From: a virus | Lineage: Duplodnaviria > Caudoviricetes | DNA length: 64,000 nt | Virus record (IMG/VR): IMGVR_UViG_3300009183_000045 | Reading direction: 5' to 3' (one strand) | Notes under the pieces: model-generated | Seen by the model: the letters and a program-made list of their open reading frames with translations, nothing else | What the model was told of the DNA's origin: nothing | Database searches by the model: none | Translations under genes and position numbers: made by a program | Part shown: positions 1 to 64,000 of the stretch, one piece after another | Position numbering within the stretch: position 1 is the first letter of the stretch | Layout: every line of letters begins with the position of its first letter

Positions 1-25
1 TGATAATATTATTGGTGACATAAAC

Positions 26-724
26 ATGTCTGGTATTAATGCCAGCGTGGTTAAAATTAACAATATAGATGTTTTATTAGGGGGTTTGATAGGTGAAAAT
101 TCTTGGAAGCCTGGTAGCTGGTCTGAAGACGGTCAATATTTGTCTATAACTTCTTATGTAAGCTCTTATACCCCATATATTACCTCTTATGGTATAGAAA
201 ACATTCCATTTTCTGGAGATTTACAATTTGCAAACCATTCTGGTAAAAAAATAAACGTTACCGGATTACAAGGAAGAAATATATTACCCGAATTTCCACA
301 AAATGGAGACACTTTAACCTATAATTCAAATTTATCTGCCTGGATACCTTTAAATATACTAGATGTAAACACTTCTATGGGAAGTGGAGCAGTTGCCACT
401 AATCTCGGTATTGCGATTGGTGTCGGAGCGCTTGGATCCTCCAATGGTGTATCAGTTGGAACCCAGGCTGTAAGTGATTTAGCCGGAATATCTGTAGGAA
501 CAAATTCTTCCAGTGCAGAAAATTCCATATCCTTAGGAGTTAATTCTTCTTCTGGTAAGAATGGAGTGGCTATAGGCACAAATGCAATTGCAGCTGAAGG
601 TGAATTATCCATTGTTGCTCCTGGTTTGTTAGATCAATATTATCCAATAGATGATTCAACTCCTATAAATTGGTTGACTATTAATATTAATGGATCTGTA
701 TATAAAATACCTTTATTCCAATAA
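26..724 (+). CDS. Putative virion/fibre-associated protein with YadA-head-like beta-roll repeats
   Basis: About six 13-14 aa repeats of the type GIAIGVGA/GVSVGTQA/SISLGVNS/GVAIGTNA, and a C-terminal WLTININGSVYKIPLF motif typical of phage structural proteins. Confidence 0.55.
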   Translation: MSGINASVVKINNIDVLLGGLIGENSWKPGSWSEDGQYLSITSYVSSYTPYITSYGIENIPFSGDLQFANHSGKKINVTGLQGRNILPEFPQNGDTLTYNSNLSAWIPLNILDVNTSMGSGAVATNLGIAIGVGALGSSNGVSVGTQAVSDLAGISVGTNSSSAENSISLGVNSSSGKNGVAIGTNAIAAEGELSIVAPGLLDQYYPIDDSTPINWLTININGSVYKIPLFQ

Positions 725-728
725 AGAG

Positions 729-757
729 TTGATTTTTTAACAAAAACCTAATAATAT
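729..757 (+). promoter_or_regulatory. Sigma70-like (early) promoter
   Basis: TTGATT (729-734), 17-nt spacer, TAATAT (752-757), immediately upstream of the tightly packed 763-5052 gene run. Confidence 0.45.
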
Positions 758-762
758 TAGGC

Positions 763-1236
763 ATGAAGATTAAAGATTCTCTGGTGGTTTACCTCCCCCA
801 GAGAATCATCATGTTTCCCCTACATCTATACATTAATTCACTAATAACAAGGGTGTTAAATAGATTGTATGAATGGGATATACACACTAGCAAAAAAATT
901 TCTGGCAAAGAAAAATATTTTAATCATTTTTTAGAAAAAGAAATATTAGACATTCTTTCTGAAATTAAAATAGTTTACAAAGATTTAAACCTTAAAATAT
1001 TTACCTTTTATATTAAATGTAATATTTCTGAAACAAATCAAGAATTTTTATCTTTAGACAATTGTGTAATTAAAAAAGTTTTAAAAACCTTCAACAAAGT
1101 GTGTGGAAAATATTTTATTAAAAATATACCCAAAAATATTTATTTTAAACCATCTGAAAAAAGTTTTAAAAATATAAAATGCGGAGTTTTAACTGGTGAA
1201 GAGTTGGAATTCCTAGTTAAACTAACAAATGATTAA
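763..1236 (+). CDS. Hypothetical protein
   Basis: 157-aa ORF overlapping the next start; no motif recognised; start codon uncertain. Confidence 0.55.
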   Translation: MKIKDSLVVYLPQRIIMFPLHLYINSLITRVLNRLYEWDIHTSKKISGKEKYFNHFLEKEILDILSEIKIVYKDLNLKIFTFYIKCNISETNQEFLSLDNCVIKKVLKTFNKVCGKYFIKNIPKNIYFKPSEKSFKNIKCGVLTGEELEFLVKLTND

Positions 1237-2125
1237 CATGTCTGAAAAATATATTATATTTCACATAGATGGTGGTGTAGGCAAAAGTGTGTTAGCCACC
1301 GCAGTTTGCACTTCTATAAAAGCAGCTCATCCAAACAGAAAATTAATTGTTATTTCTGCGTGGCCAGAAGTATTTTTACACAATCCCTTAATTTATAGAG
1401 TTTATAAAGCTGGTAATTTTGCATATTTTTATGAAGATTTTATTAAAAATAAAGACTCTTTAATTTTTCGACTAGAGCCCTATCATGCTCATGATTTTGT
1501 ACATCAATCTAAATCTTTAATTGAAATCTGGTGTGATTTACTGCACATTCCTTGCTCGACTCTACAACCCACTATAGTGTTGTCTCAAAGAGAAATTGTA
1601 AATGCTCAAAGTGTACTTGACAAAAAGAAATCTATATTAATGATTCATCCATTTGGTGGGGGAGATAATGAACCAAATTCCTATTCATGGGCCAGAGATC
1701 TACCACCAGCATTTGCTCAATCCCTGGTTAACAAGTTGTACAAACAATTCGATAAAGTTCTTCAAGTAAGGAGAGATAAGCAGATTTTATTAGAAAATAC
1801 TGTAAGTGTAACAGACAATTTGAGAAATTTATTTTGTTATGTTCATCTTTCAGATAAGATCATAGCCATGGACTCTATGATTCAGCATATAGCAGCAGCT
1901 TTAAACAAACCAGCGGTGGTTGGATGGATAGGCAATTCTCCAAATGTATTTGGGCATAAAATTCACACAAATGTACCACCACAACAAAGACCTGCCTTTA
2001 GACATTCCATTGATTCTTACATGGAAGAGTTGGATTGGACTGGAAAAAGATATCACGAATGTCCTTATGAAGACATTAATCACATTTTTGATGAAAAAGA
2101 ATTTTTAGAATATTGTAAATTATGA
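1229..2125 (+). CDS. GT-B fold glycosyltransferase, family 9 (heptosyltransferase)-like
   Basis: N-terminal HIDGGVGKSVLATAV, WPEVFLHNP, IHPFGG, and C-terminal IAMDSMIQHIAAALNKPAVVGW, which match the GT9 pattern (DS..H.AAA...P). Confidence 0.7.
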   Translation: MINMSEKYIIFHIDGGVGKSVLATAVCTSIKAAHPNRKLIVISAWPEVFLHNPLIYRVYKAGNFAYFYEDFIKNKDSLIFRLEPYHAHDFVHQSKSLIEIWCDLLHIPCSTLQPTIVLSQREIVNAQSVLDKKKSILMIHPFGGGDNEPNSYSWARDLPPAFAQSLVNKLYKQFDKVLQVRRDKQILLENTVSVTDNLRNLFCYVHLSDKIIAMDSMIQHIAAALNKPAVVGWIGNSPNVFGHKIHTNVPPQQRPAFRHSIDSYMEELDWTGKRYHECPYEDINHIFDEKEFLEYCKL

Positions 2126-2403
2126 GCCAAGATATAAATCCTGAAACAGTTGAAACCATCGTTAGCATAGGTAGAATTTTTTCCGAAAAGGAAAACATGT
2201 GGATGCCTTGTTTGAAAGATGAAGCCACACATGATATAGATCCTATGTGGGTTGCAGCAGTAATGTATTTGGTTCTAGACAGATATACTGGATGTGTTCC
2301 AGATGATAAACAAATAGAATTTTATGAAATGACTATGAAGTTTTTTGAAACCATGAAAGAAGATGGGGCTCAATATATTCTAAAAGTTCCTAGCGCGGAC
2401 TAA
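2122..2403 (+). CDS. Hypothetical protein
   Basis: 93-aa ORF, ATGA-coupled to the upstream gene. Confidence 0.65.
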   Translation: MSQDINPETVETIVSIGRIFSEKENMWMPCLKDEATHDIDPMWVAAVMYLVLDRYTGCVPDDKQIEFYEMTMKFFETMKEDGAQYILKVPSAD

Positions 2404-2411
2404 ATACCTAT

Positions 2412-3683
2412 ATGAACAGACGTGATTTTTTATACACTGGGTTGTTTGGGGGTTTGGGTTTAGCTACGGGTGACATGCTCAAACTGCAAGCGCAGTCTGG
2501 GTTGGTTCCGAAGGCACAGTCAGTAATACATATCTATTTGCCCGGCGGAGCTGCCGCTCAAGAAATGTGGGATCCAAAACCATTAGCACCTGCAGAGTAT
2601 AGAGGACCCTTAGGTTCCGTACAAACTGTAATTCCTGGTGTACATTTTTCTGAACACTTGGCCAAGACAGCAAAGATTGCAGATAAGATTACAGTAGTTC
2701 GATCTATGACCCATGGTGATGCCGCTCACGAGAGAGGAACCAGTACCATGTTTACCGGATATAGGCCTTCTCCAGCAGTTAACTACCCATCTTTTGGTGC
2801 AGTTACGTCTCATCAATTTGGTAGCAAAAATAATTTGCCAGCATACGTTTGTATTCCACAAAAATTAGACAACAATGGTAGCGATGTGGCAGGGACCGGA
2901 TATCTTTCTAATGCATTTGGTCCTTTTAGCTTAGGCAGTGACCCTGCAGCTCCTGGATTTAAAGTAAGAGATCTTCAAACCACAGTTAGTGATGAGCGCT
3001 TTAGCAAAAGACTAGGAATTCTTGACACAGTTGATAGTCACTTTAAATATCTAGAAAAGAGTGACAATCTTACTGCCATGGATACGTTCTACCAACAGGC
3101 GTATGATCTTATTGCTTCGCCGAAAGCAAGAGGAGCTTTTGATCTGACCCAGGAAAAAGATATGCTCCGAGACGCTTACGGCCGCAATCAAGCCGGCCAG
3201 CGTTTGTTAATGGCTCGCCGCCTAGTTGAATCAGGAGTTCGATTTGTATCTGTAACATATGGAGGATGGGATATGCATACTGGTATTGGTTCAGGGATCA
3301 GCAAGACATTGCCTCCCTTTGATCAGGCTTATTCTACTTTAATTAACGACTTAGATCAAAGAGGAATGCTTAATGACACCATTGTAATGGTATCTTCTGA
3401 GTTTGGTCGTACTCCAAAAATTAATAAAGACGGCGGAAGAGATCATTGGCCTCGAGTATTTTCAGTAGTATTTGCGGGTGGAGGCTTTAAACGTGGATAT
3501 ATTCACGGTGCTTCTGATGCAACTGGAGGAGATGTGGATAATTCACCTCTAACTATTGAAAACCTAGCGGCAACTCTGTATACTCAGCTTGGAATTGATC
3601 CAGATTCTAAGCTTATGACACAAGATGGCCGGCCCGTTGCGGTTGTTTATAACGGAACAGCAGTAAAAGAACTTATAGCATAA
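2412..3683 (+). CDS. DUF1501-family protein (alkaline phosphatase/sulfatase-like superfamily) with twin-arginine signal
   Basis: MNRRDFL Tat motif; HIYLPGGAAAQEMWDPKP, ARRLVESGVRFV, GGWDMH, SEFGRTP, GRDHW, TLYTQLGIDP are hallmark DUF1501 motifs. Confidence 0.9.
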   Translation: MNRRDFLYTGLFGGLGLATGDMLKLQAQSGLVPKAQSVIHIYLPGGAAAQEMWDPKPLAPAEYRGPLGSVQTVIPGVHFSEHLAKTAKIADKITVVRSMTHGDAAHERGTSTMFTGYRPSPAVNYPSFGAVTSHQFGSKNNLPAYVCIPQKLDNNGSDVAGTGYLSNAFGPFSLGSDPAAPGFKVRDLQTTVSDERFSKRLGILDTVDSHFKYLEKSDNLTAMDTFYQQAYDLIASPKARGAFDLTQEKDMLRDAYGRNQAGQRLLMARRLVESGVRFVSVTYGGWDMHTGIGSGISKTLPPFDQAYSTLINDLDQRGMLNDTIVMVSSEFGRTPKINKDGGRDHWPRVFSVVFAGGGFKRGYIHGASDATGGDVDNSPLTIENLAATLYTQLGIDPDSKLMTQDGRPVAVVYNGTAVKELIA

Positions 3684-3684
3684 T

Positions 3685-5052
3685 ATGAAAGACTGTGGTA
3701 ATCATATCGAGTCCGTTCCTACTACTAGGAGAGAATTATTAACTAATTTTGGGTGGGGTATGGGAGGATTGTCTTTAGCTTCTTTGTTGGGAGTATGTCC
3801 TAATACAGCCGAAGCCGTATCTCCTCTTGCAGCAAAAAATCCACACTTTCCTGTAAAGGCAAGAGCAGTCATTCAACTAGTAGCAAGTGGTGCTCCAAGC
3901 CATGTTGATACGTTTGATTACAAACCCGAACTGCAAAAAAGAGATGGCCAAAAAGGAGACAATGGCAATCTTCTTGCTTCACCTTTCGAGTTTCCTCGAT
4001 TTGGTAAATCTGGATTGCACATTTCTGAAGTATGGTCCAAGTTAGGAGCTCATGCTGATGATATGGCGATCATCAATTCCATGTTTACCGAAATTCCTGA
4101 TCACAACATTGCCCAAAAAATGTTTAATACCGGATCAGCACAATTGCCCAAGCCTAGTTTAGGAAGTTGGTTGGCATATGGACTAGGAACCACTAATCAA
4201 AATATGCCGGCATTCATTTCTTTAAATGGGAGTCCAGAATGGAGACAGTGTGCTTTTTTACCCGGAATGTTTCAGGGTTGCAATGTTCAATATAAAAATA
4301 ACATGAAGTCAGATCAGATCCTTTCTAATCTAACCAGTCAGTTTTCTACATTAGACCGCCAGCGCCGGCAGTTAGATTTAGCCAAGATGATGAATTATGA
4401 TCACATGAGTCGCCTACAGAAGGACATTCAGCTGGAATCTAGAATCGAAACATTTGAAACTGCATTTAAGATGCAAACAGAAGCAACAGACGCTTTTGAT
4501 ATATCTAAAGAATCAGAAGCTACCCATGAGTTATATGGCAAAAACGAAGAAGGAAATAAAATGATGGTTGCTCGGCGCCTGGTAGAGAGAGGAGTTCGGT
4601 ATGTTCAAGTCCAAGTTGGTGGTTATGATCATCATATGGATATAAAAACAGCTATGACCCGGACCGCTGGTAGATATGACCAAGCCTTCTCTGCTCTTCT
4701 TACTGACCTTAAACAGCGAGGACAGCTAGATTCCACTCTTGTAATCTGGGGTGGAGAGTTTGGTCGTACTGTCACGGCAGGCGGCGGCGCGGGTGCCCCT
4801 GGAAGAGATCATAATGGTAAGGCATTTTCTGTGTGGATGGCTGGTGGAGGTGTTAAAGGCGGCCAGCGATATGGCGAAACAGATGAAACCGGCTCCAAAT
4901 CAATTAAAGATGTAGTACATATTCATGATTTACATGCTACAATTTTAGCCCTTATGGGATTTGATCATAAAAAATTGACTTACAATTATAACGGAAGAGA
5001 GTTTCGATTAACTGATAACTTTGGAAACGTGGTTAAAGAAATTATTTCTTAA
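3685..5052 (+). CDS. Second DUF1501-family protein with twin-arginine signal
   Basis: TRRELL Tat-like motif; PHFPVKARAVIQL, GAPSHVDTFDYKP, ARRLVERGVRYVQV, YDHH, GEFGRT, GRDHN, HDLHATIL, RLTD motifs. Confidence 0.9.
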   Translation: MKDCGNHIESVPTTRRELLTNFGWGMGGLSLASLLGVCPNTAEAVSPLAAKNPHFPVKARAVIQLVASGAPSHVDTFDYKPELQKRDGQKGDNGNLLASPFEFPRFGKSGLHISEVWSKLGAHADDMAIINSMFTEIPDHNIAQKMFNTGSAQLPKPSLGSWLAYGLGTTNQNMPAFISLNGSPEWRQCAFLPGMFQGCNVQYKNNMKSDQILSNLTSQFSTLDRQRRQLDLAKMMNYDHMSRLQKDIQLESRIETFETAFKMQTEATDAFDISKESEATHELYGKNEEGNKMMVARRLVERGVRYVQVQVGGYDHHMDIKTAMTRTAGRYDQAFSALLTDLKQRGQLDSTLVIWGGEFGRTVTAGGGAGAPGRDHNGKAFSVWMAGGGVKGGQRYGETDETGSKSIKDVVHIHDLHATILALMGFDHKKLTYNYNGREFRLTDNFGNVVKEIIS

Positions 5053-5054
5053 TT

Positions 5055-5840
5055 TTACTCTTCATAAAAGAAATTAATTTTTAACTTGGACAGACTATCG
5101 CATACCCACGCAACACTATCATCTCTAGTCCACTCCTGAGTTTTAGTGCGAATTCCTTTAATAAACACATCGGAGAAATTTTCACCAAAATTAATTTCCG
5201 GTGTTCCATACCTACCATGAATAACACCCAACGCAGCTGCATTAGGTAAACTTTCAATAACTCTCATCCAGCATTGTCTAAACGCGTCCGGACAAACTAA
5301 CCAAAAAGATAATAAATTCATATCCAGGGTCTGTTCGGCGGTTTTGAGAATTACAGAACCCCGAAATGTATGATTATTTTTTGATATTGAACAATATTGA
5401 GTTATAGAAACCGCCCGCCCCGACTGTTCTATCAAATAAGCCAACACCGCAACAATAGCACCCCTTTCAATCATGGCATTTTTAGAGAAACCAGAAGGAG
5501 CGGTGGAGTTTATTCCTATTTTAATGATTTTTCTTTCATCATCCGGGTCTTTAGATATAAAAGATCCCTTATTAAAAGATTGCTGAGGATCAAGCCAGCA
5601 CTCTGGCGCACCAGAACAAACTAAACCTATATCAAAAAATAAGCCAGCTGTAGCAGGAAAAAATTCCTTCCAGAATTTTTCTGGTTCTATTTGTAGCGGC
5701 AGATTTTGAAGTAAATCAACTATATAGGACATCCCATCAGACCACCCACCCCGAGCATTACTCAGAACAGATGAGTCACTACCATAATCTATAAAATCTA
5801 TAAGATCTTGTGTAGATTCAAAGTTGAGAATAGTTTCCAT
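5055..5840 (-). CDS. vWA-like partner of the MoxR/CobS AAA ATPase (DUF7192-like)
   Basis: GLFFDIG...GAPECW and RGAIVAVLAYLIEQSG motifs; lies directly downstream of the AAA gene; start moved to ATG 5840, 5 nt past the upstream stop. Confidence 0.55.
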   Translation of the reverse strand: METILNFESTQDLIDFIDYGSDSSVLSNARGGWSDGMSYIVDLLQNLPLQIEPEKFWKEFFPATAGLFFDIGLVCSGAPECWLDPQQSFNKGSFISKDPDDERKIIKIGINSTAPSGFSKNAMIERGAIVAVLAYLIEQSGRAVSITQYCSISKNNHTFRGSVILKTAEQTLDMNLLSFWLVCPDAFRQCWMRVIESLPNAAALGVIHGRYGTPEINFGENFSDVFIKGIRTKTQEWTRDDSVAWVCDSLSKLKINFFYEE

Positions 5841-5844
5841 GCAA

Positions 5845-6897
5845 TTAAGCCTGACGTATTTTGTCAATTGTATTTGGTGACATGGCTTTATACAAAAGAC
5901 CCTTTTCTAAAAATTGAATAGGAACTCCCTGCTTAATTAAAGCAATTCCTATATAAGTGGCTCTCGGCGAAATAATAGCCTTAATACCCAATTCTACTAT
6001 TGTATCTCGTGTTTTCTTAACAGTTTCAAGCCAGGATTCTACTGTTGGAACTTTTTGACCAGCATTATCCCATTGAGGTGAAGAAATTCCTGGGTAACCA
6101 GCAACATGAGATTCTAATCCATCATCATACGGCATTTCAATAAAAAAGAAACGATCCAGCGTTGCGGCATCTATCTGAACTCTGCCTACATATCCACTGG
6201 TTGCTCCTAAACCAAAAGTGTTAGCACATGCAATAACCACAAAATCTGCATGGCGTTTAACTGCTCTGTCAGGAAACTCATTTGAATCATTGGCCAACGC
6301 ACTATTAAGTACCGCCAAAACATTAGCATTGCCGTTGTCTATTTCATCGAGACAAAATATACCACCATTTTCATAGGCCTGCCTAAAACTAGTAGACCTA
6401 TAAACACCCTGGGCGTCCATATATCCCAAGAGATCTGTTTTAGTAGTTTGACTACACACACTTAAGGCAGCATATGGTAGATTCAATTTAGCAGCAGTAG
6501 CGGCAGCTAAGGTAGATTTTCCGCTTCCAGCCGGCCCCACAAGCCACACATGACAACGAGCATTTAATACTTTTGTAACAAGGGGAAATAAATAGTGATG
6601 ACGAACTTTGTCTGGTTTAATCTCCAAAGTAGCCGCCAAAGGTGAAGACACTTCTTTAATAATTTCTTTAATAAGAGGATCTTCTTCCTTTGCCTTCTTA
6701 ATAAGTTCTTGTATTCTCAATTCTTCTCTTTGTTTATGTAAATCTTCTACATCTCTAGATCGAACTATGTGAATATTTGCTCTAAGTATTTGTTGTTCCG
6801 GTGTCAAAGTGGCGGTAAACTGATCACTTATTTCATGCATCAATTTACTTTTTTCTTTAATCAATTCATCAAGTTGTTTTATTGTATAATTTTCCAT
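5845..6897 (-). CDS. MoxR/CobS-like AAA+ ATPase
   Basis: Walker A GPAGSGKS, Walker B FCLDEIDN, ANTFGLG...YVGRVQIDAATLDRF and ISPRA motifs typical of phage CobS-like ATPases; N-terminal coiled coil. Confidence 0.85.
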   Translation of the reverse strand: MENYTIKQLDELIKEKSKLMHEISDQFTATLTPEQQILRANIHIVRSRDVEDLHKQREELRIQELIKKAKEEDPLIKEIIKEVSSPLAATLEIKPDKVRHHYLFPLVTKVLNARCHVWLVGPAGSGKSTLAAATAAKLNLPYAALSVCSQTTKTDLLGYMDAQGVYRSTSFRQAYENGGIFCLDEIDNGNANVLAVLNSALANDSNEFPDRAVKRHADFVVIACANTFGLGATSGYVGRVQIDAATLDRFFFIEMPYDDGLESHVAGYPGISSPQWDNAGQKVPTVESWLETVKKTRDTIVELGIKAIISPRATYIGIALIKQGVPIQFLEKGLLYKAMSPNTIDKIRQA

Positions 6898-6904
6898 ATA
6901 GTTA

Positions 6905-6910
6905 TATTTA
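6905..6910 (-). promoter_or_regulatory. T4-type late promoter core TAAATA
   Basis: Minus-strand TAAATA 7 nt upstream of the AAA ATPase start. Confidence 0.4.
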
Positions 6911-6953
6911 TTAATTTAGTTCATTCTCTTGCACTTTAGAATCATCATTGGAT

Positions 6954-7931
6954 TCATATTAATTCAAAATAATTAGGTTTTATGTTAAAACTCAGTCCCT
7001 CATTATAACTAGTTATGTTAATGTTGTTAATCATGAGCTTGGTTCTGCCTATTAAGTGCAAATACAGATGTTCGGTTTTAATGCCCCGCTCGTCCTGAAT
7101 TCTAAATAATTTTCCTTTTTGATAAGAAAAATACTGGTTGGTGTAATTTTTAATATTATTTTCTTCAAAATGTCTTGGTATGAAAACATCTTTATAAGAA
7201 GCATTTTCTGCGGGGTTAAACAAATCACACATTTCACCGTTTTCCGTCAACTTATAAAATTTATAAGTTGGAATCAACGTAGAATACACCTTTACAGTGC
7301 CCTGTGACCACCCTTCACAAGTTAAAAGATGTTTATGATTTTTGTTAATAAGTTCATCTTTATGTTTATTTAAACTAAGGTTTAAATAATTTTTATGCCC
7401 ATTTTCAGGCCAAACACCAATATTTGTGAGAATTTGTTTAATAAACCCATCATTTTTATATAGACAAAAATGCCCTCTAGAACCTATAAAATTATAGTTT
7501 TTATCCATTAAAGGTTGTATTATATTTTCAATATCACCCATTATGGTATCATTATCAAAATAACCACAATATTCATACCCCTCTAAGTCTTTTTTAAAAA
7601 TGTCATCAAAATAACACCTATAATCGGCAAATTTATACATTGGAGTTTTTGCTTTAAATACAGTTTCTTTTTCTCTAACGTTTAAAAGCAAAGGATCCGG
7701 GATATCTAAATCAAACCAATCTTTTAAAGTAGCAGTTAACATGGGATTTAAATCTTCAGCAGTTAAAAATTTATCTATTACATTAGAAGGTAGTTCCGGT
7801 TTATTTTTTATGTCATTGATAAACAAAAAGTCTATATTCTTATTTTGTGCCAAGCTGTACAAAAATAAATTAAAAAACGGATGCAGTTGTCCGTGCATGT
7901 GAAATATTAGACATATTTTATTTTTTTTCAT
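6954..7931 (-). CDS. DUF6625-like putative glycosyltransferase
   Basis: KICLIFHMHGQLHPFFNLFLYSL..NKNIDFLFI, YKFADYR, YCGYFDNDTIMGDI, GHFCLYKN; start reassigned to ATG 7931 just past the upstream stop. Confidence 0.65.
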   Translation of the reverse strand: MKKNKICLIFHMHGQLHPFFNLFLYSLAQNKNIDFLFINDIKNKPELPSNVIDKFLTAEDLNPMLTATLKDWFDLDIPDPLLLNVREKETVFKAKTPMYKFADYRCYFDDIFKKDLEGYEYCGYFDNDTIMGDIENIIQPLMDKNYNFIGSRGHFCLYKNDGFIKQILTNIGVWPENGHKNYLNLSLNKHKDELINKNHKHLLTCEGWSQGTVKVYSTLIPTYKFYKLTENGEMCDLFNPAENASYKDVFIPRHFEENNIKNYTNQYFSYQKGKLFRIQDERGIKTEHLYLHLIGRTKLMINNINITSYNEGLSFNIKPNYFELI

Positions 7932-7938
7932 ATTGGAT

Positions 7939-8940
7939 TTATAACAAACTTTGTATTTTTTTGAGTACATCCTCTTTTCTGAGTTTAAAATTTGCACAAG
8001 TAGGATCCGAGGCTCTGGCTTTATTAGTGGGAGTAAAATTTTCATAACCTTCAAGGCCACTATAGGCCATATTCATCCCCTTTGCTGTGCGTTGACTGCA
8101 CTGTAAAGCTCCGTTCTTAGGAGATACAAATAGTATTTTAGCTTTGTTTGGGTTGCAGTATATTTGGTTTGTACTTCCTGTACCGCCGATAACCATTACA
8201 AATTTTGCGTTTCTGAATAGTTGTACTTGTTCTATATAAGGCATTCCGGTTAATGTAATTTTTCTAATTGGTATATCGTTTTCATTTAAAAACTGTAGTA
8301 TTTCTTCTTGATTTAGCAAAAGCCTGCAATCGGAGTCATCCCTGCCTACATATATAAAATCTGTTGGGTTCTCTTCAGGAATTAAGTATTTTTCTAATTT
8401 TTCTGAAAAATAGGATAAAGGTAGGCACCCAGCCGTGGATGTTTTGGTTGAAATTACAAGATTTTCTTTTGTAGTATATAGAACATCACGTTCCGCAAAA
8501 ATTAGCTCATAACTATCTATATTAAAATTAAAAATGTGTCGCAGGACTTCTTTTAAAACGTTACCTGCTCTGCACCACGTCATAAGTATGGCAGTGTTCT
8601 CTGGTGTATATTTTTCAAGAACACCCAAATCTTTATAAAGCAAAAATTGCCCGATAGTCTCATGATGAAGATGCCAGTAATGGCTACCAGTATTTAACTG
8701 AAGCAAATTTTTATCACTCTTTATAGTATGTTTTGGAATTTTTTCCGGTATAGCTTCTTTTTTACTATCTTTAATCCTATTACCAGAACACGAACGTATT
8801 ATTTCTCCAAAAGAGTCTTTAGCTACATCTATATCCCCATCCATGGACATAAAAGATCCTTTAGGAAGCTCATATAAAAAATATGGATCTGGTTGAAAGT
8901 GCAAACTAGAGGATTTATCAAAGTATTTTGTTTTTTTCAT
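7939..8940 (-). CDS. Glycosyltransferase family 61 (DUF563)-like
   Basis: HYWHLHHE, IYVGRDDSDCRLLLNQEEI, MPYIEQVQLFRNAKFVMVIGGTGSTNQIYC match the GT61 core. Confidence 0.75.
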   Translation of the reverse strand: MKKTKYFDKSSSLHFQPDPYFLYELPKGSFMSMDGDIDVAKDSFGEIIRSCSGNRIKDSKKEAIPEKIPKHTIKSDKNLLQLNTGSHYWHLHHETIGQFLLYKDLGVLEKYTPENTAILMTWCRAGNVLKEVLRHIFNFNIDSYELIFAERDVLYTTKENLVISTKTSTAGCLPLSYFSEKLEKYLIPEENPTDFIYVGRDDSDCRLLLNQEEILQFLNENDIPIRKITLTGMPYIEQVQLFRNAKFVMVIGGTGSTNQIYCNPNKAKILFVSPKNGALQCSQRTAKGMNMAYSGLEGYENFTPTNKARASDPTCANFKLRKEDVLKKIQSLL

Positions 8941-8945
8941 AATGT

Positions 8946-9740
8946 TTAATAGGTCTGTCTTAAAAAGCCGTTGTATAGATTAACGCAGTATTTGTATTCT
9001 AGCTCATGCTTTTCATTAAGAAAACTACCGTAGTTTTTAATGTGAGGGTTTGTTAATTTTCTACTTTCATTAAGGTATATTTTAAAATGATAGGGTTTAG
9101 GTCCGTGGAAATGAATTAAATAGGCACTTTCATTTATGCCCCAATAAGGTTTCCAATTTATTTCATCTGATATTTTTTGATGTTTATAAAATTCATTTAA
9201 TGCTCCTTGATCTGTCGCTACAAATTTAAATTGTTTGGAAATTACAAAATCATAAAATTCCTGATATGTATCAAGCATATTTTTGGTATTACACCACATT
9301 ACACCGGAGTTGAACATCTTTACATCATTTTGATTAAATTCTCCAGTGGCTGCTATGGTTTCTGGAGTAAGTTTCAATAAAAAATCTGTAGGATCTCTGG
9401 TAAAAATAACGTCACAGTCTGTATACAAATAATACTCTATATCCAAGTTTAGCTGTTTAATTATTAAAGGTATATCTATGCGCAAAAAGGCCCCATAAAA
9501 AGTTTTGTGAGCAACCTCTTCAACCATTTCTGTTATTTTATTTTTAAAAGAAGATTCGTGTAATATTACAGTCACTCCATTTTCTTTTAGAAAATTAATG
9601 AATTCTTTATTATCACCATCATATAAGCAGTAAGCATTAAAATTGTAACTCAATGAACTTAGAACTGCAACTTTAGCCATGTCCATAAAGGCCCCGGACC
9701 TATTTTCATTCAAACAAAAAAACCAATTTATTTTTTTCAT
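8946..9740 (-). CDS. Glycosyltransferase family 8-like
   Basis: FLRIDIP, LYTDCDV (DxD), FNSGVM, DQGALN, NWKPYW, IHFHGPKP. Confidence 0.8.
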   Translation of the reverse strand: MKKINWFFCLNENRSGAFMDMAKVAVLSSLSYNFNAYCLYDGDNKEFINFLKENGVTVILHESSFKNKITEMVEEVAHKTFYGAFLRIDIPLIIKQLNLDIEYYLYTDCDVIFTRDPTDFLLKLTPETIAATGEFNQNDVKMFNSGVMWCNTKNMLDTYQEFYDFVISKQFKFVATDQGALNEFYKHQKISDEINWKPYWGINESAYLIHFHGPKPYHFKIYLNESRKLTNPHIKNYGSFLNEKHELEYKYCVNLYNGFLRQTY

Positions 9741-10522
9741 AACAATTTTTTAACTTTTTCTACATATTTAAGAGCTAGGTCATCATAGACATCATTTTTA
9801 TCATATGTATCAAACATTTCTATAGGCCTTTTTTCATTAACAGTGGCTCTTCCTCTTCGTCTTTTTTCTATCCAGTCTTCATAAGATCTGTTAAAATAAT
9901 GATTAACTCTTATTTTATTTGCTATTGATTTTTCTATTCTACCTTCTTGAGTTTCATCTATTAAATCGCCGTTTTCATTTACTATTCCTTTGGTGGTAGA
10001 AAACATATGAGGTGTCATATAACCTTTTATTTCATTGGGTTTAACTATTACTTTTACATGAGTATTAGGATGCCAGTCATCACGAGCTCTGTATAAAAAA
10101 TTTTCTAAACAAGTACCAGGTTTTCTTAATATATTTCCGGAAGAACCGTATATACGCCAGCTGACACCCAGCCCGGAATAATTTTTATAATCTTCTAGAA
10201 AAGTCCTTAAATCTGTTGGTTCTTCTGGCATGAAATATTCATCTGCATCACAATATATCATCCATTCAGTGTTGTTTCTTCCGTAATTTTTATAAGAAAC
10301 TTGATAAGCATAACCCTGTCTATCTGGGCTTGGTGAATCAAAATCTATTAAAAGTATATCATCTCGGAAAGATAGATCATTTATTTTATCTTCTGTGTCA
10401 TCAGTACTCTTATCATTAAAAACATAAAATTTTTCAACGCCAAGGGTCTTGTAATAGGTCAACCATTCCTGGATGTAATGAGATTCGTTTTTAACACAGG
10501 TTGTAAGAGAAAGATATTCCAT
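9737..10522 (-). CDS. GT-A glycosyltransferase (family 2/92-like)
   Basis: CVKNESHYIQEWLTYY, YVFNDKSTD, WMIYCDADEYF, KVIV and INHY-like RVNHYF motifs. Confidence 0.8.
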   Translation of the reverse strand: MEYLSLTTCVKNESHYIQEWLTYYKTLGVEKFYVFNDKSTDDTEDKINDLSFRDDILLIDFDSPSPDRQGYAYQVSYKNYGRNNTEWMIYCDADEYFMPEEPTDLRTFLEDYKNYSGLGVSWRIYGSSGNILRKPGTCLENFLYRARDDWHPNTHVKVIVKPNEIKGYMTPHMFSTTKGIVNENGDLIDETQEGRIEKSIANKIRVNHYFNRSYEDWIEKRRRGRATVNEKRPIEMFDTYDKNDVYDDLALKYVEKVKKLL

Positions 10523-10527
10523 AAAAA

Positions 10528-10875
10528 TTATACACTAACGTATGTAATTCCCTGAATTTTTACATTTTCAACAGTTCTGGTAGAAACTTTTCTATTAGGT
10601 TCATCTGTTAACAAATAAGACCTTTGTTCTCTTTTACCGTGTAATGTGTAATGTTTTTTAAGTTCTAAATCTGTTAATTTTTCCAAATCATTATTCATTA
10701 TTTTGTAATTATTAGAGTCAAATTTTTCAGGTAAAATGTGTTTATGTTTACGATTTTCGTGCACACCAAATCTGGTGTAGTGTATAATCAATTGTTCTTC
10801 ATTCATATGAGAGAGGTCTTCGTTATACAATTTGTATAATTCCCAATCTATATCTTCTAATGATTCTTCTGACAT
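10528..10875 (-). CDS. Small protein with two DW..Y...N.DL...HY..HG..E.R repeats
   Basis: DIDWELYKLYNEDL...HYTRFGVHENR and FDSNNYKIMNNDL...HYTLHGKREQR; this repeat type is often fused to viral glycosyltransferases. Confidence 0.6.
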   Translation of the reverse strand: MSEESLEDIDWELYKLYNEDLSHMNEEQLIIHYTRFGVHENRKHKHILPEKFDSNNYKIMNNDLEKLTDLELKKHYTLHGKREQRSYLLTDEPNRKVSTRTVENVKIQGITYVSV

Positions 10876-10876
10876 A

Positions 10877-11950
10877 TTAAAAATGATGTGCGCAATACAT
10901 TGACCCGTCTACATACTGTTCCCAGCCATCTTCAGCCCACTCTTCACCTATAGTTCCATCCCACCCAGTCATATAATAATTTCCGTGAGGCAATTTATAG
11001 GTTAATTTATAAGGAAGAACCTCTTGAAGTGCCTTGCAATTATATAAAGCAAAGCCACCGCCTTGCATCTCTACTCGTATCAATCGAGGTTGCATTTCAT
11101 CAACTCTAGGAATTTTACCCCACAATTCGGGCTGCATTGATATGCAAGTAGTTAATGGATTTAATTTTTGTGGATAATATCCAGCCACACATGCCACTTT
11201 CTTTTTTTGTTTTTTCAAATTTTTCATGTGTTTATATAATTTTTGAAAACCATCATTAGGTGGCTCCATGTCATCTTCTATTTTCAATATATAATCATAA
11301 TGTAAAGAAGGTTCTCTAAGCAATTCTGAATAATTAACTGCTACATGAACGTGTTTATCTATAGCCAGATAGTGTTCTCCTTCTTTTATTTGATAAGATT
11401 TTCCTAAATCACAAATATAATAGTTGTTATATTTGCGACCACATTGAGACATTACATCATATAATAAATCTCTAATTTTATTATCATCACTATTATCTCC
11501 TAGAATTACATCTACTATGATATTTTCTGGTAGACAAGTTTCTCTTAAAAAGGTTTTCCAATATTCTACAAATGCTTTATTGGAAAACATTGTAACAATA
11601 GCAATACGAACCAGAGAATCTTCTGGTTTATCTTCAAAATTAAATTTTCTTTGAGACATTACTCTTCCAAAACGCAAAGAGTTTACAACATATCCACAAT
11701 TTACCAATTTTTGTATCAAGCCAAATAAATTGTCAAAATAATTGATAAAATGTGACAATAAATGGGTGTTTATAACATAAACACCATCTTGTGGCTCTAA
11801 CCAGGCTAAATTTTTATCACTTAATAATTCTTCTGCTATATTGATATTAGAATCCTTGCACACCGTAGAGTCTATTATCACATAATGTAAAGTTCTACAG
11901 TCTTCAACTCCTTTTTTAATTTCTTTTAAAAGTTCTTCTTCTGTAATCAT
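10877..11950 (-). CDS. Putative GT-A fold glycosyltransferase
   Basis: ILGDNS, YILKIEDDMEPP, CVAGYY, GGGFALY, GWDG pattern in the C-terminal half; located within the GT cluster. Confidence 0.55.
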   Translation of the reverse strand: MITEEELLKEIKKGVEDCRTLHYVIIDSTVCKDSNINIAEELLSDKNLAWLEPQDGVYVINTHLLSHFINYFDNLFGLIQKLVNCGYVVNSLRFGRVMSQRKFNFEDKPEDSLVRIAIVTMFSNKAFVEYWKTFLRETCLPENIIVDVILGDNSDDNKIRDLLYDVMSQCGRKYNNYYICDLGKSYQIKEGEHYLAIDKHVHVAVNYSELLREPSLHYDYILKIEDDMEPPNDGFQKLYKHMKNLKKQKKKVACVAGYYPQKLNPLTTCISMQPELWGKIPRVDEMQPRLIRVEMQGGGFALYNCKALQEVLPYKLTYKLPHGNYYMTGWDGTIGEEWAEDGWEQYVDGSMYCAHHF

Positions 11951-12075
11951 TTTTTAACAATGGTTATTCCAGACTTTCTAATATTTTTTACAATTTGAGG
12001 TGTGTTTTGACTATTGGCTCCATAATAATGAGGATTTATAGTTTTTACCAATTGCTTGGTTCTTATCATACTCAT
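11947..12075 (-). CDS. Small hypothetical protein (42 aa), not in the ORF track
   Basis: MSMIRTKQLVKTINPHYYGANSQNTPQIVKNIRKSGITIVKK; fills the gap, and its TGA overlaps the next ATG (ATGA coupling). Confidence 0.55.
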   Translation of the reverse strand: MSMIRTKQLVKTINPHYYGANSQNTPQIVKNIRKSGITIVKK

Positions 12076-12088
12076 TCTTCCGACTGTA

Positions 12089-12706
12089 TTAAACAAAATT
12101 TTGTCCTCCTACAAATCCGTACCAAGAGCCACCGCCCGTAAAAGTTGTAAATGAGTATATGTCTTCTGTGTAAGCATCCTGAGACATTTGAGGTATATCA
12201 TTATTTGACCACTTAACAACATTGTTGTCAAAATTCCAACTAACACTTCGTAGACCTCGTTGTTTTATTATTAAGCTAAAGGTATAAGTTTCCTGTGGTG
12301 TATGAATTAATACAAAGCTTGTAATATTATTATTTAAATCAATGTGAAATGTATTACCCTTAGAAAGATCTAAAGTAACTGTATTGTTTAATATAGGAAG
12401 GTAGGTAGTTGTTTCTGAATAATTTACAGTTCTAACACTGGTGTTTTCTAGTGTTGCTTCCCTTGCAAATATATTATCTGTCATTATAGCATGATGTAAT
12501 GTATAAATTAAATAATTTAAAACCATCCTTATGCCGGTGGCCGCAGGCACCTCTGCATTTATATAATCATATTCAGTTCCGTTTATGTATTTAGCAGTTA
12601 GGGTATTTCCTACAAATAAATCATTATCGACTATAATATCATCAAAAGCCGAGAAATCTTCTGGCCCGGTCGTAGCATCTATGTTGTTTAGAAATCTAAT
12701 GCTCAT
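12089..12706 (-). CDS. Putative virion/fibre-associated protein
   Basis: C-terminal TLDLSKGNTF...WNFDNNVVKWS...DIYSFTTFTGGGSWYG domain, paralogous to the C-terminus of the collagen fibre at 56760; TAAATA upstream. Confidence 0.55.
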   Translation of the reverse strand: MSIRFLNNIDATTGPEDFSAFDDIIVDNDLFVGNTLTAKYINGTEYDYINAEVPAATGIRMVLNYLIYTLHHAIMTDNIFAREATLENTSVRTVNYSETTTYLPILNNTVTLDLSKGNTFHIDLNNNITSFVLIHTPQETYTFSLIIKQRGLRSVSWNFDNNVVKWSNNDIPQMSQDAYTEDIYSFTTFTGGGSWYGFVGGQNFV

Positions 12707-12724
12707 ATAATAGGGTTAATAATT

Positions 12725-12730
12725 TATTTA
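12725..12730 (-). promoter_or_regulatory. Late promoter core TAAATA heading the minus-strand GT gene run
   Basis: Minus-strand TAAATA 18 nt upstream of ATG 12706. Confidence 0.45.
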
Positions 12731-12750
12731 CGTTAAACATTCAGTTTTCC

Positions 12751-12758
12751 TATAAATA
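12751..12758 (+). promoter_or_regulatory. T4 consensus late promoter TATAAATA
   Basis: Exact T4 gp55 consensus 5 nt upstream of ATG 12764. Confidence 0.6.
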
Positions 12759-12763
12759 AAAAT

Positions 12764-13474
12764 ATGTCTCAGGCCTCTTTTGTACAAAAACTTATTCAAG
12801 AACAAATCAGCATAGCCAAAAATAGAATTAATTCTAAATTTGATACGTTGTTGGAACACATTTTAAGAGAAGATGAGATAGCCACTGGTACGGTATCTTC
12901 TCCCCCTGACACTTCAGCCGGTGGACCCCCAACGGTACCCAATAATAACCCAATAATGCCCCAAGCAGATGATCAAACAGAATTGCCGCCGGAAAATGCA
13001 GATATTCAAATCAAATTAGCCAAACTAGCAGCATTAGCTTTATTAACAAATATGGACAAGGTGGTGGAGGACCACGAAGAAATGAGGCAAGATGAAATAT
13101 TTTTATCTAGACTAAAAAATAGTGGAGTCACAGGAGGAGAAGATAGTATAAAAGTCTTGCAAAAAATCTTAAAAATTGTAAAATTAGGAGGCAATACTGT
13201 AAATTTTGACATAAATCAAAATTTTATAGACAAATTTGATCCAGCGGCCAATGATGCAATAACAAATTTAATAGTTAAAGTTTTGTTCATCTCTAAAGAT
13301 AAAATTCTCCAAAATAATGATTCATTGAGAGGGGTAATAGATAGCATAGGAACTTTATTATCACAAATAAAACCCATAGAACAGTCAGATCCGGCAGCGG
13401 CCGTTAAAATTGCCGGTGAAATTATCCAAAAAATAAATAACGATATTCTTCCATCTGCAGACTTGACTATATAA
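12764..13474 (+). CDS. Hypothetical protein, late-promoter driven (possible internal head protein)
   Basis: 236-aa ORF with a Pro-rich linker and a LEHILRE segment. Confidence 0.7.
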   Translation: MSQASFVQKLIQEQISIAKNRINSKFDTLLEHILREDEIATGTVSSPPDTSAGGPPTVPNNNPIMPQADDQTELPPENADIQIKLAKLAALALLTNMDKVVEDHEEMRQDEIFLSRLKNSGVTGGEDSIKVLQKILKIVKLGGNTVNFDINQNFIDKFDPAANDAITNLIVKVLFISKDKILQNNDSLRGVIDSIGTLLSQIKPIEQSDPAAAVKIAGEIIQKINNDILPSADLTI

Positions 13475-13495
13475 TATAAATGACTAAAATAAGTC

Positions 13496-13747
13496 ATGCC
13501 AGATGTATGCCTTTCTAAAAAAGAGATTCAATTAACACTTGAATCTCTATTGTACTGTGCTTCATCAGACTTCGATCACTCTCAGTATTGTGAAGATCTT
13601 ATTGAAATATCTCAATTAGCAATCAGGTTGAGACTATTACACCAGGAAATTCCTGTATCAAATATTACATTTGTTAAGGAAAATCCTTTCACTTCACAAT
13701 TCACTCATGAATTATTAAAATTCTTTCCAGAAATACAAATTATATAA
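13496..13747 (+). CDS. Hypothetical protein
   Basis: 83-aa ORF; TTGACT-16-TAAAAT promoter-like sequence upstream (13463-13490). Confidence 0.6.
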   Translation: MPDVCLSKKEIQLTLESLLYCASSDFDHSQYCEDLIEISQLAIRLRLLHQEIPVSNITFVKENPFTSQFTHELLKFFPEIQII

Positions 13748-13751
13748 ACAT

Positions 13752-14384
13752 ATGAAATTAGCAGTAGTAGGCACTCAGTGCATAGGCAAAAGCACTTACA
13801 TTAAAGATTTTTTAAATAAGTGGAAAATGTATACAACTCCTGAAAAAACATACAGAGATGTAGTCAAAGAAAAAAACATACCGATTAACAGATTAGGAGA
13901 TGAAGAATCACAACAAATTATATTAGACTTTCTGATTGATCAGGCCATGTCTTGTTCTAAAACTGAAAATGTAATATTCGATCGTTGTATATTAGACAAT
14001 CTAGCATACTCTTCCTGGCTTCATCTTAATGATAAAGTATCAGAAAAATTTTTAGACAAGTCCCGACTATTGGTAAGAGAAACTTTAAAGATGTTTGACA
14101 TCATTTTCTTTTTGCCTATTACAAAGATGTCACCAGTTGCTTTAGTTGAAGACGGTGTGAGAGACACAGATCCCGTATATAGGGAAGAAATAGACAACAT
14201 ATTTAAAGCTTTCTTAAAGTCCTATCATCAAGAAGACGGGAGAGTGTTTCCTAAAGGTGACAGTCCCCCGATTATAGAAATTTACGGAAGTCCAGAACAG
14301 CGCTTGTCTTTGACCGCTTTATACCTTAATGAAGAAGGTAAAGCCTTTGGTGAAGAACAAAGTCTTATATCTGAACTATATTAA
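13752..14384 (+). CDS. P-loop NTPase, NadR/AAA_28 nucleotide-kinase-like
   Basis: KLAVVGTQCIGKST Walker A, IFDRCILDNLAY, DIIFFLP, DGVRD...YREEID. Confidence 0.75.
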   Translation: MKLAVVGTQCIGKSTYIKDFLNKWKMYTTPEKTYRDVVKEKNIPINRLGDEESQQIILDFLIDQAMSCSKTENVIFDRCILDNLAYSSWLHLNDKVSEKFLDKSRLLVRETLKMFDIIFFLPITKMSPVALVEDGVRDTDPVYREEIDNIFKAFLKSYHQEDGRVFPKGDSPPIIEIYGSPEQRLSLTALYLNEEGKAFGEEQSLISELY

Positions 14385-14399
14385 TGGTAAATAAAAGAT

Positions 14400-15377
14400 A
14401 TGAATTTATTTAATTCTCTTTATACTGAGCAATTGGAAGAAATGGCAAGATCCTCAGATGTTGCAGATTTTGGAAGTGTGCCAGAAGACTTCCCCAGCAA
14501 AGCAGTCCCGAGCAGAGGAACAGCTAATCGTTTTGGCAGGCATCAAAATTCAGATGTCCAACCATTCTTTCAAGCAGTTGTGCAGGACTTCCTATCTAGA
14601 GATAATAAGAAAATTACATATGCAGAAGTTTCAACAGCTATTAAAAACATTTTACTAAAAGGCAAAGAACGCGGAGGAATGGGCATGGGACCAACTTTTG
14701 CTGATAAATGGACTCAGCATTTATCAGATGTCTTGTTTAAATTATTAAAAGGAGTTAATGCAGCTTCAAAGGCACCAGACAGTAATCCTGCAATTACAAA
14801 TGATTCATCAGATAAATCTCCTATTAATGTGGCACCGGAAGCATCCACAGAACCATCGGGAGAAGAACCTTCAGGAGAAGAGGCAGAAACAGAAGGTACT
14901 CCAGAATCAGAAGAGTCTGATGAAGAACACGTTGAAGGAGAACAAGAATCTCCTTCCGCAGATAAAGACTTGGAGGCCACTGCTGAATTAAACTTGAACC
15001 CTGATGAAGAAACTTTGTTGGATGTAATTAAAAATTTAGGAGGTAATGAAGTTTCTAATAAACAAATTTTGGCGGATTCTTCGACCCCTTTCAAATTAAG
15101 AGATGATCCTTCTAAATTGAGAGAAGTTTTAGGAAAAATGGCCCGAGAAGGCCTTATTAGCAGAGGCGACACCGGCTGGTCCATCAAAGAAAAAGAATCT
15201 GCTGATTCTGAAGCCGTTTTTGATAGAGAAGAAGGAGGAGAAGATTATGGTGCCAAAGACACCATATCTAAATATGCATCTCATTACGGAGATAAGCAAG
15301 AATTCGGGTCACAATTTGAGAATTATGACATTATGAAATCTTTTGTAGATGTCTTTAAGGCAAAAAGTCGTGAGTAA
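14400..15377 (+). CDS. Acidic hypothetical protein with a possible C-terminal winged helix
   Basis: E/S/P-rich linker; LLDVIKNLGG...LREVLGKMAREGLISRGDTGWSI resembles a wHTH; TAAATA at 14388-14393. Confidence 0.65.
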   Translation: MNLFNSLYTEQLEEMARSSDVADFGSVPEDFPSKAVPSRGTANRFGRHQNSDVQPFFQAVVQDFLSRDNKKITYAEVSTAIKNILLKGKERGGMGMGPTFADKWTQHLSDVLFKLLKGVNAASKAPDSNPAITNDSSDKSPINVAPEASTEPSGEEPSGEEAETEGTPESEESDEEHVEGEQESPSADKDLEATAELNLNPDEETLLDVIKNLGGNEVSNKQILADSSTPFKLRDDPSKLREVLGKMAREGLISRGDTGWSIKEKESADSEAVFDREEGGEDYGAKDTISKYASHYGDKQEFGSQFENYDIMKSFVDVFKAKSRE

Positions 15378-15404
15378 TACTTAAAAATCCGTTATACTGG
15401 TTAC

Positions 15405-16364
15405 ATGAGGGCTCTACCGGGAACTTATGTTTTAAGCAAATTCTATACCTTAGCAGGAGAACCTTCTTTTCGTAAATTTGACGGCAATTATAATGCCTCT
15501 TGTCCAATATGTCGTGAAGGTAAGAGCTGGTTGAAAAAGAAAAGACTTTTCTTCTATCCTTCAACCAGCTCTTTTTATTGCTTCAATTGCAATAAATCAT
15601 GGAATGCCTGGAGATGGATCACTGAATCCTCTGGTCTTACTAGAGAAGAGATTGAAATAGAAGCATTCAATGGCAACACCTCAACAGATGTCACTGATCA
15701 TATAGGATTAGTTAAACAAATTCGCAAAGAAAAACCAAATCTTCCTCATGATTCAGTTAATTTGAGTGATTTACAACAACAAAAATTTTATAGATCTTCT
15801 AATCACTTTAATAATGCTCTTGAATACTTAAAAAGTAGAAAATTAGATGTAGCAATCAACCGAAGTGTTAATTTTTATATAAGTTTAACAGACCACTTTC
15901 ATAAAAATAGGTTATGTATTCCCTATTTTGATCGCAATCGTAAAATAGTATTCTATCAAACAAGATCTTTAGACGGTTCAGAACCTCGTTATTTAAATAA
16001 AATAGGATATGACAAAACTGTTTTTGGTATAGACAGAGTTGATAGTGAGTTGGATAAAATTTTTCTATTTGAAGGACCTATTGATGCCATGTTTGTAAAG
16101 AATGGAGTATCTTTAGCCGGCCTTTCCCTCACCAATACCCAAGAGAAACAATTATCAGAATTTCCTTTTCATGACAAAATATGGGTATTAGACAATCCAA
16201 GAATAGACAAGGCCTCCAAAGAGAAGCTTTTTAGCTTGTTAAGCACAAAACAAAAGGTATTCCGGTGGCCTCTCGACAAGCCCTATAAAGATTTCAATGA
16301 ATGGGCGGTTAAAGAAGGAATCAACGAAATACCTATTGATTTTATTTTAAATTCTTTATACTAA
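15405..16364 (+). CDS. gp61: DNA primase (T4 gp61-like)
   Basis: Zn ribbon CPICREG...CFNC, RLCIPYF, FYQTRSL, TOPRIM FEGPIDAMF, VLDN, KDFNE. Confidence 0.9.
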   Translation: MRALPGTYVLSKFYTLAGEPSFRKFDGNYNASCPICREGKSWLKKKRLFFYPSTSSFYCFNCNKSWNAWRWITESSGLTREEIEIEAFNGNTSTDVTDHIGLVKQIRKEKPNLPHDSVNLSDLQQQKFYRSSNHFNNALEYLKSRKLDVAINRSVNFYISLTDHFHKNRLCIPYFDRNRKIVFYQTRSLDGSEPRYLNKIGYDKTVFGIDRVDSELDKIFLFEGPIDAMFVKNGVSLAGLSLTNTQEKQLSEFPFHDKIWVLDNPRIDKASKEKLFSLLSTKQKVFRWPLDKPYKDFNEWAVKEGINEIPIDFILNSLY

Positions 16365-16936
16365 CCACCAACCTGAGTTTGTTCAAAATCTCTTTGTTTT
16401 TTGGGTGCCATAATAATGAAAGAGTTAAGAACTTCTTTCAACTTTTCAATTTCACCAGCAATGCGAGTAATACTGTCGGAGGCCTTACGAGTGACTCCGC
16501 GTAATAAAGAACCCGGCCGGTCTTCTGCTGCAAGTATTTTGTGCAAGGACTGGCTGTCAGGGTTGTTCATGAAGTCTGCAAAATCATCTAATTTCTTGGA
16601 CCATTCTCTTATTGCCGTGATAGCATTGGCGGTTACATTAGGATCAGTGCCTTCTGTGTCAAAATTATCCCCTGGAGTTTCTTTTTCTAAAGAATCACCA
16701 AAATCTTTTTGATTTTGGTCTGGTGTAAAATCTTCTGGAGTCTTTGGATCCACCGCTTGGGCGGCGGCGGCCACATCCCCTTCGGCTTCTCTTACTAAGT
16801 GAGATATAAAACTTTTCAAAAACGGAACATATGATTCATCATACTCGCAGCTTGCCTGATTAGCTTTTAGAATTCTTGCAACCTCTTTGGCATGCACATT
16901 TGAATTATTTTTCGTGTTTTTGATTGAATTCTTCAT
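16361..16936 (-). CDS. Hypothetical protein, late promoter upstream
   Basis: 191-aa ORF; minus-strand TAAATA at 16949-16954; HLVREAE segment followed by an acidic linker. Confidence 0.65.
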   Translation of the reverse strand: MKNSIKNTKNNSNVHAKEVARILKANQASCEYDESYVPFLKSFISHLVREAEGDVAAAAQAVDPKTPEDFTPDQNQKDFGDSLEKETPGDNFDTEGTDPNVTANAITAIREWSKKLDDFADFMNNPDSQSLHKILAAEDRPGSLLRGVTRKASDSITRIAGEIEKLKEVLNSFIIMAPKKQRDFEQTQVGG

Positions 16937-16958
16937 TGATTTATAGTATATTTACCTC

Positions 16959-17702
16959 ATGGACAGTACAAATACATTGAAGTCTTGTGTAGTTTTATTT
17001 AGCGGAGGCATGGACAGTACCGTTGTACTGCATCATGCATTAGCCAATTATGATAAAGTGTATGCTTTAGCTATTGATTATGGGCAACGTAATATTAGAG
17101 AATTAACAAATGCAGAAGATTATCTTACCAGTTACATTTTAAAATCTTCATATGCAGAAAAAATCAAATATTCACGCTTGCCCCTTCCAGTTAAGCTATT
17201 GAATTTTAATTCAGCATTAACAAATGATGAGATAGAGGTGCCTAAAATGAAAGAGGTTATTGGAGATCCTCAAAATAATGCTTATGTACCCAATCGAAAT
17301 ATGATATTTTTATCATTGGCCGTTGGAATGGCAGAGAGTGTGGGTGCAACTCACGTACTATACGGAGCAGCAAAAGCAGATGATACATCAGGGTTCTGGG
17401 ATTGTACAGCTGACTTTAGAAATTATCTAAATACCATTTTATCCTTAAATCGTAGGAATTTAATAGAGATTAAAACACCTCTAATAGATAAAACAAAAAA
17501 AGAAATTATAGAATACGGTATTGAATTAGGAGTTGAGTTTGCACTGACGAGGACATGTTACACAGAACACGAAAAATCCTGTGGAGAGTGTCCTAGTTGT
17601 TCAGCAAGAATTGCAGGGTTTATTCACTCCAAAAAAATTGATCCTCTAAAATATTCTAGAGATATACCGTGGCAAAATTGGAATTGTGAACCATTATATT
17701 AA
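16959..17702 (+). CDS. queC: 7-cyano-7-deazaguanine synthase QueC
   Basis: PP-loop FSGGMDS, IDYGQRN, YVPNRNMIFLS, DCTADF, TPLI...K, Zn site TCY...CGECPSCSARI. Confidence 0.93.
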   Translation: MDSTNTLKSCVVLFSGGMDSTVVLHHALANYDKVYALAIDYGQRNIRELTNAEDYLTSYILKSSYAEKIKYSRLPLPVKLLNFNSALTNDEIEVPKMKEVIGDPQNNAYVPNRNMIFLSLAVGMAESVGATHVLYGAAKADDTSGFWDCTADFRNYLNTILSLNRRNLIEIKTPLIDKTKKEIIEYGIELGVEFALTRTCYTEHEKSCGECPSCSARIAGFIHSKKIDPLKYSRDIPWQNWNCEPLY

Positions 17703-17705
17703 GAT

Positions 17706-18347
17706 ATGTGTGCAATTAGTGGATCTAACAATTTAGAAAAGGCGTTTGCTCTTTATAAACTTAATTTACAAAGAGGTGCCCAGTCCTCGGGTATGCTAGC
17801 AGTTGGCTCCAGAGGATCCAATGTAAGCAGAATAGCAAATACATATGATGAGGATTATATATCTCATTTTAAAAAACAATTTGCTCAAAGCCCTTTCAAC
17901 TATCATTATTTTTTATTCCATTCCAGGGCTCCTACAAATAGTACAGTAACAACCTGGAGCCAAGAAACTACACACCCGTTTGCGTCTTCCAGTGGCCCAG
18001 ATTATCTCGTAGCACATAATGGAATTATAACAAATTTTTCTTCTTTTGAAGAAAGTAAACATCTAACAATAGATTCTCAAATAATTCCAGAACATCTATC
18101 GAAAACTCAAAACATTGTTGAAACATTTTCAAAATACGAAGGATTGTTTACCTGTTGGATAGTAAACAGGGATAGAATACAATTAGTTAAAGCGGGCAGT
18201 TCTCTATGGATGGATGAAAATTCCTTTTCTTCTTCCAAGTTTGAAGGTGCAGAATGTGTGGAAGATGATGGTGTTATATTTGATTATAAAGACGGAAAAT
18301 TTGAAAAGAGTGGAACCTTTCCGTACACCAACACTTATTTTATATGA
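17706..18347 (+). CDS. Class II (Ntn) glutamine amidotransferase
   Basis: Catalytic Cys2 (MCAISG), RG..SSG, FHSRAPT, THPF, AHNGII, IDSQII. Confidence 0.85.
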   Translation: MCAISGSNNLEKAFALYKLNLQRGAQSSGMLAVGSRGSNVSRIANTYDEDYISHFKKQFAQSPFNYHYFLFHSRAPTNSTVTTWSQETTHPFASSSGPDYLVAHNGIITNFSSFEESKHLTIDSQIIPEHLSKTQNIVETFSKYEGLFTCWIVNRDRIQLVKAGSSLWMDENSFSSSKFEGAECVEDDGVIFDYKDGKFEKSGTFPYTNTYFI

Positions 18348-19042
18348 AAAAAGTAACTGCAATTATTGCAACAGAAGCCAAGTCAATGCAAGAATTTGAA
18401 AAACGTCCAATTTTTAAATCTCTACAGAGACATTATGACTCTAAAGATCTTTTTACTTTGAATAAATTTGATTTTGTTGTCGTAAAAAACAACAAAGAAG
18501 GTTTGTCTAAGGTTTATAACAAATTTTTAGAAGACCCAAAGTATTCAAAGGATATACTTTTGTTTGTACATGATGATGTTGAACTAGAAGATGTGTTTTT
18601 AATTGAAAAATTGAGAGAATCTCCTTATGAGGTAACTGGTCTGGCAGGAACAAAAAAGGCAGACTTGAGTAAACCTTCTGGTTGGCATTTAATGAGTGGC
18701 AAAGAAGATTGGGTTGGGGAAGTGGCTCATGCAGAAATTAAAGAGGGCAAAAAAAATGTTTGGACAACTAGTTTTGGATCCACAGATTCCAGAGCCCTTT
18801 TGATAGACGGACTTTTTATTGCAGTAGACGTCAAAGCTTTAAGGGATAAATCTGTTAAATTTAATGAAAAGTTTGAATTTCATCATTATGATTTAGCCTT
18901 CTGTCTTGAGTGTAATAAAGCAAAAGTAAAAATTGGTGTGTTGCCTATAAGAGCAATCCACCACGGTCTAGGTGATAGTATGCTTTCTGAAGATTGGAAG
19001 ATCAGTGCTGAAATATTCAAGCAAACCTACGGTACAAATTAA
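18344..19042 (+). CDS. GT-A glycosyltransferase (Glyco_tranf_2_5-like)
   Basis: LSKVYN, LFVHDDV, GLAG, IDGLFIAV, FHHYDLAFCL, IHHGLG; ATGA-coupled to the GATase. Confidence 0.75.
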   Translation: MKKVTAIIATEAKSMQEFEKRPIFKSLQRHYDSKDLFTLNKFDFVVVKNNKEGLSKVYNKFLEDPKYSKDILLFVHDDVELEDVFLIEKLRESPYEVTGLAGTKKADLSKPSGWHLMSGKEDWVGEVAHAEIKEGKKNVWTTSFGSTDSRALLIDGLFIAVDVKALRDKSVKFNEKFEFHHYDLAFCLECNKAKVKIGVLPIRAIHHGLGDSMLSEDWKISAEIFKQTYGTN

Positions 19043-19064
19043 AAACAAACTATATAATAAAAAT

Positions 19065-19658
19065 ATGAGCAGATCTAGAATTTATAATGATGAAGACTAT
19101 GACGGATCTTTGATCCACGAACGATTTGGTTACAGAATCTTTCGTAAAGAATACAATCCACTTGGTGTCCTTTATATTACCAGAGGCAATATGGACGTTA
19201 AAGATAATCTGATTGATTTAGAGGATAAACTATCTGATGATTTTATTTATTCTGATGATGCATTGAGCATTTGCTGGGAGATTCCTAACATGAATGCTAT
19301 CGGAGCTGTATTCTTTCAGCGTCTATTTGTGCAAGAAATTGCTAACCTTTTCAGAACAGACAAGTTTGGTCTTTATGATGTTGAAGTAAATGGAGATGAT
19401 TTAATGCTTCGCAAAAAGGGCATGGGGGAGAATAATAGAGAAGAATGGGGCAAAGCTAGTGTAAGCATTACCAAAGTAACAGACACAGTTGCCTTGGGTC
19501 ATTTTGGAATCAATATTAGTGCGGGTGAAAGAGCACCTAGTTTTGCATTTTCTCTTTTCTTAACAGATGAGTTGGTTGAAAAGTTGGCTAGCAAAATTGA
19601 TGACATTTTTTATGAAATTGTTCGGGATTGTTTTACAGCAACCACCAAAGTAATTTAA
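19065..19658 (+). CDS. DUF366-like protein (biotin/lipoate-protein-ligase fold)
   Basis: YDGSLI, RGNMDV..LIDLED, IYSDD, FQRLF, GDDL, KASVSI, HFGINI match my recollection of the DUF366/COG2029 pattern; start set at ATG 19065. Confidence 0.7.
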   Translation: MSRSRIYNDEDYDGSLIHERFGYRIFRKEYNPLGVLYITRGNMDVKDNLIDLEDKLSDDFIYSDDALSICWEIPNMNAIGAVFFQRLFVQEIANLFRTDKFGLYDVEVNGDDLMLRKKGMGENNREEWGKASVSITKVTDTVALGHFGINISAGERAPSFAFSLFLTDELVEKLASKIDDIFYEIVRDCFTATTKVI

Positions 19659-19662
19659 TATT

Positions 19663-19743
19663 ATGATAGTAACCCTATATACCCTACTAGCAGAACTCTC
19701 TATAACAGTGGCACAACTATTTTGTGAATTTTTTAATATTTGA
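19663..19743 (+). CDS. Possible 26-aa hydrophobic peptide
   Basis: MIVTLYTLLAELSITVAQLFCEFFNI; fills the gap between DUF366 and gp62. Confidence 0.3.
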   Translation: MIVTLYTLLAELSITVAQLFCEFFNI

Positions 19744-19754
19744 AATAAAATTTA

Positions 19755-20144
19755 ATGGTTAAGAAAAAGTATAATGATGATCTATTTGTGTACCTTAACT
19801 GGATCCTTAAAAAACCAGTTAAGGAATTACAAGTTCAAAACACTCCATCTACCTACATAACTAATAGGTGGCTGTCTATGGTAGATGCCAGTACAGCCAA
19901 TATTATTAATGTAACATTTAATAGGTGGTTGATAAACAAAGCATTTAGTTCAGATAATTTAATGGCAGGAAAATTCTATAGAACATTAATGCCTTTTAAT
20001 AATAAAAGAATTTCTTATATTAAGAAACCCACAGCAGACAGTTCCAAAGATTGTGAAGACATTTCCAATCTAGCCAAAAATTTAGAAATGTCACAAAAAG
20101 AGATAGAGATGTATAATCAAACCCTTGATTTATTGAAGTTTTAA
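19755..20144 (+). CDS. gp62: Clamp-loader small subunit (T4 gp62-like)
   Basis: LNWILKK, YITNRWLS...NIIN, FYRTLMP..KRISYIKK, LEMSQKEIEMY pattern and length. Confidence 0.6.
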   Translation: MVKKKYNDDLFVYLNWILKKPVKELQVQNTPSTYITNRWLSMVDASTANIINVTFNRWLINKAFSSDNLMAGKFYRTLMPFNNKRISYIKKPTADSSKDCEDISNLAKNLEMSQKEIEMYNQTLDLLKF

Positions 20145-20157
20145 TTTAAATAATTTT

Positions 20158-20544
20158 ATGATAGATAGACCCAGTAATTTAGAAGATCGTATCGGAGGAA
20201 AGGTTCAAATTGAACACTATGTTGGCGGCGAATTTGAAATGGAAGATTGGTTTTTAGATAAGGTATTGGATAATATTCTTATGGTTCAGTATGTGGATGT
20301 TAATGATGCAGGCACTGAAGTCAAAAGAGGCAGTATTTGGGTACCACTTGGTGCAGTTCAGCACACCTGGAGAGTTGCTCGAGTGATCAAAGCGGGTCCT
20401 GATTGTAAGCTAGTTGAGGAAGGCAATTACGTAGTATTTCCTAATGACAGAGGATTACAGGTAGCCAATCTCAATGGTCTTAAGAATGTAGCATTTGTTA
20501 ACGAAGATCGCATCTTCGGCATCTGCAGCCCCAAACCCGAATAA
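20158..20544 (+). CDS. GroES-like co-chaperonin (gp31-like)
   Basis: VLDNILMVQ, mobile loop TEVKRGSIWVP, ARVIKAGP..V.EGNYVVF, FVNEDRIFG. Confidence 0.75.
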   Translation: MIDRPSNLEDRIGGKVQIEHYVGGEFEMEDWFLDKVLDNILMVQYVDVNDAGTEVKRGSIWVPLGAVQHTWRVARVIKAGPDCKLVEEGNYVVFPNDRGLQVANLNGLKNVAFVNEDRIFGICSPKPE

Positions 20545-20545
20545 A

Positions 20546-20929
20546 GTGAATTTATCTTCTTCTGGTCTTGCTTCTCTTCTACAAGCAAATGTTGTAGAAT
20601 TAAAATTTGTAAGGAAACATCCTATTAAAAATAGACCAACAACCAGAAGAATGATAGCATCTTTAAATTCTTCTATATTAGATTCTGATTTAGGCAGAAC
20701 AATTTTAAACTTCAAGCCACCAATTGGTACACCTCCTTATACCGCCAGTAATTACAATTTATTAGTAGTCTTTGACTTGTTTATGCAAGATTGGAGAGCT
20801 ATACCAATAGATAAAACTGAAGTAATAAGAGTATTACCTTCAGACCCAGTTTCAGATTTCTGGGAGTATTTTTCAGTCTCTCTTGCTAAAATGTCCTCTT
20901 CACAAAAAGCAGCTTTCATGGATCAATAA
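20546..20929 (+). CDS. WYL_2/DUF2693-like SH3-fold protein
   Basis: VVELKFVRK...RRMIASLN...VFDLFMQDWRAIP; in-frame GTG at 20546 preferred over the overlapping ATG at 20495. Confidence 0.5.
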   Translation: MNLSSSGLASLLQANVVELKFVRKHPIKNRPTTRRMIASLNSSILDSDLGRTILNFKPPIGTPPYTASNYNLLVVFDLFMQDWRAIPIDKTEVIRVLPSDPVSDFWEYFSVSLAKMSSSQKAAFMDQ

Positions 20930-21285
20930 TGAATATTAACAACACCAACTTAGAAGAAGCCTGTAAATTTCTTTTACAAAAAAATATATCACTAGAAATT
21001 AACAATAAAATTTTTAAGTCTGGAAAAATGTTATTGTTTTACCAGAAAAATTTCTTTTTAACTTTTGTATTAAATTCAAATAAAAAGGAAAGAGATAAGG
21101 TAGAAATACCTATACCCTATGACACAGAAATGCACATAGAAGATGATCTAATTTATTTTGATTACAGAATTAAAACTTTAAGTAAATTGGCCCCTGACAT
21201 GGAAAATTATTTAAAAATATATCCAACCAAAGTAATCGGAAACAAATACTGGGATACCATATTAACAATTAATGCAAACAATTAA
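20929..21285 (+). CDS. Hypothetical protein
   Basis: 118-aa ORF coupled to its neighbours. Confidence 0.65.
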   Translation: MNINNTNLEEACKFLLQKNISLEINNKIFKSGKMLLFYQKNFFLTFVLNSNKKERDKVEIPIPYDTEMHIEDDLIYFDYRIKTLSKLAPDMENYLKIYPTKVIGNKYWDTILTINANN

Positions 21286-21532
21286 TTCTATTTTAATTTA
21301 TAGTGTTTTTTCTGGTTCTTTTTATGATCTGCCAGAATCTGATGCAAGCTTACTAGAAGTTGGCCATCTTCCGTTAACCGGAAAGCCTAAAAAATGTAAT
21401 AAGTGTTACAACAGGGGATACAGCGGAAGAGATTCTGTCAATCTCACCTATTCCCCGTGTTTGTGCGTGCATAAAGTGTTAAATTTTGATATTCTTAAGA
21501 AGATTGAAAACAAACACACCAAACTTTCTTGA
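21272..21532 (+). CDS. Small Zn-finger-like protein
   Basis: CNKCYNRG...CLC. Confidence 0.55.
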   Translation: MQTINSILIYSVFSGSFYDLPESDASLLEVGHLPLTGKPKKCNKCYNRGYSGRDSVNLTYSPCLCVHKVLNFDILKKIENKHTKLS

Positions 21533-23180
21533 TTACTTTCCTTCAGCCAAAGGTGAGACGCCTCGCGGACAACAAATTGAAGGACTGAATGCAATTAGAA
21601 AGGCATTTGATGCCGGTAAAAAATATGTCATAGCCCGTCTTCCTACGGGGTCTGGTAAATCTCATATGGCAACAGCCATTGCTCGTTCCTCCAGACCAGT
21701 AAACCCCCAATGTAGAGGTTTACTGGAAAGTTATGAAGCGTTTCGCAAAGATAAAAACGGAACATGGCTCCACGAAAACACCTTTGAGGAAGCTCCTGCA
21801 TTTGGAGCTTATATTCTGACAATAACTAGATCATTGCAGGATCAATATTTGGACCTGTTTCCGGATCAATTAGCGGTTAAGGGACAAAACAATTACCAAT
21901 GTGCCGTTGATAAAAATTTAACCATTGATTTTGCGCCTTGCTTATTTACTCCAGAACTAAAACAAGAGTGTCTCAAATTAGACAGATGTCCGTATCACAA
22001 GGCCCGCAAAAACGCCATCGCCTCTCAAGATTCTGTGTTAAATTATAGGGTATTTTTTAATCTTCCCAAATTTCTTCAGAGAAGAGAATATATTATTTGT
22101 GATGAGGCCAAGGAGATAGAAAAAGAACTGGTGGGTCAATATTCAATTACACTTAATTATGCTCAATTACTAGCAGAAGAGATTTCTTTTAAAAAAATCA
22201 TATCAGACGACAGCGAGGAAGCTTTTTTGTGGCTACAGGATATTTTTCTACAGCTTAAAAATCAATGCGCAGACCTCAAGCATAAATTGTCGTTAATGAA
22301 TAATAAAGGAAGTGCATTAGAAGGCATTGTATATAAAACCGTACAGAGACTTGGAAAATTAAATAATTTATACAACTCGGTTTGGGATGTAGTGGACAAT
22401 TGGCATGAGTGTGAATATCTAGTAGAAAGCAAAGATGCCAAATCTGTCATTTTTGTTCCTTTTAATATCAAACCAATTGCTCAACGCATTTTTAGCAGAG
22501 CAGAAAAAATTATCCTCACGTCTGCAACAATCAGTGATCCAGAAGAATATGCTAAAAGCTTGGGTATTAAGAAGAGTGAATATGCAGTTGTAGACATATC
22601 TTCTATATTTGATCCTTTAAAATCACCCATCTACTGTTCTTCCAAGTATAGTCTGTCATTTAAAACCCTAGAAGCCAATCTTCCTAAGGTTATAGATATG
22701 GTATCAAAGATATGTGAGTTGCACAAGGGTCAGAAAGGACTAATTCACACACACACCAATCAGATTACAGAAGTAGTTCGGAGAAAATTAGGTAAAAACA
22801 AAAGATTTTTGTTCCGAGAGGTTGGTGTGTCTAATCAAGACATTATATCTGAACACCGAATCCGAGTAGACGAAGACACTGTTCTTGTAAGTCCTTCTCT
22901 CGACACAGGAGTGAGCTTAGATGATGACCTGGGTAGATTTCAAATCATTATTAAAGCCCCTTATCTGCCTTTGGGTTCTAAGAGAATCAAAAAAATGTTT
23001 GATAAAAGTCCTCGACATTACAGTATGTCTATGCTAGACACATTAATACAAATGTCTGGCAGGTGTACTCGTTCAAAAGACGACCATTCAGTCACTTATA
23101 TTCTTGATGGATCAGCGGTCAAGGCAATAACAACAAATAAAGATCATTTACCTAAATACTTTTTAGATAGATTTATGTAA
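21486..23180 (+). CDS. DinG/XPD(Rad3)-family SF2 helicase with Fe-S cysteines
   Basis: Q motif PRGQQ, PTGSGKS, four Cys (CAVD, APC, ECL, RCPY), IICDEA, LTSATI, GRFQIIIKAPY, QMSGRCTRSKDD. Confidence 0.88.
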   Translation: MIFLRRLKTNTPNFLDYFPSAKGETPRGQQIEGLNAIRKAFDAGKKYVIARLPTGSGKSHMATAIARSSRPVNPQCRGLLESYEAFRKDKNGTWLHENTFEEAPAFGAYILTITRSLQDQYLDLFPDQLAVKGQNNYQCAVDKNLTIDFAPCLFTPELKQECLKLDRCPYHKARKNAIASQDSVLNYRVFFNLPKFLQRREYIICDEAKEIEKELVGQYSITLNYAQLLAEEISFKKIISDDSEEAFLWLQDIFLQLKNQCADLKHKLSLMNNKGSALEGIVYKTVQRLGKLNNLYNSVWDVVDNWHECEYLVESKDAKSVIFVPFNIKPIAQRIFSRAEKIILTSATISDPEEYAKSLGIKKSEYAVVDISSIFDPLKSPIYCSSKYSLSFKTLEANLPKVIDMVSKICELHKGQKGLIHTHTNQITEVVRRKLGKNKRFLFREVGVSNQDIISEHRIRVDEDTVLVSPSLDTGVSLDDDLGRFQIIIKAPYLPLGSKRIKKMFDKSPRHYSMSMLDTLIQMSGRCTRSKDDHSVTYILDGSAVKAITTNKDHLPKYFLDRFM

Positions 23181-23192
23181 GTAATATAATAA

Positions 23193-24452
23193 ATGAAGCA
23201 ATATACATATCATGCGGAGATAATGACCATGATAGAGCAGTTTACCGCTGCTTTTAATGATATTATTATTAAGGGATATGATAAAAATGGAAGTGTTATA
23301 GCAGATAGTAACAAAAAAGTTCGATTTGTATATGCTCCTAAACAAAGAGTATATGAAACTCTCAACACCCCAGGACCCGGTGGTATTTCTGTTCCAGTTG
23401 TTTCTATAAGTATGGCAGCATTGACCAGAGACAAAACTCGGGTCTTTAATAAAAACCAAGGATTTACGGTTCCTTTTCACACTTTAGAGAATCCAGATCA
23501 ATTAATTAAGAATATTCCTCAGCCGGTTCCAGTTAACCTAACTGTAAACATGTCTATAATGACAAAATACCAGGAACACATGGATCAAATTATTAGTAAT
23601 TTTGTTCCTTATTGTGATCCTTATATTATAATCTCTTGGAAGTGCCCAGGTTTAAAAGATTCTAGTGTACCTTATGAAATTCGTTCTGAGGTTTTATGGG
23701 ATGGTAATATACGAACCACTTACCCCACAGAATTAAATGCCAATCAGCCATACAGGATGACTGCAGATACATCCTTTACCATAAAAGGATGGCTCTTTAA
23801 GAGCATGGAGGAAATATATAAAAAGATTTATTATATAGACAGTGACTTTACTCCAATAGATCAAAATTTTTTACTAGAAGATTTACAAACAGAAACTTTC
23901 CATTTATCCGCCACTCCTTTAATAAAGAGTGTCAGTCCTTATAATATGTCTTTTTGGACAGGTATTGGCAATCTTTCAGGTACCAATTACTTTGACATTG
24001 ACATATACGGCAAATATTTCTTTGATATAAAGAATATATACTTAAGCGCTTCAAAGATAGACATGCTAGACAACACAGAGAGGTGGGATCTGTTTAGCGA
24101 TAGACCACGACTCTCTGCAGACAACCCTCCATTTTACGGTGTAAAACTTTCAAATTTTAATTTAGATTCTGATCACTATATATCATTTAAAATGCCCCAA
24201 ATACCTAATAAAAGTGGCACAATTGATGTAATAGCAGAAAATGAAGCTGGATACGGCAAATTAACATTAGGCAGTCTGAGACCTCCTTTGAGTTCCTGGT
24301 GTGGATGGACATTAGAACAGCCTCCTTATGTACAGGGAATTGTGGTTTCTGTATATGAAGTTACCGAAATAGATCCAATTGCGGGTCAAATATATTCAGA
24401 AGATCATACAACCATTATAGATGAATACGGAAATGATGTAATTTGGATCTAA
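23193..24452 (+). CDS. gp15: Tail terminator/sheath stabiliser (T4 gp15-like) with C-terminal extension
   Basis: YTYHAEI...F..AFNDI, VYAPKQR, PVPVNL...IMTKYQEHMDQIISNFVPY, FTIKGWLF. Confidence 0.8.
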   Translation: MKQYTYHAEIMTMIEQFTAAFNDIIIKGYDKNGSVIADSNKKVRFVYAPKQRVYETLNTPGPGGISVPVVSISMAALTRDKTRVFNKNQGFTVPFHTLENPDQLIKNIPQPVPVNLTVNMSIMTKYQEHMDQIISNFVPYCDPYIIISWKCPGLKDSSVPYEIRSEVLWDGNIRTTYPTELNANQPYRMTADTSFTIKGWLFKSMEEIYKKIYYIDSDFTPIDQNFLLEDLQTETFHLSATPLIKSVSPYNMSFWTGIGNLSGTNYFDIDIYGKYFFDIKNIYLSASKIDMLDNTERWDLFSDRPRLSADNPPFYGVKLSNFNLDSDHYISFKMPQIPNKSGTIDVIAENEAGYGKLTLGSLRPPLSSWCGWTLEQPPYVQGIVVSVYEVTEIDPIAGQIYSEDHTTIIDEYGNDVIWI

Positions 24453-24466
24453 ATATATCATAGCAT

Positions 24467-26737
24467 ATGCAAAAACAGATATCTGAATTTCCTACGGTTA
24501 ATGTTCCGTTACCAACAGACCTACTTTTAATAAGCCATAGTGGGATGACAGCTAATATGAGCCTTAACACGGTTGCATTGTATACAAATTCTTTAATATC
24601 AGGCAGCATCAACTCAATAAATTCCAACATTTCTAGATTAAGTGCGCTAGAACATCTAGACACAGTCACTATAGGTTCCAATGTTTTAACTTTAAGTGCT
24701 GATATTAATTCTTTAAAGGATGAAAGCACATTAATAAATGCTAATATATTGAGATTAAGTTCTCTAGAACATTTAGATATTGTTTCATTAAATTCTAATG
24801 TTTTAAACGTAAGCTCAAATATTGATCTATTAAATACAGATTATATTTTATTTAAGAATAACTCTTCTGGCAATATAATAACTCTTCAAGATCAAGTAAC
24901 TGCTGTAAAAGAGACCCTCCTTGCGACCATCCTTTACAATAATACATATTTAGACGCCTTAAGTGCTGATAGTGAAACATTGCACCTCAGCAGCAAGGAA
25001 TTTGCATCTGATATTAATTCTCTTAGTGGATTTTATCACACCTTAAGTGCTTCTGTAGATTTGTTAATCACTTCTACAACTGAATTAAGTGCAAATGTTT
25101 CATCCTTAAGTGCTAGTTATTTGTTAAATTCTAGTGACATTCTAACTTTAAGTGCAGACAATGCTTCTTTAAGTGCTGGTTATTTGTTGAATTCTATTGA
25201 CATTTTATCCCTAAGTGCTGACAATTTATCTTTAAGTGCTAGTTACTGGATAAACTCAGGTGACATTCTAACTTTAAGTGCAAATGTTTCATCTTTAACT
25301 GCTAGTTACTTGTTAAACACTGGTGACATTCTAACTTTAAGTGCAAACAACACCTCTCTAAGTGCTGGTTACTTGTTAAACACAGGTGATATTTTGTTTT
25401 TAAGCTCTGGCTATTTAAGGTTAGAATCTGGAACATCTTTTTTAAGTGCCTGGGTAGATTCTTTAGACTTTACATCACCCACAAATCCCACCATTCAGTT
25501 GTTACAAACTCAAATAGATGCTGTTAGTTCAACTCATGATTCTGTAATATTAAATTTATCCTCATGGAATGATGCTTTAAGTTCAATGGGATATTCCCAG
25601 AGTTTAGATATTTCATCTTTAAGTGCTAGTTACTTGTTAAACACGAGTGACATTTTGACTTTAAGTGCAGACTATGCATCTTTAAGTGCTAGTTACTTGT
25701 TGAACTCCGGCGACATTCTAACCCTGAGTTCCAGTTATTTAAAACTGGAATCTGGAACATCTTTTTTAAGTGCCTGGGTAGATTCTTTAGACTTTACATC
25801 ACCCACAAACCCCACCATTCAGTGGTTACAAACTCAAATAGATGCAGTTAGTTCAACTTCATCTTCCATGTATTCTGATATTACCTCACTAAGTGCTGGT
25901 TACTTGTTAAACACTGGTGATATTTTATCTTTAAGTGCAAATGTTTCATCTTTAACTGCTAGTTACTTGTTAAACACTGGTGACATTCTAACTTTAAGTG
26001 CAAACAATACATCTTTAAGTGCTGGTTACTTGTTAAACACTGGTGACATTCTAACTTTAAGTGCAAACAACACCTCTCTAAGTGCTGGTTACTTGTTAAA
26101 CTCCAGTGATATTTTATCTTTAAGTGCAAATATTATTTCTCTGAGCGGAAATGTTTTGGGTTTAAATTCTTTATCAGTCACTGTAGACCTCATTTCTGCT
26201 ACTGGTATATTGGACAGTCACATTAACTTTTTAACGGATGAAATACTCGGGAGAGGATCTTTAACTATATCACCCTCTAGTAATTTGTTAATTCAAACTA
26301 GTGATTCAATCAACACAAAAACATGGTCTTTTGATTGTAGTGGGCAATTAACTCTGCCCGGCACTTTAATATTTTCAAGTGCCGCAGCAAACGGGGGTCC
26401 TTATGTAAGCCCTATAGAATTAGACTTATCTTTATCTGTACAAAAATTAAATTCAGGAATATATAGACTGTCTAACGGCTCCGAAGGCCAAATTATGTAT
26501 TTTGTACCCAAGACTAATTCTGTAGGAGACACTTCCACTCAGGTTTATATCCCAAATGCTCGATATTGGATTATAGACGGACTGGGACACAAATTTGCGG
26601 TCTCTTCATCCATTTATTGGGTTCCCTGGATACTTCGTGATCATCGCCTAGATCCGGTCTATGACATACTTCCAACAATAACCACAGCTATCTTTACAGA
26701 CGGAGCCTGGAACGTTTCTACTGGTGGCAGAGACTAA
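24467..26737 (+). CDS. Repeat-rich coiled-coil virion fibre/whisker-like protein
   Basis: N-terminal KQISEFP motif; many 14-aa SSLSA(S/G)YLLNTGDILTLSA repeats; lies between gp15 and portal; TAAATA at 24450. Confidence 0.6.
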   Translation: MQKQISEFPTVNVPLPTDLLLISHSGMTANMSLNTVALYTNSLISGSINSINSNISRLSALEHLDTVTIGSNVLTLSADINSLKDESTLINANILRLSSLEHLDIVSLNSNVLNVSSNIDLLNTDYILFKNNSSGNIITLQDQVTAVKETLLATILYNNTYLDALSADSETLHLSSKEFASDINSLSGFYHTLSASVDLLITSTTELSANVSSLSASYLLNSSDILTLSADNASLSAGYLLNSIDILSLSADNLSLSASYWINSGDILTLSANVSSLTASYLLNTGDILTLSANNTSLSAGYLLNTGDILFLSSGYLRLESGTSFLSAWVDSLDFTSPTNPTIQLLQTQIDAVSSTHDSVILNLSSWNDALSSMGYSQSLDISSLSASYLLNTSDILTLSADYASLSASYLLNSGDILTLSSSYLKLESGTSFLSAWVDSLDFTSPTNPTIQWLQTQIDAVSSTSSSMYSDITSLSAGYLLNTGDILSLSANVSSLTASYLLNTGDILTLSANNTSLSAGYLLNTGDILTLSANNTSLSAGYLLNSSDILSLSANIISLSGNVLGLNSLSVTVDLISATGILDSHINFLTDEILGRGSLTISPSSNLLIQTSDSINTKTWSFDCSGQLTLPGTLIFSSAAANGGPYVSPIELDLSLSVQKLNSGIYRLSNGSEGQIMYFVPKTNSVGDTSTQVYIPNARYWIIDGLGHKFAVSSSIYWVPWILRDHRLDPVYDILPTITTAIFTDGAWNVSTGGRD
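25090..26130 (+). repeat. Tandem 42-bp coding repeats plus a 111-bp direct repeat (25424-25534 / 25748-25858)
   Basis: Recurrent ttaagtgctagttacttgttaaacactggtgacattctaact units; two near-identical gaatctggaacatc...gttagttcaact blocks 324 bp apart. Confidence 0.9.
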
Positions 26738-26782
26738 TAACAGTTGTATATTGACTTAAATATGTAATTATACATAGTATAT

Positions 26783-28660
26783 ATGGCCGACCTTCTTGCT
26801 TCATCCAATAGAAATGCTAGTTCTAATCGTAATTTTATATCCAGTATATTACAGAGATTACCTTACGTTTCTACAGAAATAGAGACAGATACAAATAATC
26901 CAAAATATGAATTATTTGATAGACTTTCTAAAAGAACTGAATATCGTTTACTAAAACAATCAGTCATAACCGGCGGGGCCATGCAGAGTGAATATGGATC
27001 TGGTCCGGGTGGACATGGATCTATTACTTCTCACAGCCCATATCACAAGTATTTGTATGCAAATATAGATACAGACAAAATCAGAAGAATATCTGAATAC
27101 AGAAGAATGGCTTCTTTTGCAGAAGTTGCAGATTGTTTAGATGAAATATGTGATGAATTTATCGTCAAGGATGAAAACAATCATATATTACACTTTGATT
27201 TTTCTAATTTCTGCGACTTGGCTTCTGAAGAAAAGATTGAATTGCAAAAAGAATTTGAAAAATTTGTTACCATATATGATTTAGAACACAAGGGATGGGG
27301 ATATTGTAGACAACTGCTTGTAGAGGGTGAGTTATTCTTTGAAAATATCACTTATAAAGACAAGCATGAATATGGCATTATAGGTGTATTGACCATTCCA
27401 GGAGAATTGATCAATCCGGCATATGATAACATTCAAAACAATGTTATAGAAAATTTTACATTTCAAAAACCCATTAATTTACAGCAAACCGCGGCGACTC
27501 CTTTGTCTCAGATGCAAGCAAACAAGAGTCCAGTAAATGCTCTTCAGCAACAAATAGTTACTCTTCAATCAAACCAGGTAACTTATATGCATTCTGGTTT
27601 ATGGAACGAAGATCATAGCATCCGTATTCCGTTTATTGAAAATTGTAGAAGAGCATATAAGATGCTTTCTCTTTGTGAAGATGCCATCATTATATATCGT
27701 CTAGTAAGAGCACCCGAAAGGTTAAAATTCACTATAGACGTAGGCAACATGCCACCCGCCAAAGCAGAATCCTATATGAAGGGATTAATGCAGCAGTATT
27801 ACTCCAAACAAGTGTATGACGGTGGAGCAAACTCTACTGGTCCGGTTAGTAATTCTTATAATCCACAGTCTATGTTAGATAGCTACTGGTTTGCAAGGAA
27901 ACCAGGTGAAACCGGATCTGATGTATCAGTGCTACAAGGTGGCGACAACTTGGGTAAGTTAGATGATTTGATGTACTTTGTGGGCAAATTATATAAGAGC
28001 CTTAAAGTTCCTATTTCAAGACTCAACCCCAATGAAGCATTCAAAGACGGTGGTGAAATTCTTAAAGAAGAATTAAGATTTGCAAAATTTATTGTCAGGT
28101 TGCAGAATCAAGTAGCCGCAGGCATTAAAAATGCTTTCATTAGTCACTTAAAAATTAAAGGATGGTGGAATGAATATAAATTACACGAGTCCTATTTAAA
28201 TTTTGAATTTAATCCGCCATCAAACTATTTTGCTATTAGACAGCAGCAAATGGTAGAACTTAAACAGAAGAATTTCTCTGACATGTCTCTAAATGAAGGG
28301 ATATCTAATATATTTGCTCAAAGACACTATCTCCAATTCAGTGATGCTAAAATTAGTGAAAATATGGAATGGCAGCGCAAAGAAGCGGCCTTTAAATGGG
28401 AGCTTGCTCAAATTCAAAATGCAGGACCTAATTGGAGGGAGCAGATAGAAGCGGCTCAACAGGCAGCTTCTGCGGGTGGCGTCGCTGCCGACACAGGCGG
28501 AGGCGGAGGAGGCGGCGGAGGTGGATCATCAGCTATACCAGAATTTGGTTCAGCAGGTGGCACACCGGCCGCCACTCCAGAAGCCGGAGAAACTCCAGAA
28601 GCTGGTGCCGCTCCCGGAGGAACTCCAGTAGCTGCTGCTCCTCCTAGTCCTGCTACTTAA
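26783..28660 (+). CDS. gp20: Portal vertex protein (T4 gp20-like)
   Basis: ISEYRRMA..AEVADCLDEI, MHSGLW, EDAIIIYRLVRAPER..F.IDVGNMP, DSYWFARKPG..G.DV..LQGGDNLG, LKVPISRL, EELRFAKF. Confidence 0.97.
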   Translation: MADLLASSNRNASSNRNFISSILQRLPYVSTEIETDTNNPKYELFDRLSKRTEYRLLKQSVITGGAMQSEYGSGPGGHGSITSHSPYHKYLYANIDTDKIRRISEYRRMASFAEVADCLDEICDEFIVKDENNHILHFDFSNFCDLASEEKIELQKEFEKFVTIYDLEHKGWGYCRQLLVEGELFFENITYKDKHEYGIIGVLTIPGELINPAYDNIQNNVIENFTFQKPINLQQTAATPLSQMQANKSPVNALQQQIVTLQSNQVTYMHSGLWNEDHSIRIPFIENCRRAYKMLSLCEDAIIIYRLVRAPERLKFTIDVGNMPPAKAESYMKGLMQQYYSKQVYDGGANSTGPVSNSYNPQSMLDSYWFARKPGETGSDVSVLQGGDNLGKLDDLMYFVGKLYKSLKVPISRLNPNEAFKDGGEILKEELRFAKFIVRLQNQVAAGIKNAFISHLKIKGWWNEYKLHESYLNFEFNPPSNYFAIRQQQMVELKQKNFSDMSLNEGISNIFAQRHYLQFSDAKISENMEWQRKEAAFKWELAQIQNAGPNWREQIEAAQQAASAGGVAADTGGGGGGGGGGSSAIPEFGSAGGTPAATPEAGETPEAGAAPGGTPVAAAPPSPAT

Positions 28661-28679
28661 AGGATAAGTAGTAGTTTAT

Positions 28680-30062
28680 ATGTCTGTTCTACCCGTCAAC
28701 TTCGGAAGCACCACTTTTAATAATAGAATCTCTAGTTACGACTTATTATCTTCTCGTATAAAACACATGCTAGGAGAACCACTGATACAAGTGGAAATAA
28801 GTGACGCTCAGATGTATGAATGCATAGACACTGCCTGTGAATTTTTTACTAAATTTGCAGGCACTACTGAAGAATTTTTAATATTCCGCTCAGATTTGTA
28901 TATACCCGGAAACGGTCTTCCTATTGGCCGTTTACTTAATATTACTCCCGAATTAACAAATGCCGAAAATCCGGATCAACAACAATTTCCTCAGATATAT
29001 CAACAAATAGGTGCCAACCACGGATCACAATACACAGCTATAATAGGTGACGGAATTCGAGAATCTTATGAAGTGTTACATAATCTAAACACAGAAAATA
29101 TTATTGTTCAAGTATATGATAATGTTACCAATGAAGTGGTGTTTACGGAAGTTGTAATTGTTTCACCTACAATTTGTCGGATAATATTTAACGAAGCCAT
29201 TAATGTCAATTCTTTTAGGGTTGTTATTTTTTCTGGTATATCTGCGTCAACCTATATGTCTCTATTAGGTAATGGAGTAGACAATGTGTTCGTAATATCA
29301 CATAATTTAAATTCTCAAAACATAATAATACAGGTATATGACCAAGTAACAAATGAATTGGTGTATCCTTCTATATCAAACATTTCTCCTAATCAGAGCT
29401 TGGTGTCCTTTAAACACCCCATTGCATTGAATGCTTACAGAGTTGTTATGTTGGTCAGTGCTGCCTCACCAGGAGTTAATCCTATTTTTGCAAAGACCCA
29501 CAGTGCTGGATGGGATCTTGATTTAAATTGTTACCGCAAAGTAGTTGATGTATATTCCTTTGCTGAAGGAAATAATTCAGGTATTAACACTTTATTCTCA
29601 ATAGAACACACAGTGGCTCAACAAGCATATTTTGGACATTTGTTGGGTAATGTGGGTTATGATTTAATTACATGGCAATCTTTAAAAGGATGGTTAGATA
29701 TGAGAGATAAAGTGTTGGCCCTCACTCCTCTATTGAGGTTTAATCCAGATACTCAAATGTTGAGAATTATTCCCGAGCCTAGCCAAAACTCTGCTGCATA
29801 TTACGGTTTAGTTGGATGTCATTTACAAAAACCCATTAAAGACATAGTCAATCAATTATGGGTTTATAGATATGCAATGGCATTGGTTAAAATGACCACA
29901 GCTCATGTAAGATCTAAGTTTGGCGGCACCAATTTATTTGGTGGCCAGGTGGTGTCTTATCAAGATCTTATGTCTCAGGGCATATCCGAAAGAGATAAGC
30001 TAGAAGATGAATTAATGAACAAACACGTTGACTCCATGCCTACAAGATTTTTCGTAGGTTAA
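28680..30062 (+). CDS. gp13: Neck protein (T4 gp13-like) with an internal duplicated insertion
   Basis: RIKHMLGEPLIQVEISDAQMYECID, WVYRYAMALVK...RSKFGG..LFGG. Confidence 0.85.
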   Translation: MSVLPVNFGSTTFNNRISSYDLLSSRIKHMLGEPLIQVEISDAQMYECIDTACEFFTKFAGTTEEFLIFRSDLYIPGNGLPIGRLLNITPELTNAENPDQQQFPQIYQQIGANHGSQYTAIIGDGIRESYEVLHNLNTENIIVQVYDNVTNEVVFTEVVIVSPTICRIIFNEAINVNSFRVVIFSGISASTYMSLLGNGVDNVFVISHNLNSQNIIIQVYDQVTNELVYPSISNISPNQSLVSFKHPIALNAYRVVMLVSAASPGVNPIFAKTHSAGWDLDLNCYRKVVDVYSFAEGNNSGINTLFSIEHTVAQQAYFGHLLGNVGYDLITWQSLKGWLDMRDKVLALTPLLRFNPDTQMLRIIPEPSQNSAAYYGLVGCHLQKPIKDIVNQLWVYRYAMALVKMTTAHVRSKFGGTNLFGGQVVSYQDLMSQGISERDKLEDELMNKHVDSMPTRFFVG

Positions 30063-30063
30063 T

Positions 30064-30531
30064 ATGCGTAAACACCTTCATAAAGATTCTAGATACAATC
30101 AAGGCAAATTCCATCCTCAAAATATTGGCAAATACAAAGGATCTTTGCCAATTATATACAGATCTAGTTTAGAACTTAAATCATTTAGGTGGATGGACAG
30201 AAATCCTAACATTATTAGTTGGGGTTCTGAGTCTGTAATAATACCATATTATTCACCTATCGAATTAGAAAAAAAAATCCACAGATATTTTGTGGATTTG
30301 GTGGCTCACTTAAAAAGTAAAGATGGTACTATTAAAAAATTATTAATAGAAGTTAAACCACATAAACAAGTATCTGCTCCCACTTACAGTCCTCGTAAAG
30401 GAAAAAAAACTGTGCTGTATGAACAGACACAGTTTTTAATTAATACTGCTAAGTGGGAAGCTGCTAGGGCTTGGTGTGACAAGAATGATTATACATTCAT
30501 AATACTCACAGAAAAACACCTAAAAGACTAA
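30064..30531 (+). CDS. gp4: Head completion nuclease (T4 gp4-like)
   Basis: QGKF.P.N..KY.G...IYRSSLE, WGSE..IPY, HRYFVD, IEVKP, NTAKW.AA. Confidence 0.92.
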   Translation: MRKHLHKDSRYNQGKFHPQNIGKYKGSLPIIYRSSLELKSFRWMDRNPNIISWGSESVIIPYYSPIELEKKIHRYFVDLVAHLKSKDGTIKKLLIEVKPHKQVSAPTYSPRKGKKTVLYEQTQFLINTAKWEAARAWCDKNDYTFIILTEKHLKD

Positions 30532-30761
30532 GCATACCCTATAAGAGAATTAGGAGAAGTTTTGCTTAAAATACCATGAGCATTATAAAGGGTTACTGCA
30601 GGCATATTATGAGCATTTTCTTGTATAGTGCCCATTGTATCCACTGGTAAATCATTCTTGGGCAAATGATCTGTCTGACTTTTCATGGCAGCCATTAAAG
30701 GCTGGAGTGTTTCATATTGATTAACGGAAGATATAGATTGCATCTGAATATAATTATACAT
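30528..30761 (-). CDS. Hypothetical protein
   Basis: 77-aa ORF that fills the gap between gp4 and gp21. Confidence 0.45.
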   Translation of the reverse strand: MYNYIQMQSISSVNQYETLQPLMAAMKSQTDHLPKNDLPVDTMGTIQENAHNMPAVTLYNAHGILSKTSPNSLIGYA

Positions 30762-30829
30762 TTAATGCATCTAAAATCTCTTTTATTTTGAGATTAAAAA
30801 ATGATTTTCTTAATATGACATCTTTCAGG

Positions 30830-30837
30830 TATAAATA
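30830..30837 (+). promoter_or_regulatory. T4 consensus late promoter TATAAATA
   Basis: Exact consensus 17 nt upstream of the prohead protease start. Confidence 0.65.
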
Positions 30838-30854
30838 TCTTTTATAATTCATAT

Positions 30855-31529
30855 ATGAGTAACAACATGTACCGTTTATTGGTTGAAGAACCCACTTACG
30901 AGGTAAAGTATCTAATAGAAGAGAAAAATCGTAATACCCCTTCTAACATGTTTATTCACGGCCCCTTTCTCATGGCCAATGAGGCTAATAAAAACAAGAG
31001 AGTTTATCCCCTAGAAGAAATGGTGAAGGAAGTTAACCGATATACTTCAGAGATGATTGATAATCATCGAGCCACTGGTGAATTAAATCATCCTCAAACT
31101 CCAGACATTAATCTTGAAAGGGTGTGTCACATGGTTACTGAGATGAAACAAAACGGTAACATATTTGAAGGCAAATCTAAAATTCTCTCAAACCCGATGG
31201 GTCAATTGGTTCGCTCTTTAATATTAGATGGAGTCAAGCTTGGAGTTTCAAGCAGAGCGTTGGGAAAATTAGAACCCGGCAGCAATGGCACCAACAGAGT
31301 TTCAGATTTTAAATTGGTAGCAGTAGATGTTGTTGCCGATCCTTCAGTGCCCACCGCCTTTGTAAATGGGATCTTGGAATCAAAGCAATGGGTATTGGCA
31401 GAAGACGGAAGTTTTGAACCTTCTTATGAAAAATTTGAAAAGAGCATTGCTTCTTTGCCTCTTAAAAACACAAACGCCTTTTTAAAAGAACAAATAATTG
31501 CATTTATTAATGCACTTAAATCCGCTTAA
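30855..31529 (+). CDS. gp21: Prohead core protease (T4 gp21-like)
   Basis: GPFLMA...NKRVYP, GELNHP, LGVSSRALG, VDVVADPSVPTAFV.GI.E. Confidence 0.96.
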   Translation: MSNNMYRLLVEEPTYEVKYLIEEKNRNTPSNMFIHGPFLMANEANKNKRVYPLEEMVKEVNRYTSEMIDNHRATGELNHPQTPDINLERVCHMVTEMKQNGNIFEGKSKILSNPMGQLVRSLILDGVKLGVSSRALGKLEPGSNGTNRVSDFKLVAVDVVADPSVPTAFVNGILESKQWVLAEDGSFEPSYEKFEKSIASLPLKNTNAFLKEQIIAFINALKSA

Positions 31530-31561
31530 GGACAACTACTAGATAAATATCATTATATTTT

Positions 31562-31816
31562 ATGCATTCCACTAACCAATTAATTTCAAAATTTATAGCA
31601 CAGCTTTGTGAAAAGCAATTTGCATTTGCTAATTCCACTCTTGGAACTATCGTTGAAGCGAAGTTAAAAGAAAAGATCAAAAAGGAAGCAAAGAAACTTT
31701 CAGGTAAAAAAACGCCAGCCAAGGCTCAGTCTAAGGCAGATAAAAAGAAAGAATTTCTTGCCAGAATGGCAAAAAGTAAAAAAAACTCTAAAGGGGCATC
31801 TGGAAAGAATAAATAA
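31562..31816 (+). CDS. Small prohead-core-like protein with a Lys-rich tail
   Basis: Lies between gp21 and gp22; ATAAATA at 31543; helical N-terminus and a very basic C-terminus. Confidence 0.55.
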   Translation: MHSTNQLISKFIAQLCEKQFAFANSTLGTIVEAKLKEKIKKEAKKLSGKKTPAKAQSKADKKKEFLARMAKSKKNSKGASGKNK

Positions 31817-31830
31817 ATTATAACAATTGT

Positions 31831-32721
31831 ATGAACATAGCCGCTATTCTTAAGAATATTGACAAAGAAGTTTTAAACGAAGAATCTGCAACAGCAATTG
31901 CTGAAGCTTTTGAATCTGCCGTTAATGAAAAGGTTTCAACTCGTATTGGTCTTGAAATTGAAAAGGCTTTAAATGAGCAAGACGTAGACCATTCTGTAAA
32001 ACTTAAAACTTTACTCGAAACCATTGATGCTGATCACTCTTCCAAACTTCAAAAGGTTGTGGAAGCAGTTAGCACTAATCATGCAGCCAAGCTTCAAAAG
32101 GTTGTTTCTCATTACCGCAAGGCCATTAATGAAAAGGCCGGCACATTCAGCAACAAGATTGTTGCGGAAATGAGCAATTATTTAGACTTGTATTTGGACA
32201 AGGTGATTCCAAGAGAACAATTGAGTGAAGCAGTGGCAAATACTTCCGCCAAGCAACAATTAGAACAAATCAAAAAGATTATATCGATGGATCCTTCCGC
32301 TCTTAATGAAGATTTCAAGAGAATTGTTCTCCAAGGAAAGTCCAAGATTGATAATCTCCAAGCTCAACTCAATGAAACCTATAAAGAGAACATTGCTTTA
32401 AATGAACAAGCAAAGGCTGCTAAAGCATCCCTTTTGATTGAACAAAAAACAAAGGGCATGGCCTCTTCTAAAAAAGAATTTATCACTAAAATATTAAGTG
32501 ATAAGTCAGTTGAGTACATCAAAGAAAATTTTAGTTATGTAACTAATATGTTTGAAAGAGAAGATAGAGTCTCATCAAATGAATTAGTTAAAGAAGCATC
32601 CAAGACAGCTGTCTCCAAGGATGCTAAAGTAGTTTACCCTCAGGTGATGACCGAATCTGTCCAATCACCTATTTCTAGTTCAGTAAATGATTATTTATCT
32701 GGATTGAAAAGAGTTCGGTAA
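31831..32721 (+). CDS. gp22: Prohead core scaffold (T4 gp22-like)
   Basis: Coiled-coil, Glu-rich; FESAVNEKV, YLDLYLDKV; immediately upstream of the capsid gene. Confidence 0.85.
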   Translation: MNIAAILKNIDKEVLNEESATAIAEAFESAVNEKVSTRIGLEIEKALNEQDVDHSVKLKTLLETIDADHSSKLQKVVEAVSTNHAAKLQKVVSHYRKAINEKAGTFSNKIVAEMSNYLDLYLDKVIPREQLSEAVANTSAKQQLEQIKKIISMDPSALNEDFKRIVLQGKSKIDNLQAQLNETYKENIALNEQAKAAKASLLIEQKTKGMASSKKEFITKILSDKSVEYIKENFSYVTNMFEREDRVSSNELVKEASKTAVSKDAKVVYPQVMTESVQSPISSSVNDYLSGLKRVR

Positions 32722-32767
32722 TTTTAAGTTGGAGTAATACACGGCGTATTCTCGAAAATATATGCAG

Positions 32768-32773
32768 TAAATA
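32768..32773 (+). promoter_or_regulatory. Late promoter core upstream of the capsid gene
   Basis: TAAATA 19 nt before ATG 32793, preceded by an imperfect hairpin at 32732-32753. Confidence 0.5.
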
Positions 32774-32792
32774 GAAAAACAAATAACAAATT

Positions 32793-34283
32793 ATGAGTAA
32801 TGTAAGTTCCGCACCCGGTTATATCAACACAAACCGTGCATCACAGCTCCTTGAGAAGTGGGCACCTATGCTTGATTTTTCAAGCGACAAAGTAGCACCC
32901 ATCGAAGGTGAACATCAACGTTTGGCCACAGCCATGTTGATGGAAAACCAAGAGCAATGGTGCATTAATGAAGGCGGCAACAGCATCGGCGGCGGCGTTT
33001 TTGGTGGTAATTCCACTGGCGCTTACGGTGGTGCTCAAAGCGCATCAGACTGGTATGCAGGCGGCGACGCCCGTATGCCTAAGGTATTAATACCGATGGT
33101 AAGACGTACCTTCCCAGAATTGATCACTAACGAAATCGTTGGCGTTCAACCTATGAGTGGGCCCGTTGGATTAGCATTTGCTTTGCGTTATAAGTATGAG
33201 AATGCAGCTCTTGGCCAAGATGGCCAAGCTAACCCTGGTGGTACATCCGTAGGCAACTACGGTGGAGTAGGCAGAGAAGCAACACCTCGTGTTGCCGGAA
33301 CCGCCTCCCAATCTACCATTCCAGGAGCAGTTACAGGTGAAATGGGTTATCAATACCTTGATACACGCTTCACTGGTACAAGTGCAACTTGGTTGAATGG
33401 TGCCGCCGGAGATGGCGTCTACATCAGCCCAGAAGACACTGGTATCGCCGCTATTCTCAGTCAGTATGAACTTACTGGTAATATTCCTCAGGTCACTGTT
33501 GAATTCTCTAAGACCGCAGTTGAAGCCGGCACACGCCGTCTCGCAGCTCGTTGGTCCATTGAATTGGAACAGGATTTGAAGAACATGAACGGATTGGATA
33601 TCGATTCTGAATTGACAAATGCGATGAGCTATGAAATTCAGGCCGAAATCGACCGTGAAATGATTATCAGAATGCTTCAGATCTCACTTAACGCTGGTAA
33701 AGGCACTGGATATAGTTTCTGGTATGCAGCTTCCGCTGATGCCCGTTGGTTAGGAGAACGCAACCGCGACTTCTACGCCAAGGTTATCGTGGAAGCCAAC
33801 CGTATTGCAATTCGTAACCGCCGTGGTTCCGCTAATTTTATTATCGCGACTCCGAAGGTTTGTGCAATCATGGAAATGTTACCTGAATTTCAATGGATGC
33901 CCGTGAATGGCAACGTGAATACCCAAGGCTCTGGCATTGCCAAAGTCGGTACTCTCGGTGGTCGTTTCACCGTCTATCGTGATACACGTACAGAAGCCCA
34001 GAATCTTACGACCCGTGCAGCTAATAACACTACACTAGAGTATGCCTTGTTAGGTTACAAAGGTACCGAGTATTATGATACAGGTATCGTCTATTGTCCA
34101 TATATCCCAGTTATGATTCAACGTACAGTTGGACCTACCGATTTCAGCCCACGCGTTGGGTTGATGACCCGCTACGGCGTGGTTGATTACATCTTCGGTG
34201 CTTCCCTCTACTACCACACCATCATTATCAAGGGCCTTGGCACAGACAATGTAAACGGCAACGGTGGTAAGCTCTATATGTAA
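32793..34283 (+). CDS. gp23: Major capsid protein (T4 gp23-like)
   Basis: LLEKWAPML, LIPMVRR, VGVQPMSGPVGLAFALR, RRLAARWSIELEQDL, EIDRE, GYKG..YD.G..YCPY, PRVGLMTRYG. Confidence 0.98.
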   Translation: MSNVSSAPGYINTNRASQLLEKWAPMLDFSSDKVAPIEGEHQRLATAMLMENQEQWCINEGGNSIGGGVFGGNSTGAYGGAQSASDWYAGGDARMPKVLIPMVRRTFPELITNEIVGVQPMSGPVGLAFALRYKYENAALGQDGQANPGGTSVGNYGGVGREATPRVAGTASQSTIPGAVTGEMGYQYLDTRFTGTSATWLNGAAGDGVYISPEDTGIAAILSQYELTGNIPQVTVEFSKTAVEAGTRRLAARWSIELEQDLKNMNGLDIDSELTNAMSYEIQAEIDREMIIRMLQISLNAGKGTGYSFWYAASADARWLGERNRDFYAKVIVEANRIAIRNRRGSANFIIATPKVCAIMEMLPEFQWMPVNGNVNTQGSGIAKVGTLGGRFTVYRDTRTEAQNLTTRAANNTTLEYALLGYKGTEYYDTGIVYCPYIPVMIQRTVGPTDFSPRVGLMTRYGVVDYIFGASLYYHTIIIKGLGTDNVNGNGGKLYM

Positions 34284-34301
34284 ACCATTGAGTTAGTCTT
34301 T

Positions 34302-34337
34302 AAATACCCATCCTCACAAGGGATGGGTATTTTTTTG
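34302..34337 (+). terminator. Rho-independent terminator after gp23
   Basis: Stem aaatacccatcc / ggatgggtattt with a 7-nt loop, followed by a T run. Confidence 0.9.
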
Positions 34338-34373
34338 CTTGGATTTCCCGGTTTTACACCTTATTATAGGCAT

Positions 34374-34925
34374 ATGAATTTAAGATTTGCTCTTTGTGGA
34401 ACTCACGGAACAGGTAAAACCACAGTTTTAAAGGATATATCAAATGATCTCCTAGACGTCTACAACATTAAACCCATTTTTAACACTAGCAATGCACGCA
34501 AATTGTTCAAATTAGGAGAAGAATTAAATGATAAAGGTGGAAATTTTGTACAATATGTAGTACAAGCCAGCCACGTTAGTCGTTTTGCAGAAGAAAATTG
34601 GTTCGCTGACCGATGTGTTGTTGATGGATGGGCTTATATGAATGCTTCGGATCAAAAGGGAATAATTGATCCTCAGTGTAGGGATGCTGTGTCCAGTATG
34701 ATGAGGTTTTTCACTCCTTTATACACACAGATATTCTATGTTCCTATTGAATTTGAAATGGAAAGTGACGTAGTACGAAAAGATGACATAGAATATCAGA
34801 AGGAAATAGATAGTTATATGTCCAACACTCTAACAAGTTATAATAATGTCACCGTACTCAAAGGAAGTCGTGAAGAACGTAAGAATATTGTGTTAAAATA
34901 TATCCATGAACTTATTCATTCTTGA
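34374..34925 (+). CDS. Second NadR/AAA_28-like P-loop NTPase
   Basis: FALCGTHGTGKTT, FADRCVVDGWAY, IFYVPIEF..ESDVVR; start reassigned to 34374 because ATG 34323 lies inside the terminator. Confidence 0.75.
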   Translation: MNLRFALCGTHGTGKTTVLKDISNDLLDVYNIKPIFNTSNARKLFKLGEELNDKGGNFVQYVVQASHVSRFAEENWFADRCVVDGWAYMNASDQKGIIDPQCRDAVSSMMRFFTPLYTQIFYVPIEFEMESDVVRKDDIEYQKEIDSYMSNTLTSYNNVTVLKGSREERKNIVLKYIHELIHS

Positions 34926-35439
34926 TTTAGATCCTAAAAAAGCGGCCAATTACTACCAAGACCTTCATATAAATAAAATTATCATTGAAGGAACACAGCT
35001 ATTAGCTGCTGCATATCCTCTTGATAGACTGTCACAAGATGATTGTCCTCGTACCCAAAAAGGCACACCACGTAAACATGGACATTACAATCATCCTATG
35101 ACTAAATGGGTAAGGACAAATATGACAAATTTTGTATGGACTCTAAATCATTTAGATGGTTTGTATCAAGAAAGATTGTATAGATTTGAAAAAGAACATT
35201 TTAGCAAAGACTTTATAGATTGGGTGTGGAATAATCCTCCAGAGTTGCCTCACGATGAAATGACAGAACATCCACAATGTTTTGCGGTATCTTTTCCTCA
35301 GTGTATTGTGCCTGGCGATCCAGTCCAAGGATATCAAAATTATTATAATGCTGCCAAAAGAGAATTTAAATTTGGTAATAAAATTGTAAAGGCAAATTGG
35401 ACTAAAAGAGAAGTGCCTTACTTCTTCAAGGATAAATAA
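34906..35439 (+). CDS. Pyrimidine-dimer glycosylase-superfamily (DenV-like) protein
   Basis: MNLFILD.DP..AA....D.H..K..IEGTQLL, H.NHP..KWVR, YQNYY...K...W..REVP. Confidence 0.75.
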   Translation: MNLFILDLDPKKAANYYQDLHINKIIIEGTQLLAAAYPLDRLSQDDCPRTQKGTPRKHGHYNHPMTKWVRTNMTNFVWTLNHLDGLYQERLYRFEKEHFSKDFIDWVWNNPPELPHDEMTEHPQCFAVSFPQCIVPGDPVQGYQNYYNAAKREFKFGNKIVKANWTKREVPYFFKDK

Positions 35440-35443
35440 AAAT

Positions 35444-35911
35444 ATGAATTTTGTGCAATTTTACTCAGAAGCGGTTAATAAATTTAACACAGAATGGCAG
35501 GTTACTAGAGAAGAAGCAAAGAAAATTAAAGATGTAGATACTAAGATATCTCATGTCAAGAAATTTTTAATAGACAATCCCTCTTCTGCTAATTTTGGAA
35601 GAGTGGCAAACTGGACCCGAATGACAAAATTGGGTTACAAGAATAGTTCCATAGAAAGTGCTCAAAAATTTGAACATTTTCTTGATTATTTAGAATTGAA
35701 TAAACTCAAATTTGTGGAAGAAGATAAGGATATAGATTTAAATGATTTACCAATGGACAAATTTGTGGCTGTCTATAAAGATTTAGTTCATAGAAAGAAT
35801 GATTTTCAACACGGAGGAAAAAGACCGGTTTCTATGAGCCAATATCTATCTCAAATGCAAAGTGTTGCTAAAAAAAGAGGCATCCCTCTACCTCCTGATC
35901 CTCAAGACTAA
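35444..35911 (+). CDS. Hypothetical protein, late promoter upstream
   Basis: 155 aa; ATAAATA at 35432-35438; N-terminus MNFVQFYSEA. Confidence 0.7.
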   Translation: MNFVQFYSEAVNKFNTEWQVTREEAKKIKDVDTKISHVKKFLIDNPSSANFGRVANWTRMTKLGYKNSSIESAQKFEHFLDYLELNKLKFVEEDKDIDLNDLPMDKFVAVYKDLVHRKNDFQHGGKRPVSMSQYLSQMQSVAKKRGIPLPPDPQD

Positions 35912-36375
35912 CAGCCTTCTAGTATATCTAATTGATTCCTTTTAGATTTTCCATCTACAAAGCGATTAATTACTTCATCCCTCGTAGCAATAAGGATGTT
36001 ATTGGCTGCTGGTAATTTGGAAACAATTTCCTTTTTACCGGCTATGTCCATTTTCTTTAATTCAACTGCCACCGTGGCTTGTTTTTGCTGTAGATTAATA
36101 TTATTTAAAGAATCTATAGCTTTAGTGGTAGCACCCATTAAAGAAGCCATCGCAGATATTTCTTTAGGATCTGCTCCCATGGATATGTTATTAGACAATG
36201 TGGCTATAGCATCCAATCCCGCTTGTATAATCTCTGCAGTTTTTTGATATACATAGGTATTTACATTGTTATCTGTTATTATTTCCGGTTCTGGCCGCAC
36301 AGCCATTAGCATAGCAGGAGCTGATGTACTTTTTAGCTCACTGATGATATTATCTATTTCTGAATTGGATTCCAT
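35908..36375 (-). CDS. Probable terminase small subunit (T4 gp16-like)
   Basis: Helical core (YVYQKTAEIIQAGLDAI...DPKEISAMASLMGATTKA) and C-terminal NNILIATRDEVI resembling the gp16 NN.LFVGST.EL motif; minus-strand TAAATA at 36403-36408. Confidence 0.5.
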   Translation of the reverse strand: MESNSEIDNIISELKSTSAPAMLMAVRPEPEIITDNNVNTYVYQKTAEIIQAGLDAIATLSNNISMGADPKEISAMASLMGATTKAIDSLNNINLQQKQATVAVELKKMDIAGKKEIVSKLPAANNILIATRDEVINRFVDGKSKRNQLDILEGC

Positions 36376-36413
36376 GTTGCTTTTAAATTGAAGGTACTAT
36401 ATTATTTAGCTAT

Positions 36414-36575
36414 ATGACTACAAAAATAACGATAGAAAATTACGGAACATTTTTTATAGACCAAAACAAAGTTGGAGAATTGATTAAATGGCTACAAGCA
36501 AATTATATAAATCCTTCTATTGGTGAAGTTGTCAATCTTCAAGCAATCAATGGCAATCAACTTATTAATGGCTAA
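36414..36575 (+). CDS. Small hypothetical protein (53 aa), not in the ORF track
   Basis: MTTKITIENYGTFFIDQNKVGELIKWLQANYINPSIGEVVNLQAINGNQLING; ends 1 nt before the dUTPase ATG. Confidence 0.6.
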   Translation: MTTKITIENYGTFFIDQNKVGELIKWLQANYINPSIGEVVNLQAINGNQLING

Positions 36576-36576
36576 T

Positions 36577-37029
36577 ATGGAACAACCAAACATTCTCAAA
36601 GCTCCTAAGATTGCCTTTAAAAAGTCCCACCCAGACGCCCAACTTCCTTTCAGGAAGAGAACCAATGATACTGGATATGATTTATTTTCAATTAGTGACG
36701 TATTAATTCCGGCAAAAGGAGATGCAGAAGTTCCAACCGGAATTACCGTAGCAAAGGTTCCATTCGGGGTGTGGTTCCTGATCTTGCCTCGATCCGGAAT
36801 GGGATTCCAGCACGGCATTCAACCTCATCTAGGAGTTATTGATAATCCTTATAGAGGAGACCTGTCTGTAAAGTTGTATAATTTTTCAGATAAAGACTAC
36901 CAGATATCTAAAGGAGATCGCATTGCACAGATAGCATACTTTCCTCTTCTGGCTCTAGAGCCAGAATGGTCAGATGAAGTAGAAAACACGGACCGGGGTG
37001 ATAAGGGGTTTGGCAATTCGGGAAAATAA
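36577..37029 (+). CDS. dut: Trimeric dUTPase
   Basis: DTGYDL, PRSGMG, GVIDNPYRGD, GDRIAQ, RGDKGFGNSG; start set at ATG 36577. Confidence 0.95.
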   Translation: MEQPNILKAPKIAFKKSHPDAQLPFRKRTNDTGYDLFSISDVLIPAKGDAEVPTGITVAKVPFGVWFLILPRSGMGFQHGIQPHLGVIDNPYRGDLSVKLYNFSDKDYQISKGDRIAQIAYFPLLALEPEWSDEVENTDRGDKGFGNSGK

Positions 37030-37030
37030 T

Positions 37031-37972
37031 ATGAGTCAAGCAAATCATTACAACAAACTCTGGGTAGAAAAATATCGTCCCAAAAATTTAAATGATGTGG
37101 TTCTTTCCGCAGAGGTCAAAGAGCATTTTGAATCCCTGAATGATGACACCCCTCATCTTTTATTTTACGGATCACCAGGAACTGGTAAAAGTACAATGGC
37201 AAAAGTCATTGTTAATGACATTTTAAAGTGTCAATACCTTTACATTAATGCTTCAGATGAAAATGGAGTAGATACTATTAGAAACAAAGTCATCAGCTTT
37301 GCTCAAACTCGCTCCGTGGATGGAAAGAAGAAAGTAGTCATCTTAGAAGAAGCTGATGGTCTCACAGGAGATAGTCTCCGTATACTTCGTAATGTCATGG
37401 AAGACTATGAAGGCACCACTCGGTTCATTCTAACAGCAAATTACTTTAACAAAGTTATTGAACCTATTAGATCAAGGTGTTTGTTATTTAAATTACAACC
37501 AGATCTCAAAGAGATAGTTATTAGGTGTATACACATTCTTCAGGCAGAAAAAATAACAGTAGAAGAATCTCAAAAATCTGCTCTTCTTGCACACATTGAA
37601 ACCAATTATCCAGATTTAAGAAGGATCATTAATGATTTGCAAAAGTTTTCAACTTCAGGAAAGTTGATCATGAAAGAGCAGCATCAAATATCAGACATAG
37701 TAAATTATGTTTATGATAATCTTCTTTGCAAAACTTCAAGCTTAGAAATTCGAGCTAAAATTATTGAAAATGAAAAAACTTTCAACGGTGATTATCAAAC
37801 TCTAATGAAGGAATTATTTGAGGTCTTTTACAATTCAAAAAATGTAAAAGAGGTGACCAAAAAGATGGCAATGTGTGATATAGGAGAGTACATGTTTAGA
37901 GACTGCACAGTACTAGACCACGAGATTAATTTTTATATGTGTATTGCCTCCTTAGAAAATCATCTCAAATAA
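37031..37972 (+). CDS. gp44: Clamp-loader large subunit (T4 gp44/RFC-like)
   Basis: WVEKYRP, GSPGTGKS, NASDENGVDTIR, LEEADGL, TANY, SRC, PDLRRIIN. Confidence 0.95.
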   Translation: MSQANHYNKLWVEKYRPKNLNDVVLSAEVKEHFESLNDDTPHLLFYGSPGTGKSTMAKVIVNDILKCQYLYINASDENGVDTIRNKVISFAQTRSVDGKKKVVILEEADGLTGDSLRILRNVMEDYEGTTRFILTANYFNKVIEPIRSRCLLFKLQPDLKEIVIRCIHILQAEKITVEESQKSALLAHIETNYPDLRRIINDLQKFSTSGKLIMKEQHQISDIVNYVYDNLLCKTSSLEIRAKIIENEKTFNGDYQTLMKELFEVFYNSKNVKEVTKKMAMCDIGEYMFRDCTVLDHEINFYMCIASLENHLK

Positions 37973-38542
37973 TTATTTGACCCTCTTAAAGGAAGCGGAA
38001 GAAGCTCCTTTAGAGTTTTTCAAAGTAACATTTTTTGTAGGCAAAGAATTGTCTACAGAATGATTGTCTAGTTTAGATTCCATGCGATAGACCTTAGCGG
38101 TTACATCCCCTACAGGTCTTTCATATCTGTTTGGAACACTTTCTAACGGTGGAAGATTGATACCATAATCTTTTACCTCCACGGAGTCGTAATCACCTGG
38201 CACAGTAAATTCATTGAATTCTGTAGGCCATTCAACTTTACGAGGATCAGTCCGAAGAACCAAATAGCAATCTCCAGCACCCTCGTTATCATTAGCATCT
38301 TTTACATTTTGTTTGGCACCATCTGCAACGACTCTTTTTATGAAGAATAAAACTTGATCTGCTATGAGTTCTTTTAAAAATTTAGCAAAAGCAGCACTGC
38401 CGGAATAATGCTTTTTAAAATAAGCATGTTTTAAAAATGAAGGTTTGAGTACCACGGCAGAACCCTCTCTAAATCCTCCATTTGAAAAGTGAGAAAAAGC
38501 AGTTTCAAATAAAGTTTCGAATTTGTTAAATTTTTGTTTCAT
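37973..38542 (-). CDS. Hypothetical protein
   Basis: 189-aa ORF; N-terminus KFETLFETA; divergent late promoter upstream. Confidence 0.7.
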   Translation of the reverse strand: MKQKFNKFETLFETAFSHFSNGGFREGSAVVLKPSFLKHAYFKKHYSGSAAFAKFLKELIADQVLFFIKRVVADGAKQNVKDANDNEGAGDCYLVLRTDPRKVEWPTEFNEFTVPGDYDSVEVKDYGINLPPLESVPNRYERPVGDVTAKVYRMESKLDNHSVDNSLPTKNVTLKNSKGASSASFKRVK

Positions 38543-38562
38543 ATAATATAGAGTTTGTCTAA

Positions 38563-38572
38563 TAAATATTTA
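38563..38572. promoter_or_regulatory. Palindromic back-to-back late promoter cores TAAATATTTA
   Basis: Perfect 10-bp palindrome giving TAAATA on both strands in the 37-nt gap between divergent genes. Confidence 0.5.
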
Positions 38573-38579
38573 CCTTAAT

Positions 38580-39095
38580 ATGGCGACTATTTATTTAGAT
38601 AATTTGATTAAACCTCAAAAGGTCCAATCGCAATTTACAAATATTGCCACAGAACCCGAGCCCCTACATTACACATACAGGGACTTACATTTAGACTTAG
38701 AGATATTTAAAAACATCGGCAACGGGTTAAATGAGGTAAATTCTAAAGACATATCGGCAGATTATGACATCCAAGCCATACGTAATTCTATTTACAACAT
38801 CTTTACTACAAAACCAGGCGAGAAAATACTATCTCCCGGTTTTGGTAGTTCTTTAGAACAATTTTTATTTGAAAGTTTGTCTGAATTTAAAGCTAATATC
38901 ATAGGAAATTTAATTTTAAACAATCTCACAAAATATGAACCTCGTATAAATGTGACTAAAGTGTTGGTACATGCTAATTATAATGATTTACAATATGAAA
39001 TATATGTTTCTTATGATATTCCTGATCATGGGTTAGTAGACACATTACAAATGAACTTTAATACCACCACCCACTCTTCTATACAAATACTATAA
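38580..39095 (+). CDS. gp25: Baseplate wedge subunit (T4 gp25-like)
   Basis: DIQAIRNSIYNIFTTKPGEKILSPGFGSSL..FLFE, YEPRI. Confidence 0.92.
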   Translation: MATIYLDNLIKPQKVQSQFTNIATEPEPLHYTYRDLHLDLEIFKNIGNGLNEVNSKDISADYDIQAIRNSIYNIFTTKPGEKILSPGFGSSLEQFLFESLSEFKANIIGNLILNNLTKYEPRINVTKVLVHANYNDLQYEIYVSYDIPDHGLVDTLQMNFNTTTHSSIQIL

Positions 39096-39099
39096 TATC

Positions 39100-40899
39100 A
39101 TGGCCAATTTTATTCAACCAACCACCTTAAATCCCAATATAGCGTTTGATCCATCTGAATTGCGCAATAAAATTATTGATAGATTGAACCAAGGCCAGGT
39201 TTTTACGGATCAAAACTATCAGGGATCTAATTTATCTGCTATTATAGATATATTGGGGTATGTTTTCGGCACATTGATGTATTATAATAGCAAAACATCT
39301 GCTGAGTCCATGTTTTCAGAGTCTCAAATATACGAAAACATGAATCGTATAGTAAAATTAATCAATTATAAGCCCATTGGAAGATTAACCCAAAATGTAC
39401 CTTTTAATTTATTAGCCTATGAATTTTTAAATTCTGCCGCATATATTATTCCGCGTTTTAGCTCCATCACATCAGGAAATACCACATTTTCATTGACTTC
39501 AGATTTAGCATTTTCTAAATTAACCAATGCAGCAGAAACAATAGCAGATGTTAACAACAATTATTTATTGCATCAAGGCTCTATAGAAGAATATCCGCTG
39601 TATAACTCAATTGGAGTTGAAAATGAAGTAATATTTTTATCATTAAATGAGTCTATTCAAATAGATCACTTCAATATTTTCGTCTATGTAAAGTCTACGG
39701 ACAAAATCTGGAGAGAATATACCCGAGTTGAAGACAGATCTACCTACACAGCAAATGATAACTTATTTGAAGCAAGATTTAATGCCAATAAACGATATGA
39801 ATTATCTTTTGGTGATGGAATAAACGGCTCACAACTCAAACAAGGAGATCTGGTAGCAGTATATTATTTAAATATTGACCCCCTTGCAATCAACATCGGA
39901 GCTGGAGCTTTGGACGGAGCCAGATTAATACCGTTTAATTCTATACAATTTCAAGAAATTCTATATGATACCGCAAATTCTTACGGCAACTACCTAGCTG
40001 CTAATCAATTTAATTTCATCCAGATGTCTAATACGTTTCCCTCTTCTGATTATTCCCCCGAAGAAACCGTAGACTCTATAAGAAACAATTCACCTAAAAC
40101 TTTTAGATCTCAACATAGATTAGTTTCCTCTCAAGATTATCAATATTTTGTTAAAACAAATTTTAACAATCTAATATCCACTTCTCATATTGCCAGTAAT
40201 GATGAATATTTGAGGGGGCATATGAGGTATTTGTATAACATAGGACTTAACAAGCCTCAATCAGAAACTTTGGTGTTATTCAATCAAGTCAAATTTGCTA
40301 ACAGTTGTAACTTTAATAACATTTACGTATATTCTGTACCGGTCAGAGATCAATTATACCTATCTTCACCTCAAAAAGAATACATCTTAAATGAAATCAA
40401 TAATTTAAAAACTATTACCTCTCAAATAGTTTTTATGGATCCAGAATACATACTTTTTGATTTTTACACCAAAAGGGCAGACGGTTCTTTTGACACGAGC
40501 GATATAAAACAAAGCAAATTGAGAATATACAAAAATTCAAATGTCAGAAGATCTAATTCTGCCATTTTATATGATGTTATTCAAGTAATAACCCAAGCCT
40601 TTAATAAAAGCACATCATCCTTAGGTCAAGACATTAATACTCATCAATTATCAACAGACATTCTATCCATAGACGGAATCAAATCTTTGGAAACTTATAG
40701 AGCTGATATAGACAGTGGAGTCAACGAAATTTCTTTGATGGCTTGGAATTCCAAATACCCTTCAGATGACGTAAATGTGTATACTCAATCCATACGGTTA
40801 GATTATTTTCAATTTCCTCTATTTAATGAAATAGCCAATCTATCAAATCGTATAGAAATTGTAGATTTGTCTAATTCCATCAAAGTACCTGAATTTTAA
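39100..40899 (+). CDS. gp6: Baseplate wedge subunit (T4 gp6-like)
   Basis: FTDQNYQGSNLSAIIDIL, ESMF..SQIYEN, FGDG..G, ETVDSIR...P..F.SQ.R.V...DY. Confidence 0.88.
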   Translation: MANFIQPTTLNPNIAFDPSELRNKIIDRLNQGQVFTDQNYQGSNLSAIIDILGYVFGTLMYYNSKTSAESMFSESQIYENMNRIVKLINYKPIGRLTQNVPFNLLAYEFLNSAAYIIPRFSSITSGNTTFSLTSDLAFSKLTNAAETIADVNNNYLLHQGSIEEYPLYNSIGVENEVIFLSLNESIQIDHFNIFVYVKSTDKIWREYTRVEDRSTYTANDNLFEARFNANKRYELSFGDGINGSQLKQGDLVAVYYLNIDPLAINIGAGALDGARLIPFNSIQFQEILYDTANSYGNYLAANQFNFIQMSNTFPSSDYSPEETVDSIRNNSPKTFRSQHRLVSSQDYQYFVKTNFNNLISTSHIASNDEYLRGHMRYLYNIGLNKPQSETLVLFNQVKFANSCNFNNIYVYSVPVRDQLYLSSPQKEYILNEINNLKTITSQIVFMDPEYILFDFYTKRADGSFDTSDIKQSKLRIYKNSNVRRSNSAILYDVIQVITQAFNKSTSSLGQDINTHQLSTDILSIDGIKSLETYRADIDSGVNEISLMAWNSKYPSDDVNVYTQSIRLDYFQFPLFNEIANLSNRIEIVDLSNSIKVPEF

Positions 40900-40901
40900 A
40901 A

Positions 40902-43900
40902 ATGATAACTCCTACCGACTTTTCTATTAGTCCATCCTCCGGTGAATCCGGGGTCACAAATTTTGAATTAGATTCTGGTATTGTAGATACATCTTACAAA
41001 GTCACTTGGTATTTTGGTGACGGAAGCACCTTCTCTGGGCTTAAAGCTTCTCATACATATACATCTCCTGGAAAATATATAATTTCTTCAATAATATATC
41101 ACGGCTCTGATGCACCTGTGTTTTTACAAAAAGAAGTTGAAATATCTTTAAATTTAAACAATTCTATATGTTTTAGTTTTATACCCCCTCCAACATTTGC
41201 TGGACATTATAATAGATATCCGTTTAGAGTCAATATAACCTCTCCTGATGTACAAGACCATTATGTAAATCTTGGGTGCCAATTTTCTCGATCCGACTCC
41301 CCTCAAGATATACCGAATAAATGGTCTTTCTTAAGGCCACAGTGGAGATTTTTTGACGTCAAAGGAAATCCAGTTCAAAAAATCAAAACAATAGACACAC
41401 TTATAAAGGCAAACAGTGCAGGTAATATAGACCCTCTAGGCACCAATGTAATAGGAGTTTCTGGATATGCTGATTTTTACTTCACTGATGATATATACAA
41501 TTTTGATTTAGCGACTAGCAATCAACCATACACCACAATTATAGCCACCCTAGACACTTTAGATTCAAAAGACTTTACTTTACAATCAGATTCACAGAAC
41601 CTTCTCCCGAGCTTCGCAAATAGTTTAGCATCTGTTACTTGTCCTCATGTTTTTTTATGGAGAACTCCAGATTATTTAAAAATATCTGAAAATGGAATAC
41701 GCAAACACTCCAATCCTAGATGGACATCTAGCAATGTGCCTATAATGGTAAATTCCAATTTCAATACGGAGGTTTATGATCCATTTAAAGAAGGTAACGG
41801 TGTTAAAGTAATAAACCCAGATTCATTTTTCGTTCATAATTTTCCTGTAGACAACAGAGATTCTTTATATTTAAATCTTCAAAGTCCTAATCATAATGTA
41901 GCATTTTTTCCTGAACCCTCTTTAGAATGGACAGATAGTTCTTATTATAAGACACCTGGATACTACAAAGGAGTTTATAACCTACAAGAAGTTAGTGCTA
42001 CTAATTTACAAATAAATGCAGGGTTAACATTCAATATACCACCACTATCCGGCAATTATTACAGTCCATTGTTGTGGTTGTCTACGCCCTGTAAAAATCA
42101 ATTATATATTTCAGAACATCAAAAATTTCCAGAACTGCGCAACATATCAAGTAATGACCCAGTCTATACTCGCACAGTATTTCTATCCAGTACTCCAGCT
42201 TCTAATAACTATACAATTGCAGCAAATCTTTTACCGGATTATCATGCTTGGGTGTTAGATGAAAAATTTAAAAAAATACATAGAGTATCTTCCTTTGGTC
42301 AAATTTTAACATCAATAGATATACCCAAATTACTAGAAAATTCTCTGATTATTTCTTTGTCTGGTTTGGCTGAAAATTATCTCGCCCCCTCTTTTTTAAT
42401 AACTGACAGGGATAAAAATCTCTGGGTTTCTTTAAAGAATGGCATATCTTCTTTTAAATTGGATTCTTTTGGAAATTTTTTAACAGCAACCAATCCATTT
42501 ATTTCCGGAGGATATCGAGAGCACACTAAGCCGGTTAATGTTGAAACAGACACTCAGAGCAATTTATATGTGTCTTATACAAACTCTTCCGAGGTTTCGG
42601 GTTTTGTGGTAAAGTACTTTCCAGACGGCACTATATGTGAAACTAGAAATTTTTTAGAACCTGTAGCCAAGTGCAATCATATAAAATGTGATAATTCAAA
42701 TCATGTTTGGTTTGTACATTCTTTGGATCCAGTAAATAATTTTGACATAATAGAAAAAAAATCTGCAGAAGGCAATTTAGTATATTACACAGCAGCCAGT
42801 GCCACCAGTGCTGCTCAATTTGGGCCGTATAATAATGTAAATTATTTAACATTAGACAAACATCAAAATTTGTGGTTTACCTGTAACAATAAAAGTTTAT
42901 ATAAAATATCTTCAATTACATATGAAATTTCTAGCATAGAATTAATCAGCGAATTATCACCAATTGTTCCAGAAAGCAGATATGCTATTACCGGCCTGGC
43001 TTCTAATTTTAGTGGTAAGATATATGCCATTAATTCAGATGAAAATTTAGTATATGTAGTTAATGATTCTATGGTTATAGAAGATACGTTTTATATAAAA
43101 GCCTCTTCTTGTGCGGTGGGAGATTGGACTGGATTTAATTGGATTAACAAATATGGTGCTTCTATCCCTGAATTTTCTGTGGAAGAAACTTATAAAACCA
43201 TATATGGCAATTCAGAACCTTTAGATTTTTATGTAGACACTGCTACAAATTATAATTTTTTAAAGGTGAATGAAAATTATGATCTAGCCAAGACGCTAAA
43301 AGGCTATGCCTTTACACCCAAATTGAATGAAAGTCCGGAATTGTTTGATAAATTTTTTGGTTCCTTATATGGTCAGTATCCATTTAAGCCTAATGATCCT
43401 GGAGTTGAAACTTATCAAAAAATTGCAAATTTTGTATCCAACCACAATGACATAGATACTTGCAATATTGATCAATTATATAGTAATTCTGAAATGGTAG
43501 ATTTATTAACAGATGATTTTCGTTTAAAATATCCAGCTTCTATTCAAAGGTTGATGGATCTTGCTAGTATCAATCAAAGTAGATTGAGAGGTTCAACAGA
43601 TTCTGCTGGGTTAGAATTTAATGCCCGCAATCAATCTGGATTCTTCAATAGAGGCACTCTTATATCATCCTTTTCCTATAGAGTTTCTGGTGGTATTCCC
43701 TTGGTCCTAGGAAACAAAACAACATACAATCCTTATAAATTGATATACACCGGGAGAATAGGAGGCAAACGGTATTATGACATAGACGTATTGGCAGATT
43801 ACCTAGGTCTTCCTTATCCGTGGAGAAATGAATATGAATTTTATACCTACGTGCCTTCAACAGAGGGGGATCAATTAGAAGGTATAATAGACTGGAATAA

Positions 43901-44021
43901 TCCTCAAACAACTATTAGTTTTTCTAATTCCTCCTCCAATGTTTGGTCAGGACATGAAGGAATTTTAGAAACAGTTTTTGGTTACGAACTCTATAAAGGT
44001 TTAAATCTCTTGAACGATTAA
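40902..44021 (+). CDS. Large baseplate protein with PKD domain and beta-propeller region (gp7-position)
   Basis: WYFGDG PKD motif, NHL-like repeats, C-terminal helical segment; directly follows gp6. Confidence 0.65.
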   Translation: MITPTDFSISPSSGESGVTNFELDSGIVDTSYKVTWYFGDGSTFSGLKASHTYTSPGKYIISSIIYHGSDAPVFLQKEVEISLNLNNSICFSFIPPPTFAGHYNRYPFRVNITSPDVQDHYVNLGCQFSRSDSPQDIPNKWSFLRPQWRFFDVKGNPVQKIKTIDTLIKANSAGNIDPLGTNVIGVSGYADFYFTDDIYNFDLATSNQPYTTIIATLDTLDSKDFTLQSDSQNLLPSFANSLASVTCPHVFLWRTPDYLKISENGIRKHSNPRWTSSNVPIMVNSNFNTEVYDPFKEGNGVKVINPDSFFVHNFPVDNRDSLYLNLQSPNHNVAFFPEPSLEWTDSSYYKTPGYYKGVYNLQEVSATNLQINAGLTFNIPPLSGNYYSPLLWLSTPCKNQLYISEHQKFPELRNISSNDPVYTRTVFLSSTPASNNYTIAANLLPDYHAWVLDEKFKKIHRVSSFGQILTSIDIPKLLENSLIISLSGLAENYLAPSFLITDRDKNLWVSLKNGISSFKLDSFGNFLTATNPFISGGYREHTKPVNVETDTQSNLYVSYTNSSEVSGFVVKYFPDGTICETRNFLEPVAKCNHIKCDNSNHVWFVHSLDPVNNFDIIEKKSAEGNLVYYTAASATSAAQFGPYNNVNYLTLDKHQNLWFTCNNKSLYKISSITYEISSIELISELSPIVPESRYAITGLASNFSGKIYAINSDENLVYVVNDSMVIEDTFYIKASSCAVGDWTGFNWINKYGASIPEFSVEETYKTIYGNSEPLDFYVDTATNYNFLKVNENYDLAKTLKGYAFTPKLNESPELFDKFFGSLYGQYPFKPNDPGVETYQKIANFVSNHNDIDTCNIDQLYSNSEMVDLLTDDFRLKYPASIQRLMDLASINQSRLRGSTDSAGLEFNARNQSGFFNRGTLISSFSYRVSGGIPLVLGNKTTYNPYKLIYTGRIGGKRYYDIDVLADYLGLPYPWRNEYEFYTYVPSTEGDQLEGIIDWNNPQTTISFSNSSSNVWSGHEGILETVFGYELYKGLNLLND

Positions 44022-44042
44022 CTTGTTTGCTAAATATTAGTC

Positions 44043-47000
44043 ATGTCTAACAGCATTCAAGCTTTTAATATACAGACCATAGGCATCTGGCCTAATGAAA
44101 CGTATCAAATAAATCCGTTGGATCAATACATAGATCCAAATGCTGGGTTTTTACCCGCGGAAAATATGTTTCGGTATTTAAACAATTCCTTGAATGAAAC
44201 AGACTCTTTTCACACTGTAAATTATTCTGGCATAACTTACAACTTTTCTCCAATAGTTAGTCAATATGCAATAGACACCACTCCAAACTCTAAGTTTGTA
44301 TGGGATTTAACCTCTCACCGCAAAAATTATAATTTTGGACCACAATTTAATTATTTCTATGCTCTGTCCAATCCAGGAACTGATGCATACTATCGCAAAT
44401 ATTATGCATATCTCTTATATCCAGCTCGTTTATTTCTAAAACCCCTTTCTTTGCAGAAAAATGCTTCTTCTTGGACTCTCACCACAAGCACGGTTCTAGT
44501 ATCTCCTCAAACCTATTTCTTTTCGGGGTCTAGTCATGAATTTCCTTCATATCTTCAGCACACCCAACACATAAACACCAAACCCACTTTTTACCCTCTC
44601 CCAATAGACACTGCAAATAATTTTATATTTGAATTATCTGCCTGTAGGATGATGAAAGATGTTCCGGTGGTTTCTTTTACAGGAGATTTTAATCCCTACA
44701 GTGCTAGTAGATCTTTGGATCGGATAGGTGGGTGTATTAGACCAGATTCTACATTTATTTCTTATAATGTTGACTACACTCAACCCACTGGAAGCACTTC
44801 TTCATTGGGTCAAGTGTTGCCCGACACGGACCCCTTAATATCTCACGCATTTAAAACTTCTTATATTCTCAACCAATCAGAATTATCCTCTGGTAAATTA
44901 CAAAAATTTCAACTGCTTCAAAATAGGCCCCAAGAAGGCACTAAAAATTTAGGAGATTCCTCTTATTGCATACTCAGTGCAGTTTTTAATTTGTCGTCTA
45001 CAAATTTACAATATTTTAATTTACAGTTTATTAAGGAAAATTTTACTCATGTAAACGCGGTTACTGGCCGCGCCGGAAGCATAATAGGTGCTTCTTATAT
45101 AATAGACAGTGATAAATTTCTATTTTCAAATGAATCATGTCAAAGCACGTTTACTTCTTTTCAAATTAACGGCAGTGTTAAAACCCTAGGAATACCTGTA
45201 AATTACCAGAATCTGACAAGCAGTTCTACCTGGATAACAAAATATCCTCCACATTATTATAGTTATAAAACCTCTTTATATTCTCCTAGTAATGGTTACA
45301 ATAGCAAAGCAGATACCTGTAATCTAACATTCTTTCTACAAACATCTGTTTTAAATTTAACAACTTCCAATGCTTTACTTTCTTCTTTTATAGGATCAGA
45401 TTATAATGCATTGACTTACAATCTCCCGGATAACAATTTAAATGAATATATTAAATTTGAATTATTATCAGATAATTCATTGTTTAGAAACAACAATTCT
45501 TTAAGTGCTATTAATTTTTATTATGGTCCTTCATTAAACGTGCCTTATAATATAGAAATTTCTCCGTGGGTTCCGGTATCTTCTGCTTGTAAGCTGTTTA
45601 TAGATTATCCGGGCACCCCTTATGGTGAAACATTTTTAACAATTCGTTCCACTTTAAGCTCACCCGCTGGATATTTGGCATCTAAAGAAGCCGTAAACAT
45701 CTTTTTTGCACCAAATCAAACTCAATCTGCAGTTGGTAGTCCTATTTTTCTAGATTTAATAGATCAGCCCGTAGATGCATTCGACGTTACCAGTGCCTTT
45801 CTAACGGCAGCACCACAATGGCCTACTAAAAATTTAATAGGTTCTTTTATTTCCTGGGATTTCTTTCCCAAAACAATAGGAGCTCAACTTTATTCTATAG
45901 ATTCTTTAGGCAATCCTTTATTAGCACTTTCTGCTAATGAAAAAGTTGCTTTTTCTGATCTTACCCAAAATGTTAGATTGTCTGGTACAGGATTTTCGAC
46001 AGTGGTGATATATCTATCTTCCCAAAAATATAATCAAACCACTTCCCTCACTTCCAACTCTGCTTTATATGACCCGTTTGTTTTAAACAAATTTATTATA
46101 GGCCCCAATTCTGTTTTATCTAACGTTAACCGCACTCGAACAATAAGCTTAACAGCATTGCTGCCTTACGGGAATCAATTGTATAGCATACCTTACAACA
46201 CCCCAGTCTCTTGGACGTGGGATTATACCACAAACACTGCCCCTTCTAGAGGACCCATCAATGCATATTACGGACCTAACAAGACTCCATATGTGTATGC
46301 AACTGAAATGAGTGTTAATGTCTTAAGTTCTATTTATTTAGAAATAACTCCCACAGACAACGATTCAATTCCAGTTCTCAACCATGTTAGGGCTCACCTG
46401 AGCAGCAAAGTCAGAGTACCTGCCATATACTCAACCTATGAATTCGTTGTTGATGATTTTCCTGCTCGCTCTGTATTAAATTCAGATTTTCGTATAGGAT
46501 ATACAAGCTTTCAAAGCCCATCAGGAACTATTTTAGATACTGGTTTAGATCAATATGTTTTAACAAGGCCACAAGACGGAACAAATATATTATCCTTGTC
46601 TAGTTACGCTAATTCACACATCAGTCCCTCTACTACCTATGTATGGACCATTTCTGATAATGCAAACACCTTGTCTTCTGTTACGGTTCCGTATTCAAAT
46701 CATTTTATTAATTATAACATTAAAACTGCTGCAACTGCAACCTACATTTCATTAAGTGCAGTCAAAGCCGTAGTTGACGCCTGGGGCAATGTCAATATAA
46801 CTGATAATTCAGAATTTTTATCATCCCCGGAACATAGTGTAGAGACTAGTGTTTACATATATACACCCACTTCTGCAGAATTTTATAAGCCATTAGAATT
46901 TGTTATTTATCCCGAGTATGCTTGGTTGGGTGGTCGTCAATTAACATTATTAACTCCTTCTAATTACACCCTTTCCAAGGCACCTTCAGCATATTCTCAT

Positions 47001-49802
47001 AAAAAATCTAGTAGCCAAACTTTTTGGGTTAGTGCTAATAAAAAATTTAACGAATATAATTACTGCATAGGGTCTTCTTATAAATTTTTATCATCGGTCA
47101 ATGCTAATATTGGCCTCATAGACATTCCATATACCACAGAACTTTCTGATGTGTCTGGACTAATGATTTCTTTGTCGGGGTTTAGTTTAGCATATCCTTC
47201 ATACGCATCTATATATTATGTTAAACCGGAAAATGGGGTTTTAAAAACATTTACATTCCCTATCACCGCTCAAACTCAAAATTTATCCGGTAACCCCTCA
47301 TTAAATGTCTTTAAGTCAAATCCTTACATTGTACCTCATAAAATAGACACAGTGTTTAATTTTTCATTGGCGACTACCTCGTTGGATTTAGATTATACTA
47401 GAATAATAACTTTAACCCAGCACATTACAACCTCTCCTCTAGAAGCACCGGCTCAGCCTCTTAAGGATTTCGGGACTATTACCTATCTACTATCCACCGA
47501 TTATTGGGCTAAGGAAATTACAGTTCCTTCTATTGACGGCACATTTGACGCCATTTCCTTGAATATAGGTGATCCGTTTGAGGAAGGGTATATTAGCAAC
47601 TCTAAAACCAACCATTTATCATTCAGGCCGTTATTTGCCACGATGCCTTATCAGATACCTTCTTCAACTTTTGATAATTATTCTATATTCAGTTATGCCA
47701 GTGCCAGAGACCTATGGAGTCCGTATATCCAGACAACTAGTCTTTCTGCTACCAATGAATGGCAGACTCTTGTCGCATATTATACAGGGTCCATGCCACA
47801 GGCATTTTTGTCCACTTACATAGCTCTAACTGGCCAGGAAATATACATAGAATTCACCTCTCCAGATGAATTAGAACACCATTACATAACTCATTGTGTT
47901 ACAAATTTTGGCGAGCTTAGTGGAACATTTACCCAATCAGTCTCTTCTGACAAAAATCAACCGGCCAAGTATACATACAATTCAAGTGGCTCGTTCTTTA
48001 TACAATATGAAGTCTTTTATAACGATGGCACATCTAAGATTAATTTTCTTCCAGACGCCATTACAATATTTCCACAATGGACTGTATATAACCAGGAAGC
48101 CATTCGAACAATTAATGAAGCTTCTCTTGCATTTAATTATTCATTAGATCAAATAAAAATTCAACCCAATGAATGGGGTGATGTTGATATTTTTAATACA
48201 GCCATATCTCGTCTTCACGATAATTTACAATATTTGCGAGAAAATTCTCAAACTATTGACACAGATTCACCTTCTATGTTTTATGGTTGGTTGGGATGTA
48301 ATTCTTTTAAAAAATCTGAAGGCATACGTTGGTATGCTAAGAATTTTGATGAATTGTTTTATGAGGATTTAAATTTTGCCACAAATTCTGGCAGTTCTAG
48401 TTTTTCCAATATTCAAGACGTGGCAGCCACTGATGATTATATATTTGTGTTGGATAATTTTAAACTGAGAGGTTTTTATAATAAACATTATAAACCAGTA
48501 GAAACTCTTTTTGTATCTTCCTCTGACATTTCTTCTTCTTGGGACTTGGAAATGGTTGCTCCTTGCAGCATGGATATAGATACAAAAACTTCAAATATAT
48601 ATGTCGTAGACCCACCGCGCAATAAAGTGGTTTGCTTAAATATAGATTATAGCACTCCGGCAATAAACTTTTCTGTTAATATAGGAGGTTTTGGTTCTAA
48701 AAATGATTCCGGAAAATTTAATGCTCCTTCCCAAGTAATTGTTTCTAGTGATAGTGTTTTTGTGTTGGATTATAATAACCAATGTGTTAAGGAGTATACC
48801 ACAGACCTTAATTGGATTCACACTTATTTTACAGAAGATTTTAACACAGACCAACCTATTAGTATTGCTAGTACAAACAGTGGCACCGTTTATATTTTGA
48901 CTAAATCTATGAGAGTATATATCTTCATAGAATCTAACCCATCAACCCCGCTTATCCAGTTTTCTTTATTAGAAATGATGTCTAATAAAGAAGATGCTAT
49001 TAAAATGATATTAGACGAAAACGGAAGTTTCTTGTATATTACAACTCCCACAAAGATTTTTAAATATACATCAACTCCTATAAAAAACAGTACAACCACC
49101 TACATAGGGACTTATATAGGAATAGTAGATTTTAAATTTCCGTCTTCTGCAATTAAGAAAGCCACAAATCAGAATTTATTAATTGCCACTCCAAATGCAG
49201 TGGCAAAGGTCCAAGACATTGTGTCTTTATTTAAAATCGGGGATGGTCTTCCTTATCAAATGTGGTCTTTAGATCAATTATTACTTGATAAACAAGAATT
49301 TGCGTCTGATGTAAATTACAACAAATCACTTGTCAGATTAACTCAAAATATTAAAACATTTAGAAACAATCTCAATTCTAGATTTGTAAAAATTTATAAA
49401 AAAACAGATATAGGTGATTTATATTACTTTGCTTTAGATCCAGTACCGGTTGGTGATCAACCTCAATTTGAAAAAGATGTGGAAAATGAATCTGTAAACA
49501 TAGGAGTCAACGAATTACATATTCCTCAAGTATTTAACAGAGAATTGACAAAAATTTATAATGCCTTAGATCAATTGAGATTATTTTTAAATATTTCTGA
49601 TCTGTCTCTGTCTAGTGCGTCTATTATTAAAGAAAATTTTTGTTGGTCGTGGAAATCAACTGCTTGCCACAATTTAACCCTGCCATCTATTAAGGTAGCC
49701 AACGTAAATCCTATTACATTTACAGAACTTAAAAAGAATTTTCCTATAGAATATGCTCCTTCTAAGCTTTGGAAAGATGCAGTTTCTAATTGCTGTTCTT
49801 AA
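44043..49802 (+). CDS. Very large (1919 aa) virion structural protein, Ser/Thr-rich, with PKD-like and NHL-propeller C-terminus
   Basis: Beta-rich composition; NFGE..Y...G.F PKD-like segment; IYVVD/VFVLD/VYIL NHL-type blades; TAAATA at 44031. Confidence 0.65.
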   Translation: MSNSIQAFNIQTIGIWPNETYQINPLDQYIDPNAGFLPAENMFRYLNNSLNETDSFHTVNYSGITYNFSPIVSQYAIDTTPNSKFVWDLTSHRKNYNFGPQFNYFYALSNPGTDAYYRKYYAYLLYPARLFLKPLSLQKNASSWTLTTSTVLVSPQTYFFSGSSHEFPSYLQHTQHINTKPTFYPLPIDTANNFIFELSACRMMKDVPVVSFTGDFNPYSASRSLDRIGGCIRPDSTFISYNVDYTQPTGSTSSLGQVLPDTDPLISHAFKTSYILNQSELSSGKLQKFQLLQNRPQEGTKNLGDSSYCILSAVFNLSSTNLQYFNLQFIKENFTHVNAVTGRAGSIIGASYIIDSDKFLFSNESCQSTFTSFQINGSVKTLGIPVNYQNLTSSSTWITKYPPHYYSYKTSLYSPSNGYNSKADTCNLTFFLQTSVLNLTTSNALLSSFIGSDYNALTYNLPDNNLNEYIKFELLSDNSLFRNNNSLSAINFYYGPSLNVPYNIEISPWVPVSSACKLFIDYPGTPYGETFLTIRSTLSSPAGYLASKEAVNIFFAPNQTQSAVGSPIFLDLIDQPVDAFDVTSAFLTAAPQWPTKNLIGSFISWDFFPKTIGAQLYSIDSLGNPLLALSANEKVAFSDLTQNVRLSGTGFSTVVIYLSSQKYNQTTSLTSNSALYDPFVLNKFIIGPNSVLSNVNRTRTISLTALLPYGNQLYSIPYNTPVSWTWDYTTNTAPSRGPINAYYGPNKTPYVYATEMSVNVLSSIYLEITPTDNDSIPVLNHVRAHLSSKVRVPAIYSTYEFVVDDFPARSVLNSDFRIGYTSFQSPSGTILDTGLDQYVLTRPQDGTNILSLSSYANSHISPSTTYVWTISDNANTLSSVTVPYSNHFINYNIKTAATATYISLSAVKAVVDAWGNVNITDNSEFLSSPEHSVETSVYIYTPTSAEFYKPLEFVIYPEYAWLGGRQLTLLTPSNYTLSKAPSAYSHKKSSSQTFWVSANKKFNEYNYCIGSSYKFLSSVNANIGLIDIPYTTELSDVSGLMISLSGFSLAYPSYASIYYVKPENGVLKTFTFPITAQTQNLSGNPSLNVFKSNPYIVPHKIDTVFNFSLATTSLDLDYTRIITLTQHITTSPLEAPAQPLKDFGTITYLLSTDYWAKEITVPSIDGTFDAISLNIGDPFEEGYISNSKTNHLSFRPLFATMPYQIPSSTFDNYSIFSYASARDLWSPYIQTTSLSATNEWQTLVAYYTGSMPQAFLSTYIALTGQEIYIEFTSPDELEHHYITHCVTNFGELSGTFTQSVSSDKNQPAKYTYNSSGSFFIQYEVFYNDGTSKINFLPDAITIFPQWTVYNQEAIRTINEASLAFNYSLDQIKIQPNEWGDVDIFNTAISRLHDNLQYLRENSQTIDTDSPSMFYGWLGCNSFKKSEGIRWYAKNFDELFYEDLNFATNSGSSSFSNIQDVAATDDYIFVLDNFKLRGFYNKHYKPVETLFVSSSDISSSWDLEMVAPCSMDIDTKTSNIYVVDPPRNKVVCLNIDYSTPAINFSVNIGGFGSKNDSGKFNAPSQVIVSSDSVFVLDYNNQCVKEYTTDLNWIHTYFTEDFNTDQPISIASTNSGTVYILTKSMRVYIFIESNPSTPLIQFSLLEMMSNKEDAIKMILDENGSFLYITTPTKIFKYTSTPIKNSTTTYIGTYIGIVDFKFPSSAIKKATNQNLLIATPNAVAKVQDIVSLFKIGDGLPYQMWSLDQLLLDKQEFASDVNYNKSLVRLTQNIKTFRNNLNSRFVKIYKKTDIGDLYYFALDPVPVGDQPQFEKDVENESVNIGVNELHIPQVFNRELTKIYNALDQLRLFLNISDLSLSSASIIKENFCWSWKSTACHNLTLPSIKVANVNPITFTELKKNFPIEYAPSKLWKDAVSNCCS

Positions 49803-49821
49803 TTTGATAAAAATAAATTAT

Positions 49822-49829
49822 CTATAAAT
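49822..49829 (+). promoter_or_regulatory. T4 consensus late promoter TATAAATA
   Basis: Exact consensus 7 nt upstream of ATG 49837. Confidence 0.6.
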
Positions 49830-49836
49830 ACCTAAA

Positions 49837-50457
49837 ATGTTTAATTCTTCCTCCATAACCTTAAATCCGTTGGAACTCACTCAAACATTAAACAGAGTAT
49901 CCCCCTTTGTATTGTCTATAAATCCACAATTTACAGATCCTCTATCAAAGTCTTATAAAATAGTATATGATTTTAATGACGGAACCTCTACAATTACCAA
50001 GATATTAAAAGCCACTCCATATCAAAAAAATGATCTTTTAAAATTTCCTTATGAAATAACAGACCCGCGCAATGAAATAGTTTCCCACACGTTTATTTTA
50101 CAAAAAGAAACTTCTAAAACTTTTTATATTAATGTTAAAGTATATTCGGTCATGGATGCTATCTTTGGATCTGGAGAAACCCCAAATTACAGTGAATTTA
50201 TAATAACTCTTCACCTACAAGCACCCACCCTTGATACCAAATCGATAGAATTAAGCAGTAATTTTTTTGAAGAAATTCACTTATTAAATTCCAGGATGTT
50301 TGATTTAGATAATACACTTTTATATAATTTTGAAAGCTCCAATCCTCACTATTTGTTGCCCACAGTGGTCAAATGGCATGATCCTTTCAATAACCTAAAC
50401 ACTGCACCTTTTCTTTTTGATCCAGAATATTCTCCAAGAGGAAGATACCCTAGATAA
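49837..50457 (+). CDS. Hypothetical structural protein
   Basis: 206 aa; YDFNDG PKD-like motif; within the tail cluster. Confidence 0.65.
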   Translation: MFNSSSITLNPLELTQTLNRVSPFVLSINPQFTDPLSKSYKIVYDFNDGTSTITKILKATPYQKNDLLKFPYEITDPRNEIVSHTFILQKETSKTFYINVKVYSVMDAIFGSGETPNYSEFIITLHLQAPTLDTKSIELSSNFFEEIHLLNSRMFDLDNTLLYNFESSNPHYLLPTVVKWHDPFNNLNTAPFLFDPEYSPRGRYPR

Positions 50458-50458
50458 T

Positions 50459-51397
50459 ATGCTTAATTTTCAAAACCACACCACACCAGGAGAACTTTGG
50501 CTGCGAGATCCCAAAGGCAATAAGGCATCTGCAGCTACTTTATTGAGTAATGTTTATAATAAATACCAAACATTAAACCCCTCAATAACTTCCAACTTAA
50601 ACGGCTCTGTATATCTCAATGACCAACAAATATATGATACATTTTATTCTGAATTAACCTCCAATCAAATAACTAGATTTGATACATTTTATGATAGCCT
50701 TTTTATTGAGACCAAATCTGGATGTATTTTTGAAAAGATATATGTTGATAAAGATGTAATTAAACCCTTTTCTGTTGCAGATAATTTTACAGCTAAGCAC
50801 AATGTTAATCCAGGATTTTTGTCTTATGATAGTTATGTAGATTATTGGTTTGATGAATCAAAGAATTATGTATACTTTGCGTATATTTCTAATTTAAATG
50901 AAAACAAAGATTTTCCTCTCAGATTTGCATTTGCTTTAATAGTAAATCAATTTGATTGCAAGACCGGATTAATAAGAACAATTATGTTGTGGAAGGTTAT
51001 CCTAGGATTTAATTCTAGTATAAATTGGGATATATTTGATTATGTATTAGAAGCTCCTAAAATTACCTTCAACTCCTCTACTCGTACTTTTAATGTTTCC
51101 TTCTTGTTAAAAAATATTGTTAGACAATTTGGATTGGTGAGTATAAACTTCAAGCAAACTGACACAGTTCAGCAAGGAACTTTTGAAATCACAGAAGTCA
51201 ATGGCCATTTACCATTTTTTGAGCTAGATCCCACCAAATGTGAAGCATATCCATATGACCCCAGAGCCCTGTCTCATTATCGAGTTGTAACGGTGGCTAG
51301 TGAGAAAACAGACCCAGCTTATAACCTCAAATTCATAACTTTAGTCTCTTACAATCCCGATGAAGAACTTGTCGCTAATTATCTTGTTGTGGAATAA
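50459..51397 (+). CDS. Hypothetical structural protein
   Basis: Start reassigned to ATG 50459, just past the upstream stop; within the tail cluster. Confidence 0.65.
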   Translation: MLNFQNHTTPGELWLRDPKGNKASAATLLSNVYNKYQTLNPSITSNLNGSVYLNDQQIYDTFYSELTSNQITRFDTFYDSLFIETKSGCIFEKIYVDKDVIKPFSVADNFTAKHNVNPGFLSYDSYVDYWFDESKNYVYFAYISNLNENKDFPLRFAFALIVNQFDCKTGLIRTIMLWKVILGFNSSINWDIFDYVLEAPKITFNSSTRTFNVSFLLKNIVRQFGLVSINFKQTDTVQQGTFEITEVNGHLPFFELDPTKCEAYPYDPRALSHYRVVTVASEKTDPAYNLKFITLVSYNPDEELVANYLVVE

Positions 51398-51406
51398 GTA
51401 ATAAAA

Positions 51407-54400
51407 ATGGATCCTTTAATCACAAATGGCGAAATAAAAATTACAGACCTATCTAGGGCCCCGATTTTAAGATCTAGTGATCTATTCGTAGCCGCCACCC
51501 ATTTAGACGGTTCTGCTGATATAACCACCCAGGCCATATCCTCTTGCGTATTGCTTGATTATGTTCTCTCACACGGTCCCTATAATTTTGGAGCCAATTT
51601 ATCCAGTATAGGAGTCCACACCAATCCAACTCTCGATGGATGTTTTGTTTGTGATATTAATGCCAAACATTACAGTATTATTCCCAGCAACCCAGCATGG
51701 CCTCAATCTCAAAGCCAACCTGAAGCACCTAATTGCACAACTGATTCTTACTATTCTAACATAGGAGGAGGAACTGGTAATGTGGTATGGGGTACAGAAT
51801 CCACCATCGGCGGCGGTTGCTATAATACGGTAATGGACAGTAATTCTGTTATAGCCGGTGGTAAAAATAATATAATAAATTGCTGTGAATCCTCAATAGG
51901 TGGCGGCGGTAATAATATATCATGTGGAATATACACCACTATTGGAGGAGGAAATTGCAACGTAGCAAATCAAGAAGCTAGCACCATAGCCGGTGGTAAA
52001 CTCAACCTGATTACAACTCCAGAATTGACTAATATTACATACAGAGGAGGAGTTATTTCTGGGGGCACTAATAACGCTCTTTCTGGATGTTATGGATTTA
52101 TTGGCGGCGGATTTCATAATGATTCCACCGGCAACCACTCCGTTATAGTTGCTGGGGAATGTAACAATATAGATTCACACCACAGCTTTATCGGTGGTGG
52201 AGAATTTAATAATATTGCATCTGGTAATTGCAGTGTTATAATAGGAGGAGGTTCCAACATTATATCCGGCGGCGCCTCTATATTAATAGGAGGAACTCAC
52301 AATAATATTAATGGAATTTACTCCGTTGTAAATGGTGGCTATACTAATTCTATAACTGGTGAATATTCTTATATAGGCACCGGAGATCATAATCATATCT
52401 CTGGGAACAATTCTTCTGTAGTGGCAGGTGTTTGCAACTTTATTGCAAGTGATCATTCTTTTATAGGAACCGGTCTGTGTAATTCTGCCATTCAAACCCA
52501 TGCTTCAGTTCTTAATGGCAGGTGCAACAATTCATTGGGTGAGTTTTCGGCAATTCTTAATGGGCAGAATAATGTTGCTTTAGGATCTAACTCAACTGTT
52601 CTTAACGGGTGTGTTAATACTGCATCCGGAAATTGTAGTTTAATTGGTGGCGGCTGCTATAACATAGCATCTAATGCATATTCAACTATTCTAGGGGGTC
52701 ATCATAACTCAGCAAGTGCTGTACATTCTTTTATAGCTGGTGGAAGCTATAATAGCAGTAATTCCTATAACAATACTTTTATATTAGGATCAACTATAAG
52801 TGCCACCAGGGTTGATTTTACTTACGTAAACAATTTAAGTTCAGGAAATGAAATATATGCAGCCAACAATGTTTGTAGTATTAATCAATGTGCCACAGAT
52901 TGCATAGGTTCGGGTAACAACATATGTGCCACTAATACTATATGTGGAAATTATATATGTGGAAGATCTTGTGTAAGCACCCCTCGTTCATTTTCTTCTA
53001 TTTGTGCATCAACCCCTTTAATCAGTTCTCAGTATGCATATATCTCAGAAAAGTTGTATGGCAATATAATATATGCTAACAAGTGTGTACACACCACAGA
53101 TATAGAATCTTCCACTATAACCAATATAGGCACTCTTACAAATGTGGGCCAACTTACAAGTGTTGGGTCCATTTGCAATTACGGAGCATTTAACAACACT
53201 GGCACCATGTGCAATACAGGATATTTCCACAATGAAGGAACTATCTGCAACACCACTGGGTCTATATGCAGTAATAGTGATATAGTGGTGGGTACTACAG
53301 GAAGATTCTTATCGGGCGGTCAAGATTTATTAGAATTGTTTAATTCTTACACAGCTGGATCGGGGTTTTATAAAACCCCTTATGTGGTTCAATTTATAGG
53401 AGATGGTGTCACTACAAAATTTAGTGATTCAAATTTTCCCAGCATAAATCCAAATAATTTTTTAATTTCTATAGCGGGTTTAATTCAAAGACCTTATATA
53501 GATTTTACCAGCAATTTATCCAACAAAGGATCTGTGGTATTTTCTTCACCTCCACCAGCTGGGCAATTAATTAATATATACGCCAATCAAAGTAGTGAAG
53601 TGGGTAAGAGTATTGTTGGATTTTATAATCCTCAATATACAACCTTCATTGCGGACGGTACCTCCTTGGATTACTCTATTCCGAGTGAAGTATATAATGG
53701 CACAGACCCTAATGGATATTTGGTTTCTGTGACTGGATTGGTCCAAAGACCCACTACAGACTTTACAGTGTTAAGTGCTAATGATGGCTTAAATGGCATT
53801 ATACATTTTGTAGCCCCTCCACCCTTAAATGGAGCAGTAACCATACATTCATTTAAATTTTCTACAATTTCAATTTTTAATTCCATATTTAATTATCTCT
53901 CAGCTAGTAATTTTAATATTCCCATATCTTCATTTACCGCGCCTGGAATTACAGCTGCTCATATAGTAGCAACTTCTGATATATATACTCCTTTTATAAA
54001 TGCCACTCGTATAGCGGGTTCTACTGTCAGCGGAAATCTTACCATTACAGGTAATTTATCCACTTTAGGGACTACGACCTTCGTGGGTTCTATAATATCA
54101 AACACTAGTGCTTTGAGTGTGATAAATTACGGACCTTCTCCAGCACTGTGGGTGGGTCAATATAGTACAGCTGGGGACATAGCATCCTTTTATGACTTAG
54201 ACCAACAAAGAGAGGTGTTGCATGTAGGAGGCATTAACGGTATTAACCCAAATGTTGGTATTTTAACTTCCACTCCCAATAAAACATTAACTGTAGTGGG
54301 AGAAATTAGTGCCACCGGAAGTCTTTTCTCTTCAGGAAACCTTAATGTAACCGGTTCGGGTATTAATTACATAAACGGCAATGTTGGATTAGGCACTTTA

Positions 54401-56131
54401 ACTCCTCGCAGTAAATTGGATCTTAATGCCGGAGTTATAGCCGGAGTTGCTAATATTAGAGGGGTTTCTAATTCTGGAGCTTATTCTATATGGGGTGGTT
54501 TAGGGACAGATGGAGCTATAGATGGAGGTTATGTACAATTGTATGGTAGTGCTCACACTGGTTATCCAAATTTATTATTATTTGGAAACTCTTCTTCCAA
54601 TGAAACAATGCGCATTGCTTCAAACGGCAATGTAGGAATAAACGATACTGCTCCCTCTGAAAAGCTATCAGTCACTGGTAATATTAGAGCCACAGGCACC
54701 CTCAACATAGGAGGTACCAGCTTACTCCATGGCCCGTTATGGTTGGGTAGACAAGACGCTTCATTGGAAGGAGGACAATTAACTTTTGCCAAAGCATTAG
54801 ATAATACAGAAGCTTGGACCATTGATGTTTTCGGAAATGATGCATCTCCTCGTTTAAGATTTTTTACTTCTAACGAAAAGATGACCATTTTAAACAATGG
54901 CAAAGTTGGAATAGGAACCGCTGCTCCTACTAGAACATTAGAAGTAAACGGAGATTTCCAAGCAACTAACATTTATGGATCTTTAAATGTAAATCAAATA
55001 GCCGGGACTCTTTTAACCTCTCAAGGCGGAACAGGCGGCGCCACCGCTTCAGCGGGTGCAAAGAATTTATTAGACGGGATAGGCACTGGTACATCTGGTT
55101 ATGTTTTAAAAACAGGAGGTGCTGGAAATTATTATTGGGCAGCAGAAACGGGAGCCACCGTCCAAGTAGGAACTCTTATAAATTCTACTCGGGCGGCATG
55201 GACGGCCACGGCCTCTCAAACTGTATTCACGGCCCCTTCTTATACAACCGGAGCCAATCAATTAAGAGTATATGTTAATGGCGTTCGCCAAACCACCAAT
55301 GATTACGCAGAAACATCTACAACTTCTTTTACATTAACAGTTGGTTGTAATGCTGGAGATTATGTTTTAGCAGAGGTGGATGGATATTATACATATCCAA
55401 ACATAGCGTCTGCAGTAGTGTTTAGCCCCACAGGCAATGTCGCTGCTATAAATGTTCAATCTGCAATAGCAGAGCTAGATACAGAAAAATTTGATAAAAC
55501 TGGGGGACCTATTTCCGGGGATGTAACAATGTCTGCTGCTAAAATAACCTTAGCTGCAGGAACTACCACTAAACCGCCTTTAGTGTTTTCATCTGGTGCA
55601 ACCCTTAGTAGTTTATTGGCTGGCGCCGTGGAATGGGACGGTTCTAAACTATATGTCACATATACTGCGGGCCCTACAAGAAAAACAGTGGCCACAGAAG
55701 ATTATGTAACCACGGCCTTAGGATCTTATGCCCCTAAAGCAGCTCCTGCTTTCACAGGAGCTTGCCAAATTGGTGTAAGTGGAACTAATGGTAGTCTTTT
55801 AGTTTACGGCGACATAAATGCCACAGGCGATGTAATTGCTGCTTATGCCCCCTCAGATATAAGACTTAAATCTAACATAGTTCCTATATCCGATGCGTTA
55901 AACAAAATTGATAAAATTTCTGGTGTTGAATTTATATGGAATAATAAACAGCAACTTTATAAAGGCAAGGATGTGGGAGTTATTGCCCAGGAAATAGAAA
56001 AAGTCTTACCCGAAGTGGTAGCCGTCAGACATGATGGATATAATGGGGTAAAATATGAAAAAATTGTGGCTCTATTAATTGAAGGTATTAAAGAATTAAG
56101 AAAAGAAGTAGAGGAGTTAAAAAGAAAGTAA
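51407..56131 (+). CDS. Long tail fibre with GG..N repeats, Ig-like modules and C-terminal S74 intramolecular chaperone
   Basis: IKITDL N-terminus; ~20 S.I.GG..N repeats; GNVGIG motifs; SDIRLKSNI...GVIAQEIEKVLPEVV...VKYEKIVALLIEGIKEL. Confidence 0.88.
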   Translation: MDPLITNGEIKITDLSRAPILRSSDLFVAATHLDGSADITTQAISSCVLLDYVLSHGPYNFGANLSSIGVHTNPTLDGCFVCDINAKHYSIIPSNPAWPQSQSQPEAPNCTTDSYYSNIGGGTGNVVWGTESTIGGGCYNTVMDSNSVIAGGKNNIINCCESSIGGGGNNISCGIYTTIGGGNCNVANQEASTIAGGKLNLITTPELTNITYRGGVISGGTNNALSGCYGFIGGGFHNDSTGNHSVIVAGECNNIDSHHSFIGGGEFNNIASGNCSVIIGGGSNIISGGASILIGGTHNNINGIYSVVNGGYTNSITGEYSYIGTGDHNHISGNNSSVVAGVCNFIASDHSFIGTGLCNSAIQTHASVLNGRCNNSLGEFSAILNGQNNVALGSNSTVLNGCVNTASGNCSLIGGGCYNIASNAYSTILGGHHNSASAVHSFIAGGSYNSSNSYNNTFILGSTISATRVDFTYVNNLSSGNEIYAANNVCSINQCATDCIGSGNNICATNTICGNYICGRSCVSTPRSFSSICASTPLISSQYAYISEKLYGNIIYANKCVHTTDIESSTITNIGTLTNVGQLTSVGSICNYGAFNNTGTMCNTGYFHNEGTICNTTGSICSNSDIVVGTTGRFLSGGQDLLELFNSYTAGSGFYKTPYVVQFIGDGVTTKFSDSNFPSINPNNFLISIAGLIQRPYIDFTSNLSNKGSVVFSSPPPAGQLINIYANQSSEVGKSIVGFYNPQYTTFIADGTSLDYSIPSEVYNGTDPNGYLVSVTGLVQRPTTDFTVLSANDGLNGIIHFVAPPPLNGAVTIHSFKFSTISIFNSIFNYLSASNFNIPISSFTAPGITAAHIVATSDIYTPFINATRIAGSTVSGNLTITGNLSTLGTTTFVGSIISNTSALSVINYGPSPALWVGQYSTAGDIASFYDLDQQREVLHVGGINGINPNVGILTSTPNKTLTVVGEISATGSLFSSGNLNVTGSGINYINGNVGLGTLTPRSKLDLNAGVIAGVANIRGVSNSGAYSIWGGLGTDGAIDGGYVQLYGSAHTGYPNLLLFGNSSSNETMRIASNGNVGINDTAPSEKLSVTGNIRATGTLNIGGTSLLHGPLWLGRQDASLEGGQLTFAKALDNTEAWTIDVFGNDASPRLRFFTSNEKMTILNNGKVGIGTAAPTRTLEVNGDFQATNIYGSLNVNQIAGTLLTSQGGTGGATASAGAKNLLDGIGTGTSGYVLKTGGAGNYYWAAETGATVQVGTLINSTRAAWTATASQTVFTAPSYTTGANQLRVYVNGVRQTTNDYAETSTTSFTLTVGCNAGDYVLAEVDGYYTYPNIASAVVFSPTGNVAAINVQSAIAELDTEKFDKTGGPISGDVTMSAAKITLAAGTTTKPPLVFSSGATLSSLLAGAVEWDGSKLYVTYTAGPTRKTVATEDYVTTALGSYAPKAAPAFTGACQIGVSGTNGSLLVYGDINATGDVIAAYAPSDIRLKSNIVPISDALNKIDKISGVEFIWNNKQQLYKGKDVGVIAQEIEKVLPEVVAVRHDGYNGVKYEKIVALLIEGIKELRKEVEELKRK

Positions 56132-56146
56132 TAAATTTATTAAATT

Positions 56147-56758
56147 ATGACAAAAGTTAAAAGTTCAACATTAGATTTAACAAATCTTTCAGCAATAGCC
56201 GCCGCCACCGGCGGAGCCACCTACACAGGCGCTTGGACCCCTGGGAGCGGTGGAACTTTTGTTTCTACTTCTTGTTCTGGAAATGCAGCAACCGCTAGTG
56301 CTTGTACCGGCAACGCAGCTACAGCTACAAATGCAACCGCATTGCGCAATGCTGCCACCACCGCATACATACTCGCAGCTCTTTCCGGTGCTAGTACGAT
56401 AGTACAAACTGACACATACGGGTCCATAACAGCCACCGGAGACGTAACCGCATATTCAGATGCTAAACTTAAAGAAAATGTAAAAACTATTGACAATGCT
56501 TTGGATAAAACATTAAAATTAAGAGGAGTCTATTATAATAAAATAGATGATCAAACGAAGCGTCAAAATGTTGGAGTTATAGCCCAGGAAATTAAAGAAA
56601 TTTTACCAGAAGTGGTACATTGCGTTGATTCAGAGAATGAAGATTCTATTTTATCAGTTAGTTACGGCAACATTGTTGCTCTTCTTATAGAAGCTATTAA
56701 AGAACAACAAAAACAAATAGAAGATTTAAAGAAGGTTGTTACTAAGTTAAATAAATAA
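56147..56758 (+). CDS. Short fibre protein with S74 intramolecular chaperone
   Basis: GNAATA repeats; [17 protein letters not shown]...GVIAQEI..ILPEVV...[19 protein letters not shown]. Confidence 0.88.
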
Positions 56759-56759
56759 T

Positions 56760-58637
56760 ATGAGTTTCGTCAAAGCCACTTTAAATATGTTTGAAATTCC
56801 ACTCAGTGGAGTTTTAGCCGGTAAAAACTCTGTAGTCAATCATGATAACAGTTTCATTATCGGATCGAACATGATGTCAACATCAGCAAATGTTTTATTT
56901 GTTAATAGTTTAAGTGCTTCTGGCAAAATTTTTGGAGTTACTGATGGTAGCATGGTTAACTCTGTAGGAGGAAAAAGAGGCAATGTAACCTTAGAAATTC
57001 CGGATGTTAATTACCTGGAAACAACTTTACAAAGTATTGAGCAAACTCTTTATTCTAAATTAGATTTAGTAGGAGGTACCATTGTTGGAGATCTTACAGT
57101 CACGGGAGGAATATCTGCACAGGGAGGAGTTCATTTTGCCAATACCATATTTTCCACAACCTCTTCTTTAAGTGTGGTCAACACTGGGTACGGCCCCGCT
57201 CTTTATGTATATCAAGGCAAAGGATCTGGAGATGTCGCTTCTTTCTATGACGGTGACGGAATAGAAGTTTTACATATAGGAAACGCAAAAAATACAGCAG
57301 GGCTGGATCCATCTGGGGTCATTGGGATTAAAACCTCTAATCCCAACAAAACTTTAACGGTTGTGGGTGAAATCAGTGCTACCTCAGATATTACCACTTC
57401 TGGTAAATTTAAAGGAGATGGAACTTCTTTGACATTGCCTTTGGCAACCTCTGGTCTTGCAGGTGTATTTAAATTAGGAGCTGGGTTATCTTTGGATCCG
57501 AACGGCGCTTTGAATATTGCCAATATTTTCACCGGTGCCACTGGAGCTACGGGTCCCATTGGAGCCTCTGGAGCCACTGGACCTCTAGGAATTACTGGAG
57601 CTACGGGACCTTCCGGGCCTATCGGATTTTCGGGCTCTCCTGGTCAAACAGGGACCCAAGGATCTACTGGAGCCACTGGATTGGGCGCTACTGGAGCCAC
57701 TGGCATTCAAGGTCCAAACGGCGCCACTGGACCCTTTGGTGCCACCGGCCTTGGAGCCACCGGCGCCACAGGCATTCAAGGCCCGAGTGGGGCGACAGGT
57801 CCTCAGGGTATTCAAGGAACTCCTGGAGGAGCCACTGGGCTTCAGGGTCCTACAGGAGCCACGGGATTAGGAGCCACCGGAGTTCAGGGGCCAGCCGGCA
57901 TTCAAGGGGCCACTGGAATAGGAGTTCAGGGACTTAGTGGTAATCCAGGAGCTACTGGAGTCATGGGTCCCGCCGGGCCTGTAGGTGCTACTGGAATAGG
58001 TGCCACCGGACTTCAGGGCACTATAGGAATACAAGGAATTCAAGGTCCAAGCGGGGCCACGGGTATTCAGGGTGCCACTGGTTTAGGAGCAACCGGCATT
58101 CAAGGACCCACAGGTGCCACGGGAATACAGGGTGTCTCTGGTTTATCTGGTAGTCTAGGACAAACTGGACCCACAGGTGCTACTGGTATTCAGGGAGCCA
58201 CAGGAATACAAGGTGCTACTGGTATTCAGGGAGCCACTGGTGCAAACTTAGACAGTACTAAACTTCCTCTAGCAGGTGGAACCATGACTGGTGGGATAAA
58301 TCTTCTCTACGTCACAGAAACATATGCAGTCCCTTCCATTGTATCCAATGCAGTTGCTTTTGATTTAACATCTGCCTCTTTATTTAGATTAACTCTAAAT
58401 TCTACAGTCACTATAACCTTTACAAACACCCCAACTGCTCCAAAAGTTTATAGTTTTGCTTTACAGACTATAGGAGACGGAACTGCTAGAGCCATTACTT
58501 GGCCCACTACTATTAAATGGCCAACAGGAGTTGCACCCACCGTAACATCTACTCTTAATAAAGTAGATACATACAGCTTTCTCACATCAGATGGTGGCTC
58601 CAACTGGTATGGATATATAGGTTATCAGGGACATTAA
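56760..58637 (+). CDS. Collagen-like tail fibre
   Basis: About 237 aa of Gly-X-Y (GATG/GIQG), flanked by globular fibre domains. Confidence 0.85.
57534..58244 (+). repeat. Collagen Gly-X-Y coding repeat
   Basis: Repeated ggagccactgg/attcaggg units with occasional G-X-G interruptions. Confidence 0.9.
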
Positions 58638-58639
58638 TT

Positions 58640-59125
58640 ATGAAATTATATTGCTTAGTAGAAGACAGAAAAGATGAAGAAGGTAATGTTTATAAGAGTA
58701 TAAACCAAGGTCCCACAGAATTGCCGCAAAACACTTCATTTGTTTCTAATTTAAATTCTTTAGACGAAACCTCTCTTAAAGAATTGGGATGGTTGCCTTA
58801 TAAAAAGCAATCAGAAGACAAAGAAGTTTATGTTTCTTCTAAATATGAAATTTTAGAAGACAAAGTAATTGAAATTATAGAAACCAGAAATAAAACCGAA
58901 GAAGAATTAAACATTGATAAAGAAAAGAGAGAATATTATCTATGGCAAGATTTGAGAAAACAAAGAGATCAGTTGTTGTCTGAATCTGATAAAATGGTCA
59001 TGGTGGACAAGTGGGAAAAAATGAATGAATTTGAAAGAGAAAGGATATCCACATATCGTCAATCTTTAAGAGACTTGCCAGATTTAACCAAAGATCCTGC
59101 CGAAGTAAACTTTCCAGTTCTTTAA
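58640..59125 (+). CDS. Tail fibre assembly chaperone-like protein
   Basis: W..LRKQRDQLLSESD......D......YRQSLRDLP...P....FP motif. Confidence 0.8.
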   Translation: MKLYCLVEDRKDEEGNVYKSINQGPTELPQNTSFVSNLNSLDETSLKELGWLPYKKQSEDKEVYVSSKYEILEDKVIEIIETRNKTEEELNIDKEKREYYLWQDLRKQRDQLLSESDKMVMVDKWEKMNEFERERISTYRQSLRDLPDLTKDPAEVNFPVL

Positions 59126-59129
59126 TTTT

Positions 59130-60899
59130 ATGTCTTTCTTATTTGCCCAGCGCAGGAGTTTTTCGAATTCTTTGTCCGTCAAAGGCCTCGGAACATTTAA
59201 TAGAATTGCAGCGACCGACGGCTGTTCTTTGGCTCTTAAAAGTGATGGCACATTAATTGGATGGGGAATTGGCCCTCACCTTATCATTCCTTCTAGTGCT
59301 AATTCAGGGGTGGTGGACATTAAAGTAAGCCAGCAAGGTTGTTTGGCTCTTAAAAGTGATGGTTCAGTGATAGGATGGGGCACTAATTGGTATGGTGAAT
59401 TCACCATTCCTATTGGAGTTAGTTCTAAAGTGGTGAGTATTTCCCTGGGCGGCCATCATTCTCTAGCTCTTAAAAGTGATGGCACTGTAGTTGGCTGGGG
59501 GGATAATAGTTACGGCCAAATTACTATTCCTTCTAGTGCCACTTCTGGTGTGGTGGCTATTGCTTGTGGGTATTACCATTCTCTAGCTCTTAAAAGTGAT
59601 GGATCTGTAATTGCCTGGGGATTTAATAATTTTGGTCAAACCACTATTCCTATTAGTGCTAATTCTAATGTGGTTGCTATTGCTGCAGGTGGCTTCCATT
59701 CTCTAGCTCTTAAAAGTAATGGCACTGTAGTTGGCTGGGGGAGCTATGTTTATGGAGAGCTCGCCATTACAGATTCTAATGTGGTGGCTATTGCTGCTAG
59801 TGGGAATGTTTCCTTGGCTCTTAAAAGTGATGGCTCTGTAATTAGTGCCGGACAATGGGCGTTCTACAACGCCAATACCAATCAAATGTATTATGTCGGG
59901 GTCACCAATCCCACTAGTGTTAGTTCTGGCGTGGTTACTATTGATACCTCTAGTCGAAGTTGTTTAGCCATTAAAAGTGATGGCTCTATAATTGGTTGGG
60001 GGGATAATAGTGTCGGCCAAATTACTATTTCTACTACAACCCTTTCTAGAGCAGCCTGTGCAAAAAGAATTGCTGCTGGCCGCACCCATTCTCTAGCTCT
60101 TAAAAGTGATGGATCTGTAATTGCCTGGGGATTGAATAATTTTGGTCAAACCACTATTCCTTCTAGTGCCACTTCTGGTGTGGTGGCTATTGCTGGCGGC
60201 TGGCGCCATTCTCTAGCTCTTAAAAGTGACGGCTCTGTAATTGCCTGGGGAGATAATTTTTATGACCAAACTACTATTCCTTCTAGTGCCACCTCTGGTG
60301 TGGTGGCTATTGATTGTGGGGATTACCATTCTCTAGCTCTTAAAAGTGACGGCTCTGTAATTGCCTGGGGATATGGTGTTGACGGTCAAACCACCATTCC
60401 ATCCAGTGCCACTTCTGGTGTGGTGGCTATTGCTTGTGCCCAATATTATTCTCTAGCCCTTAAAAGTGACGGCTCTGTAATCTCCTGGGGGCGTAATAGT
60501 GTCGGTCAAGCCCCCATTCCATCCAGTGCTGCTTCTGGTGTGGTGGCTATTGCTTGTGGCGTCGAGTATTCCATGGCCCTTAAAAGTGACGGCTCTGTGA
60601 TTGGTTGGGGAATCAATATTTACGGGACGTCACCCGTTATTCCATCCAGCGCGCTTTCTGGTGTAGTGGCTATTGCTTGTGGTGGCAACCATTATCTAGC
60701 ACTTAAAAGTGACGGCTCTGTAATTGCCTGGGGATATAATAATTATGGTCAAACCACCATTCCATCCAGCGCACTTTCTGGTGTAGTGGCTATTGCTGGC
60801 GGCAGCGAGCATTCCATGGCCCTTAAAAGTGACGGCTCTGTAATTGCCTGGGGAAATAATAGTAGTGGTCAAACCACTGTTCCAGCATCTTTAACTTAA
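59130..60899 (+). CDS. BLIP-II/RCC1-like protein with 14 repeats (two 7-bladed beta-propellers); candidate receptor-binding adhesin
   Basis: Fourteen ~40-aa repeats SGVVAIA.G..HSLALKSDGSVIAWG.N..GQTTIP; follows the fibre chaperone. Confidence 0.85.
   Translation: MSFLFAQRRSFSNSLSVKGLGTFNRIAATDGCSLALKSDGTLIGWGIGPHLIIPSSANSGVVDIKVSQQGCLALKSDGSVIGWGTNWYGEFTIPIGVSSKVVSISLGGHHSLALKSDGTVVGWGDNSYGQITIPSSATSGVVAIACGYYHSLALKSDGSVIAWGFNNFGQTTIPISANSNVVAIAAGGFHSLALKSNGTVVGWGSYVYGELAITDSNVVAIAASGNVSLALKSDGSVISAGQWAFYNANTNQMYYVGVTNPTSVSSGVVTIDTSSRSCLAIKSDGSIIGWGDNSVGQITISTTTLSRAACAKRIAAGRTHSLALKSDGSVIAWGLNNFGQTTIPSSATSGVVAIAGGWRHSLALKSDGSVIAWGDNFYDQTTIPSSATSGVVAIDCGDYHSLALKSDGSVIAWGYGVDGQTTIPSSATSGVVAIACAQYYSLALKSDGSVISWGRNSVGQAPIPSSAASGVVAIACGVEYSMALKSDGSVIGWGINIYGTSPVIPSSALSGVVAIACGGNHYLALKSDGSVIAWGYNNYGQTTIPSSALSGVVAIAGGSEHSMALKSDGSVIAWGNNSSGQTTVPASLT
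59220..60890 (+). repeat. Tandem ~120-bp coding repeats
   Basis: ctctagctcttaaaagtgat units recur at 59461, 59581, 59701, 60091, 60211, 60331, 60451 and onward. Confidence 0.92.
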
Positions 60900-60947
60900 C
60901 AGAAGAGTTATACTATCATAGTTAACCATTCTTGATAAATAGTATAG

Positions 60948-63900
60948 ATGTCCGTTTCTTTTAATTTTCCAGACCTCAACACTATTCAATGGCTCCCAGT
61001 TAATTATAAAACTGTAGGCCAAGATTATGTTACTAAATTTACTACTTTAAAATTTCAAGACGGAGTAACTTTTGGGTTGAATGAATGTTTAAAGAATTTT
61101 AAAGATGCATCATTTAATAAGAGCACTGGAATGTTCTTAACTGACATTAACACTAGTTCTAACATTTTAGAAGATGCTAGTAACCCCGACGATATTAGCA
61201 ATCTGGCTCAAATTTTTACACCCATATGCACAGTTGATTCACTAGACAATAAATTAATAACTCTATCTACAACCTATGAATTGTCTGCCACATCTCGTGT
61301 GGCTATGGATTTATTTGGTAAAAATTCTAATGCTCAATCCTCAGATAATTTTAATTTTATTTTCTCTAAAGATTTCACACATGTATTAAACAACGCAGAA
61401 GAAAATTTTGTTTCGGTAGAAACCACTTATTATAGCAAAAACACTCAGGAAGTTCCTCATCAATTTTTATTAACTTGGAATAATATTAATAATAAATTAA
61501 TTTTTCAACCAAAAATACATCCAGATAGTAATAGTCAGAAATTTTCTTATCTATTGTCCGATGATGGTATTTGTTTATTTAAACCGGATACAAACTTTTC
61601 TATACTGGTAGATAAGGATTCAAGCTCAGATACTTTTGTTTTTAAAAACTATACACCGACTCCGAATGAAGCCCTTCCTCTTTCTTCCTTTTTAAAATTT
61701 GTTTCTTATAAAATCCAGCAACTCTCTCATTCAGATATTGTAGACAGCCATTTGACTCGGTATGCAGTTAACAAATTAGACTATCAACAAGAAATAGTCC
61801 CAGACCCAGAAATTAATTCTGAGCCATATTCTCAAAATTTCTTAGGCATTTTTCCAGTAGAGAAACCCGTAATTGAAGATGATAGAGCTACCTACAATTT
61901 ACAAATACACGGATTAAAAAATTATCAAACCCCTGAATACAATTACTCTTTTAATAAAAATTATGTAGATGGATACAATGGAGTTCATCGAATATATGAT
62001 CACATATTTTCCGGATCCAATCAAAAAGAAGGTCTTCTTAATGTCCATTTGGGGTATACCGCAAATACTTCAGAGTTAACATTTTTAAGAGACCAAGAAA
62101 CCCCATTTAATTTTGCCTCTACTTCTTTTAGAATGCCTTTGAGTAGTGCGGGCCTTATAGAAGACGGAGCCATTCCTGGTCATCATCCGTTTGTTTCTGA
62201 TCGCATATACTTTCGCCAAATGGATTATAATGGACAAATACAGGGAGTGCCCCAACCTCCTAGTATAAACAAATTCACCAATACATGGTTATGTGCTTGG
62301 TTATCTGGGTCTAATAGCAATGGTTCATTATGGATGGATAGATTTTATAATGCAGCTTATTATACTTTAGACCAAGCCCTGACTTCAAACAATTTAATTT
62401 ATCATGATAAAATAGACCCTTCTCAGAGTTACATAATAGATGTTCCTTCTACTATGTTTTTAGAACCAGGAGCCTTTTATAGATACTATCACAGTGGTAT
62501 TAAGACTAGTCAACAATATGTGCCTTTTATAGACGGAACCTTCAACTCTCCGCTTGGATCAAAGGTACTGCATATAAGTTCTTGGAATTCTAATCCTTTA
62601 CAGGACAATTCTTTATACCAAAACAATGGTTTAATACATCCTGTGGGTTTTTTGAACAAAGAATCTGATTATTGGGATTTGACTGGAGATAATCATGTTG
62701 TGTTTCCATCTAAAAGTCAATTATTAGAAGAACATCACTTTACAACCTCTTTATGGGTCAAAGTGTCTAACTGGTCTAATATTCAAGGGAAACAGATATT
62801 CGGTAATTTCTATGACAGTGGATATGGCCTACTCAATGATACATCTTTAACAGCACCTTTATTATCCTTTATAGATAAATCTACCGGACAACTTTATAAT
62901 TTAAATTATAAATTTAAAATTGTAAACACTTCTGATACTCCTATAGATGCCTTAACCAAAAATATTATCACCGTCAGGCTTCCAGATTTTACTTATTGGG
63001 TATTTGATGCCAATAACGGAACTGGTATTAAATTTGACATTGAAGGAAGGAAATTAAAATCCACCACTCAAAGATTTTTTAGAATAGCTCAAATAGAAGT
63101 AGATGAAAATTCAAATCTACATATATTTCAACCTTACAAAAAAAGAGTAATTGTTTTAAATCAACATGGTGTTTTATTAAACAAACTTACTTATCACATT
63201 AAAAAAAGAGCCTCAGTTCGAGTGGAGCTTTTTAAATATCAAAATTTTTCTAAAACATCTGTTATTGAAATTTTTGGAAATGCTTCCGTGATTGACAATG
63301 AAGGACACATCTGGCAAGTGTTAGGCAATAACCTGTACAAGTCAACTTACAATGCAATTTCAGATGTTCATGGGTCACCGACATTTTTTGCGACTCTGGG
63401 AGTTACCCAACAAATAACCTGTGACTCTTATAACAATATATGGATATTACACGATCAAGATAAAATATCCATTCTTAAAGCAAATCAAAAATCTTTTCAG
63501 ACCTTTAGAATGGGCAAACGCAAAGGCCTTCCTGAAGACCCTTGTTTAAAAAATTCTGTTAGGTTTCGATATCTTAACTTCGTCAAAACACCAGAAACTA
63601 GTACAGTAGATTGTGAGGTTCAAAAATATAAAGATTTAGCAATATTAATAGATGTAAGAGACAACGAATTAATGTTATTAGATTTAAACGGAGATCTCCT
63701 CACTCGTTTAGACATGACCACATTGTATGGATTAAAATCTTCCGTTCCAGAATTTTGTGCGGATGGTGATTTTACTGGATATCAATTATTGAGAAGATTT
63801 AAGAGCAATAGTAAAAACATAGGTTGGAAATTTTATATAGCAGAAAAGACTGGTAGATACCCAGAAACATTATCTTTAAAATATGACAGTTCTTTACTGC

Positions 63901-64000
63901 ATCCCGGGTGGCATCATTTTACTTTTGTTTTTGATGCAGAAAATGGAGTTGCCTCTTATTATATAGATTCTGTTTTAGTGGATCAAACCCCAGTAGACAA
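60948..64000 (+). CDS. Large structural protein with LamG/concanavalin-like domains (partial, runs off the window; absent from the ORF track)
   Basis: ATG 60948 after ATAAATA; frame spot-checked at both ends; FTTSLWVKV and PGWHHFTFVFDAENGVASYYIDS LamG-type motifs. Confidence 0.7.
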   Translation, partial: MSVSFNFPDLNTIQWLPVNYKTVGQDYVTKFTTLKFQDGVTFGLNECLKNFKDASFNKSTGMFLTDINTSSNILEDASNPDDISNLAQIFTPICTVDSLDNKLITLSTTYELSATSRVAMDLFGKNSNAQSSDNFNFIFSKDFTHVLNNAEENFVSVETTYYSKNTQEVPHQFLLTWNNINNKLIFQPKIHPDSNSQKFSYLLSDDGICLFKPDTNFSILVDKDSSSDTFVFKNYTPTPNEALPLSSFLKFVSYKIQQLSHSDIVDSHLTRYAVNKLDYQQEIVPDPEINSEPYSQNFLGIFPVEKPVIEDDRATYNLQIHGLKNYQTPEYNYSFNKNYVDGYNGVHRIYDHIFSGSNQKEGLLNVHLGYTANTSELTFLRDQETPFNFASTSFRMPLSSAGLIEDGAIPGHHPFVSDRIYFRQMDYNGQIQGVPQPPSINKFTNTWLCAWLSGSNSNGSLWMDRFYNAAYYTLDQALTSNNLIYHDKIDPSQSYIIDVPSTMFLEPGAFYRYYHSGIKTSQQYVPFIDGTFNSPLGSKVLHISSWNSNPLQDNSLYQNNGLIHPVGFLNKESDYWDLTGDNHVVFPSKSQLLEEHHFTTSLWVKVSNWSNIQGKQIFGNFYDSGYGLLNDTSLTAPLLSFIDKSTGQLYNLNYKFKIVNTSDTPIDALTKNIITVRLPDFTYWVFDANNGTGIKFDIEGRKLKSTTQRFFRIAQIEVDENSNLHIFQPYKKRVIVLNQHGVLLNKLTYHIKKRASVRVELFKYQNFSKTSVIEIFGNASVIDNEGHIWQVLGNNLYKSTYNAISDVHGSPTFFATLGVTQQITCDSYNNIWILHDQDKISILKANQKSFQTFRMGKRKGLPEDPCLKNSVRFRYLNFVKTPETSTVDCEVQKYKDLAILIDVRDNELMLLDLNGDLLTRLDMTTLYGLKSSVPEFCADGDFTGYQLLRRFKSNSKNIGWKFYIAEKTGRYPETLSLKYDSSLLHPGWHHFTFVFDAENGVASYYIDSVLVDQTPVD

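What the first reader, a model, noticed from the sequence alone, without database searches (positions are those of the whole stretch)
16959..19658. queC - GATase - glycosyltransferase - DUF366 cluster: candidate new 7-deazaguanine hypermodification pathway
Seen: four co-oriented, tightly spaced genes (3-nt gap, ATGA overlap, 22-nt gap): an intact QueC, a class II amidotransferase with catalytic Cys2, a GT-A glycosyltransferase and a ligase-fold DUF366 protein, set among replication genes. Established: phages use QueC-type enzymes to make preQ0/G+/preQ1-type bases that protect DNA from restriction, and Gat-QueC fusions make archaeosine-type bases. Inference: a split QueC+Gat pair linked to a sugar transferase and an adenylating ligase could produce a glycosylated and/or acylated deazaguanine in phage DNA, a combination I do not recognise as described. 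folE, queD, queE and dpdA are not in this window.
Basis: partly seen in the sequence, partly recalled or inferred. Interest (0 to 1): 0.85.

Follow-up and report, generated by a model that had tools for sequence, protein, structure and literature searches.

The report
Deazaguanine DNA-modification genes with unexplained partners
Four adjacent genes in an uncultured freshwater T4-like phage belong to a known kind of system that swaps guanine in phage DNA for a 7-deazaguanine, but three of them (a separate glutaminase, a sugar transferase and a ligase-like DUF366 protein) always travel with the pathway here and are missing from every studied phage, so their chemistry, and perhaps the final base, is still undescribed.

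Summary

The rest of the pathway exists. Close relatives (one a 227-kb complete contig) carry FolE2, QueD, a divergent QueE and a DpdA3-type DNA transglycosylase, scattered through the replication module. Standard TGT and DpdA profiles miss this transglycosylase.

In 20 of 20 QueC-bearing relatives, QueC comes with the GATase–GT pair and a motif-intact DUF366. In 19 records without an intact DUF366, QueC is absent. GenBank phages, including the studied DpdA3 phages, gave no relevant match to any of the three.

Against a new sugar-bearing base: the GT persists in lineages that lost the whole pathway. Sister clades keep the same three genes alongside QueF and a formyltransferase (fdPreQ1 type).

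My reading is a new variant of a known DpdA3 system, with a split, glutamine-fed QueC. DUF366 is a real but unexplained partner, and the GT's role is open. Earlier reports of this scan described the same gene set on other DNA. A glycosylated or acylated deazaguanine remains possible (about 0.3).

The parts
16920..16952 (+). Sigma-70-like promoter candidates directly upstream of queC (TTGATT-16-TATAGT and TTGAAT-17-TATATT). No convincing + strand terminator lies inside the block.
   Evidence: Consensus scan only. Weak evidence, not tested.
16959..17702 (+). QueC, 7-cyano-7-deazaguanine synthase, a PP-loop ATPase of 247 aa
   Evidence: PF06508 at 6.6e-55; TIGR00364 equivalog at 166.9 bits, above its 150.3 cut-off; phrog_1550 at 6e-61. 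SGGMDS motif and Cys cluster present. 41 invariant columns in 21 phage homologues.
17706..18347 (+). Stand-alone class II (Ntn) glutamine amidotransferase, 213 aa; the proposed glutaminase partner of QueC
   Evidence: Matches to GATase_6/7 and the GlmS N-terminal domain. Cys2, R23-G24, H72..A75-P76-T77, N105-G106 and D123 are conserved. The Atlas model matches the Gat domain of 474-aa Gat-QueC fusions at TM 0.83. QueC is in the same record wherever the record is long enough to test.
18344..19042 (+). GT-A fold glycosyltransferase-like protein, 232 aa, HDD (DxD) motif; its start overlaps the GATase stop (ATGA)
   Evidence: PF13712 at 7.4e-9. Model pLDDT 94; fold matches to majastridin with UDP (2qgi), GalNAc-Ts and StrF. 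H76-D77-D78, H180/Y182/D183 and H206..D211 are invariant in 33 homologues.
19065..19658 (+). DUF366 protein, 197 aa, BirA/LplA/LipB-like ligase fold with all family motifs intact
   Evidence: PF04017 at 2.6e-17. Model matches 2ddz at TM 0.79, M. jannaschii MJ0805 at 0.76 and biotin/lipoate ligases at about 0.55. 48 invariant residues in 33 homologues, including LIDLED, GDD, KASVSI, GH and ATTK. These motifs are lost in copies from QueC-less phages.

Best explanation
The block is the QueC-centred part of a dispersed DpdA3-type 7-deazaguanine DNA-modification system in an uncultured freshwater T4-like myophage of about 200-230 kb. FolE2, QueD and a divergent QueE, encoded elsewhere in the replication module, make 7-carboxy-7-deazaguanine. 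QueC converts it to preQ0, taking its ammonia from the neighbouring stand-alone class II amidotransferase. That pair is a split version of the class II GATase plus PP-loop design of asparagine synthetase B and of Gat-QueC. A DpdA3 transglycosylase then exchanges guanine in phage DNA for the deazaguanine, probably at most or all G positions as in the studied DpdA3 phages. DUF366 is a genuine, conserved member of this system. It has a ligase-type fold that normally adenylates a carboxylate, and it most likely acts at or around the QueC step, on CDG or a close derivative. The reaction is unknown. The GT-A protein is tightly coupled to the GATase gene, but it also survives without the pathway, so I treat its role in the base chemistry as open. 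The window's clade lacks QueF and a DpdN-type formyltransferase, so the DNA base is expected to be at the preQ0/ADG/G+ level. Shown: the gene identities, the folds, the conserved linkage and the presence of the rest of the pathway in relatives. Inferred: every enzymatic step, the substrate of DUF366 and DNA as the target.
For: Gene identities and folds. The synteny primase-orf(-)-QueC-GAT-GT-DUF366-four small genes-helicase-gp15 is conserved in IMG/VR contigs. In relatives G001-G005, FolE2 is present in 4 of 5, QueD in 5 of 5 and a QueE-like gene in 5 of 5. The G001 QueE copy has five QueE equivalog models as its best hits, all below their cut-offs. [quoted passage not shown] It is present in G001-G005 and G009. 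PMC10516641 defines these proteins as DpdA3 and links them to complete G replacement. Co-occurrence: 14 further large records with intact DUF366 of two other subfamilies carry QueC in 12, QueD in 13 and DpdA3 in 9. All three are present in every record that is at least 88% complete. In 10 of 10 records examined, QueC..GAT-GT lies between uvsX and gp41, roughly 30 kb or more from DUF366. QueC is absent from 19 of 19 records without an intact DUF366. DUF366-like copies in those records have lost the family's invariant motifs or are split. Coexistence with QueF and a formyltransferase next to DpdA3 in G009 and the uvsX-gp41 group shows that preQ0 must be released there. Both are absent from G001-G005.
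Against: The window's own genome outside the window could not be read. Its DpdA3, folE2, queD and queE rest on relatives plus unverified first-stage notes. No experiment links any of these proteins to a reaction. A ligase has no obvious job in canonical preQ0 synthesis, which needs only QueC. The GATase is no closer in sequence to the 9g Gat-QueC Gat domain than to other class II GATases. The always-overlapping GAT-GT pair, the deep position of QueC-linked GTs in the GT tree and a sugar-nucleotide epimerase/dehydratase inserted between GAT and GT in some relatives hint that a sugar is part of the pathway after all.
Confidence: 0.5

Rival explanations
1. One reading: the GT-A enzyme and the DUF366 ligase decorate the deazaguanine, free or already in DNA, with a sugar and/or an acyl or aminoacyl group. 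The result would be a hypermodified 7-deazaguanine not yet described in DNA. One route would be N-glycosylation of an amidine or amide made by QueC plus GATase. Another would be amide formation on the CDG carboxylate followed by glycosylation.
For: QueC, GAT, GT and motif-intact DUF366 co-occur in 20 of 20 QueC-bearing records and move as units. GAT and GT always overlap. An NAD-dependent sugar-nucleotide epimerase/dehydratase lies between GAT and GT in L008-L010 (PF01370 at 5e-41). In QueC-less phages a DpdA-like gene sits directly upstream of GT-DUF366-like in 18 loci. Intact DUF366 is preceded by other glycosyltransferases or sugar-nucleotide genes where this GT is elsewhere. QueC-linked GTs occupy all the deep branches of the GT tree. 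None of the three genes gave a relevant match in GenBank phages, including the cultured DpdA3 phages. The window's clade has no QueF or DpdN, so nothing else tailors preQ0. There are chemical precedents in secondary metabolites: HuiG glycosylates a preQ0 derivative and RoyL ligates amines to AMP-CDG (bioRxiv 10.64898/2026.04.15.718813).
Against: GT homologues with all invariant residues persist in phages with no deazaguanine genes at all (groups B and D). The same three genes coexist with a complete fdPreQ1-type set (QueF, formyltransferase), where the C7 side chain is already spoken for. No acceptor hydroxyl is evident on preQ0, ADG or G+. No data exist on the DNA itself.
Confidence: 0.3
2. 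Only QueC and the GATase matter for the base. GT and DUF366 are resident genes of this genome position with unrelated jobs, for example glycosylation or acylation of a protein, a lipid or another small molecule. Their adjacency to queC reflects insertion of a queC-GAT cassette into a hot spot.
For: GT-(DUF366)-four small genes-helicase is a fixed backbone in 88 loci whatever lies upstream. GT survives loss of the pathway. DUF366-like genes sit at the same position in more distant T4-like phages. The window holds a separate island of glycosyltransferases at 6954-10522. An earlier report of this scan on other DNA judged the GT a bystander.
Against: Intact-motif DUF366 tracks QueC genome-wide even when the two lie tens of kilobases apart, and it decays where QueC is lost. 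The GT moved together with QueC-GAT to the uvsX-gp41 site in another subclade.
Confidence: 0.12
3. The pathway does not target DNA. It boosts preQ0/queuosine for tRNA of the host or the phage, or it makes a free 7-deazapurine metabolite.
For: Phage-encoded preQ0 genes without a recognisable DpdA have been read this way. The standard TGT and DpdA profiles found nothing in the relatives. First-stage notes mention tRNA-related genes elsewhere in the genome.
Against: A clear DpdA3 homologue is present in every sufficiently complete relative, next to the DNA polymerase gene. DpdA3 is the signature of DNA modification in the three phages where it was measured (PMC10516641).
Confidence: 0.05

Closest known systems
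[quoted passage not shown]
   Same: Relatives of the window encode a DpdA3 homologue (40% and 34% identity to the immuto and CP220 proteins) plus GTP cyclohydrolase, QueD, QueE and QueC. The phages are myophages and the genes sit among replication genes. Sister clades also have QueF and a formyltransferase beside DpdA3.
   Different: GenBank phages, these included, gave no hit to this GT or DUF366 and only irrelevant PA11-type hits to the GATase. FolE2 replaces FolE type I. The genes are dispersed one by one. The window's clade lacks QueF, DpdN and any recognised tailoring enzyme.
Gat-QueC fusion of Enterobacteria phage 9g and Crenarchaeota (archaeosine, dG+); Hutinet et al., Nat Commun 2019, PMC6884629
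   Same: A class II amidotransferase is combined with QueC. The Atlas model of the window's GATase superposes on the Gat domain of 474-aa Gat-QueC proteins at TM 0.83.
   Different: Here there are two separate genes, sometimes separated by other genes. Sequence similarity to the 9g Gat domain is marginal. The pair coexists with QueF in sister clades, which argues for preQ0 and not G+ as the product there. The transglycosylase is DpdA3, and phrog_887, the family that 9g's DpdA matches, finds nothing in the relatives.
Asparagine synthetase B architecture: N-terminal class II GATase plus PP-loop ATP pyrophosphatase (textbook knowledge, not tested here)
   Same: The same two domain types, and the same chemistry as QueC's first half-reaction: a carboxylate is adenylated and then amidated with glutamine-derived ammonia.
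   Different: Separate polypeptides. No complex could be demonstrated.
DUF366 / COG2029 (PDB 2ddz PH0223, M. jannaschii MJ0805) and the BirA/LplA/LipB ligase superfamily
   Same: Pfam membership above the cut-off and fold TM 0.79 to 2ddz. The next-best folds are biotin- and lipoate-protein ligases. A conserved G-K-A-S-V-S strand resembles, from memory, the lysine strand of LplA.
   Different: No function is known for DUF366 and no paper in the held library mentions it. TM to the ligases is only about 0.55 and sequence identity 10-15%. The Atlas's largest DUF366 cluster is 75% viral among members with a taxon on record.
Tailoring of 7-deazapurine natural products: HuiG (UDP-GlcNAc glycosylation in huimycin) and RoyL amide synthetases acting on AMP-CDG (bioRxiv 10.64898/2026.04.15.718813)
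   Same: The preQ0/CDG core genes are combined with a glycosyltransferase and/or a carboxylate-activating ligase.
   Different: Those are free metabolites of actinomycetes made without any nucleic-acid insertion enzyme. No homology between those enzymes and the phage GT or DUF366 was tested.
T4 alpha/beta-glucosyltransferases on 5-hydroxymethylcytosine
   Same: A T4-like phage with a sugar transferase encoded among replication genes.
   Different: The T4 enzymes are GT-B and need hmC. No ThyA-family hydroxymethylase exists in 10 relatives, and the GT here is GT-A.

Membership tests
QueC (7-cyano-7-deazaguanine synthase) | Score above the curated equivalog cut-off; PP-loop SGGxDS; C-terminal Zn-binding Cys cluster | tested here: met
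   TIGR00364 at 166.9 bits against a 150.3 cut-off and PF06508 at 6.6e-55. SGGMDS at residues 15-20 and C200/C208/C211/C214 are invariant in 21 homologues.
Class II (Ntn) glutamine amidotransferase | N-terminal catalytic Cys after Met; Arg, Asn-Gly oxyanion hole and Asp that bind glutamine; Ntn fold | tested here: met
   Met-Cys start, with R23-G24, HSRAPT, HNG and VDS conserved. The Atlas model (pTM 0.87) matches GlmS, PurF-like and Gat-QueC GATase domains at TM 0.8-0.84. Pfam scores are below the gathering cut-off.
Gat-QueC (archaeosine-forming fusion) | GATase and QueC fused in one polypeptide | tested here: not met
   Two ORFs separated by a stop and 3 nt. In other relatives they are separated by one or more genes.
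Gat-QueC (archaeosine-forming fusion) | Product is G+ (amidine) rather than preQ0 | not testable with these tools
   Indirect only: sister clades keep the pair together with QueF, which needs preQ0.
GT-A glycosyltransferase (GT2-like, PF13712) | GT-A Rossmann-like fold with a DxD metal and nucleotide-sugar site | tested here: met
   PF13712 at 36.1 bits against a 27 cut-off. Model pLDDT 94; TM 0.67-0.68 to majastridin with UDP. HDD is invariant. Donor and acceptor are unknown.
DUF366 (PF04017) | Pfam score above the cut-off and the fold of PH0223 (2ddz) | tested here: met
   63.3 bits against a 29.9 cut-off. Foldseek E 3e-12 and TM 0.79.
Biotin/lipoate protein ligase superfamily (BirA/LplA/LipB) | Shared catalytic-domain fold | tested here: met
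   98 PDB matches at E<=1e-3; below 2ddz, the listed top 50 are all biotin or lipoate ligases (one an engineered LplA). TM 0.5-0.58.
Biotin/lipoate protein ligase superfamily (BirA/LplA/LipB) | Acyl-adenylate formation using the conserved active-site lysine | not testable with these tools
   An invariant K130 in G-K-A-S-V-S is present. Its structural equivalence to the ligase lysine was not checked residue by residue.
DpdA3-type 7-deazaguanine DNA modification system | A DpdA3 transglycosylase encoded in the genome | tested here: inconclusive
   Met in relatives G001-G005 and G009 and in 9 of 14 further records. The window's own genome beyond the window could not be read. An unverified first-stage note reports a 269-aa TGT-like gene between gp43 and thyX 22.7 kb upstream, and it shares short words with the G001 protein.
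DpdA3-type 7-deazaguanine DNA modification system | GTP cyclohydrolase, QueD and QueE to make CDG | tested here: inconclusive
   Present in relatives, with QueE below every curated cut-off. None lies in the window. For the own genome there are first-stage notes only.
DpdA3-type 7-deazaguanine DNA modification system | A modified deoxyguanosine in virion DNA | not testable with these tools
   The phage is uncultured and known only from lake metagenomes.

The most novel reading that the evidence does not exclude
In this widespread clade of uncultured aquatic T4-like phages, the GT-A enzyme and the DUF366 ligase act on the deazaguanine inserted by DpdA3. The result would be a sugar- and/or acyl-bearing 7-deazaguanine: the first glycosylated purine analogue in any DNA and the first function for the DUF366 family.
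Probability: 0.3. Interest if true: 0.85.

Novelty: new variant of a known kind. Interest (0 to 1): 0.55.

Why it matters
7-Deazaguanine DNA modifications are a major way for phages to escape restriction and CRISPR, and eight derivatives are known. This work shows that a large, uncultured group of lake and marine T4-like phages carries the DpdA3 version of the system together with three conserved proteins that no studied phage has: a split glutaminase for QueC, a GT-A transferase and DUF366. The IMG/VR scans returned hundreds of matching loci.

There are two possible outcomes. These proteins may reveal how preQ0 synthesis is made independent of the host, through a glutamine-fed QueC and a role for DUF366. 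Or the proteins may make a ninth, decorated base. Both outcomes can be tested directly by co-expression and nucleoside mass spectrometry.

The work also shows that standard TGT and DpdA profiles miss DpdA3. 'No dpdA in the genome' calls based on Pfam alone are therefore unreliable.

Tried and rejected
- **Nucleotide search:** blastn of 14001-22000 against GenBank phages found no match.
- **Own genome:** it is not held. Walking out of the window with the look-up of encoding contigs failed because the public contigs start about 1 kb before the window.
- **Profiles that miss the transglycosylase:** Pfam TGT (PF01702) and the PHROG DpdA families phrog_887 and phrog_7068 found nothing in relatives. 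Only a protein search against DpdA3 phages did. PF04055 missed the QueE. FolE type I is absent.
- **Irrelevant tblastn hits:** the DUF366 hit in 'Microcystis phage MaAM05' lies among bacterial-looking genes. The GATase hits in Pseudomonas PA11-like phages belong to an amidoligase/ATP-grasp cluster without QueC.
- **Cellular context of DUF366:**
  - The scan with a distant alignment could not be run.
  - In a Paracoxiella chromosome the gene lies between transposases.
  - Distant family members turned out to be phage copies.
  - A clade-wide search could not be centred on a locus.
- **Literature:** no paper in the held library mentions DUF366, PF04017, COG2029 or MJ0805, and PH0223 appears only in an interaction table.
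- **Complex prediction:** Complex prediction on QueC with the GATase returned no verdict, score 0.01. This counts neither for nor against binding.
- **Expression:** no RNA holder is listed among the public runs.
- **T4-style glucosylation of hydroxymethyl-pyrimidines:** rejected, because no ThyA-family hydroxymethylase exists in 10 relatives.
- **preQ1-type products in the window's clade:** rejected, because G001-G005 have no QueF and no formyltransferase.
Full report
**1. Observation.**

The four ORFs are as described: 16959-17702, 17706-18347, 18344-19042 and 19065-19658. All lie on the + strand, with a 3-nt gap, an ATGA overlap and a 22-nt gap.

- **QueC.** It passes NCBI's equivalog cut-off (TIGR00364, 166.9 against 150.3 bits; PF06508 at 6.6e-55). 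It keeps the PP-loop and the Cys cluster.
- **GATase.** The second protein starts Met-Cys. Its profile matches to class II amidotransferases are weak. An alignment of 22 phage homologues nevertheless shows the full catalytic set conserved: Cys2, R-G, HSRAPT, HNG and VDS. The Atlas model superposes on GlmS, PurF-like and Gat-QueC GATase domains at TM 0.8-0.84.
- **GT.** The third protein is a GT-A protein (PF13712 at 7.4e-9). Its AlphaFold model has pLDDT 94. The best fold match is the UDP-binding protein majastridin, and an HDD motif is invariant.
- **DUF366.** The fourth protein is DUF366 (PF04017 at 2.6e-17). Its model (pLDDT 87) matches PH0223 (2ddz) at TM 0.79 and then biotin and lipoate protein ligases at about 0.55. 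The 'ligase fold' statement therefore holds.

The flanking genes are a DnaG-type primase, a helicase and a T4 gp15 homologue, so the window is a T4-like myophage. A sigma-70-like promoter candidate lies just upstream of queC, and there is no convincing internal terminator.

**2. The rest of the pathway.**

The window's genome is not held, and public contigs end about 1 kb before the window. I therefore used relatives. Twelve IMG/VR contigs encode DUF366 at 49-91% identity. Nine of them show the same local order over the whole block; three others are truncated or lack the QueC-GAT-GT part.

I searched the whole records of five relatives (G001 to G005). G001 is 227 kb and 100% complete by CheckV.

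- FolE2 is present in 4 of 5.
- QueD is present in 5 of 5.
- A QueE-like radical-SAM gene is present in 5 of 5. The G001 copy has five QueE equivalog models as its best hits, all below their cut-offs.
- Pfam TGT and two PHROG DpdA profiles found nothing.

First-stage notes on the same genome pointed to a short TGT-like gene between the polymerase and thyX. I tested the equivalent 285-aa gene of G001. [quoted passage not shown] It is 34% identical (2e-36) to its homologue in Campylobacter phage CP220. Cui, Hutinet and colleagues define these proteins as DpdA3, the subfamily associated with complete replacement of G (PMC10516641).

A profile of this family finds it in G001-G005 and G009. In G001 the genes are scattered among uvsX, gp41, gp32, thyX and polB.

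**3. Are the GT and DUF366 part of the pathway?**

I collected 80 loci by the GT (298 relatives in IMG/VR). I classified the neighbours with iterated profile searches and clustering. The GT always precedes the same four small genes and the helicase. Upstream, five states occur.

| Group | Local arrangement | What the whole records carry |
|---|---|---|
| A | QueC-GAT-GT-DUF366, or QueC-GT-GAT-DUF366 | Full pathway |
| A' | GAT-GT-DUF366 | QueC about 8 kb upstream |
| B | GT plus a DUF366-like gene | A 99% complete genome has only FolE2 |
| C | A DpdA-like gene (about 25% identical to DpdA3) directly upstream of GT-DUF366-like | A complete genome with terminal repeats has adjacent QueD-QueE but no QueC or FolE2 |
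| D | GT alone | No pathway gene in 9 partial records |

An alignment shows that only group A DUF366 proteins keep the family's invariant motifs: LIDLED..DDFIYSDDA, GDD, KASVSI, GH, AG.KAP.FA.S and ATTK. Group B and C copies carry deletions or substitutions at nearly all of them, and two loci hold split DUF366 ORFs.

Two other subfamilies of intact DUF366 are not next to queC. One gave 418 confirmed IMG/VR stretches and the other 69 loci. In 14 of their large records, QueC is present in 12, QueD in 13 and DpdA3 in 9. All three are present in every record that is at least 88% complete.

In all 10 records examined, QueC is followed by an overlapping GAT-GT pair between uvsX and gp41, after one or two opposite-strand genes in nine of them. 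This site lies roughly 30 kb or more from DUF366.

Overall, 20 of 20 QueC-bearing records have the GATase, this GT and an intact DUF366. None of 19 records without an intact DUF366 has QueC. These counts are not phylogenetically independent. They do span three subclades and two genomic arrangements.

**4. What speaks for and against a decorated base.**

For:
- The GAT-GT overlap is universal.
- QueC-linked GTs occupy all the deep branches of the GT tree, and groups B, C and D are nested among them. This suggests repeated loss of QueC-GAT.
- Some relatives carry a sugar-nucleotide epimerase/dehydratase between GAT and GT (PF01370 at 5e-41).
- Intact DUF366 is preceded by other glycosyltransferases or sugar-nucleotide genes, and once followed by queD, where this GT sits elsewhere.
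- GenBank phages gave no relevant match to any of the three genes. That collection includes the studied DpdA3 phages found.
- T4-style glucosylation of hydroxymethyl-pyrimidines is excluded: no ThyA-family hydroxymethylase exists in 10 relatives.

Against:
- GT homologues survive in phages without any deazaguanine gene.
- An earlier report of this scan prompted a further test. It showed that G009 and the uvsX-gp41 group also encode a bimodular QueF and a formyltransferase beside DpdA3. That is the fdPreQ1 design of the Flavobacterium phage.
- In those phages QueC plus GATase must deliver preQ0 to QueF. The common role of the GATase is therefore most simply ammonia supply to QueC, an asparagine-synthetase-B-like pairing. 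This follows from established knowledge of that enzyme and not from archaeosine formation.
- Any decoration shared by both kinds of phage would have to sit away from the C7 side chain.

The window's own clade (G001-G005) has neither QueF nor the formyltransferase. Its base should therefore be at the preQ0/ADG/G+ level unless GT and DUF366 change it.

**5. Verdict.**

The finding is real. It belongs to a known kind of system, DpdA3-type 7-deazaguanine DNA modification. Its conserved add-ons make it a new variant:
- a split, glutamine-fed QueC;
- DUF366 as a genuine but unexplained partner;
- a GT whose involvement is open.

I put 0.5 on this reading. I put 0.3 on true hypermodification by GT and DUF366, 0.12 on both being bystanders and 0.05 on a non-DNA target.

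Chemical precedents for glycosylation and for amide ligation on CDG exist only in actinomycete metabolites. No paper in the held library mentions DUF366.

The sequence occurs in freshwater and lake metagenomes from several studies.

Earlier reports of this scan met the same gene set on other DNA and reached similar conclusions about the GT. An earlier report that DUF366 accompanies QueC in cellular preQ0 operons could not be tested here.

A QueC-GATase complex prediction gave no verdict and is not used as evidence.

Noticed in passing
window 2412-5052: Two tandem full-length DUF1501 genes (PF07394 at 1e-110 and 9e-129) in a lytic T4-like phage. The region is more GC-rich (0.39-0.41) than its surroundings (about 0.32).
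   Followed up: no
window 6954-10522 (- strand): A separate island of sugar-related genes: DUF6625, GT61, a nucleotide-diphospho-sugar transferase and a GT2/GT92 protein. An AAA_5 (MoxR-like) ATPase and a DUF7192 protein lie next to it at 5055-6897.
   Followed up: no
L096:6213-8199 (record G008, 217 kb, terminal repeats) and 17 similar loci: QueC-less relatives carry a divergent DpdA-like gene (about 25% identical to DpdA3, with the PDV, PQG, HLLGMG and SSDS motifs) directly upstream of the GT and a motif-poor DUF366-like gene. QueD-QueE lie elsewhere, and there is no FolE2 or QueC. This would be a possible CDG-based variant.
   Followed up: partly
L046:8001-8543 (Candidatus Paracoxiella cheracis chromosome); L043, L045, L047, L048: DUF366 genes 42-48% identical to the phage protein occur in Coxiella-, Legionella- and Francisella-like Gammaproteobacteria. 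In the complete chromosome the gene lies between transposase genes, which suggests transfer between phages and these bacteria.
   Followed up: partly
L009:6269-7300 (also L008, L010, L061, L062): An NAD-dependent sugar-nucleotide epimerase/dehydratase (PF01370 at 5e-41) is inserted between the GATase and the GT inside the block. The same gene family appears upstream of the DpdA-like gene in two QueC-less loci (L095, L100).
   Followed up: partly
L124:6120-6836 and L124:8761-9465: GIY-YIG/NUMOD3 homing-endonuclease genes are inserted inside the block (between QueC and GT) and just after it (after DUF366) in one relative.
   Followed up: no
G009:C1:156613-159405 and the equivalent places in G031, G035-G037, G039-G041: A DpdA3, Formyl_trans_N protein and bimodular QueF cluster (the fdPreQ1 design) is present in sister clades that also keep GAT, GT and DUF366. 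It is absent from the window's closest relatives.
   Followed up: partly
L001 (MW495066.1, 'Microcystis phage MaAM05', 110480-122956): The only GenBank 'phage' record with a DUF366 hit carries glyS, mtgA, fabI and engB around it, and its recorded source is hospital wastewater. The stretch looks like bacterial DNA rather than a phage.
   Followed up: no
Atlas cluster of window 19065-19655: The largest DUF366 cluster in the ESM Atlas has 2368 members, 75% viral among those with a taxon on record. Pfam describes the family as archaeal.
   Followed up: no

What the first reader, a model, noticed from the sequence alone, without database searches (positions are those of the whole stretch)
19065..19658. 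Phage-encoded DUF366 (BPL/LplA-like fold) as a possible tailoring enzyme
The motif order (YDGS, RG..V...D.ED, S.D, QRL, GDDL, K.SVSI, H.GIN) matches the uncharacterised, mainly archaeal/deltaproteobacterial DUF366 family, whose fold resembles biotin/lipoate ligases that adenylate a carboxylate and transfer it to an amine. Next to QueC, the carboxylate could be CDG or the acceptor could be a preQ1/G+ amine. This gives a testable function for an orphan family. Caveat: a TATAAT at 19053-19058 suggests it may have its own promoter.
Basis: partly seen in the sequence, partly recalled or inferred. Interest (0 to 1): 0.7.

Follow-up and report, generated by a model that had tools for sequence, protein, structure and literature searches.

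The report
Phage DUF366, a QueC-linked ligase-fold protein
This phage gene belongs to the unstudied DUF366 family, has a biotin/lipoate-ligase-like fold, and sits right after queC in bacteria and several phage groups, so it is probably an unrecognised helper in making the tRNA/DNA base precursor preQ0 and not a phage-only decorating enzyme.

Summary
Window 19065-19658 (+) is an intact 197-aa gene that matches Pfam DUF366 (E 1.6e-17). Its model matches PH0223 (PDB 2DDZ, Z 21.7), then biotin/lipoate ligases (Z 9-11.7).

- DUF366 follows queC in 79 of 80 Gastranaerophilales loci.
- The order is queD-queC-DUF366-queE in 25 of 30 DUF366-bearing genomes of the Desulfuribacillus phylum, with folE beside it in two genomes checked.
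- It follows queC in one further bacterial MAG and three non-T4 phage-like contig types.
- In T4-like phages QueC-GATase-glycosyltransferase lies beside DUF366 in 14 of 49 loci. Five of five records without that adjacency carry QueC elsewhere.

Cellular operons that only make preQ0 carry DUF366, so I read it as a fifth component acting with QueC at the CDG-to-preQ0 step, not as a phage tailoring enzyme. Its chemistry is untested. A complete relative has QueD, QueE and QueC but no recognisable DpdA or FolE.

No searched paper mentions DUF366. Earlier unchecked notes of this scan report the same association on other DNA.

The parts
19065..19658 (+). DUF366 / PH0223-family gene (197 aa), BPL/LplA/LipB-like fold
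   Evidence: PF04017 E 1.6e-17. AF2 model pLDDT 87.6. 2DDZ Z 21.7, and BPL/LipB/LplA Z 9-11.7. Family-invariant residues are kept.
16959..17702 (+). QueC (7-cyano-7-deazaguanine synthase), with the PP-loop SGGMDS and four C-terminal cysteines
   Evidence: PF06508 6.6e-55. TIGR00364 166.9 bits, above the cut-off of 150.3. Motifs read from the translation.
17706..18347 (+). Stand-alone class II (Ntn) glutamine amidotransferase-like protein with Cys2. Together with QueC it looks like a split form of Gat-QueC.
   Evidence: Begins MCAISG. Weak GATase_6/7 and GlmS N-terminal matches. PHROG matches to aminotransferase families. KVP40 has the same QueC-then-GATase order. The BLASTP match to the 9g Gat domain is only E 0.007.
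18344..19042 (+). Glycosyltransferase-like protein (Glyco_tranf_2_5), always found together with QueC and GAT in T4-like phages
   Evidence: PF13712 7.4e-9. QueC, GAT and GT occur together in 14 of 14 adjacent loci and in 3 of 3 distant clusters.
19755..20144 (+). ORF129, a conserved downstream neighbour of DUF366 in T4-like phages; no known family
   Evidence: Homologue downstream in 78 of 78 loci with room, within 300 nt in 60. No Pfam or PDB match.
19053..19058 (+). TATAAT hexamer 6 nt before the DUF366 start codon (possible own promoter, unproven)
   Evidence: Sequence read directly. A TAnnAT-like hexamer is kept at the same distance in most of the eight relatives aligned. No -35 partner was found by the consensus scan.

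Best explanation
The ORF encodes a genuine DUF366 (PH0223-family) protein whose single domain has the catalytic-module fold of biotin/lipoate protein ligases. DUF366 is a recurrent fifth gene of preQ0 (7-cyano-7-deazaguanine) gene sets. It is placed directly after queC and is often translationally coupled to it. In this phage it is therefore best read as a partner of QueC at the 7-carboxy-7-deazaguanine (CDG) to preQ0 step of the phage's own deazaguanine pathway: QueC here, QueD and QueE elsewhere in the genome as in the complete relative, plus a split glutamine amidotransferase and a glycosyltransferase. It is not best read as a phage-specific tailoring enzyme. Shown: family membership, fold, conservation of the family's invariant polar residues, and the gene-neighbourhood link. 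Inferred: that the ligase-like pocket binds CDG through its carboxylate. On that reading the protein either activates CDG with ATP, as BPL and LplA activate their acids, or hands it to QueC. The invariant K130, the G-D-D turn, H146/N150 and K195 would then form the active site.
For: Family and fold. Universal invariant residues shared by the phage and cellular clades. QueC lies directly upstream, commonly with a 4-nt overlap: 79 of 80 Gastranaerophilales loci and 22 further Melainabacteria-type loci. In five such genomes checked it is the only full-length QueC, and a canonical Tgt is present. queD-queC-DUF366-queE occurs in Desulfuribacillus and in 25 of 30 DUF366-bearing genomes sampled from its phylum; 29 of 30 have at least one que neighbour. 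folE lies beside the operon in two genomes, so DUF366 is additional to the four canonical enzymes. QueC-DUF366 also occurs in another bacterial MAG and in three non-T4 phage-like contig types, one of them ordered queD-queC-DUF366-folE-queF. In T4-like phages QueC/GAT/GT lie within 4 kb upstream of DUF366 in 14 of 49 loci. All five long records without adjacency still encode QueC-GAT-GT elsewhere. The complete relative has QueE-like and QueD-like genes. A low-confidence but collinear HMM-HMM alignment to BPL pairs G-D-D-L with P-N-D-L, K130-x-S-V-S-I with K-x-x-G-I-L, and G-H-x-G-I-N with G-I-G-I-N.
Against: No biochemical datum exists. QueC works alone in organisms that lack DUF366: 12 of 14 control genomes lack it. 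302 cultured phage records carry QueC, but only one dubious record has DUF366. Eight photosynthetic-size cyanobacterial genomes have DUF366 beside cell-wall genes with no QueC within 6 kb. In 35 of 49 T4-like loci DUF366 is not beside QueC, and its most constant neighbour there is ORF129. Pfam BPL_LplA_LipB does not match the protein. The HMM-HMM alignment has only 8.6% probability. The column of the BPL catalytic lysine (KWPND) holds Arg in cellular members and Val/Ile in this phage clade. Archaeal contexts were not examined here.
Confidence: 0.55

Rival explanations
1. One reading: a tailoring ligase. DUF366 adenylates a carboxylate (CDG or another acid) and joins it to an amine, or acylates an amine on a deazaguanine. 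Together with the amidotransferase and glycosyltransferase this would give a new hypermodified 7-deazaguanine in phage DNA.
For: BPL/LplA-like fold. The gene lies in one block with QueC, a class II GATase and a glycosyltransferase; relatives add an NAD-dependent sugar epimerase/dehydratase to the block. The T4-like clade has its own invariant residues (H18, R40, D65, W71, P74, T193, T194) and lacks the Arg that cellular members have at the BPL-lysine column, which could mean a changed substrate. One T4-like locus has glycosyltransferases instead of QueC/GAT upstream of DUF366.
Against: The same family sits in cellular queD-queC-DUF366-queE-folE operons, where no tailoring is expected. In most T4-like phages DUF366 is far from QueC-GAT-GT. 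Pfam TGT and the 9g DpdA found no match in the complete relative, and a KVP40 QueF query found none in the relative or the window, so neither DNA insertion nor a preQ1 amine is evident. The universal catalytic residues are unchanged between the phage and cellular clades.
Confidence: 0.15
2. A non-catalytic partner. DUF366 would be a ligand-binding or scaffolding subunit with a degenerate ligase fold. It would hold CDG or preQ0, pass it between QueE, QueC and the transglycosylase, or regulate QueC, without chemistry of its own.
For: Its fixed position between queC and queE, with overlapping stop and start codons, suggests it is made in equal amounts with QueC. The BPL catalytic lysine column is not conserved, and Pfam BPL models do not match. 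PH0223 is listed as self-interacting (PMC1414084), and the 2DDZ sequence is present as six chains in that one entry, as expected of an assembly platform. Other BPL-like proteins of unknown function have been solved (3BFM).
Against: About seventeen positions are conserved across very distant clades. Many are charged or polar (D51, D54, Q85, R86, D111, D112, K130, S134, H146, N150, K195), which is more typical of an active site.
Confidence: 0.2
3. Unrelated neighbour. DUF366 would be a conserved gene of the T4-like backbone, paired with ORF129 near the primase and gp31 genes, with a role in replication or morphogenesis. Its position beside QueC in this phage would be an accident of cassette insertion.
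For: ORF129 follows DUF366 in essentially every T4-like locus, whereas QueC does so in only 14 of 49. Group B T4-like contigs show primase, DUF366, ORF129 and gp31-like genes without QueC nearby.
Against: Independent QueC-DUF366 adjacency in two bacterial phyla, another MAG and three non-T4 phage types cannot come from T4 synteny. All five T4-like records tested that lack adjacency still carry QueC.
Confidence: 0.05

Closest known systems
PH0223 of Pyrococcus horikoshii (PDB 2DDZ), Pfam DUF366 / PF04017
   Same: Same family by HMM and by structure: Foldseek E 3e-11, TM 0.71-0.75; VIA-align Z 21.7, rmsd 2.2 over 175 residues. Single domain of about 190 residues.
   Different: Only 23-25% identical. 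The phage clade has its own invariant residues and a variable insertion at residues 118-129. PH0223 has no assigned function, so the match names the family and not the activity.
Biotin protein ligases and lipoate/octanoyl ligases (BirA/BPL, LplA, LipB; Pfam BPL_LplA_LipB)
   Same: Same catalytic-module fold: Z 9-11.7 over 146-168 residues, well above the next unrelated hits at 6.7 or less. Collinear counterparts of the PND(L), K-x-x-G-I-L and G-I-G-I-N motifs. These enzymes bind a carboxylic acid; BPL and LplA adenylate it (established knowledge).
   Different: No Pfam BPL match. 8-15% identity. The KWPND lysine column is not Lys. There is no GRGRxGR loop and no C-terminal or accessory domain. 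No biotinyl or lipoyl acceptor protein is evident in the gene neighbourhoods examined.
Canonical preQ0 pathway FolE-QueD-QueE-QueC (bacterial queCDE operons)
   Same: DUF366 lies inside such operons, between queC and queE. The window's QueC is an equivalog-level match.
   Different: The published pathway has four enzymes and no DUF366; E. coli and B. subtilis lack it. No searched paper mentions the family.
Phage 7-deazaguanine DNA modification systems (phage 9g Gat-QueC/DpdA; Vibrio phages KVP40 and nt-1; PMC6884629, PMC10516641)
   Same: QueC plus a class II amidotransferase. The nearest cultured QueC homologues are in KVP40-like T4-type phages (36-38% identity), which also have QueC followed by a separate GATase gene and gp31 further on. 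The complete relative encodes QueD and QueE.
   Different: Those phages encode DpdA, and the 2023 paper states that all deazaguanine-modifying viruses known then do. None was recognised in the complete relative. 9g and KVP40 have no DUF366. The glycosyltransferase is an extra here.

Membership tests
DUF366 (PF04017, PH0223-like) | Match to the Pfam model above its gathering score over the full domain | tested here: met
   64 bits against 29.9, residues 7-196 on profile positions 7-183 of 184
DUF366 (PF04017, PH0223-like) | Structure superposes on the only solved member, 2DDZ | tested here: met
   Z 21.7, rmsd 2.2, 175 aligned residues; Foldseek E 3e-11; model pLDDT 87.6
DUF366 (PF04017, PH0223-like) | Family-wide invariant residues (D-x-E-D, Q-R, G-D-D, K-x-S-V-S-I, H-x-G-x-N, C-terminal K) | tested here: met
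   All are present in P0001 and at least 93% conserved in both phage and cellular sets
Biotin/lipoate protein ligase family (BPL_LplA_LipB, PF03099) | Catalytic-module fold | tested here: met
   BPL, LipB and LplA chains at Z 9-11.7; Foldseek probability 1.00, E 4e-5 to 1e-3
Biotin/lipoate protein ligase family (BPL_LplA_LipB, PF03099) | Sequence-profile match to the family | tested here: not met
   No PF03099 hit at E 0.01 or better. HMM-HMM to five BPLs gave probability 8.6%, and to five LplA-like proteins 0.09%.
Biotin/lipoate protein ligase family (BPL_LplA_LipB, PF03099) | Conserved catalytic lysine (KWPND in BPL; K-x-S-G-S-A in LplA) | tested here: inconclusive
   In the low-confidence alignment, K130 pairs with the Lys of the K-x-x-G strand, while the KWPND Lys column is Val in the phage and Arg in cellular members. 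No residue-level structural superposition was available.
Biotin/lipoate protein ligase family (BPL_LplA_LipB, PF03099) | ATP-dependent adenylation of a carboxylic acid and transfer to an amine | not testable with these tools
   Needs an enzyme assay
preQ0 / 7-deazaguanine biosynthesis gene set | Gene neighbourhood or co-occurrence with queC, queD and queE | tested here: met
   In this window QueC lies 1.4 kb upstream within the same gene block.
Phage 7-deazaguanine DNA modification system (Dpd-type) | A DpdA DNA transglycosylase encoded by the phage | tested here: inconclusive
   No PF01702 match and no match to the 9g DpdA in the complete 227-kb relative. Two unknown neighbouring ORFs show no TGT-like resemblance. 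Divergent DpdA2, DpdA3 and DpdA4 forms were not tested with queries of their own.
Gat-QueC (glutamine amidotransferase fused to QueC) | Class II GATase with an N-terminal Cys, joined to a QueC domain | tested here: inconclusive
   Here these are two separate adjacent genes: QueC, then a 213-aa protein beginning MCAISG. QueC aligns to the 9g Gat-QueC C-terminal half at E 4e-19. The GAT aligns to the N-terminal half only at E 0.007.

The most novel reading that the evidence does not exclude
DUF366 is a missing enzyme of 7-deazaguanine biosynthesis: an ATP-dependent, ligase-fold enzyme that activates the 7-carboxylate of CDG. It might make the amide ADG or a CDG-adenylate that QueC or another enzyme then uses. 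It would be used by a sizeable minority of bacteria, some archaea and hundreds of environmental phages. In T4-like phages it would feed a glutamine-dependent, glycosylating branch that builds a deazaguanine derivative not yet described, delivered to nucleic acid without a canonical DpdA.
Probability: 0.25. Interest if true: 0.75.

Novelty: new variant of a known kind. Interest (0 to 1): 0.6.

Why it matters
DUF366 has had a crystal structure since 2007 but no function, and none of the searched literature mentions it. A reproducible placement after queC gives a concrete, cheap experiment: assay QueC with and without DUF366, using CDG, ATP and limiting ammonia. It also suggests that the textbook four-enzyme preQ0 pathway is incomplete for many organisms. 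For phage biology, it shows that a large group of uncultured T4-like phages (at least 584 IMG/VR contigs) carries a deazaguanine gene set of QueC, split amidotransferase, glycosyltransferase and DUF366 with no recognisable DpdA. That is either a new route into DNA or a phage investment in tRNA modification.

Tried and rejected
- Complex prediction of QueC with DUF366, each given as an alignment, returned 'no answer' (score 0.00). This counts neither for nor against binding.
- The idea that DUF366 replaces GTP cyclohydrolase I was rejected. FolE is present, and lies next to the operon, in DUF366-bearing genomes.
- The idea that the hypothetical protein between Gat-QueC and QueE in phage 9g is a hidden DUF366 was rejected. 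No HMM match was found.
- My recollection that ORF129 might be the T4 clamp-loader subunit gp62 was not borne out. A profile of nine homologues hit no relevant PDB chain or Pfam family.
- A search for fused forms found only one 402-aa aminotransferase-DUF366 protein on a 3-kb contig. I treat it as uninformative.
- Global-mode hhalign to BPL and LplA gave meaningless alignments; local mode gave the low-confidence collinear alignment.
- The search for related loci with broad cellular alignments failed because no stretch was conserved enough. The accepted query returned only the 80 best loci, all of one order.
- Single-protein scans of viral contigs for other DUF366 clades found almost nothing.
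- Nucleotide search of cultured phages found no match. The single protein hit, in 'Microcystis phage MaAM05', lies among bacterial-looking genes.
- The Atlas look-ups of the two unknown ORFs beside the block gave no usable lead.
- The first Radical_SAM family search of the relative missed its QueE-like gene. tblastn and NCBIfam later found it.
- Archaeal gene contexts were not reached with the handles available.

Full report
**The gene.** Window 19065-19658 (+) is an open frame of 197 codons, from ATG to TAA. A longer frame from GTG 18972 is possible. However, the 200 or more close homologues are 185-197 residues long and align from the ATG. Pfam DUF366 (PF04017) matches end to end at E 1.6e-17, 64 bits against a cut-off of 29.9. 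No PHROG or NCBIfam family names the protein. Only the spacing of one motif string is slightly wrong.

**Fold.** An AlphaFold2 model built on 28 phage homologues is confident (mean pLDDT 87.6, pTM 0.86).
- Foldseek against the PDB puts PH0223 of Pyrococcus horikoshii (2DDZ) first (E 3e-11, TM 0.71-0.75). It is followed only by biotin protein ligases and lipoate ligases (E 4e-5 to 1e-3).
- An independent all-against-representatives alignment gives 2DDZ Z 21.7. Eighteen BPL, LipB and LplA entries follow at Z 7.5-11.7, and unrelated folds score 6.7 or less.

At sequence level the relationship to ligases is very remote. There is no Pfam BPL match. An HMM-HMM alignment to five cyanobacterial BPLs has only 8.6% probability, although it is collinear over 164 columns. 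In it:
- G110-D-D-L pairs with P-N-D-L;
- K130-x-S-V-S-I pairs with K-x-x-G-I-L;
- G-H146-x-G-I-N150 pairs with G-I-G-I-N.

The column of the BPL catalytic lysine (KWPND) holds Arg in cellular DUF366 and Val/Ile in the T4-like phage clade. I treat this as consistent with a ligase-derived active site, not as proof.

**The family.** An exhaustive profile search found 412 cluster representatives at E 0.001 or better. A tree of 118 full-length representatives separates three groups: the T4-like phage clade that holds this protein, a second group whose two sampled contigs are T4-like phages, and a large clade of cellular and other phage sequences. Seventeen positions are at least 93% conserved in both the phage set and the cellular set: Y12, G14, D51, D54, I61, Q85, R86, G110, D111, D112, K130, S134, I135, H146, N150, P158 and K195. 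The phage protein therefore very likely does what its cellular relatives do.

Distribution of the family:

| Sample | DUF366 found |
|---|---|
| 14 control genomes | 2 (both methanogens) |
| Sampled Cyanobacteriota genomes | 134 of 301 |
| Sampled genomes of the Desulfuribacillus phylum | 41 of 401 |
| IMG/VR viral contigs | at least 584 |
| Cultured phage records | 1, a dubious record |

| Lineage | Result |
|---|---|
| Gastranaerophilales | QueC ends at or overlaps the DUF366 start in 79 of 80 loci; the 80th is cut by a contig end |
| Further small-genome Cyanobacteriota (Melainabacteria-type) | Same arrangement in 22 more loci |
| Five of those genomes | This is the only full-length QueC, and a canonical Tgt is present, so it is the housekeeping gene |
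| Desulfuribacillus alkaliarsenatis | Order queD-queC-DUF366-queE |
| 30 DUF366-bearing genomes of its phylum | 25 show exactly that order; 29 have at least one que neighbour |
| Two of those genomes | folE lies beside the operon |
| Another bacterial MAG | QueC-DUF366 |
| Three non-T4 phage-like contig types | QueC-DUF366, one of them as queD-queC-DUF366-folE-queF |

Exceptions exist. Eight photosynthetic-size cyanobacterial genomes have DUF366 beside SLH, peptidoglycan-binding and SpoIID genes, with no QueC within 6 kb.

**T4-like phages.** All close relatives of the window keep the block QueC, GATase, glycosyltransferase, DUF366. The two middle genes are swapped in some.

A wider sample changes the picture. 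Of 49 loci with at least 3 kb upstream, only 14 have QueC nearby, always together with the GATase and the glycosyltransferase. A homologue of the small downstream ORF129 follows DUF366 in essentially all loci. Five long records without adjacency all encode a full QueC elsewhere. In the three inspected, it lies with GAT and GT; in the one scanned with Pfam, the cluster is flanked by uvsX-like and gp41-like genes.

So in these phages the four genes co-occur but are not always linked. DUF366 is no more tied to the glycosyltransferase than to QueC.

The complete 227-kb relative also has a QueD-like gene between uvsX and gp41 and a QueE-like radical SAM gene. It has no FolE and no recognisable TGT or DpdA. 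A KVP40 QueF query also found nothing in it or in the window. QueD and QueE were not found inside this window. By analogy they lie elsewhere in the genome.

**Interpretation.** The family is built into cellular operons that contain all four canonical preQ0 enzymes, and the canonical product of those enzymes is preQ0 for tRNA. The simplest reading is that DUF366 is a fifth, optional component acting at the QueC step.
- Its constant place between queC and queE points to CDG, which is the product of QueE, the substrate of QueC and a carboxylic acid.
- The fold belongs to enzymes that bind carboxylic acids; BPL and LplA adenylate theirs.

I therefore propose that DUF366 binds CDG and either activates it or delivers it to QueC. 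This step is inference. A purely ligand-binding or scaffolding role is the main rival.

The phage clade has its own invariant residues and keeps company with an amidotransferase, a glycosyltransferase and, in some relatives, a sugar epimerase. But it is the less economical reading. Its preQ1-amine version lacks a recognisable QueF.

**The promoter caveat.** TATAAT is at 19053-19058. A TAnnAT-like hexamer is kept 6-7 nt before the ATG in most of the eight relatives aligned. The consensus scan finds no -35 partner. An earlier unchecked note of this scan describes leaderless early promoters in this genome. I did not test whether this site is one.

**Literature and earlier notes.** No paper in the searchable library contains DUF366 as a whole word, PF04017, COG2029 or IPR007162. 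PH0223 appears once, as a self-interacting protein in a two-hybrid screen (PMC1414084). The phage deazaguanine papers describe DpdA, DpdL, DpdM, DpdN and Gat-QueC, but not this family (PMC10516641). Earlier AI notes of this scan (83 notes in at least 64 genomes) report DUF366 beside preQ0 genes on other DNA. I read them after finding the Melainabacteria adjacency myself. I then verified the queD-queC-DUF366-queE order independently.

Noticed in passing
window 19755-20144 (+): ORF129 has no Pfam or PDB match. It is the most constant neighbour of DUF366 in T4-like phages: downstream in 78 of 78 loci with room, and within 300 nt in 60. It carries a conserved (Y/F)xxxRW(L/C)(S/T)M ... YIKK pattern.
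   Followed up: partly
L219:4880-5836 (-) and L221:6632-7588 (+), T4-like phage records G304 and G305: A GMP-reductase-like gene (NCBIfam PRK05458, E 1.7e-94) sits between QueC and the GATase. From memory, it recalls ToyE of toyocamycin biosynthesis. It hints at 7-deazapurine chemistry at the nucleotide level in these phages.
   Followed up: no
L007:6293-7300 (+); same position in L008 and L009: An NAD-dependent sugar epimerase/dehydratase (PF01370, E 4.8e-41) is inserted between the GATase and the glycosyltransferase of the block.
   Followed up: no
G001, the complete 227-kb relative; QueE-like at L015:912-1664, QueD-like at L015:8882-9343: The relative encodes QueD, QueE, QueC, GATase, GT and DUF366, but no FolE and no TGT/DpdA detectable with Pfam or the 9g DpdA. 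How a deazaguanine would reach DNA or tRNA is open.
   Followed up: partly
L262 (Vibrio phage KVP40, NC_005083 73681-76132): KVP40 has QueC followed directly by a separate class II GATase gene (KVP40.0125), with gp31 a few genes on. This is the same backbone as the window, minus the glycosyltransferase and DUF366.
   Followed up: partly
L001 (MW495066.1 108480-124956, 'Microcystis phage MaAM05'): The only cultured-phage record with a DUF366 hit is annotated there with fliM, fabI, glyS, mtgA, secF and engB. The region looks like bacterial DNA, so possible contamination or misassembly.
   Followed up: no
L125-L131 and L134 (4-6.5 Mb cyanobacterial genomes): DUF366 is flanked by an SLH-domain protein, a PG_binding_1 protein and SpoIID, not by QueC. 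In Melainabacteria a SPOR-domain gene follows DUF366. This recurring cell-wall neighbourhood is unexplained.
   Followed up: partly
L137:4170-6026 (+) and L138:613-2469 (+): A 618-aa QueC that apparently carries a LAGLIDADG intein lies directly before DUF366 in a phage-like contig.
   Followed up: no
window 6954-10522 (-) and 1229-2125 (+): There is a run of further glycosyltransferase-like genes (DUF6625, GT61, Nucleotid_trans and GT2, plus a weak GT9 match). The phage invests heavily in sugar transfer beyond the QueC block.
   Followed up: no
L011:1546-4641 (+): In one T4-like relative, two glycosyltransferase-like genes (a weak, sub-threshold GT2 match and Glyco_trans_1_2) and two unknown genes lie directly upstream of DUF366, where close relatives carry QueC and GAT.
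   Followed up: no

What the first reader, a model, noticed from the sequence alone, without database searches (positions are those of the whole stretch)
59130..60899. Double BLIP-II-like propeller with constant framework and two hypervariable loops per blade, an antibody-like adhesin scaffold
Seen: exactly 14 repeats (2 x 7); blades 1 and 8 both start with RIAA, implying duplication of a whole propeller. At DNA level the ~120-bp units are near-identical except for two short windows: after WG (DNSY, FNNF, SYVY, LNNF, DNFY, YGVD, RNSV, INIY, YNNY, NNSS) and before HS (YY, GF, RT, WR, DY, QY, VE, GN, SE). Established: the 40-aa repeat closely resembles beta-lactamase inhibitory protein II of Streptomyces, which binds its protein targets through such aromatic apical loops. 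Inference: its position after fibre + chaperone suggests a gp38-like tip adhesin that binds a protein receptor, or alternatively an inhibitor of a host penicillin-binding/serine enzyme. Homogenised frameworks imply gene conversion or recombination shuffling of loops.
Basis: partly seen in the sequence, partly recalled or inferred. Interest (0 to 1): 0.75.

Follow-up and report, generated by a model that had tools for sequence, protein, structure and literature searches.

The report
Double BLIP-II-type propeller beside phage fibre
An uncultured lake phage encodes, right behind a tail-fibre gene and its chaperone, a protein made of two seven-bladed rings whose exposed loop residues change between strains. 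It is most likely a host-binding part of the virus particle, of a kind already seen in other phages but never tested.

Summary
The ORF 59130-60899 (+, 589 aa) is real and holds exactly 14 RCC1-type repeats. AlphaFold2 models them as two seven-bladed propellers with three-stranded blades. The closest solved protein is BLIP-II (phmmer E 1.7e-69).

Two claims are overstated. The units are 54-85% identical in DNA, not near-identical. Blade similarities show no whole-propeller duplication.

The scaffold is held by purifying selection (pN 0.10, pS 0.39). The loops are nearly unconstrained (pN 0.49, pS 0.55).

A related strain in another lake metagenome differs mostly by clustered, nonsynonymous codon changes at the loop positions. 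Close pairs of other phage contigs show the same short-patch editing.

The order fibre tip, Tfa-like chaperone, RCC1 protein recurs in cyanophage BUCT-ZZ01 and in several IMG/VR contigs; at least 12 of those contigs carry the tip next to an RCC1 gene.

Best reading (0.6): a virion-borne host-binding propeller. Its attachment point and ligand are unknown. No DGR template lies in the window.

This scan found the same kind before on other DNA. It is a new member of a known, untested kind.

The parts
59130..60899 (+). Gene for the 589-aa double RCC1/BLIP-II-type propeller protein (P0001)
   Evidence: ORF. Pfam RCC1_2 and WD40_RLD. BLIP-II is the best solved relative.
59130..59195 (+). N-terminal tail, residues 1-22, predicted disordered. 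No shared tag with other ORFs of the window.
   Evidence: pLDDT 28-32. tblastn of the first 24 residues finds nothing significant in the window. Three residues differ in the related strain of run X4.
59196..60035 (+). Propeller 1, blades 1-7 (residues 23-302). The blades are more divergent, and blade 6 has a 10-residue hairpin insertion.
   Evidence: Repeat segmentation. Three strands per blade in the AlphaFold2 model.
60036..60056 (+). Inter-propeller linker, residues 303-309
   Evidence: pLDDT below 50 and a short helix at 302-306.
60057..60896 (+). Propeller 2, blades 8-14 (residues 310-589), the more homogeneous set (63-85% DNA identity)
   Evidence: TRF array 60069-60884, period 120, 6.8 copies.
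58640..59125 (+). Tail-fibre assembly chaperone (161 aa). Its stop codon lies 4 nt before the propeller gene's ATG.
   Evidence: Pfam Phage_tail_APC E 1.5e-11. phrog_4912 'tail fiber assembly' E 1.8e-13.
56760..58637 (+). Collagen-like tail fibre (625 aa). Its C-terminal tip domain (58245-58634) travels with RCC1 genes in other phages.
   Evidence: Pfam Collagen E 8.9e-28. The tip matches phrog_9017 'tail fiber protein' E 7e-19. Tip homologues lie next to RCC1 genes in BUCT-ZZ01 and in at least 12 IMG/VR loci.
56147..56758 (+). Small protein (203 aa) that ends in a Peptidase_S74 intramolecular chaperone domain
   Evidence: Pfam PF13884 E 3e-16. It matches the C-termini of PHROG long-tail-fibre families.
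51407..56131 (+). Large tail fibre (1574 aa) with a C-terminal Peptidase_S74 domain
   Evidence: Pfam PF13884 E 2.3e-15.
60948..63998 (+). Large downstream protein (at least 1017 aa, runs off the window) with a Laminin_G_3 / ConA-like domain. Same strand, 48-nt gap.
   Evidence: Pfam PF13385 E 1.1e-6. The same domain is fused to RCC1 propellers in P0027 and P0099.
49823..49830 (+). TATAAATA, a candidate T4-type late promoter 7 nt before the first gene of the fibre row (49837). Inference only.
   Evidence: Three of the four matches in the window lie just upstream of ORF starts, but the count is not above chance.

Best explanation
The gene encodes a virion-associated host-binding protein of an uncultured freshwater T4-like myovirus. 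It consists of two seven-bladed BLIP-II-type (short RCC1_2) beta-propellers in one chain.

Each blade keeps a constant three-stranded scaffold. Each exposes two short loops on one face of its ring: the two residues before the conserved His, and the residues after Trp-Gly. The 14 blades therefore give two aromatic-rich binding faces.

These loop residues evolve almost freely and are re-edited between strains. Part of that editing is short recombination patches copied from other blades. That is what is expected of a surface that must follow a changing host-envelope ligand.

The gene is probably expressed late with the fibre genes, as part of a recurrent cassette: fibre tip, Tfa-like chaperone, RCC1 protein.

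Shown here: the fold family, the position of the variable residues, the pattern of selection, strain-level variation and the synteny.

Inferred: presence in the virion, host binding, the late promoter.

Unknown: how the protein docks on the particle, and whether the ligand is protein or glycan.
For: Fold and family:
- Pfam RCC1_2 and WD40_RLD.
- AlphaFold2 mean pLDDT 88, 14 blades of three strands, linker at 303-309.
- BLIP-II is the best solved match.

Binding face:
- The BLIP-II interface residues G49, N50, N51, W53, Y73, F74, L91, N112, D131, W152, D167, D170, Y191, D206, Y208, F209, I229, F230, E268, W269 and N304 (PMC10817188) map to repeat positions 8/9 and 25-28 through the alignment. 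T57 falls just outside them, at about position 32.
- Phe, Trp and Tyr are about 8-fold enriched at these positions in P0001 (p 5e-9).

Selection within the gene:
- Framework pS 0.39 and pN 0.10; loops pS 0.55 and pN 0.49.

Between strains:
- Contigs of run X4 run from the chaperone gene into the propeller gene, so they are the same locus. They differ by 5% in the gene and about 2% in the flanks.
- Of the listed differences, 23 of 25 changed codons are nonsynonymous, against 3 of 8 in the chaperone gene (Fisher p 0.004).
- 13 of the 22 changed codons inside repeats fall on six loop positions (binomial p 2.5e-6).
- Two patches equal other blades over 33 and 27 nt.

Other phage contigs:
- L006 and L007 differ by 15 nt in 14.5 kb. 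All 15 lie in three patches of one RCC1 gene; the four residue changes are all at loop positions and the other changes are synonymous.
- L011 against L058: 6 of 25 loop residues differ, against 5 of 347 others.

Context:
- The gene lies 4 nt after a Phage_tail_APC chaperone, inside a row of fibre genes.
- The same order occurs in the cultured cyanophage BUCT-ZZ01, whose fibre tip is homologous.
- Tip, Tfa or both lie beside RCC1 genes in many IMG/VR loci.
- RCC1 propellers are fused in front of a Peptidase_S74 fibre chaperone domain in P0026 and P0096.
- RCC1-like proteins of jumbo coliphage phAPEC6 were detected in virions by mass spectrometry (PMC7247149).
Against: - There is no direct evidence that this protein is in the particle or binds anything.
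- It has no recognisable anchor or trimerisation domain, only a 22-residue disordered N-terminus with no shared tag in the window.
- The strain comparison rests on Logan contigs of one run. The list is truncated: 40 of 138 differences are shown, and only 14 of 35 for the longer contig.
- The same variable positions are also variable in bacterial homologues (x positions of the consensus). Loop variability among blades is therefore a family property, not a feature special to this phage.
- Fast-evolving loops would also fit a protein that binds a host defence or other intracellular target.
Confidence: 0.6

Rival explanations
1. The protein is a virion or assembly accessory of the fibre apparatus that does not bind the host. 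Examples would be a spacer, a sensor, a whisker-like decoration, or a platform that holds the large downstream LamG protein. The propellers would then serve as protein-protein docking rings inside the particle.
For: RCC1-like domains are generally protein-interaction platforms; the solved matches include RCC1, HERC2 and RPGR. The gene lies between a fibre-chaperone pair and a giant LamG protein. LamG_3 and RCC1 are fused in P0027 and P0099.
Against: A purely internal docking surface should co-evolve slowly. Here the exposed loop residues are the fastest-changing part between strains, while the flanking structural genes stay 98% identical. Close IMG/VR pairs change only the loops.
Confidence: 0.15
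2. The protein is not part of the virion. It would be a BLIP-II-like tight-binding inhibitor or decoy that acts on a host protein, either a defence component in the cytoplasm or an envelope enzyme after lysis. Its loops would be in an arms race with that target.
For: About 40-50% identity to BLIP-II repeats, with the same interface positions. Rapid nonsynonymous change is also typical of counter-defence proteins.
Against: - There is no convincing export signal. The N-terminal RR-x-F resembles a Tat motif, but the following stretch contains a Lys and runs into the first strand of blade 1 (strand 23-28), and the Arg pair is changed in the X4 strain (R8N). A periplasmic target during infection is therefore unlikely.
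- The gene sits in a co-directional row of late structural genes.
- In other phages it is linked to, or fused with, fibre parts.
Confidence: 0.12
3. The loops are diversified by a dedicated mutagenic system (a diversity-generating retroelement or similar), not by ordinary recombination and selection.
For: Multi-nucleotide codon changes confined to a few positions on a constant scaffold in a tail-fibre-module protein. Several variant codons are AAY.
Against: - blastn finds no copy of any repeat unit outside the gene in the 64-kb window, so there is no template repeat nearby.
- The conserved Asn codon at position 26 (AAT) is not mutated.
- The patches carry neighbouring synonymous changes, and some equal other blades over 27-33 nt. 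That is the mark of templated recombination.
- Substitution types in X4 show no single-base bias.
- Limit: a reverse transcriptase was not searched for exhaustively, and the genome beyond the window could not be read.
Confidence: 0.05

Closest known systems
BLIP-II, beta-lactamase inhibitory protein II of Streptomyces exfoliatus (PDB 1jtd, 3qhy, 3qi0, 9t9p)
   Same: The same short repeat of about 40 residues. A seven-bladed propeller with three-stranded blades. About 40-50% identity over aligned blades. The residues that bind TEM-1 and Bla1 occupy the same repeat positions that vary here.
   Different: BLIP-II is a single secreted propeller with a 40-residue signal peptide (PMC10817188). This protein is a double propeller with no evident signal, encoded in a phage fibre gene row. 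Its target is unknown and nothing points to a beta-lactamase.
RCC1-like 'DNA condensation' proteins of Rak2-like jumbo coliphages (phAPEC6 gp003, 005, 007, 009, 549, 551)
   Same: Phage-encoded RCC1-type propellers of untested function. They were detected in mature virions by mass spectrometry (PMC7247149).
   Different: Those are single propellers of about 40 kDa in tandem paralogue arrays. Here there is one gene with two propellers directly behind a fibre and its chaperone. No other RCC1 gene lies in the window.
Synechococcus phage BUCT-ZZ01 protein UTS52180.1 (annotated 'BNR repeat domain protein')
   Same: A T4-like freshwater phage with the same gene order: tail fibre with a homologous tip (35% identity, E 5e-9), then a Tfa-like protein of 166 aa, then a multi-propeller RCC1 protein of 700 aa.
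   Different: It has classical RCC1 repeats of about 50 residues and is only about 30% identical. Its function is likewise untested.
gp38 adhesins of T2, T6 and S16-type phages
   Same: As I recall them, these are separate small proteins encoded beside the distal fibre gene, with hypervariable loops on a conserved scaffold that set host range. The likeness is in working principle only.
   Different: There is no sequence or fold relation; Pfam finds only RCC1 families. The gene follows the chaperone, not the fibre. Binding to the fibre tip is not shown.
DGR target proteins such as Mtd of Bordetella phage BPP-1
   Same: A tail-fibre-module binding protein with a constant scaffold and a few variable surface positions.
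   Different: The fold differs (C-type lectin against propeller). No template repeat lies in the window. The variation looks recombinational.

Membership tests
Short RCC1_2 / BLIP-II-type beta-propeller (Pfam PF13540, PF25390) | Repeated motif of about 40 residues that scores above the Pfam gathering thresholds | tested here: met
   RCC1_2 376 bits (cut-off 22), 11 stretches. WD40_RLD 430 bits (cut-off 150).
Short RCC1_2 / BLIP-II-type beta-propeller (Pfam PF13540, PF25390) | Seven blades per ring, each of three antiparallel strands | tested here: met
   Prediction only. The AlphaFold2 model has 14 blades with three strands each and a low-confidence linker at 303-309. BLIP-II's three-stranded blade is stated in PMC6121496. 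The relative position of the two rings is uncertain (pTM 0.55).
Short RCC1_2 / BLIP-II-type beta-propeller (Pfam PF13540, PF25390) | Significant sequence and fold similarity to solved BLIP-II | tested here: met
   phmmer E 1.7e-69. Foldseek E 7e-33, probability 1.00, 40-41% identity.
BLIP-II as a functional class (secreted beta-lactamase inhibitor) | N-terminal secretion signal | tested here: not met
   By inspection only; no predictor was available. There is no hydrophobic core. The RR-x-F is followed by a Lys-containing stretch that runs into strand 1 of blade 1, and R8 is not conserved in the X4 strain.
BLIP-II as a functional class (secreted beta-lactamase inhibitor) | Binds and inhibits class A beta-lactamases | not testable with these tools
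   Needs an enzyme inhibition assay with the purified protein.
T4-type gp38 adhesin | Homology to gp38 | tested here: not met
   Pfam and PHROGs return only RCC1 families and two 'tail protein' PHROGs that match through RCC1 repeats.
T4-type gp38 adhesin | Sits on the tip of the distal fibre in the virion | not testable with these tools
   Needs cryo-EM or pull-down.
DGR variable protein | A template repeat near the variable region, with differences confined to template adenines | tested here: not met
   No copy of any repeat unit lies outside the gene in the 64-kb window. The genome beyond the window could not be read.
DGR variable protein | Reverse transcriptase gene in the element | not tested
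   The window's ORFs were not all scanned, and no whole genome is held.
Phage cassette: fibre tip, Tfa-like chaperone, RCC1 protein | An RCC1 gene beside a fibre with the phrog_9017-type tip and a Phage_tail_APC-type chaperone | tested here: met
   Window. BUCT-ZZ01. In L002/L003/L013, L015, L018 and L035 the order is tip, chaperone, RCC1 protein; L026 has the same order but its 197-aa middle ORF matched no family; in L025 and L042 the chaperone-like gene lies downstream; in L048 the tip ORF directly precedes the RCC1 gene.

The most novel reading that the evidence does not exclude
The two propeller faces act as a combinatorial binding library of 28 loops. The library would be re-written in nature by templated short-patch gene conversion, with other blades or other RCC1 genes of the phage population as donors. 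This would be a phage counterpart of immunoglobulin gene conversion that resets host specificity without any dedicated enzyme.
Probability: 0.15. Interest if true: 0.65.

Novelty: new member of a known kind. Interest (0 to 1): 0.4.

Why it matters
RCC1-type propellers are common in phage genomes. Public annotation still calls them 'regulators of chromosome condensation' or 'DNA condensation proteins' (PHROGs files them under nucleotide metabolism).

This case adds a clear example. The variable residues coincide with the experimentally mapped binding face of BLIP-II. The gene sits in a recurrent fibre-chaperone cassette that is also present in a cultured cyanophage. Strains differ almost only at those residues.

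If these propellers are host-recognition modules, they form a large, unrecognised class of receptor-binding proteins. They would be a natural scaffold for engineering binding proteins, and BUCT-ZZ01 offers a tractable system to test this.

The idea is not new within this scan, and the function remains untested. The finding is therefore of moderate interest.

Tried and rejected
- Close relatives of the phage. None in INPHARED by DNA. The chaperone protein found none in IMG/VR or the JGI metagenomes. A 26-nt framework pattern found none either. No whole genome is held. Related alleles could therefore be seen only as Logan contigs.
- Complex prediction with three copies of the fibre tip (residues 496-625) and the whole propeller protein returned 'no answer' (score 0.04). 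This counts neither for nor against binding.
- The contig of run X7 that joins 59144 to 60792 with 57 other letters could mean a replaced allele in another lake. Its short second piece matches a repeat unit at only 83% and the contig ends there. It does not show a deletion.
- Whole-propeller duplication is rejected on the blade similarity matrix.
- A Tat signal in the N-terminus (QRRSF) is rejected, for the reasons given under the second rival.
- The PF08931 (lactophage RBP head) hit on homologue P0103 lies inside an RCC1 repeat with no stretch of its own. It is disregarded.
- Literature hits for 'RCC1' in the prasinovirus and RcGTA papers were strain numbers and locus tags, not the domain.
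- L001, a 64.5% GC bacterial-looking contig with the best-matching RCC1 proteins (63-65% identity), is not a relative of this 35% GC phage. The identity reflects the conserved repeat consensus.
- The BLIP-II papers PMC3173220 and PMC4243995 are not held.
- The model's coordinates cannot be read. Clustering of the loops on one face is therefore inferred from BLIP-II, not measured on the model.
Full report
**Observation.** The ORF 59130..60899 (+) encodes 589 residues. Anchoring on KS[DN]G gives exactly 14 units. Tandem Repeats Finder reports 120-bp arrays at 59423-59741 and 60069-60884 with 73-78% matches. Among nine canonical 40-residue units, positions 8, 9, 25, 27 and 28 hold 5-7 different residues, while positions 4, 13-18, 20, 23-24 and 34 are invariant.

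The DNA claim is overstated. Unit pairs are 54-85% identical. Invariant residues are often written with 2-3 different codons. There is no excess similarity at an offset of seven blades; only blade 1 pairs best with blade 8, at 66%. RIAA therefore marks the start of each ring rather than proving that a finished propeller was duplicated.

**Identity.** Pfam gives RCC1_2 (11 stretches, E 5.8e-116) and the RCC1-like domain WD40_RLD (E 9e-129). An AlphaFold2 model built on 40 homologues has mean pLDDT 88. It shows 14 blades of three strands each, a disordered N-terminus (residues 1-20) and a low-confidence linker at 303-309. This reads as two seven-bladed rings whose mutual orientation is uncertain (pTM 0.55).

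The best solved relative by sequence and by fold is BLIP-II: phmmer E 1.7e-69, and Foldseek E 7e-33 at 40-41% identity. [quoted passage not shown] The family is very large in bacteria. All 8000 scored candidates but 81 matched, and many of the top hits carry Ig-like, LamG or S-layer homology domains.

**The variable windows are the BLIP-II binding face.** PMC10817188 lists the BLIP-II residues that contact TEM-1 and Bla1 and states a 40-residue signal peptide. Chain numbering in the alignment is the precursor numbering minus 39. I inferred this offset by matching G49, N50, N51, W53, Y73 and F74.
- G49, N50, N51, W53, L91, D131, D167, D170, D206, Y208 and F209 fall in the stretch after Trp-Gly (positions 25-28).
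- Y73, F74, N112, W152, Y191, I229, F230, E268, W269 and N304 fall in the two residues before the His position (positions 8-9).
- T57 lies at about position 32.

In P0001 these positions are about 8-fold enriched in Phe, Trp and Tyr (p 5e-9). The same positions are the 'x' positions of the consensus of 40 bacterial homologues. A constant scaffold with variable apical residues is thus a property of the family, not something peculiar to this gene.

**Selection within the gene.** Over the blade pairs compared (blades 1 and 6 excluded because of indels), framework codons show pS 0.39 and pN 0.10. Loop codons show pS 0.55 and pN 0.49. The scaffold is conserved by purifying selection on the protein, and the loops are close to unconstrained. 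The lower pS within blades 3, 4 and 8-14 (0.07-0.5) fits fairly recent blade amplification or some conversion, but not DNA homogenisation.

**Variation between strains.** The stretch occurs in freshwater metagenome runs. Runs X1 and X2 hold it without differences and may be the source samples.

Run X4 holds a related strain. One of its contigs runs from the chaperone gene into the propeller gene, so it is the same locus. Divergence is 5.0-5.1% in the gene (20 of 401 and 35 of 686 letters). It is 2.0% and 1.7% in the flanks (9 of 443 and 3 of 175).

Of the differences listed (the table is truncated):
- 23 of 25 changed codons are nonsynonymous, and many involve two or three changes in one codon. 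In the chaperone gene, 3 of 8 are nonsynonymous (Fisher p 0.004).
- 13 of the 22 changed codons inside repeats hit positions 7, 8, 9, 25, 27 or 28 (binomial p 2.5e-6).
- Two patches equal another blade of the window's gene. The blade 7 loop equals blade 3 over 33 nt, and a blade 3 site equals blade 9 over 27 nt. The other patches have no donor within this gene.

Independent phage contigs behave the same way.
- L006 and L007 differ at 15 nucleotides in 14,575. All lie in one RCC1 gene, in three patches. The four residue changes are all at loop positions, and each of the two longer patches also carries synonymous changes around them.
- L011 against L058 changes 6 of 25 loop residues but only 5 of 347 others.
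- L032 against L046 is identical over about 20 kb except for one RCC1 gene, at 64% identity.

This is the signature of short-tract recombination plus whole-cassette exchange.

**Context.** The window is a T4-like myovirus of about 35% GC. It has a portal, a gp23-type capsid protein, a sheath stabiliser and a baseplate wedge protein. Its nearest capsid relatives are cyanophages, at only 33% identity.

The gene sits in a co-directional row:
- S74 fibre, 51407-56131
- small S74 protein, 56147-56758
- collagen fibre, 56760-58637
- Phage_tail_APC chaperone, 58640-59125
- the propeller gene, 4 nt after the chaperone's stop
- a LamG_3 protein of at least 1017 aa, 48 nt further on

A TATAAATA lies 7 nt before the first gene of the row, at 49823. 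Its role as a late promoter is inference only.

The arrangement recurs.
- In cyanophage BUCT-ZZ01, a tail fibre whose last 100 residues are homologous to this fibre's tip (35% identity, E 5e-9) is followed by a 166-aa APC-like protein and then a 700-aa RCC1 protein.
- Among 77 IMG/VR loci retrieved only by RCC1 similarity, at least 12 carry the same tip domain, and several have the order tip, chaperone, RCC1 protein.
- Of 59 immediate upstream neighbours, 17 are further RCC1 genes, 10 carry DUF4376, 3 are Phage_tail_APC, 3 are S74 and 3 are collagen. Four of five sampled upstream ORFs of this size class (214-228 aa) match phrog_10508 'tail fiber protein'.
- Homologues P0026 and P0096 carry the propeller directly before a C-terminal S74 chaperone domain, the usual place of a fibre's distal domain.
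- In Marinobacter phage PS6 and Clostridioides phage LIBA2945 the RCC1 gene also lies among tail and fibre genes.
- RCC1-like proteins of phAPEC6 were found in virions by mass spectrometry. Their authors guessed a DNA-condensing role and noted that no function is known in prokaryotes (PMC7247149).

**Mechanism and rivals.** The best-supported reading (0.6) is a virion-borne host-binding double propeller. Its two loop faces follow a variable host-surface ligand and are edited by recombination and selection.

Still open are the docking site (no anchor domain, and no shared N-terminal tag in this window) and the ligand.

The rivals are:
- an internal docking platform of the fibre apparatus (0.15)
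- a non-virion BLIP-II-like binder of a host protein (0.12), weakened by the lack of a convincing export signal and by the structural context
- a DGR-type system (0.05), weakened by the absence of any template copy in the window and by the recombinational look of the patches

**Comparison and novelty.** The protein is a member of the short RCC1_2 / BLIP-II-type propeller family by sequence and by predicted fold. It is not shown to be a BLIP-II in function, and it is not a gp38 homologue.

Phage RCC1 propellers are known from annotation and from one virion proteome, but they are functionally untested. Earlier follow-ups of this scan reached the same reading on other phage DNA. Their point about short recombination patches was re-tested here on L006/L007 and on the X4 strain.

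What this case adds:
- two propellers in one chain
- a one-to-one match of the variable positions with BLIP-II's mapped interface
- synteny with a cultured cyanophage that could be used for a test

Verdict: new member of a known kind, interest 0.4.

Noticed in passing
L006:508-1668 versus L007:1364-2524: Two IMG/VR contigs are identical over 14.5 kb except for 15 nucleotides in one RCC1 propeller gene. The differences form three patches. The four residue changes all lie at WG-x or GxxH loop positions, and each of the two longer patches also carries synonymous changes. This is a clean natural example of short-tract loop editing.
   Followed up: partly
L032:11576-12745 versus L046:11576-12736: About 20 kb of two contigs is identical except for one RCC1 propeller gene at 64% identity. 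This looks like whole-cassette replacement at a fixed locus.
   Followed up: no
L001:3482-17003: A 64.5% GC contig with bacterial-looking flanks (ECF sigma factor, Ser/Thr kinase with WD40, Rrf2) carries two Peptidase_S74 fibre-like genes, a 165-aa ORF and three RCC1 proteins, one with LamG_3. No other phage genes are called nearby. It may be a fibre/adhesin cassette or a prophage remnant in a bacterial genome.
   Followed up: partly
L015:3833-15703, L035:3218-15892, L002:2562-8918: In several IMG/VR contigs, the gene after the fibre tip and chaperone is a giant protein (2118, 4224 and more than 3950 aa) that starts with an RCC1 propeller about 15-25 residues from its N-terminus.
   Followed up: no
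window 56147-56758: A 203-aa protein consists of little more than an Ala/Thr/Gly-rich N-terminal part and a Peptidase_S74 intramolecular chaperone domain. It matches the C-termini of long-tail-fibre PHROGs. It may be a very short fibre or a remnant between two full fibres.
   Followed up: no
window 58600-59144 and 60792-60839 (run X7): A contig from another lake keeps the chaperone gene at 97% identity. It diverges 15 nt into the propeller gene and then resembles a repeat unit at only 83%. This may be a different propeller allele at the same locus.
   Followed up: partly
window 12751, 30830, 49823: Three of the four TATAAATA motifs in the window lie just upstream of ORF starts, as T4-type late promoters do. 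The total count is not above chance.
   Followed up: no
PHROGs phrog_16766, phrog_7220, phrog_4219: PHROGs files phage RCC1 propellers under 'DNA, RNA and nucleotide metabolism' as 'regulator of chromosome condensation'. BUCT-ZZ01's copy is annotated 'BNR repeat domain protein'. Both labels look misleading given the gene context.
   Followed up: partly
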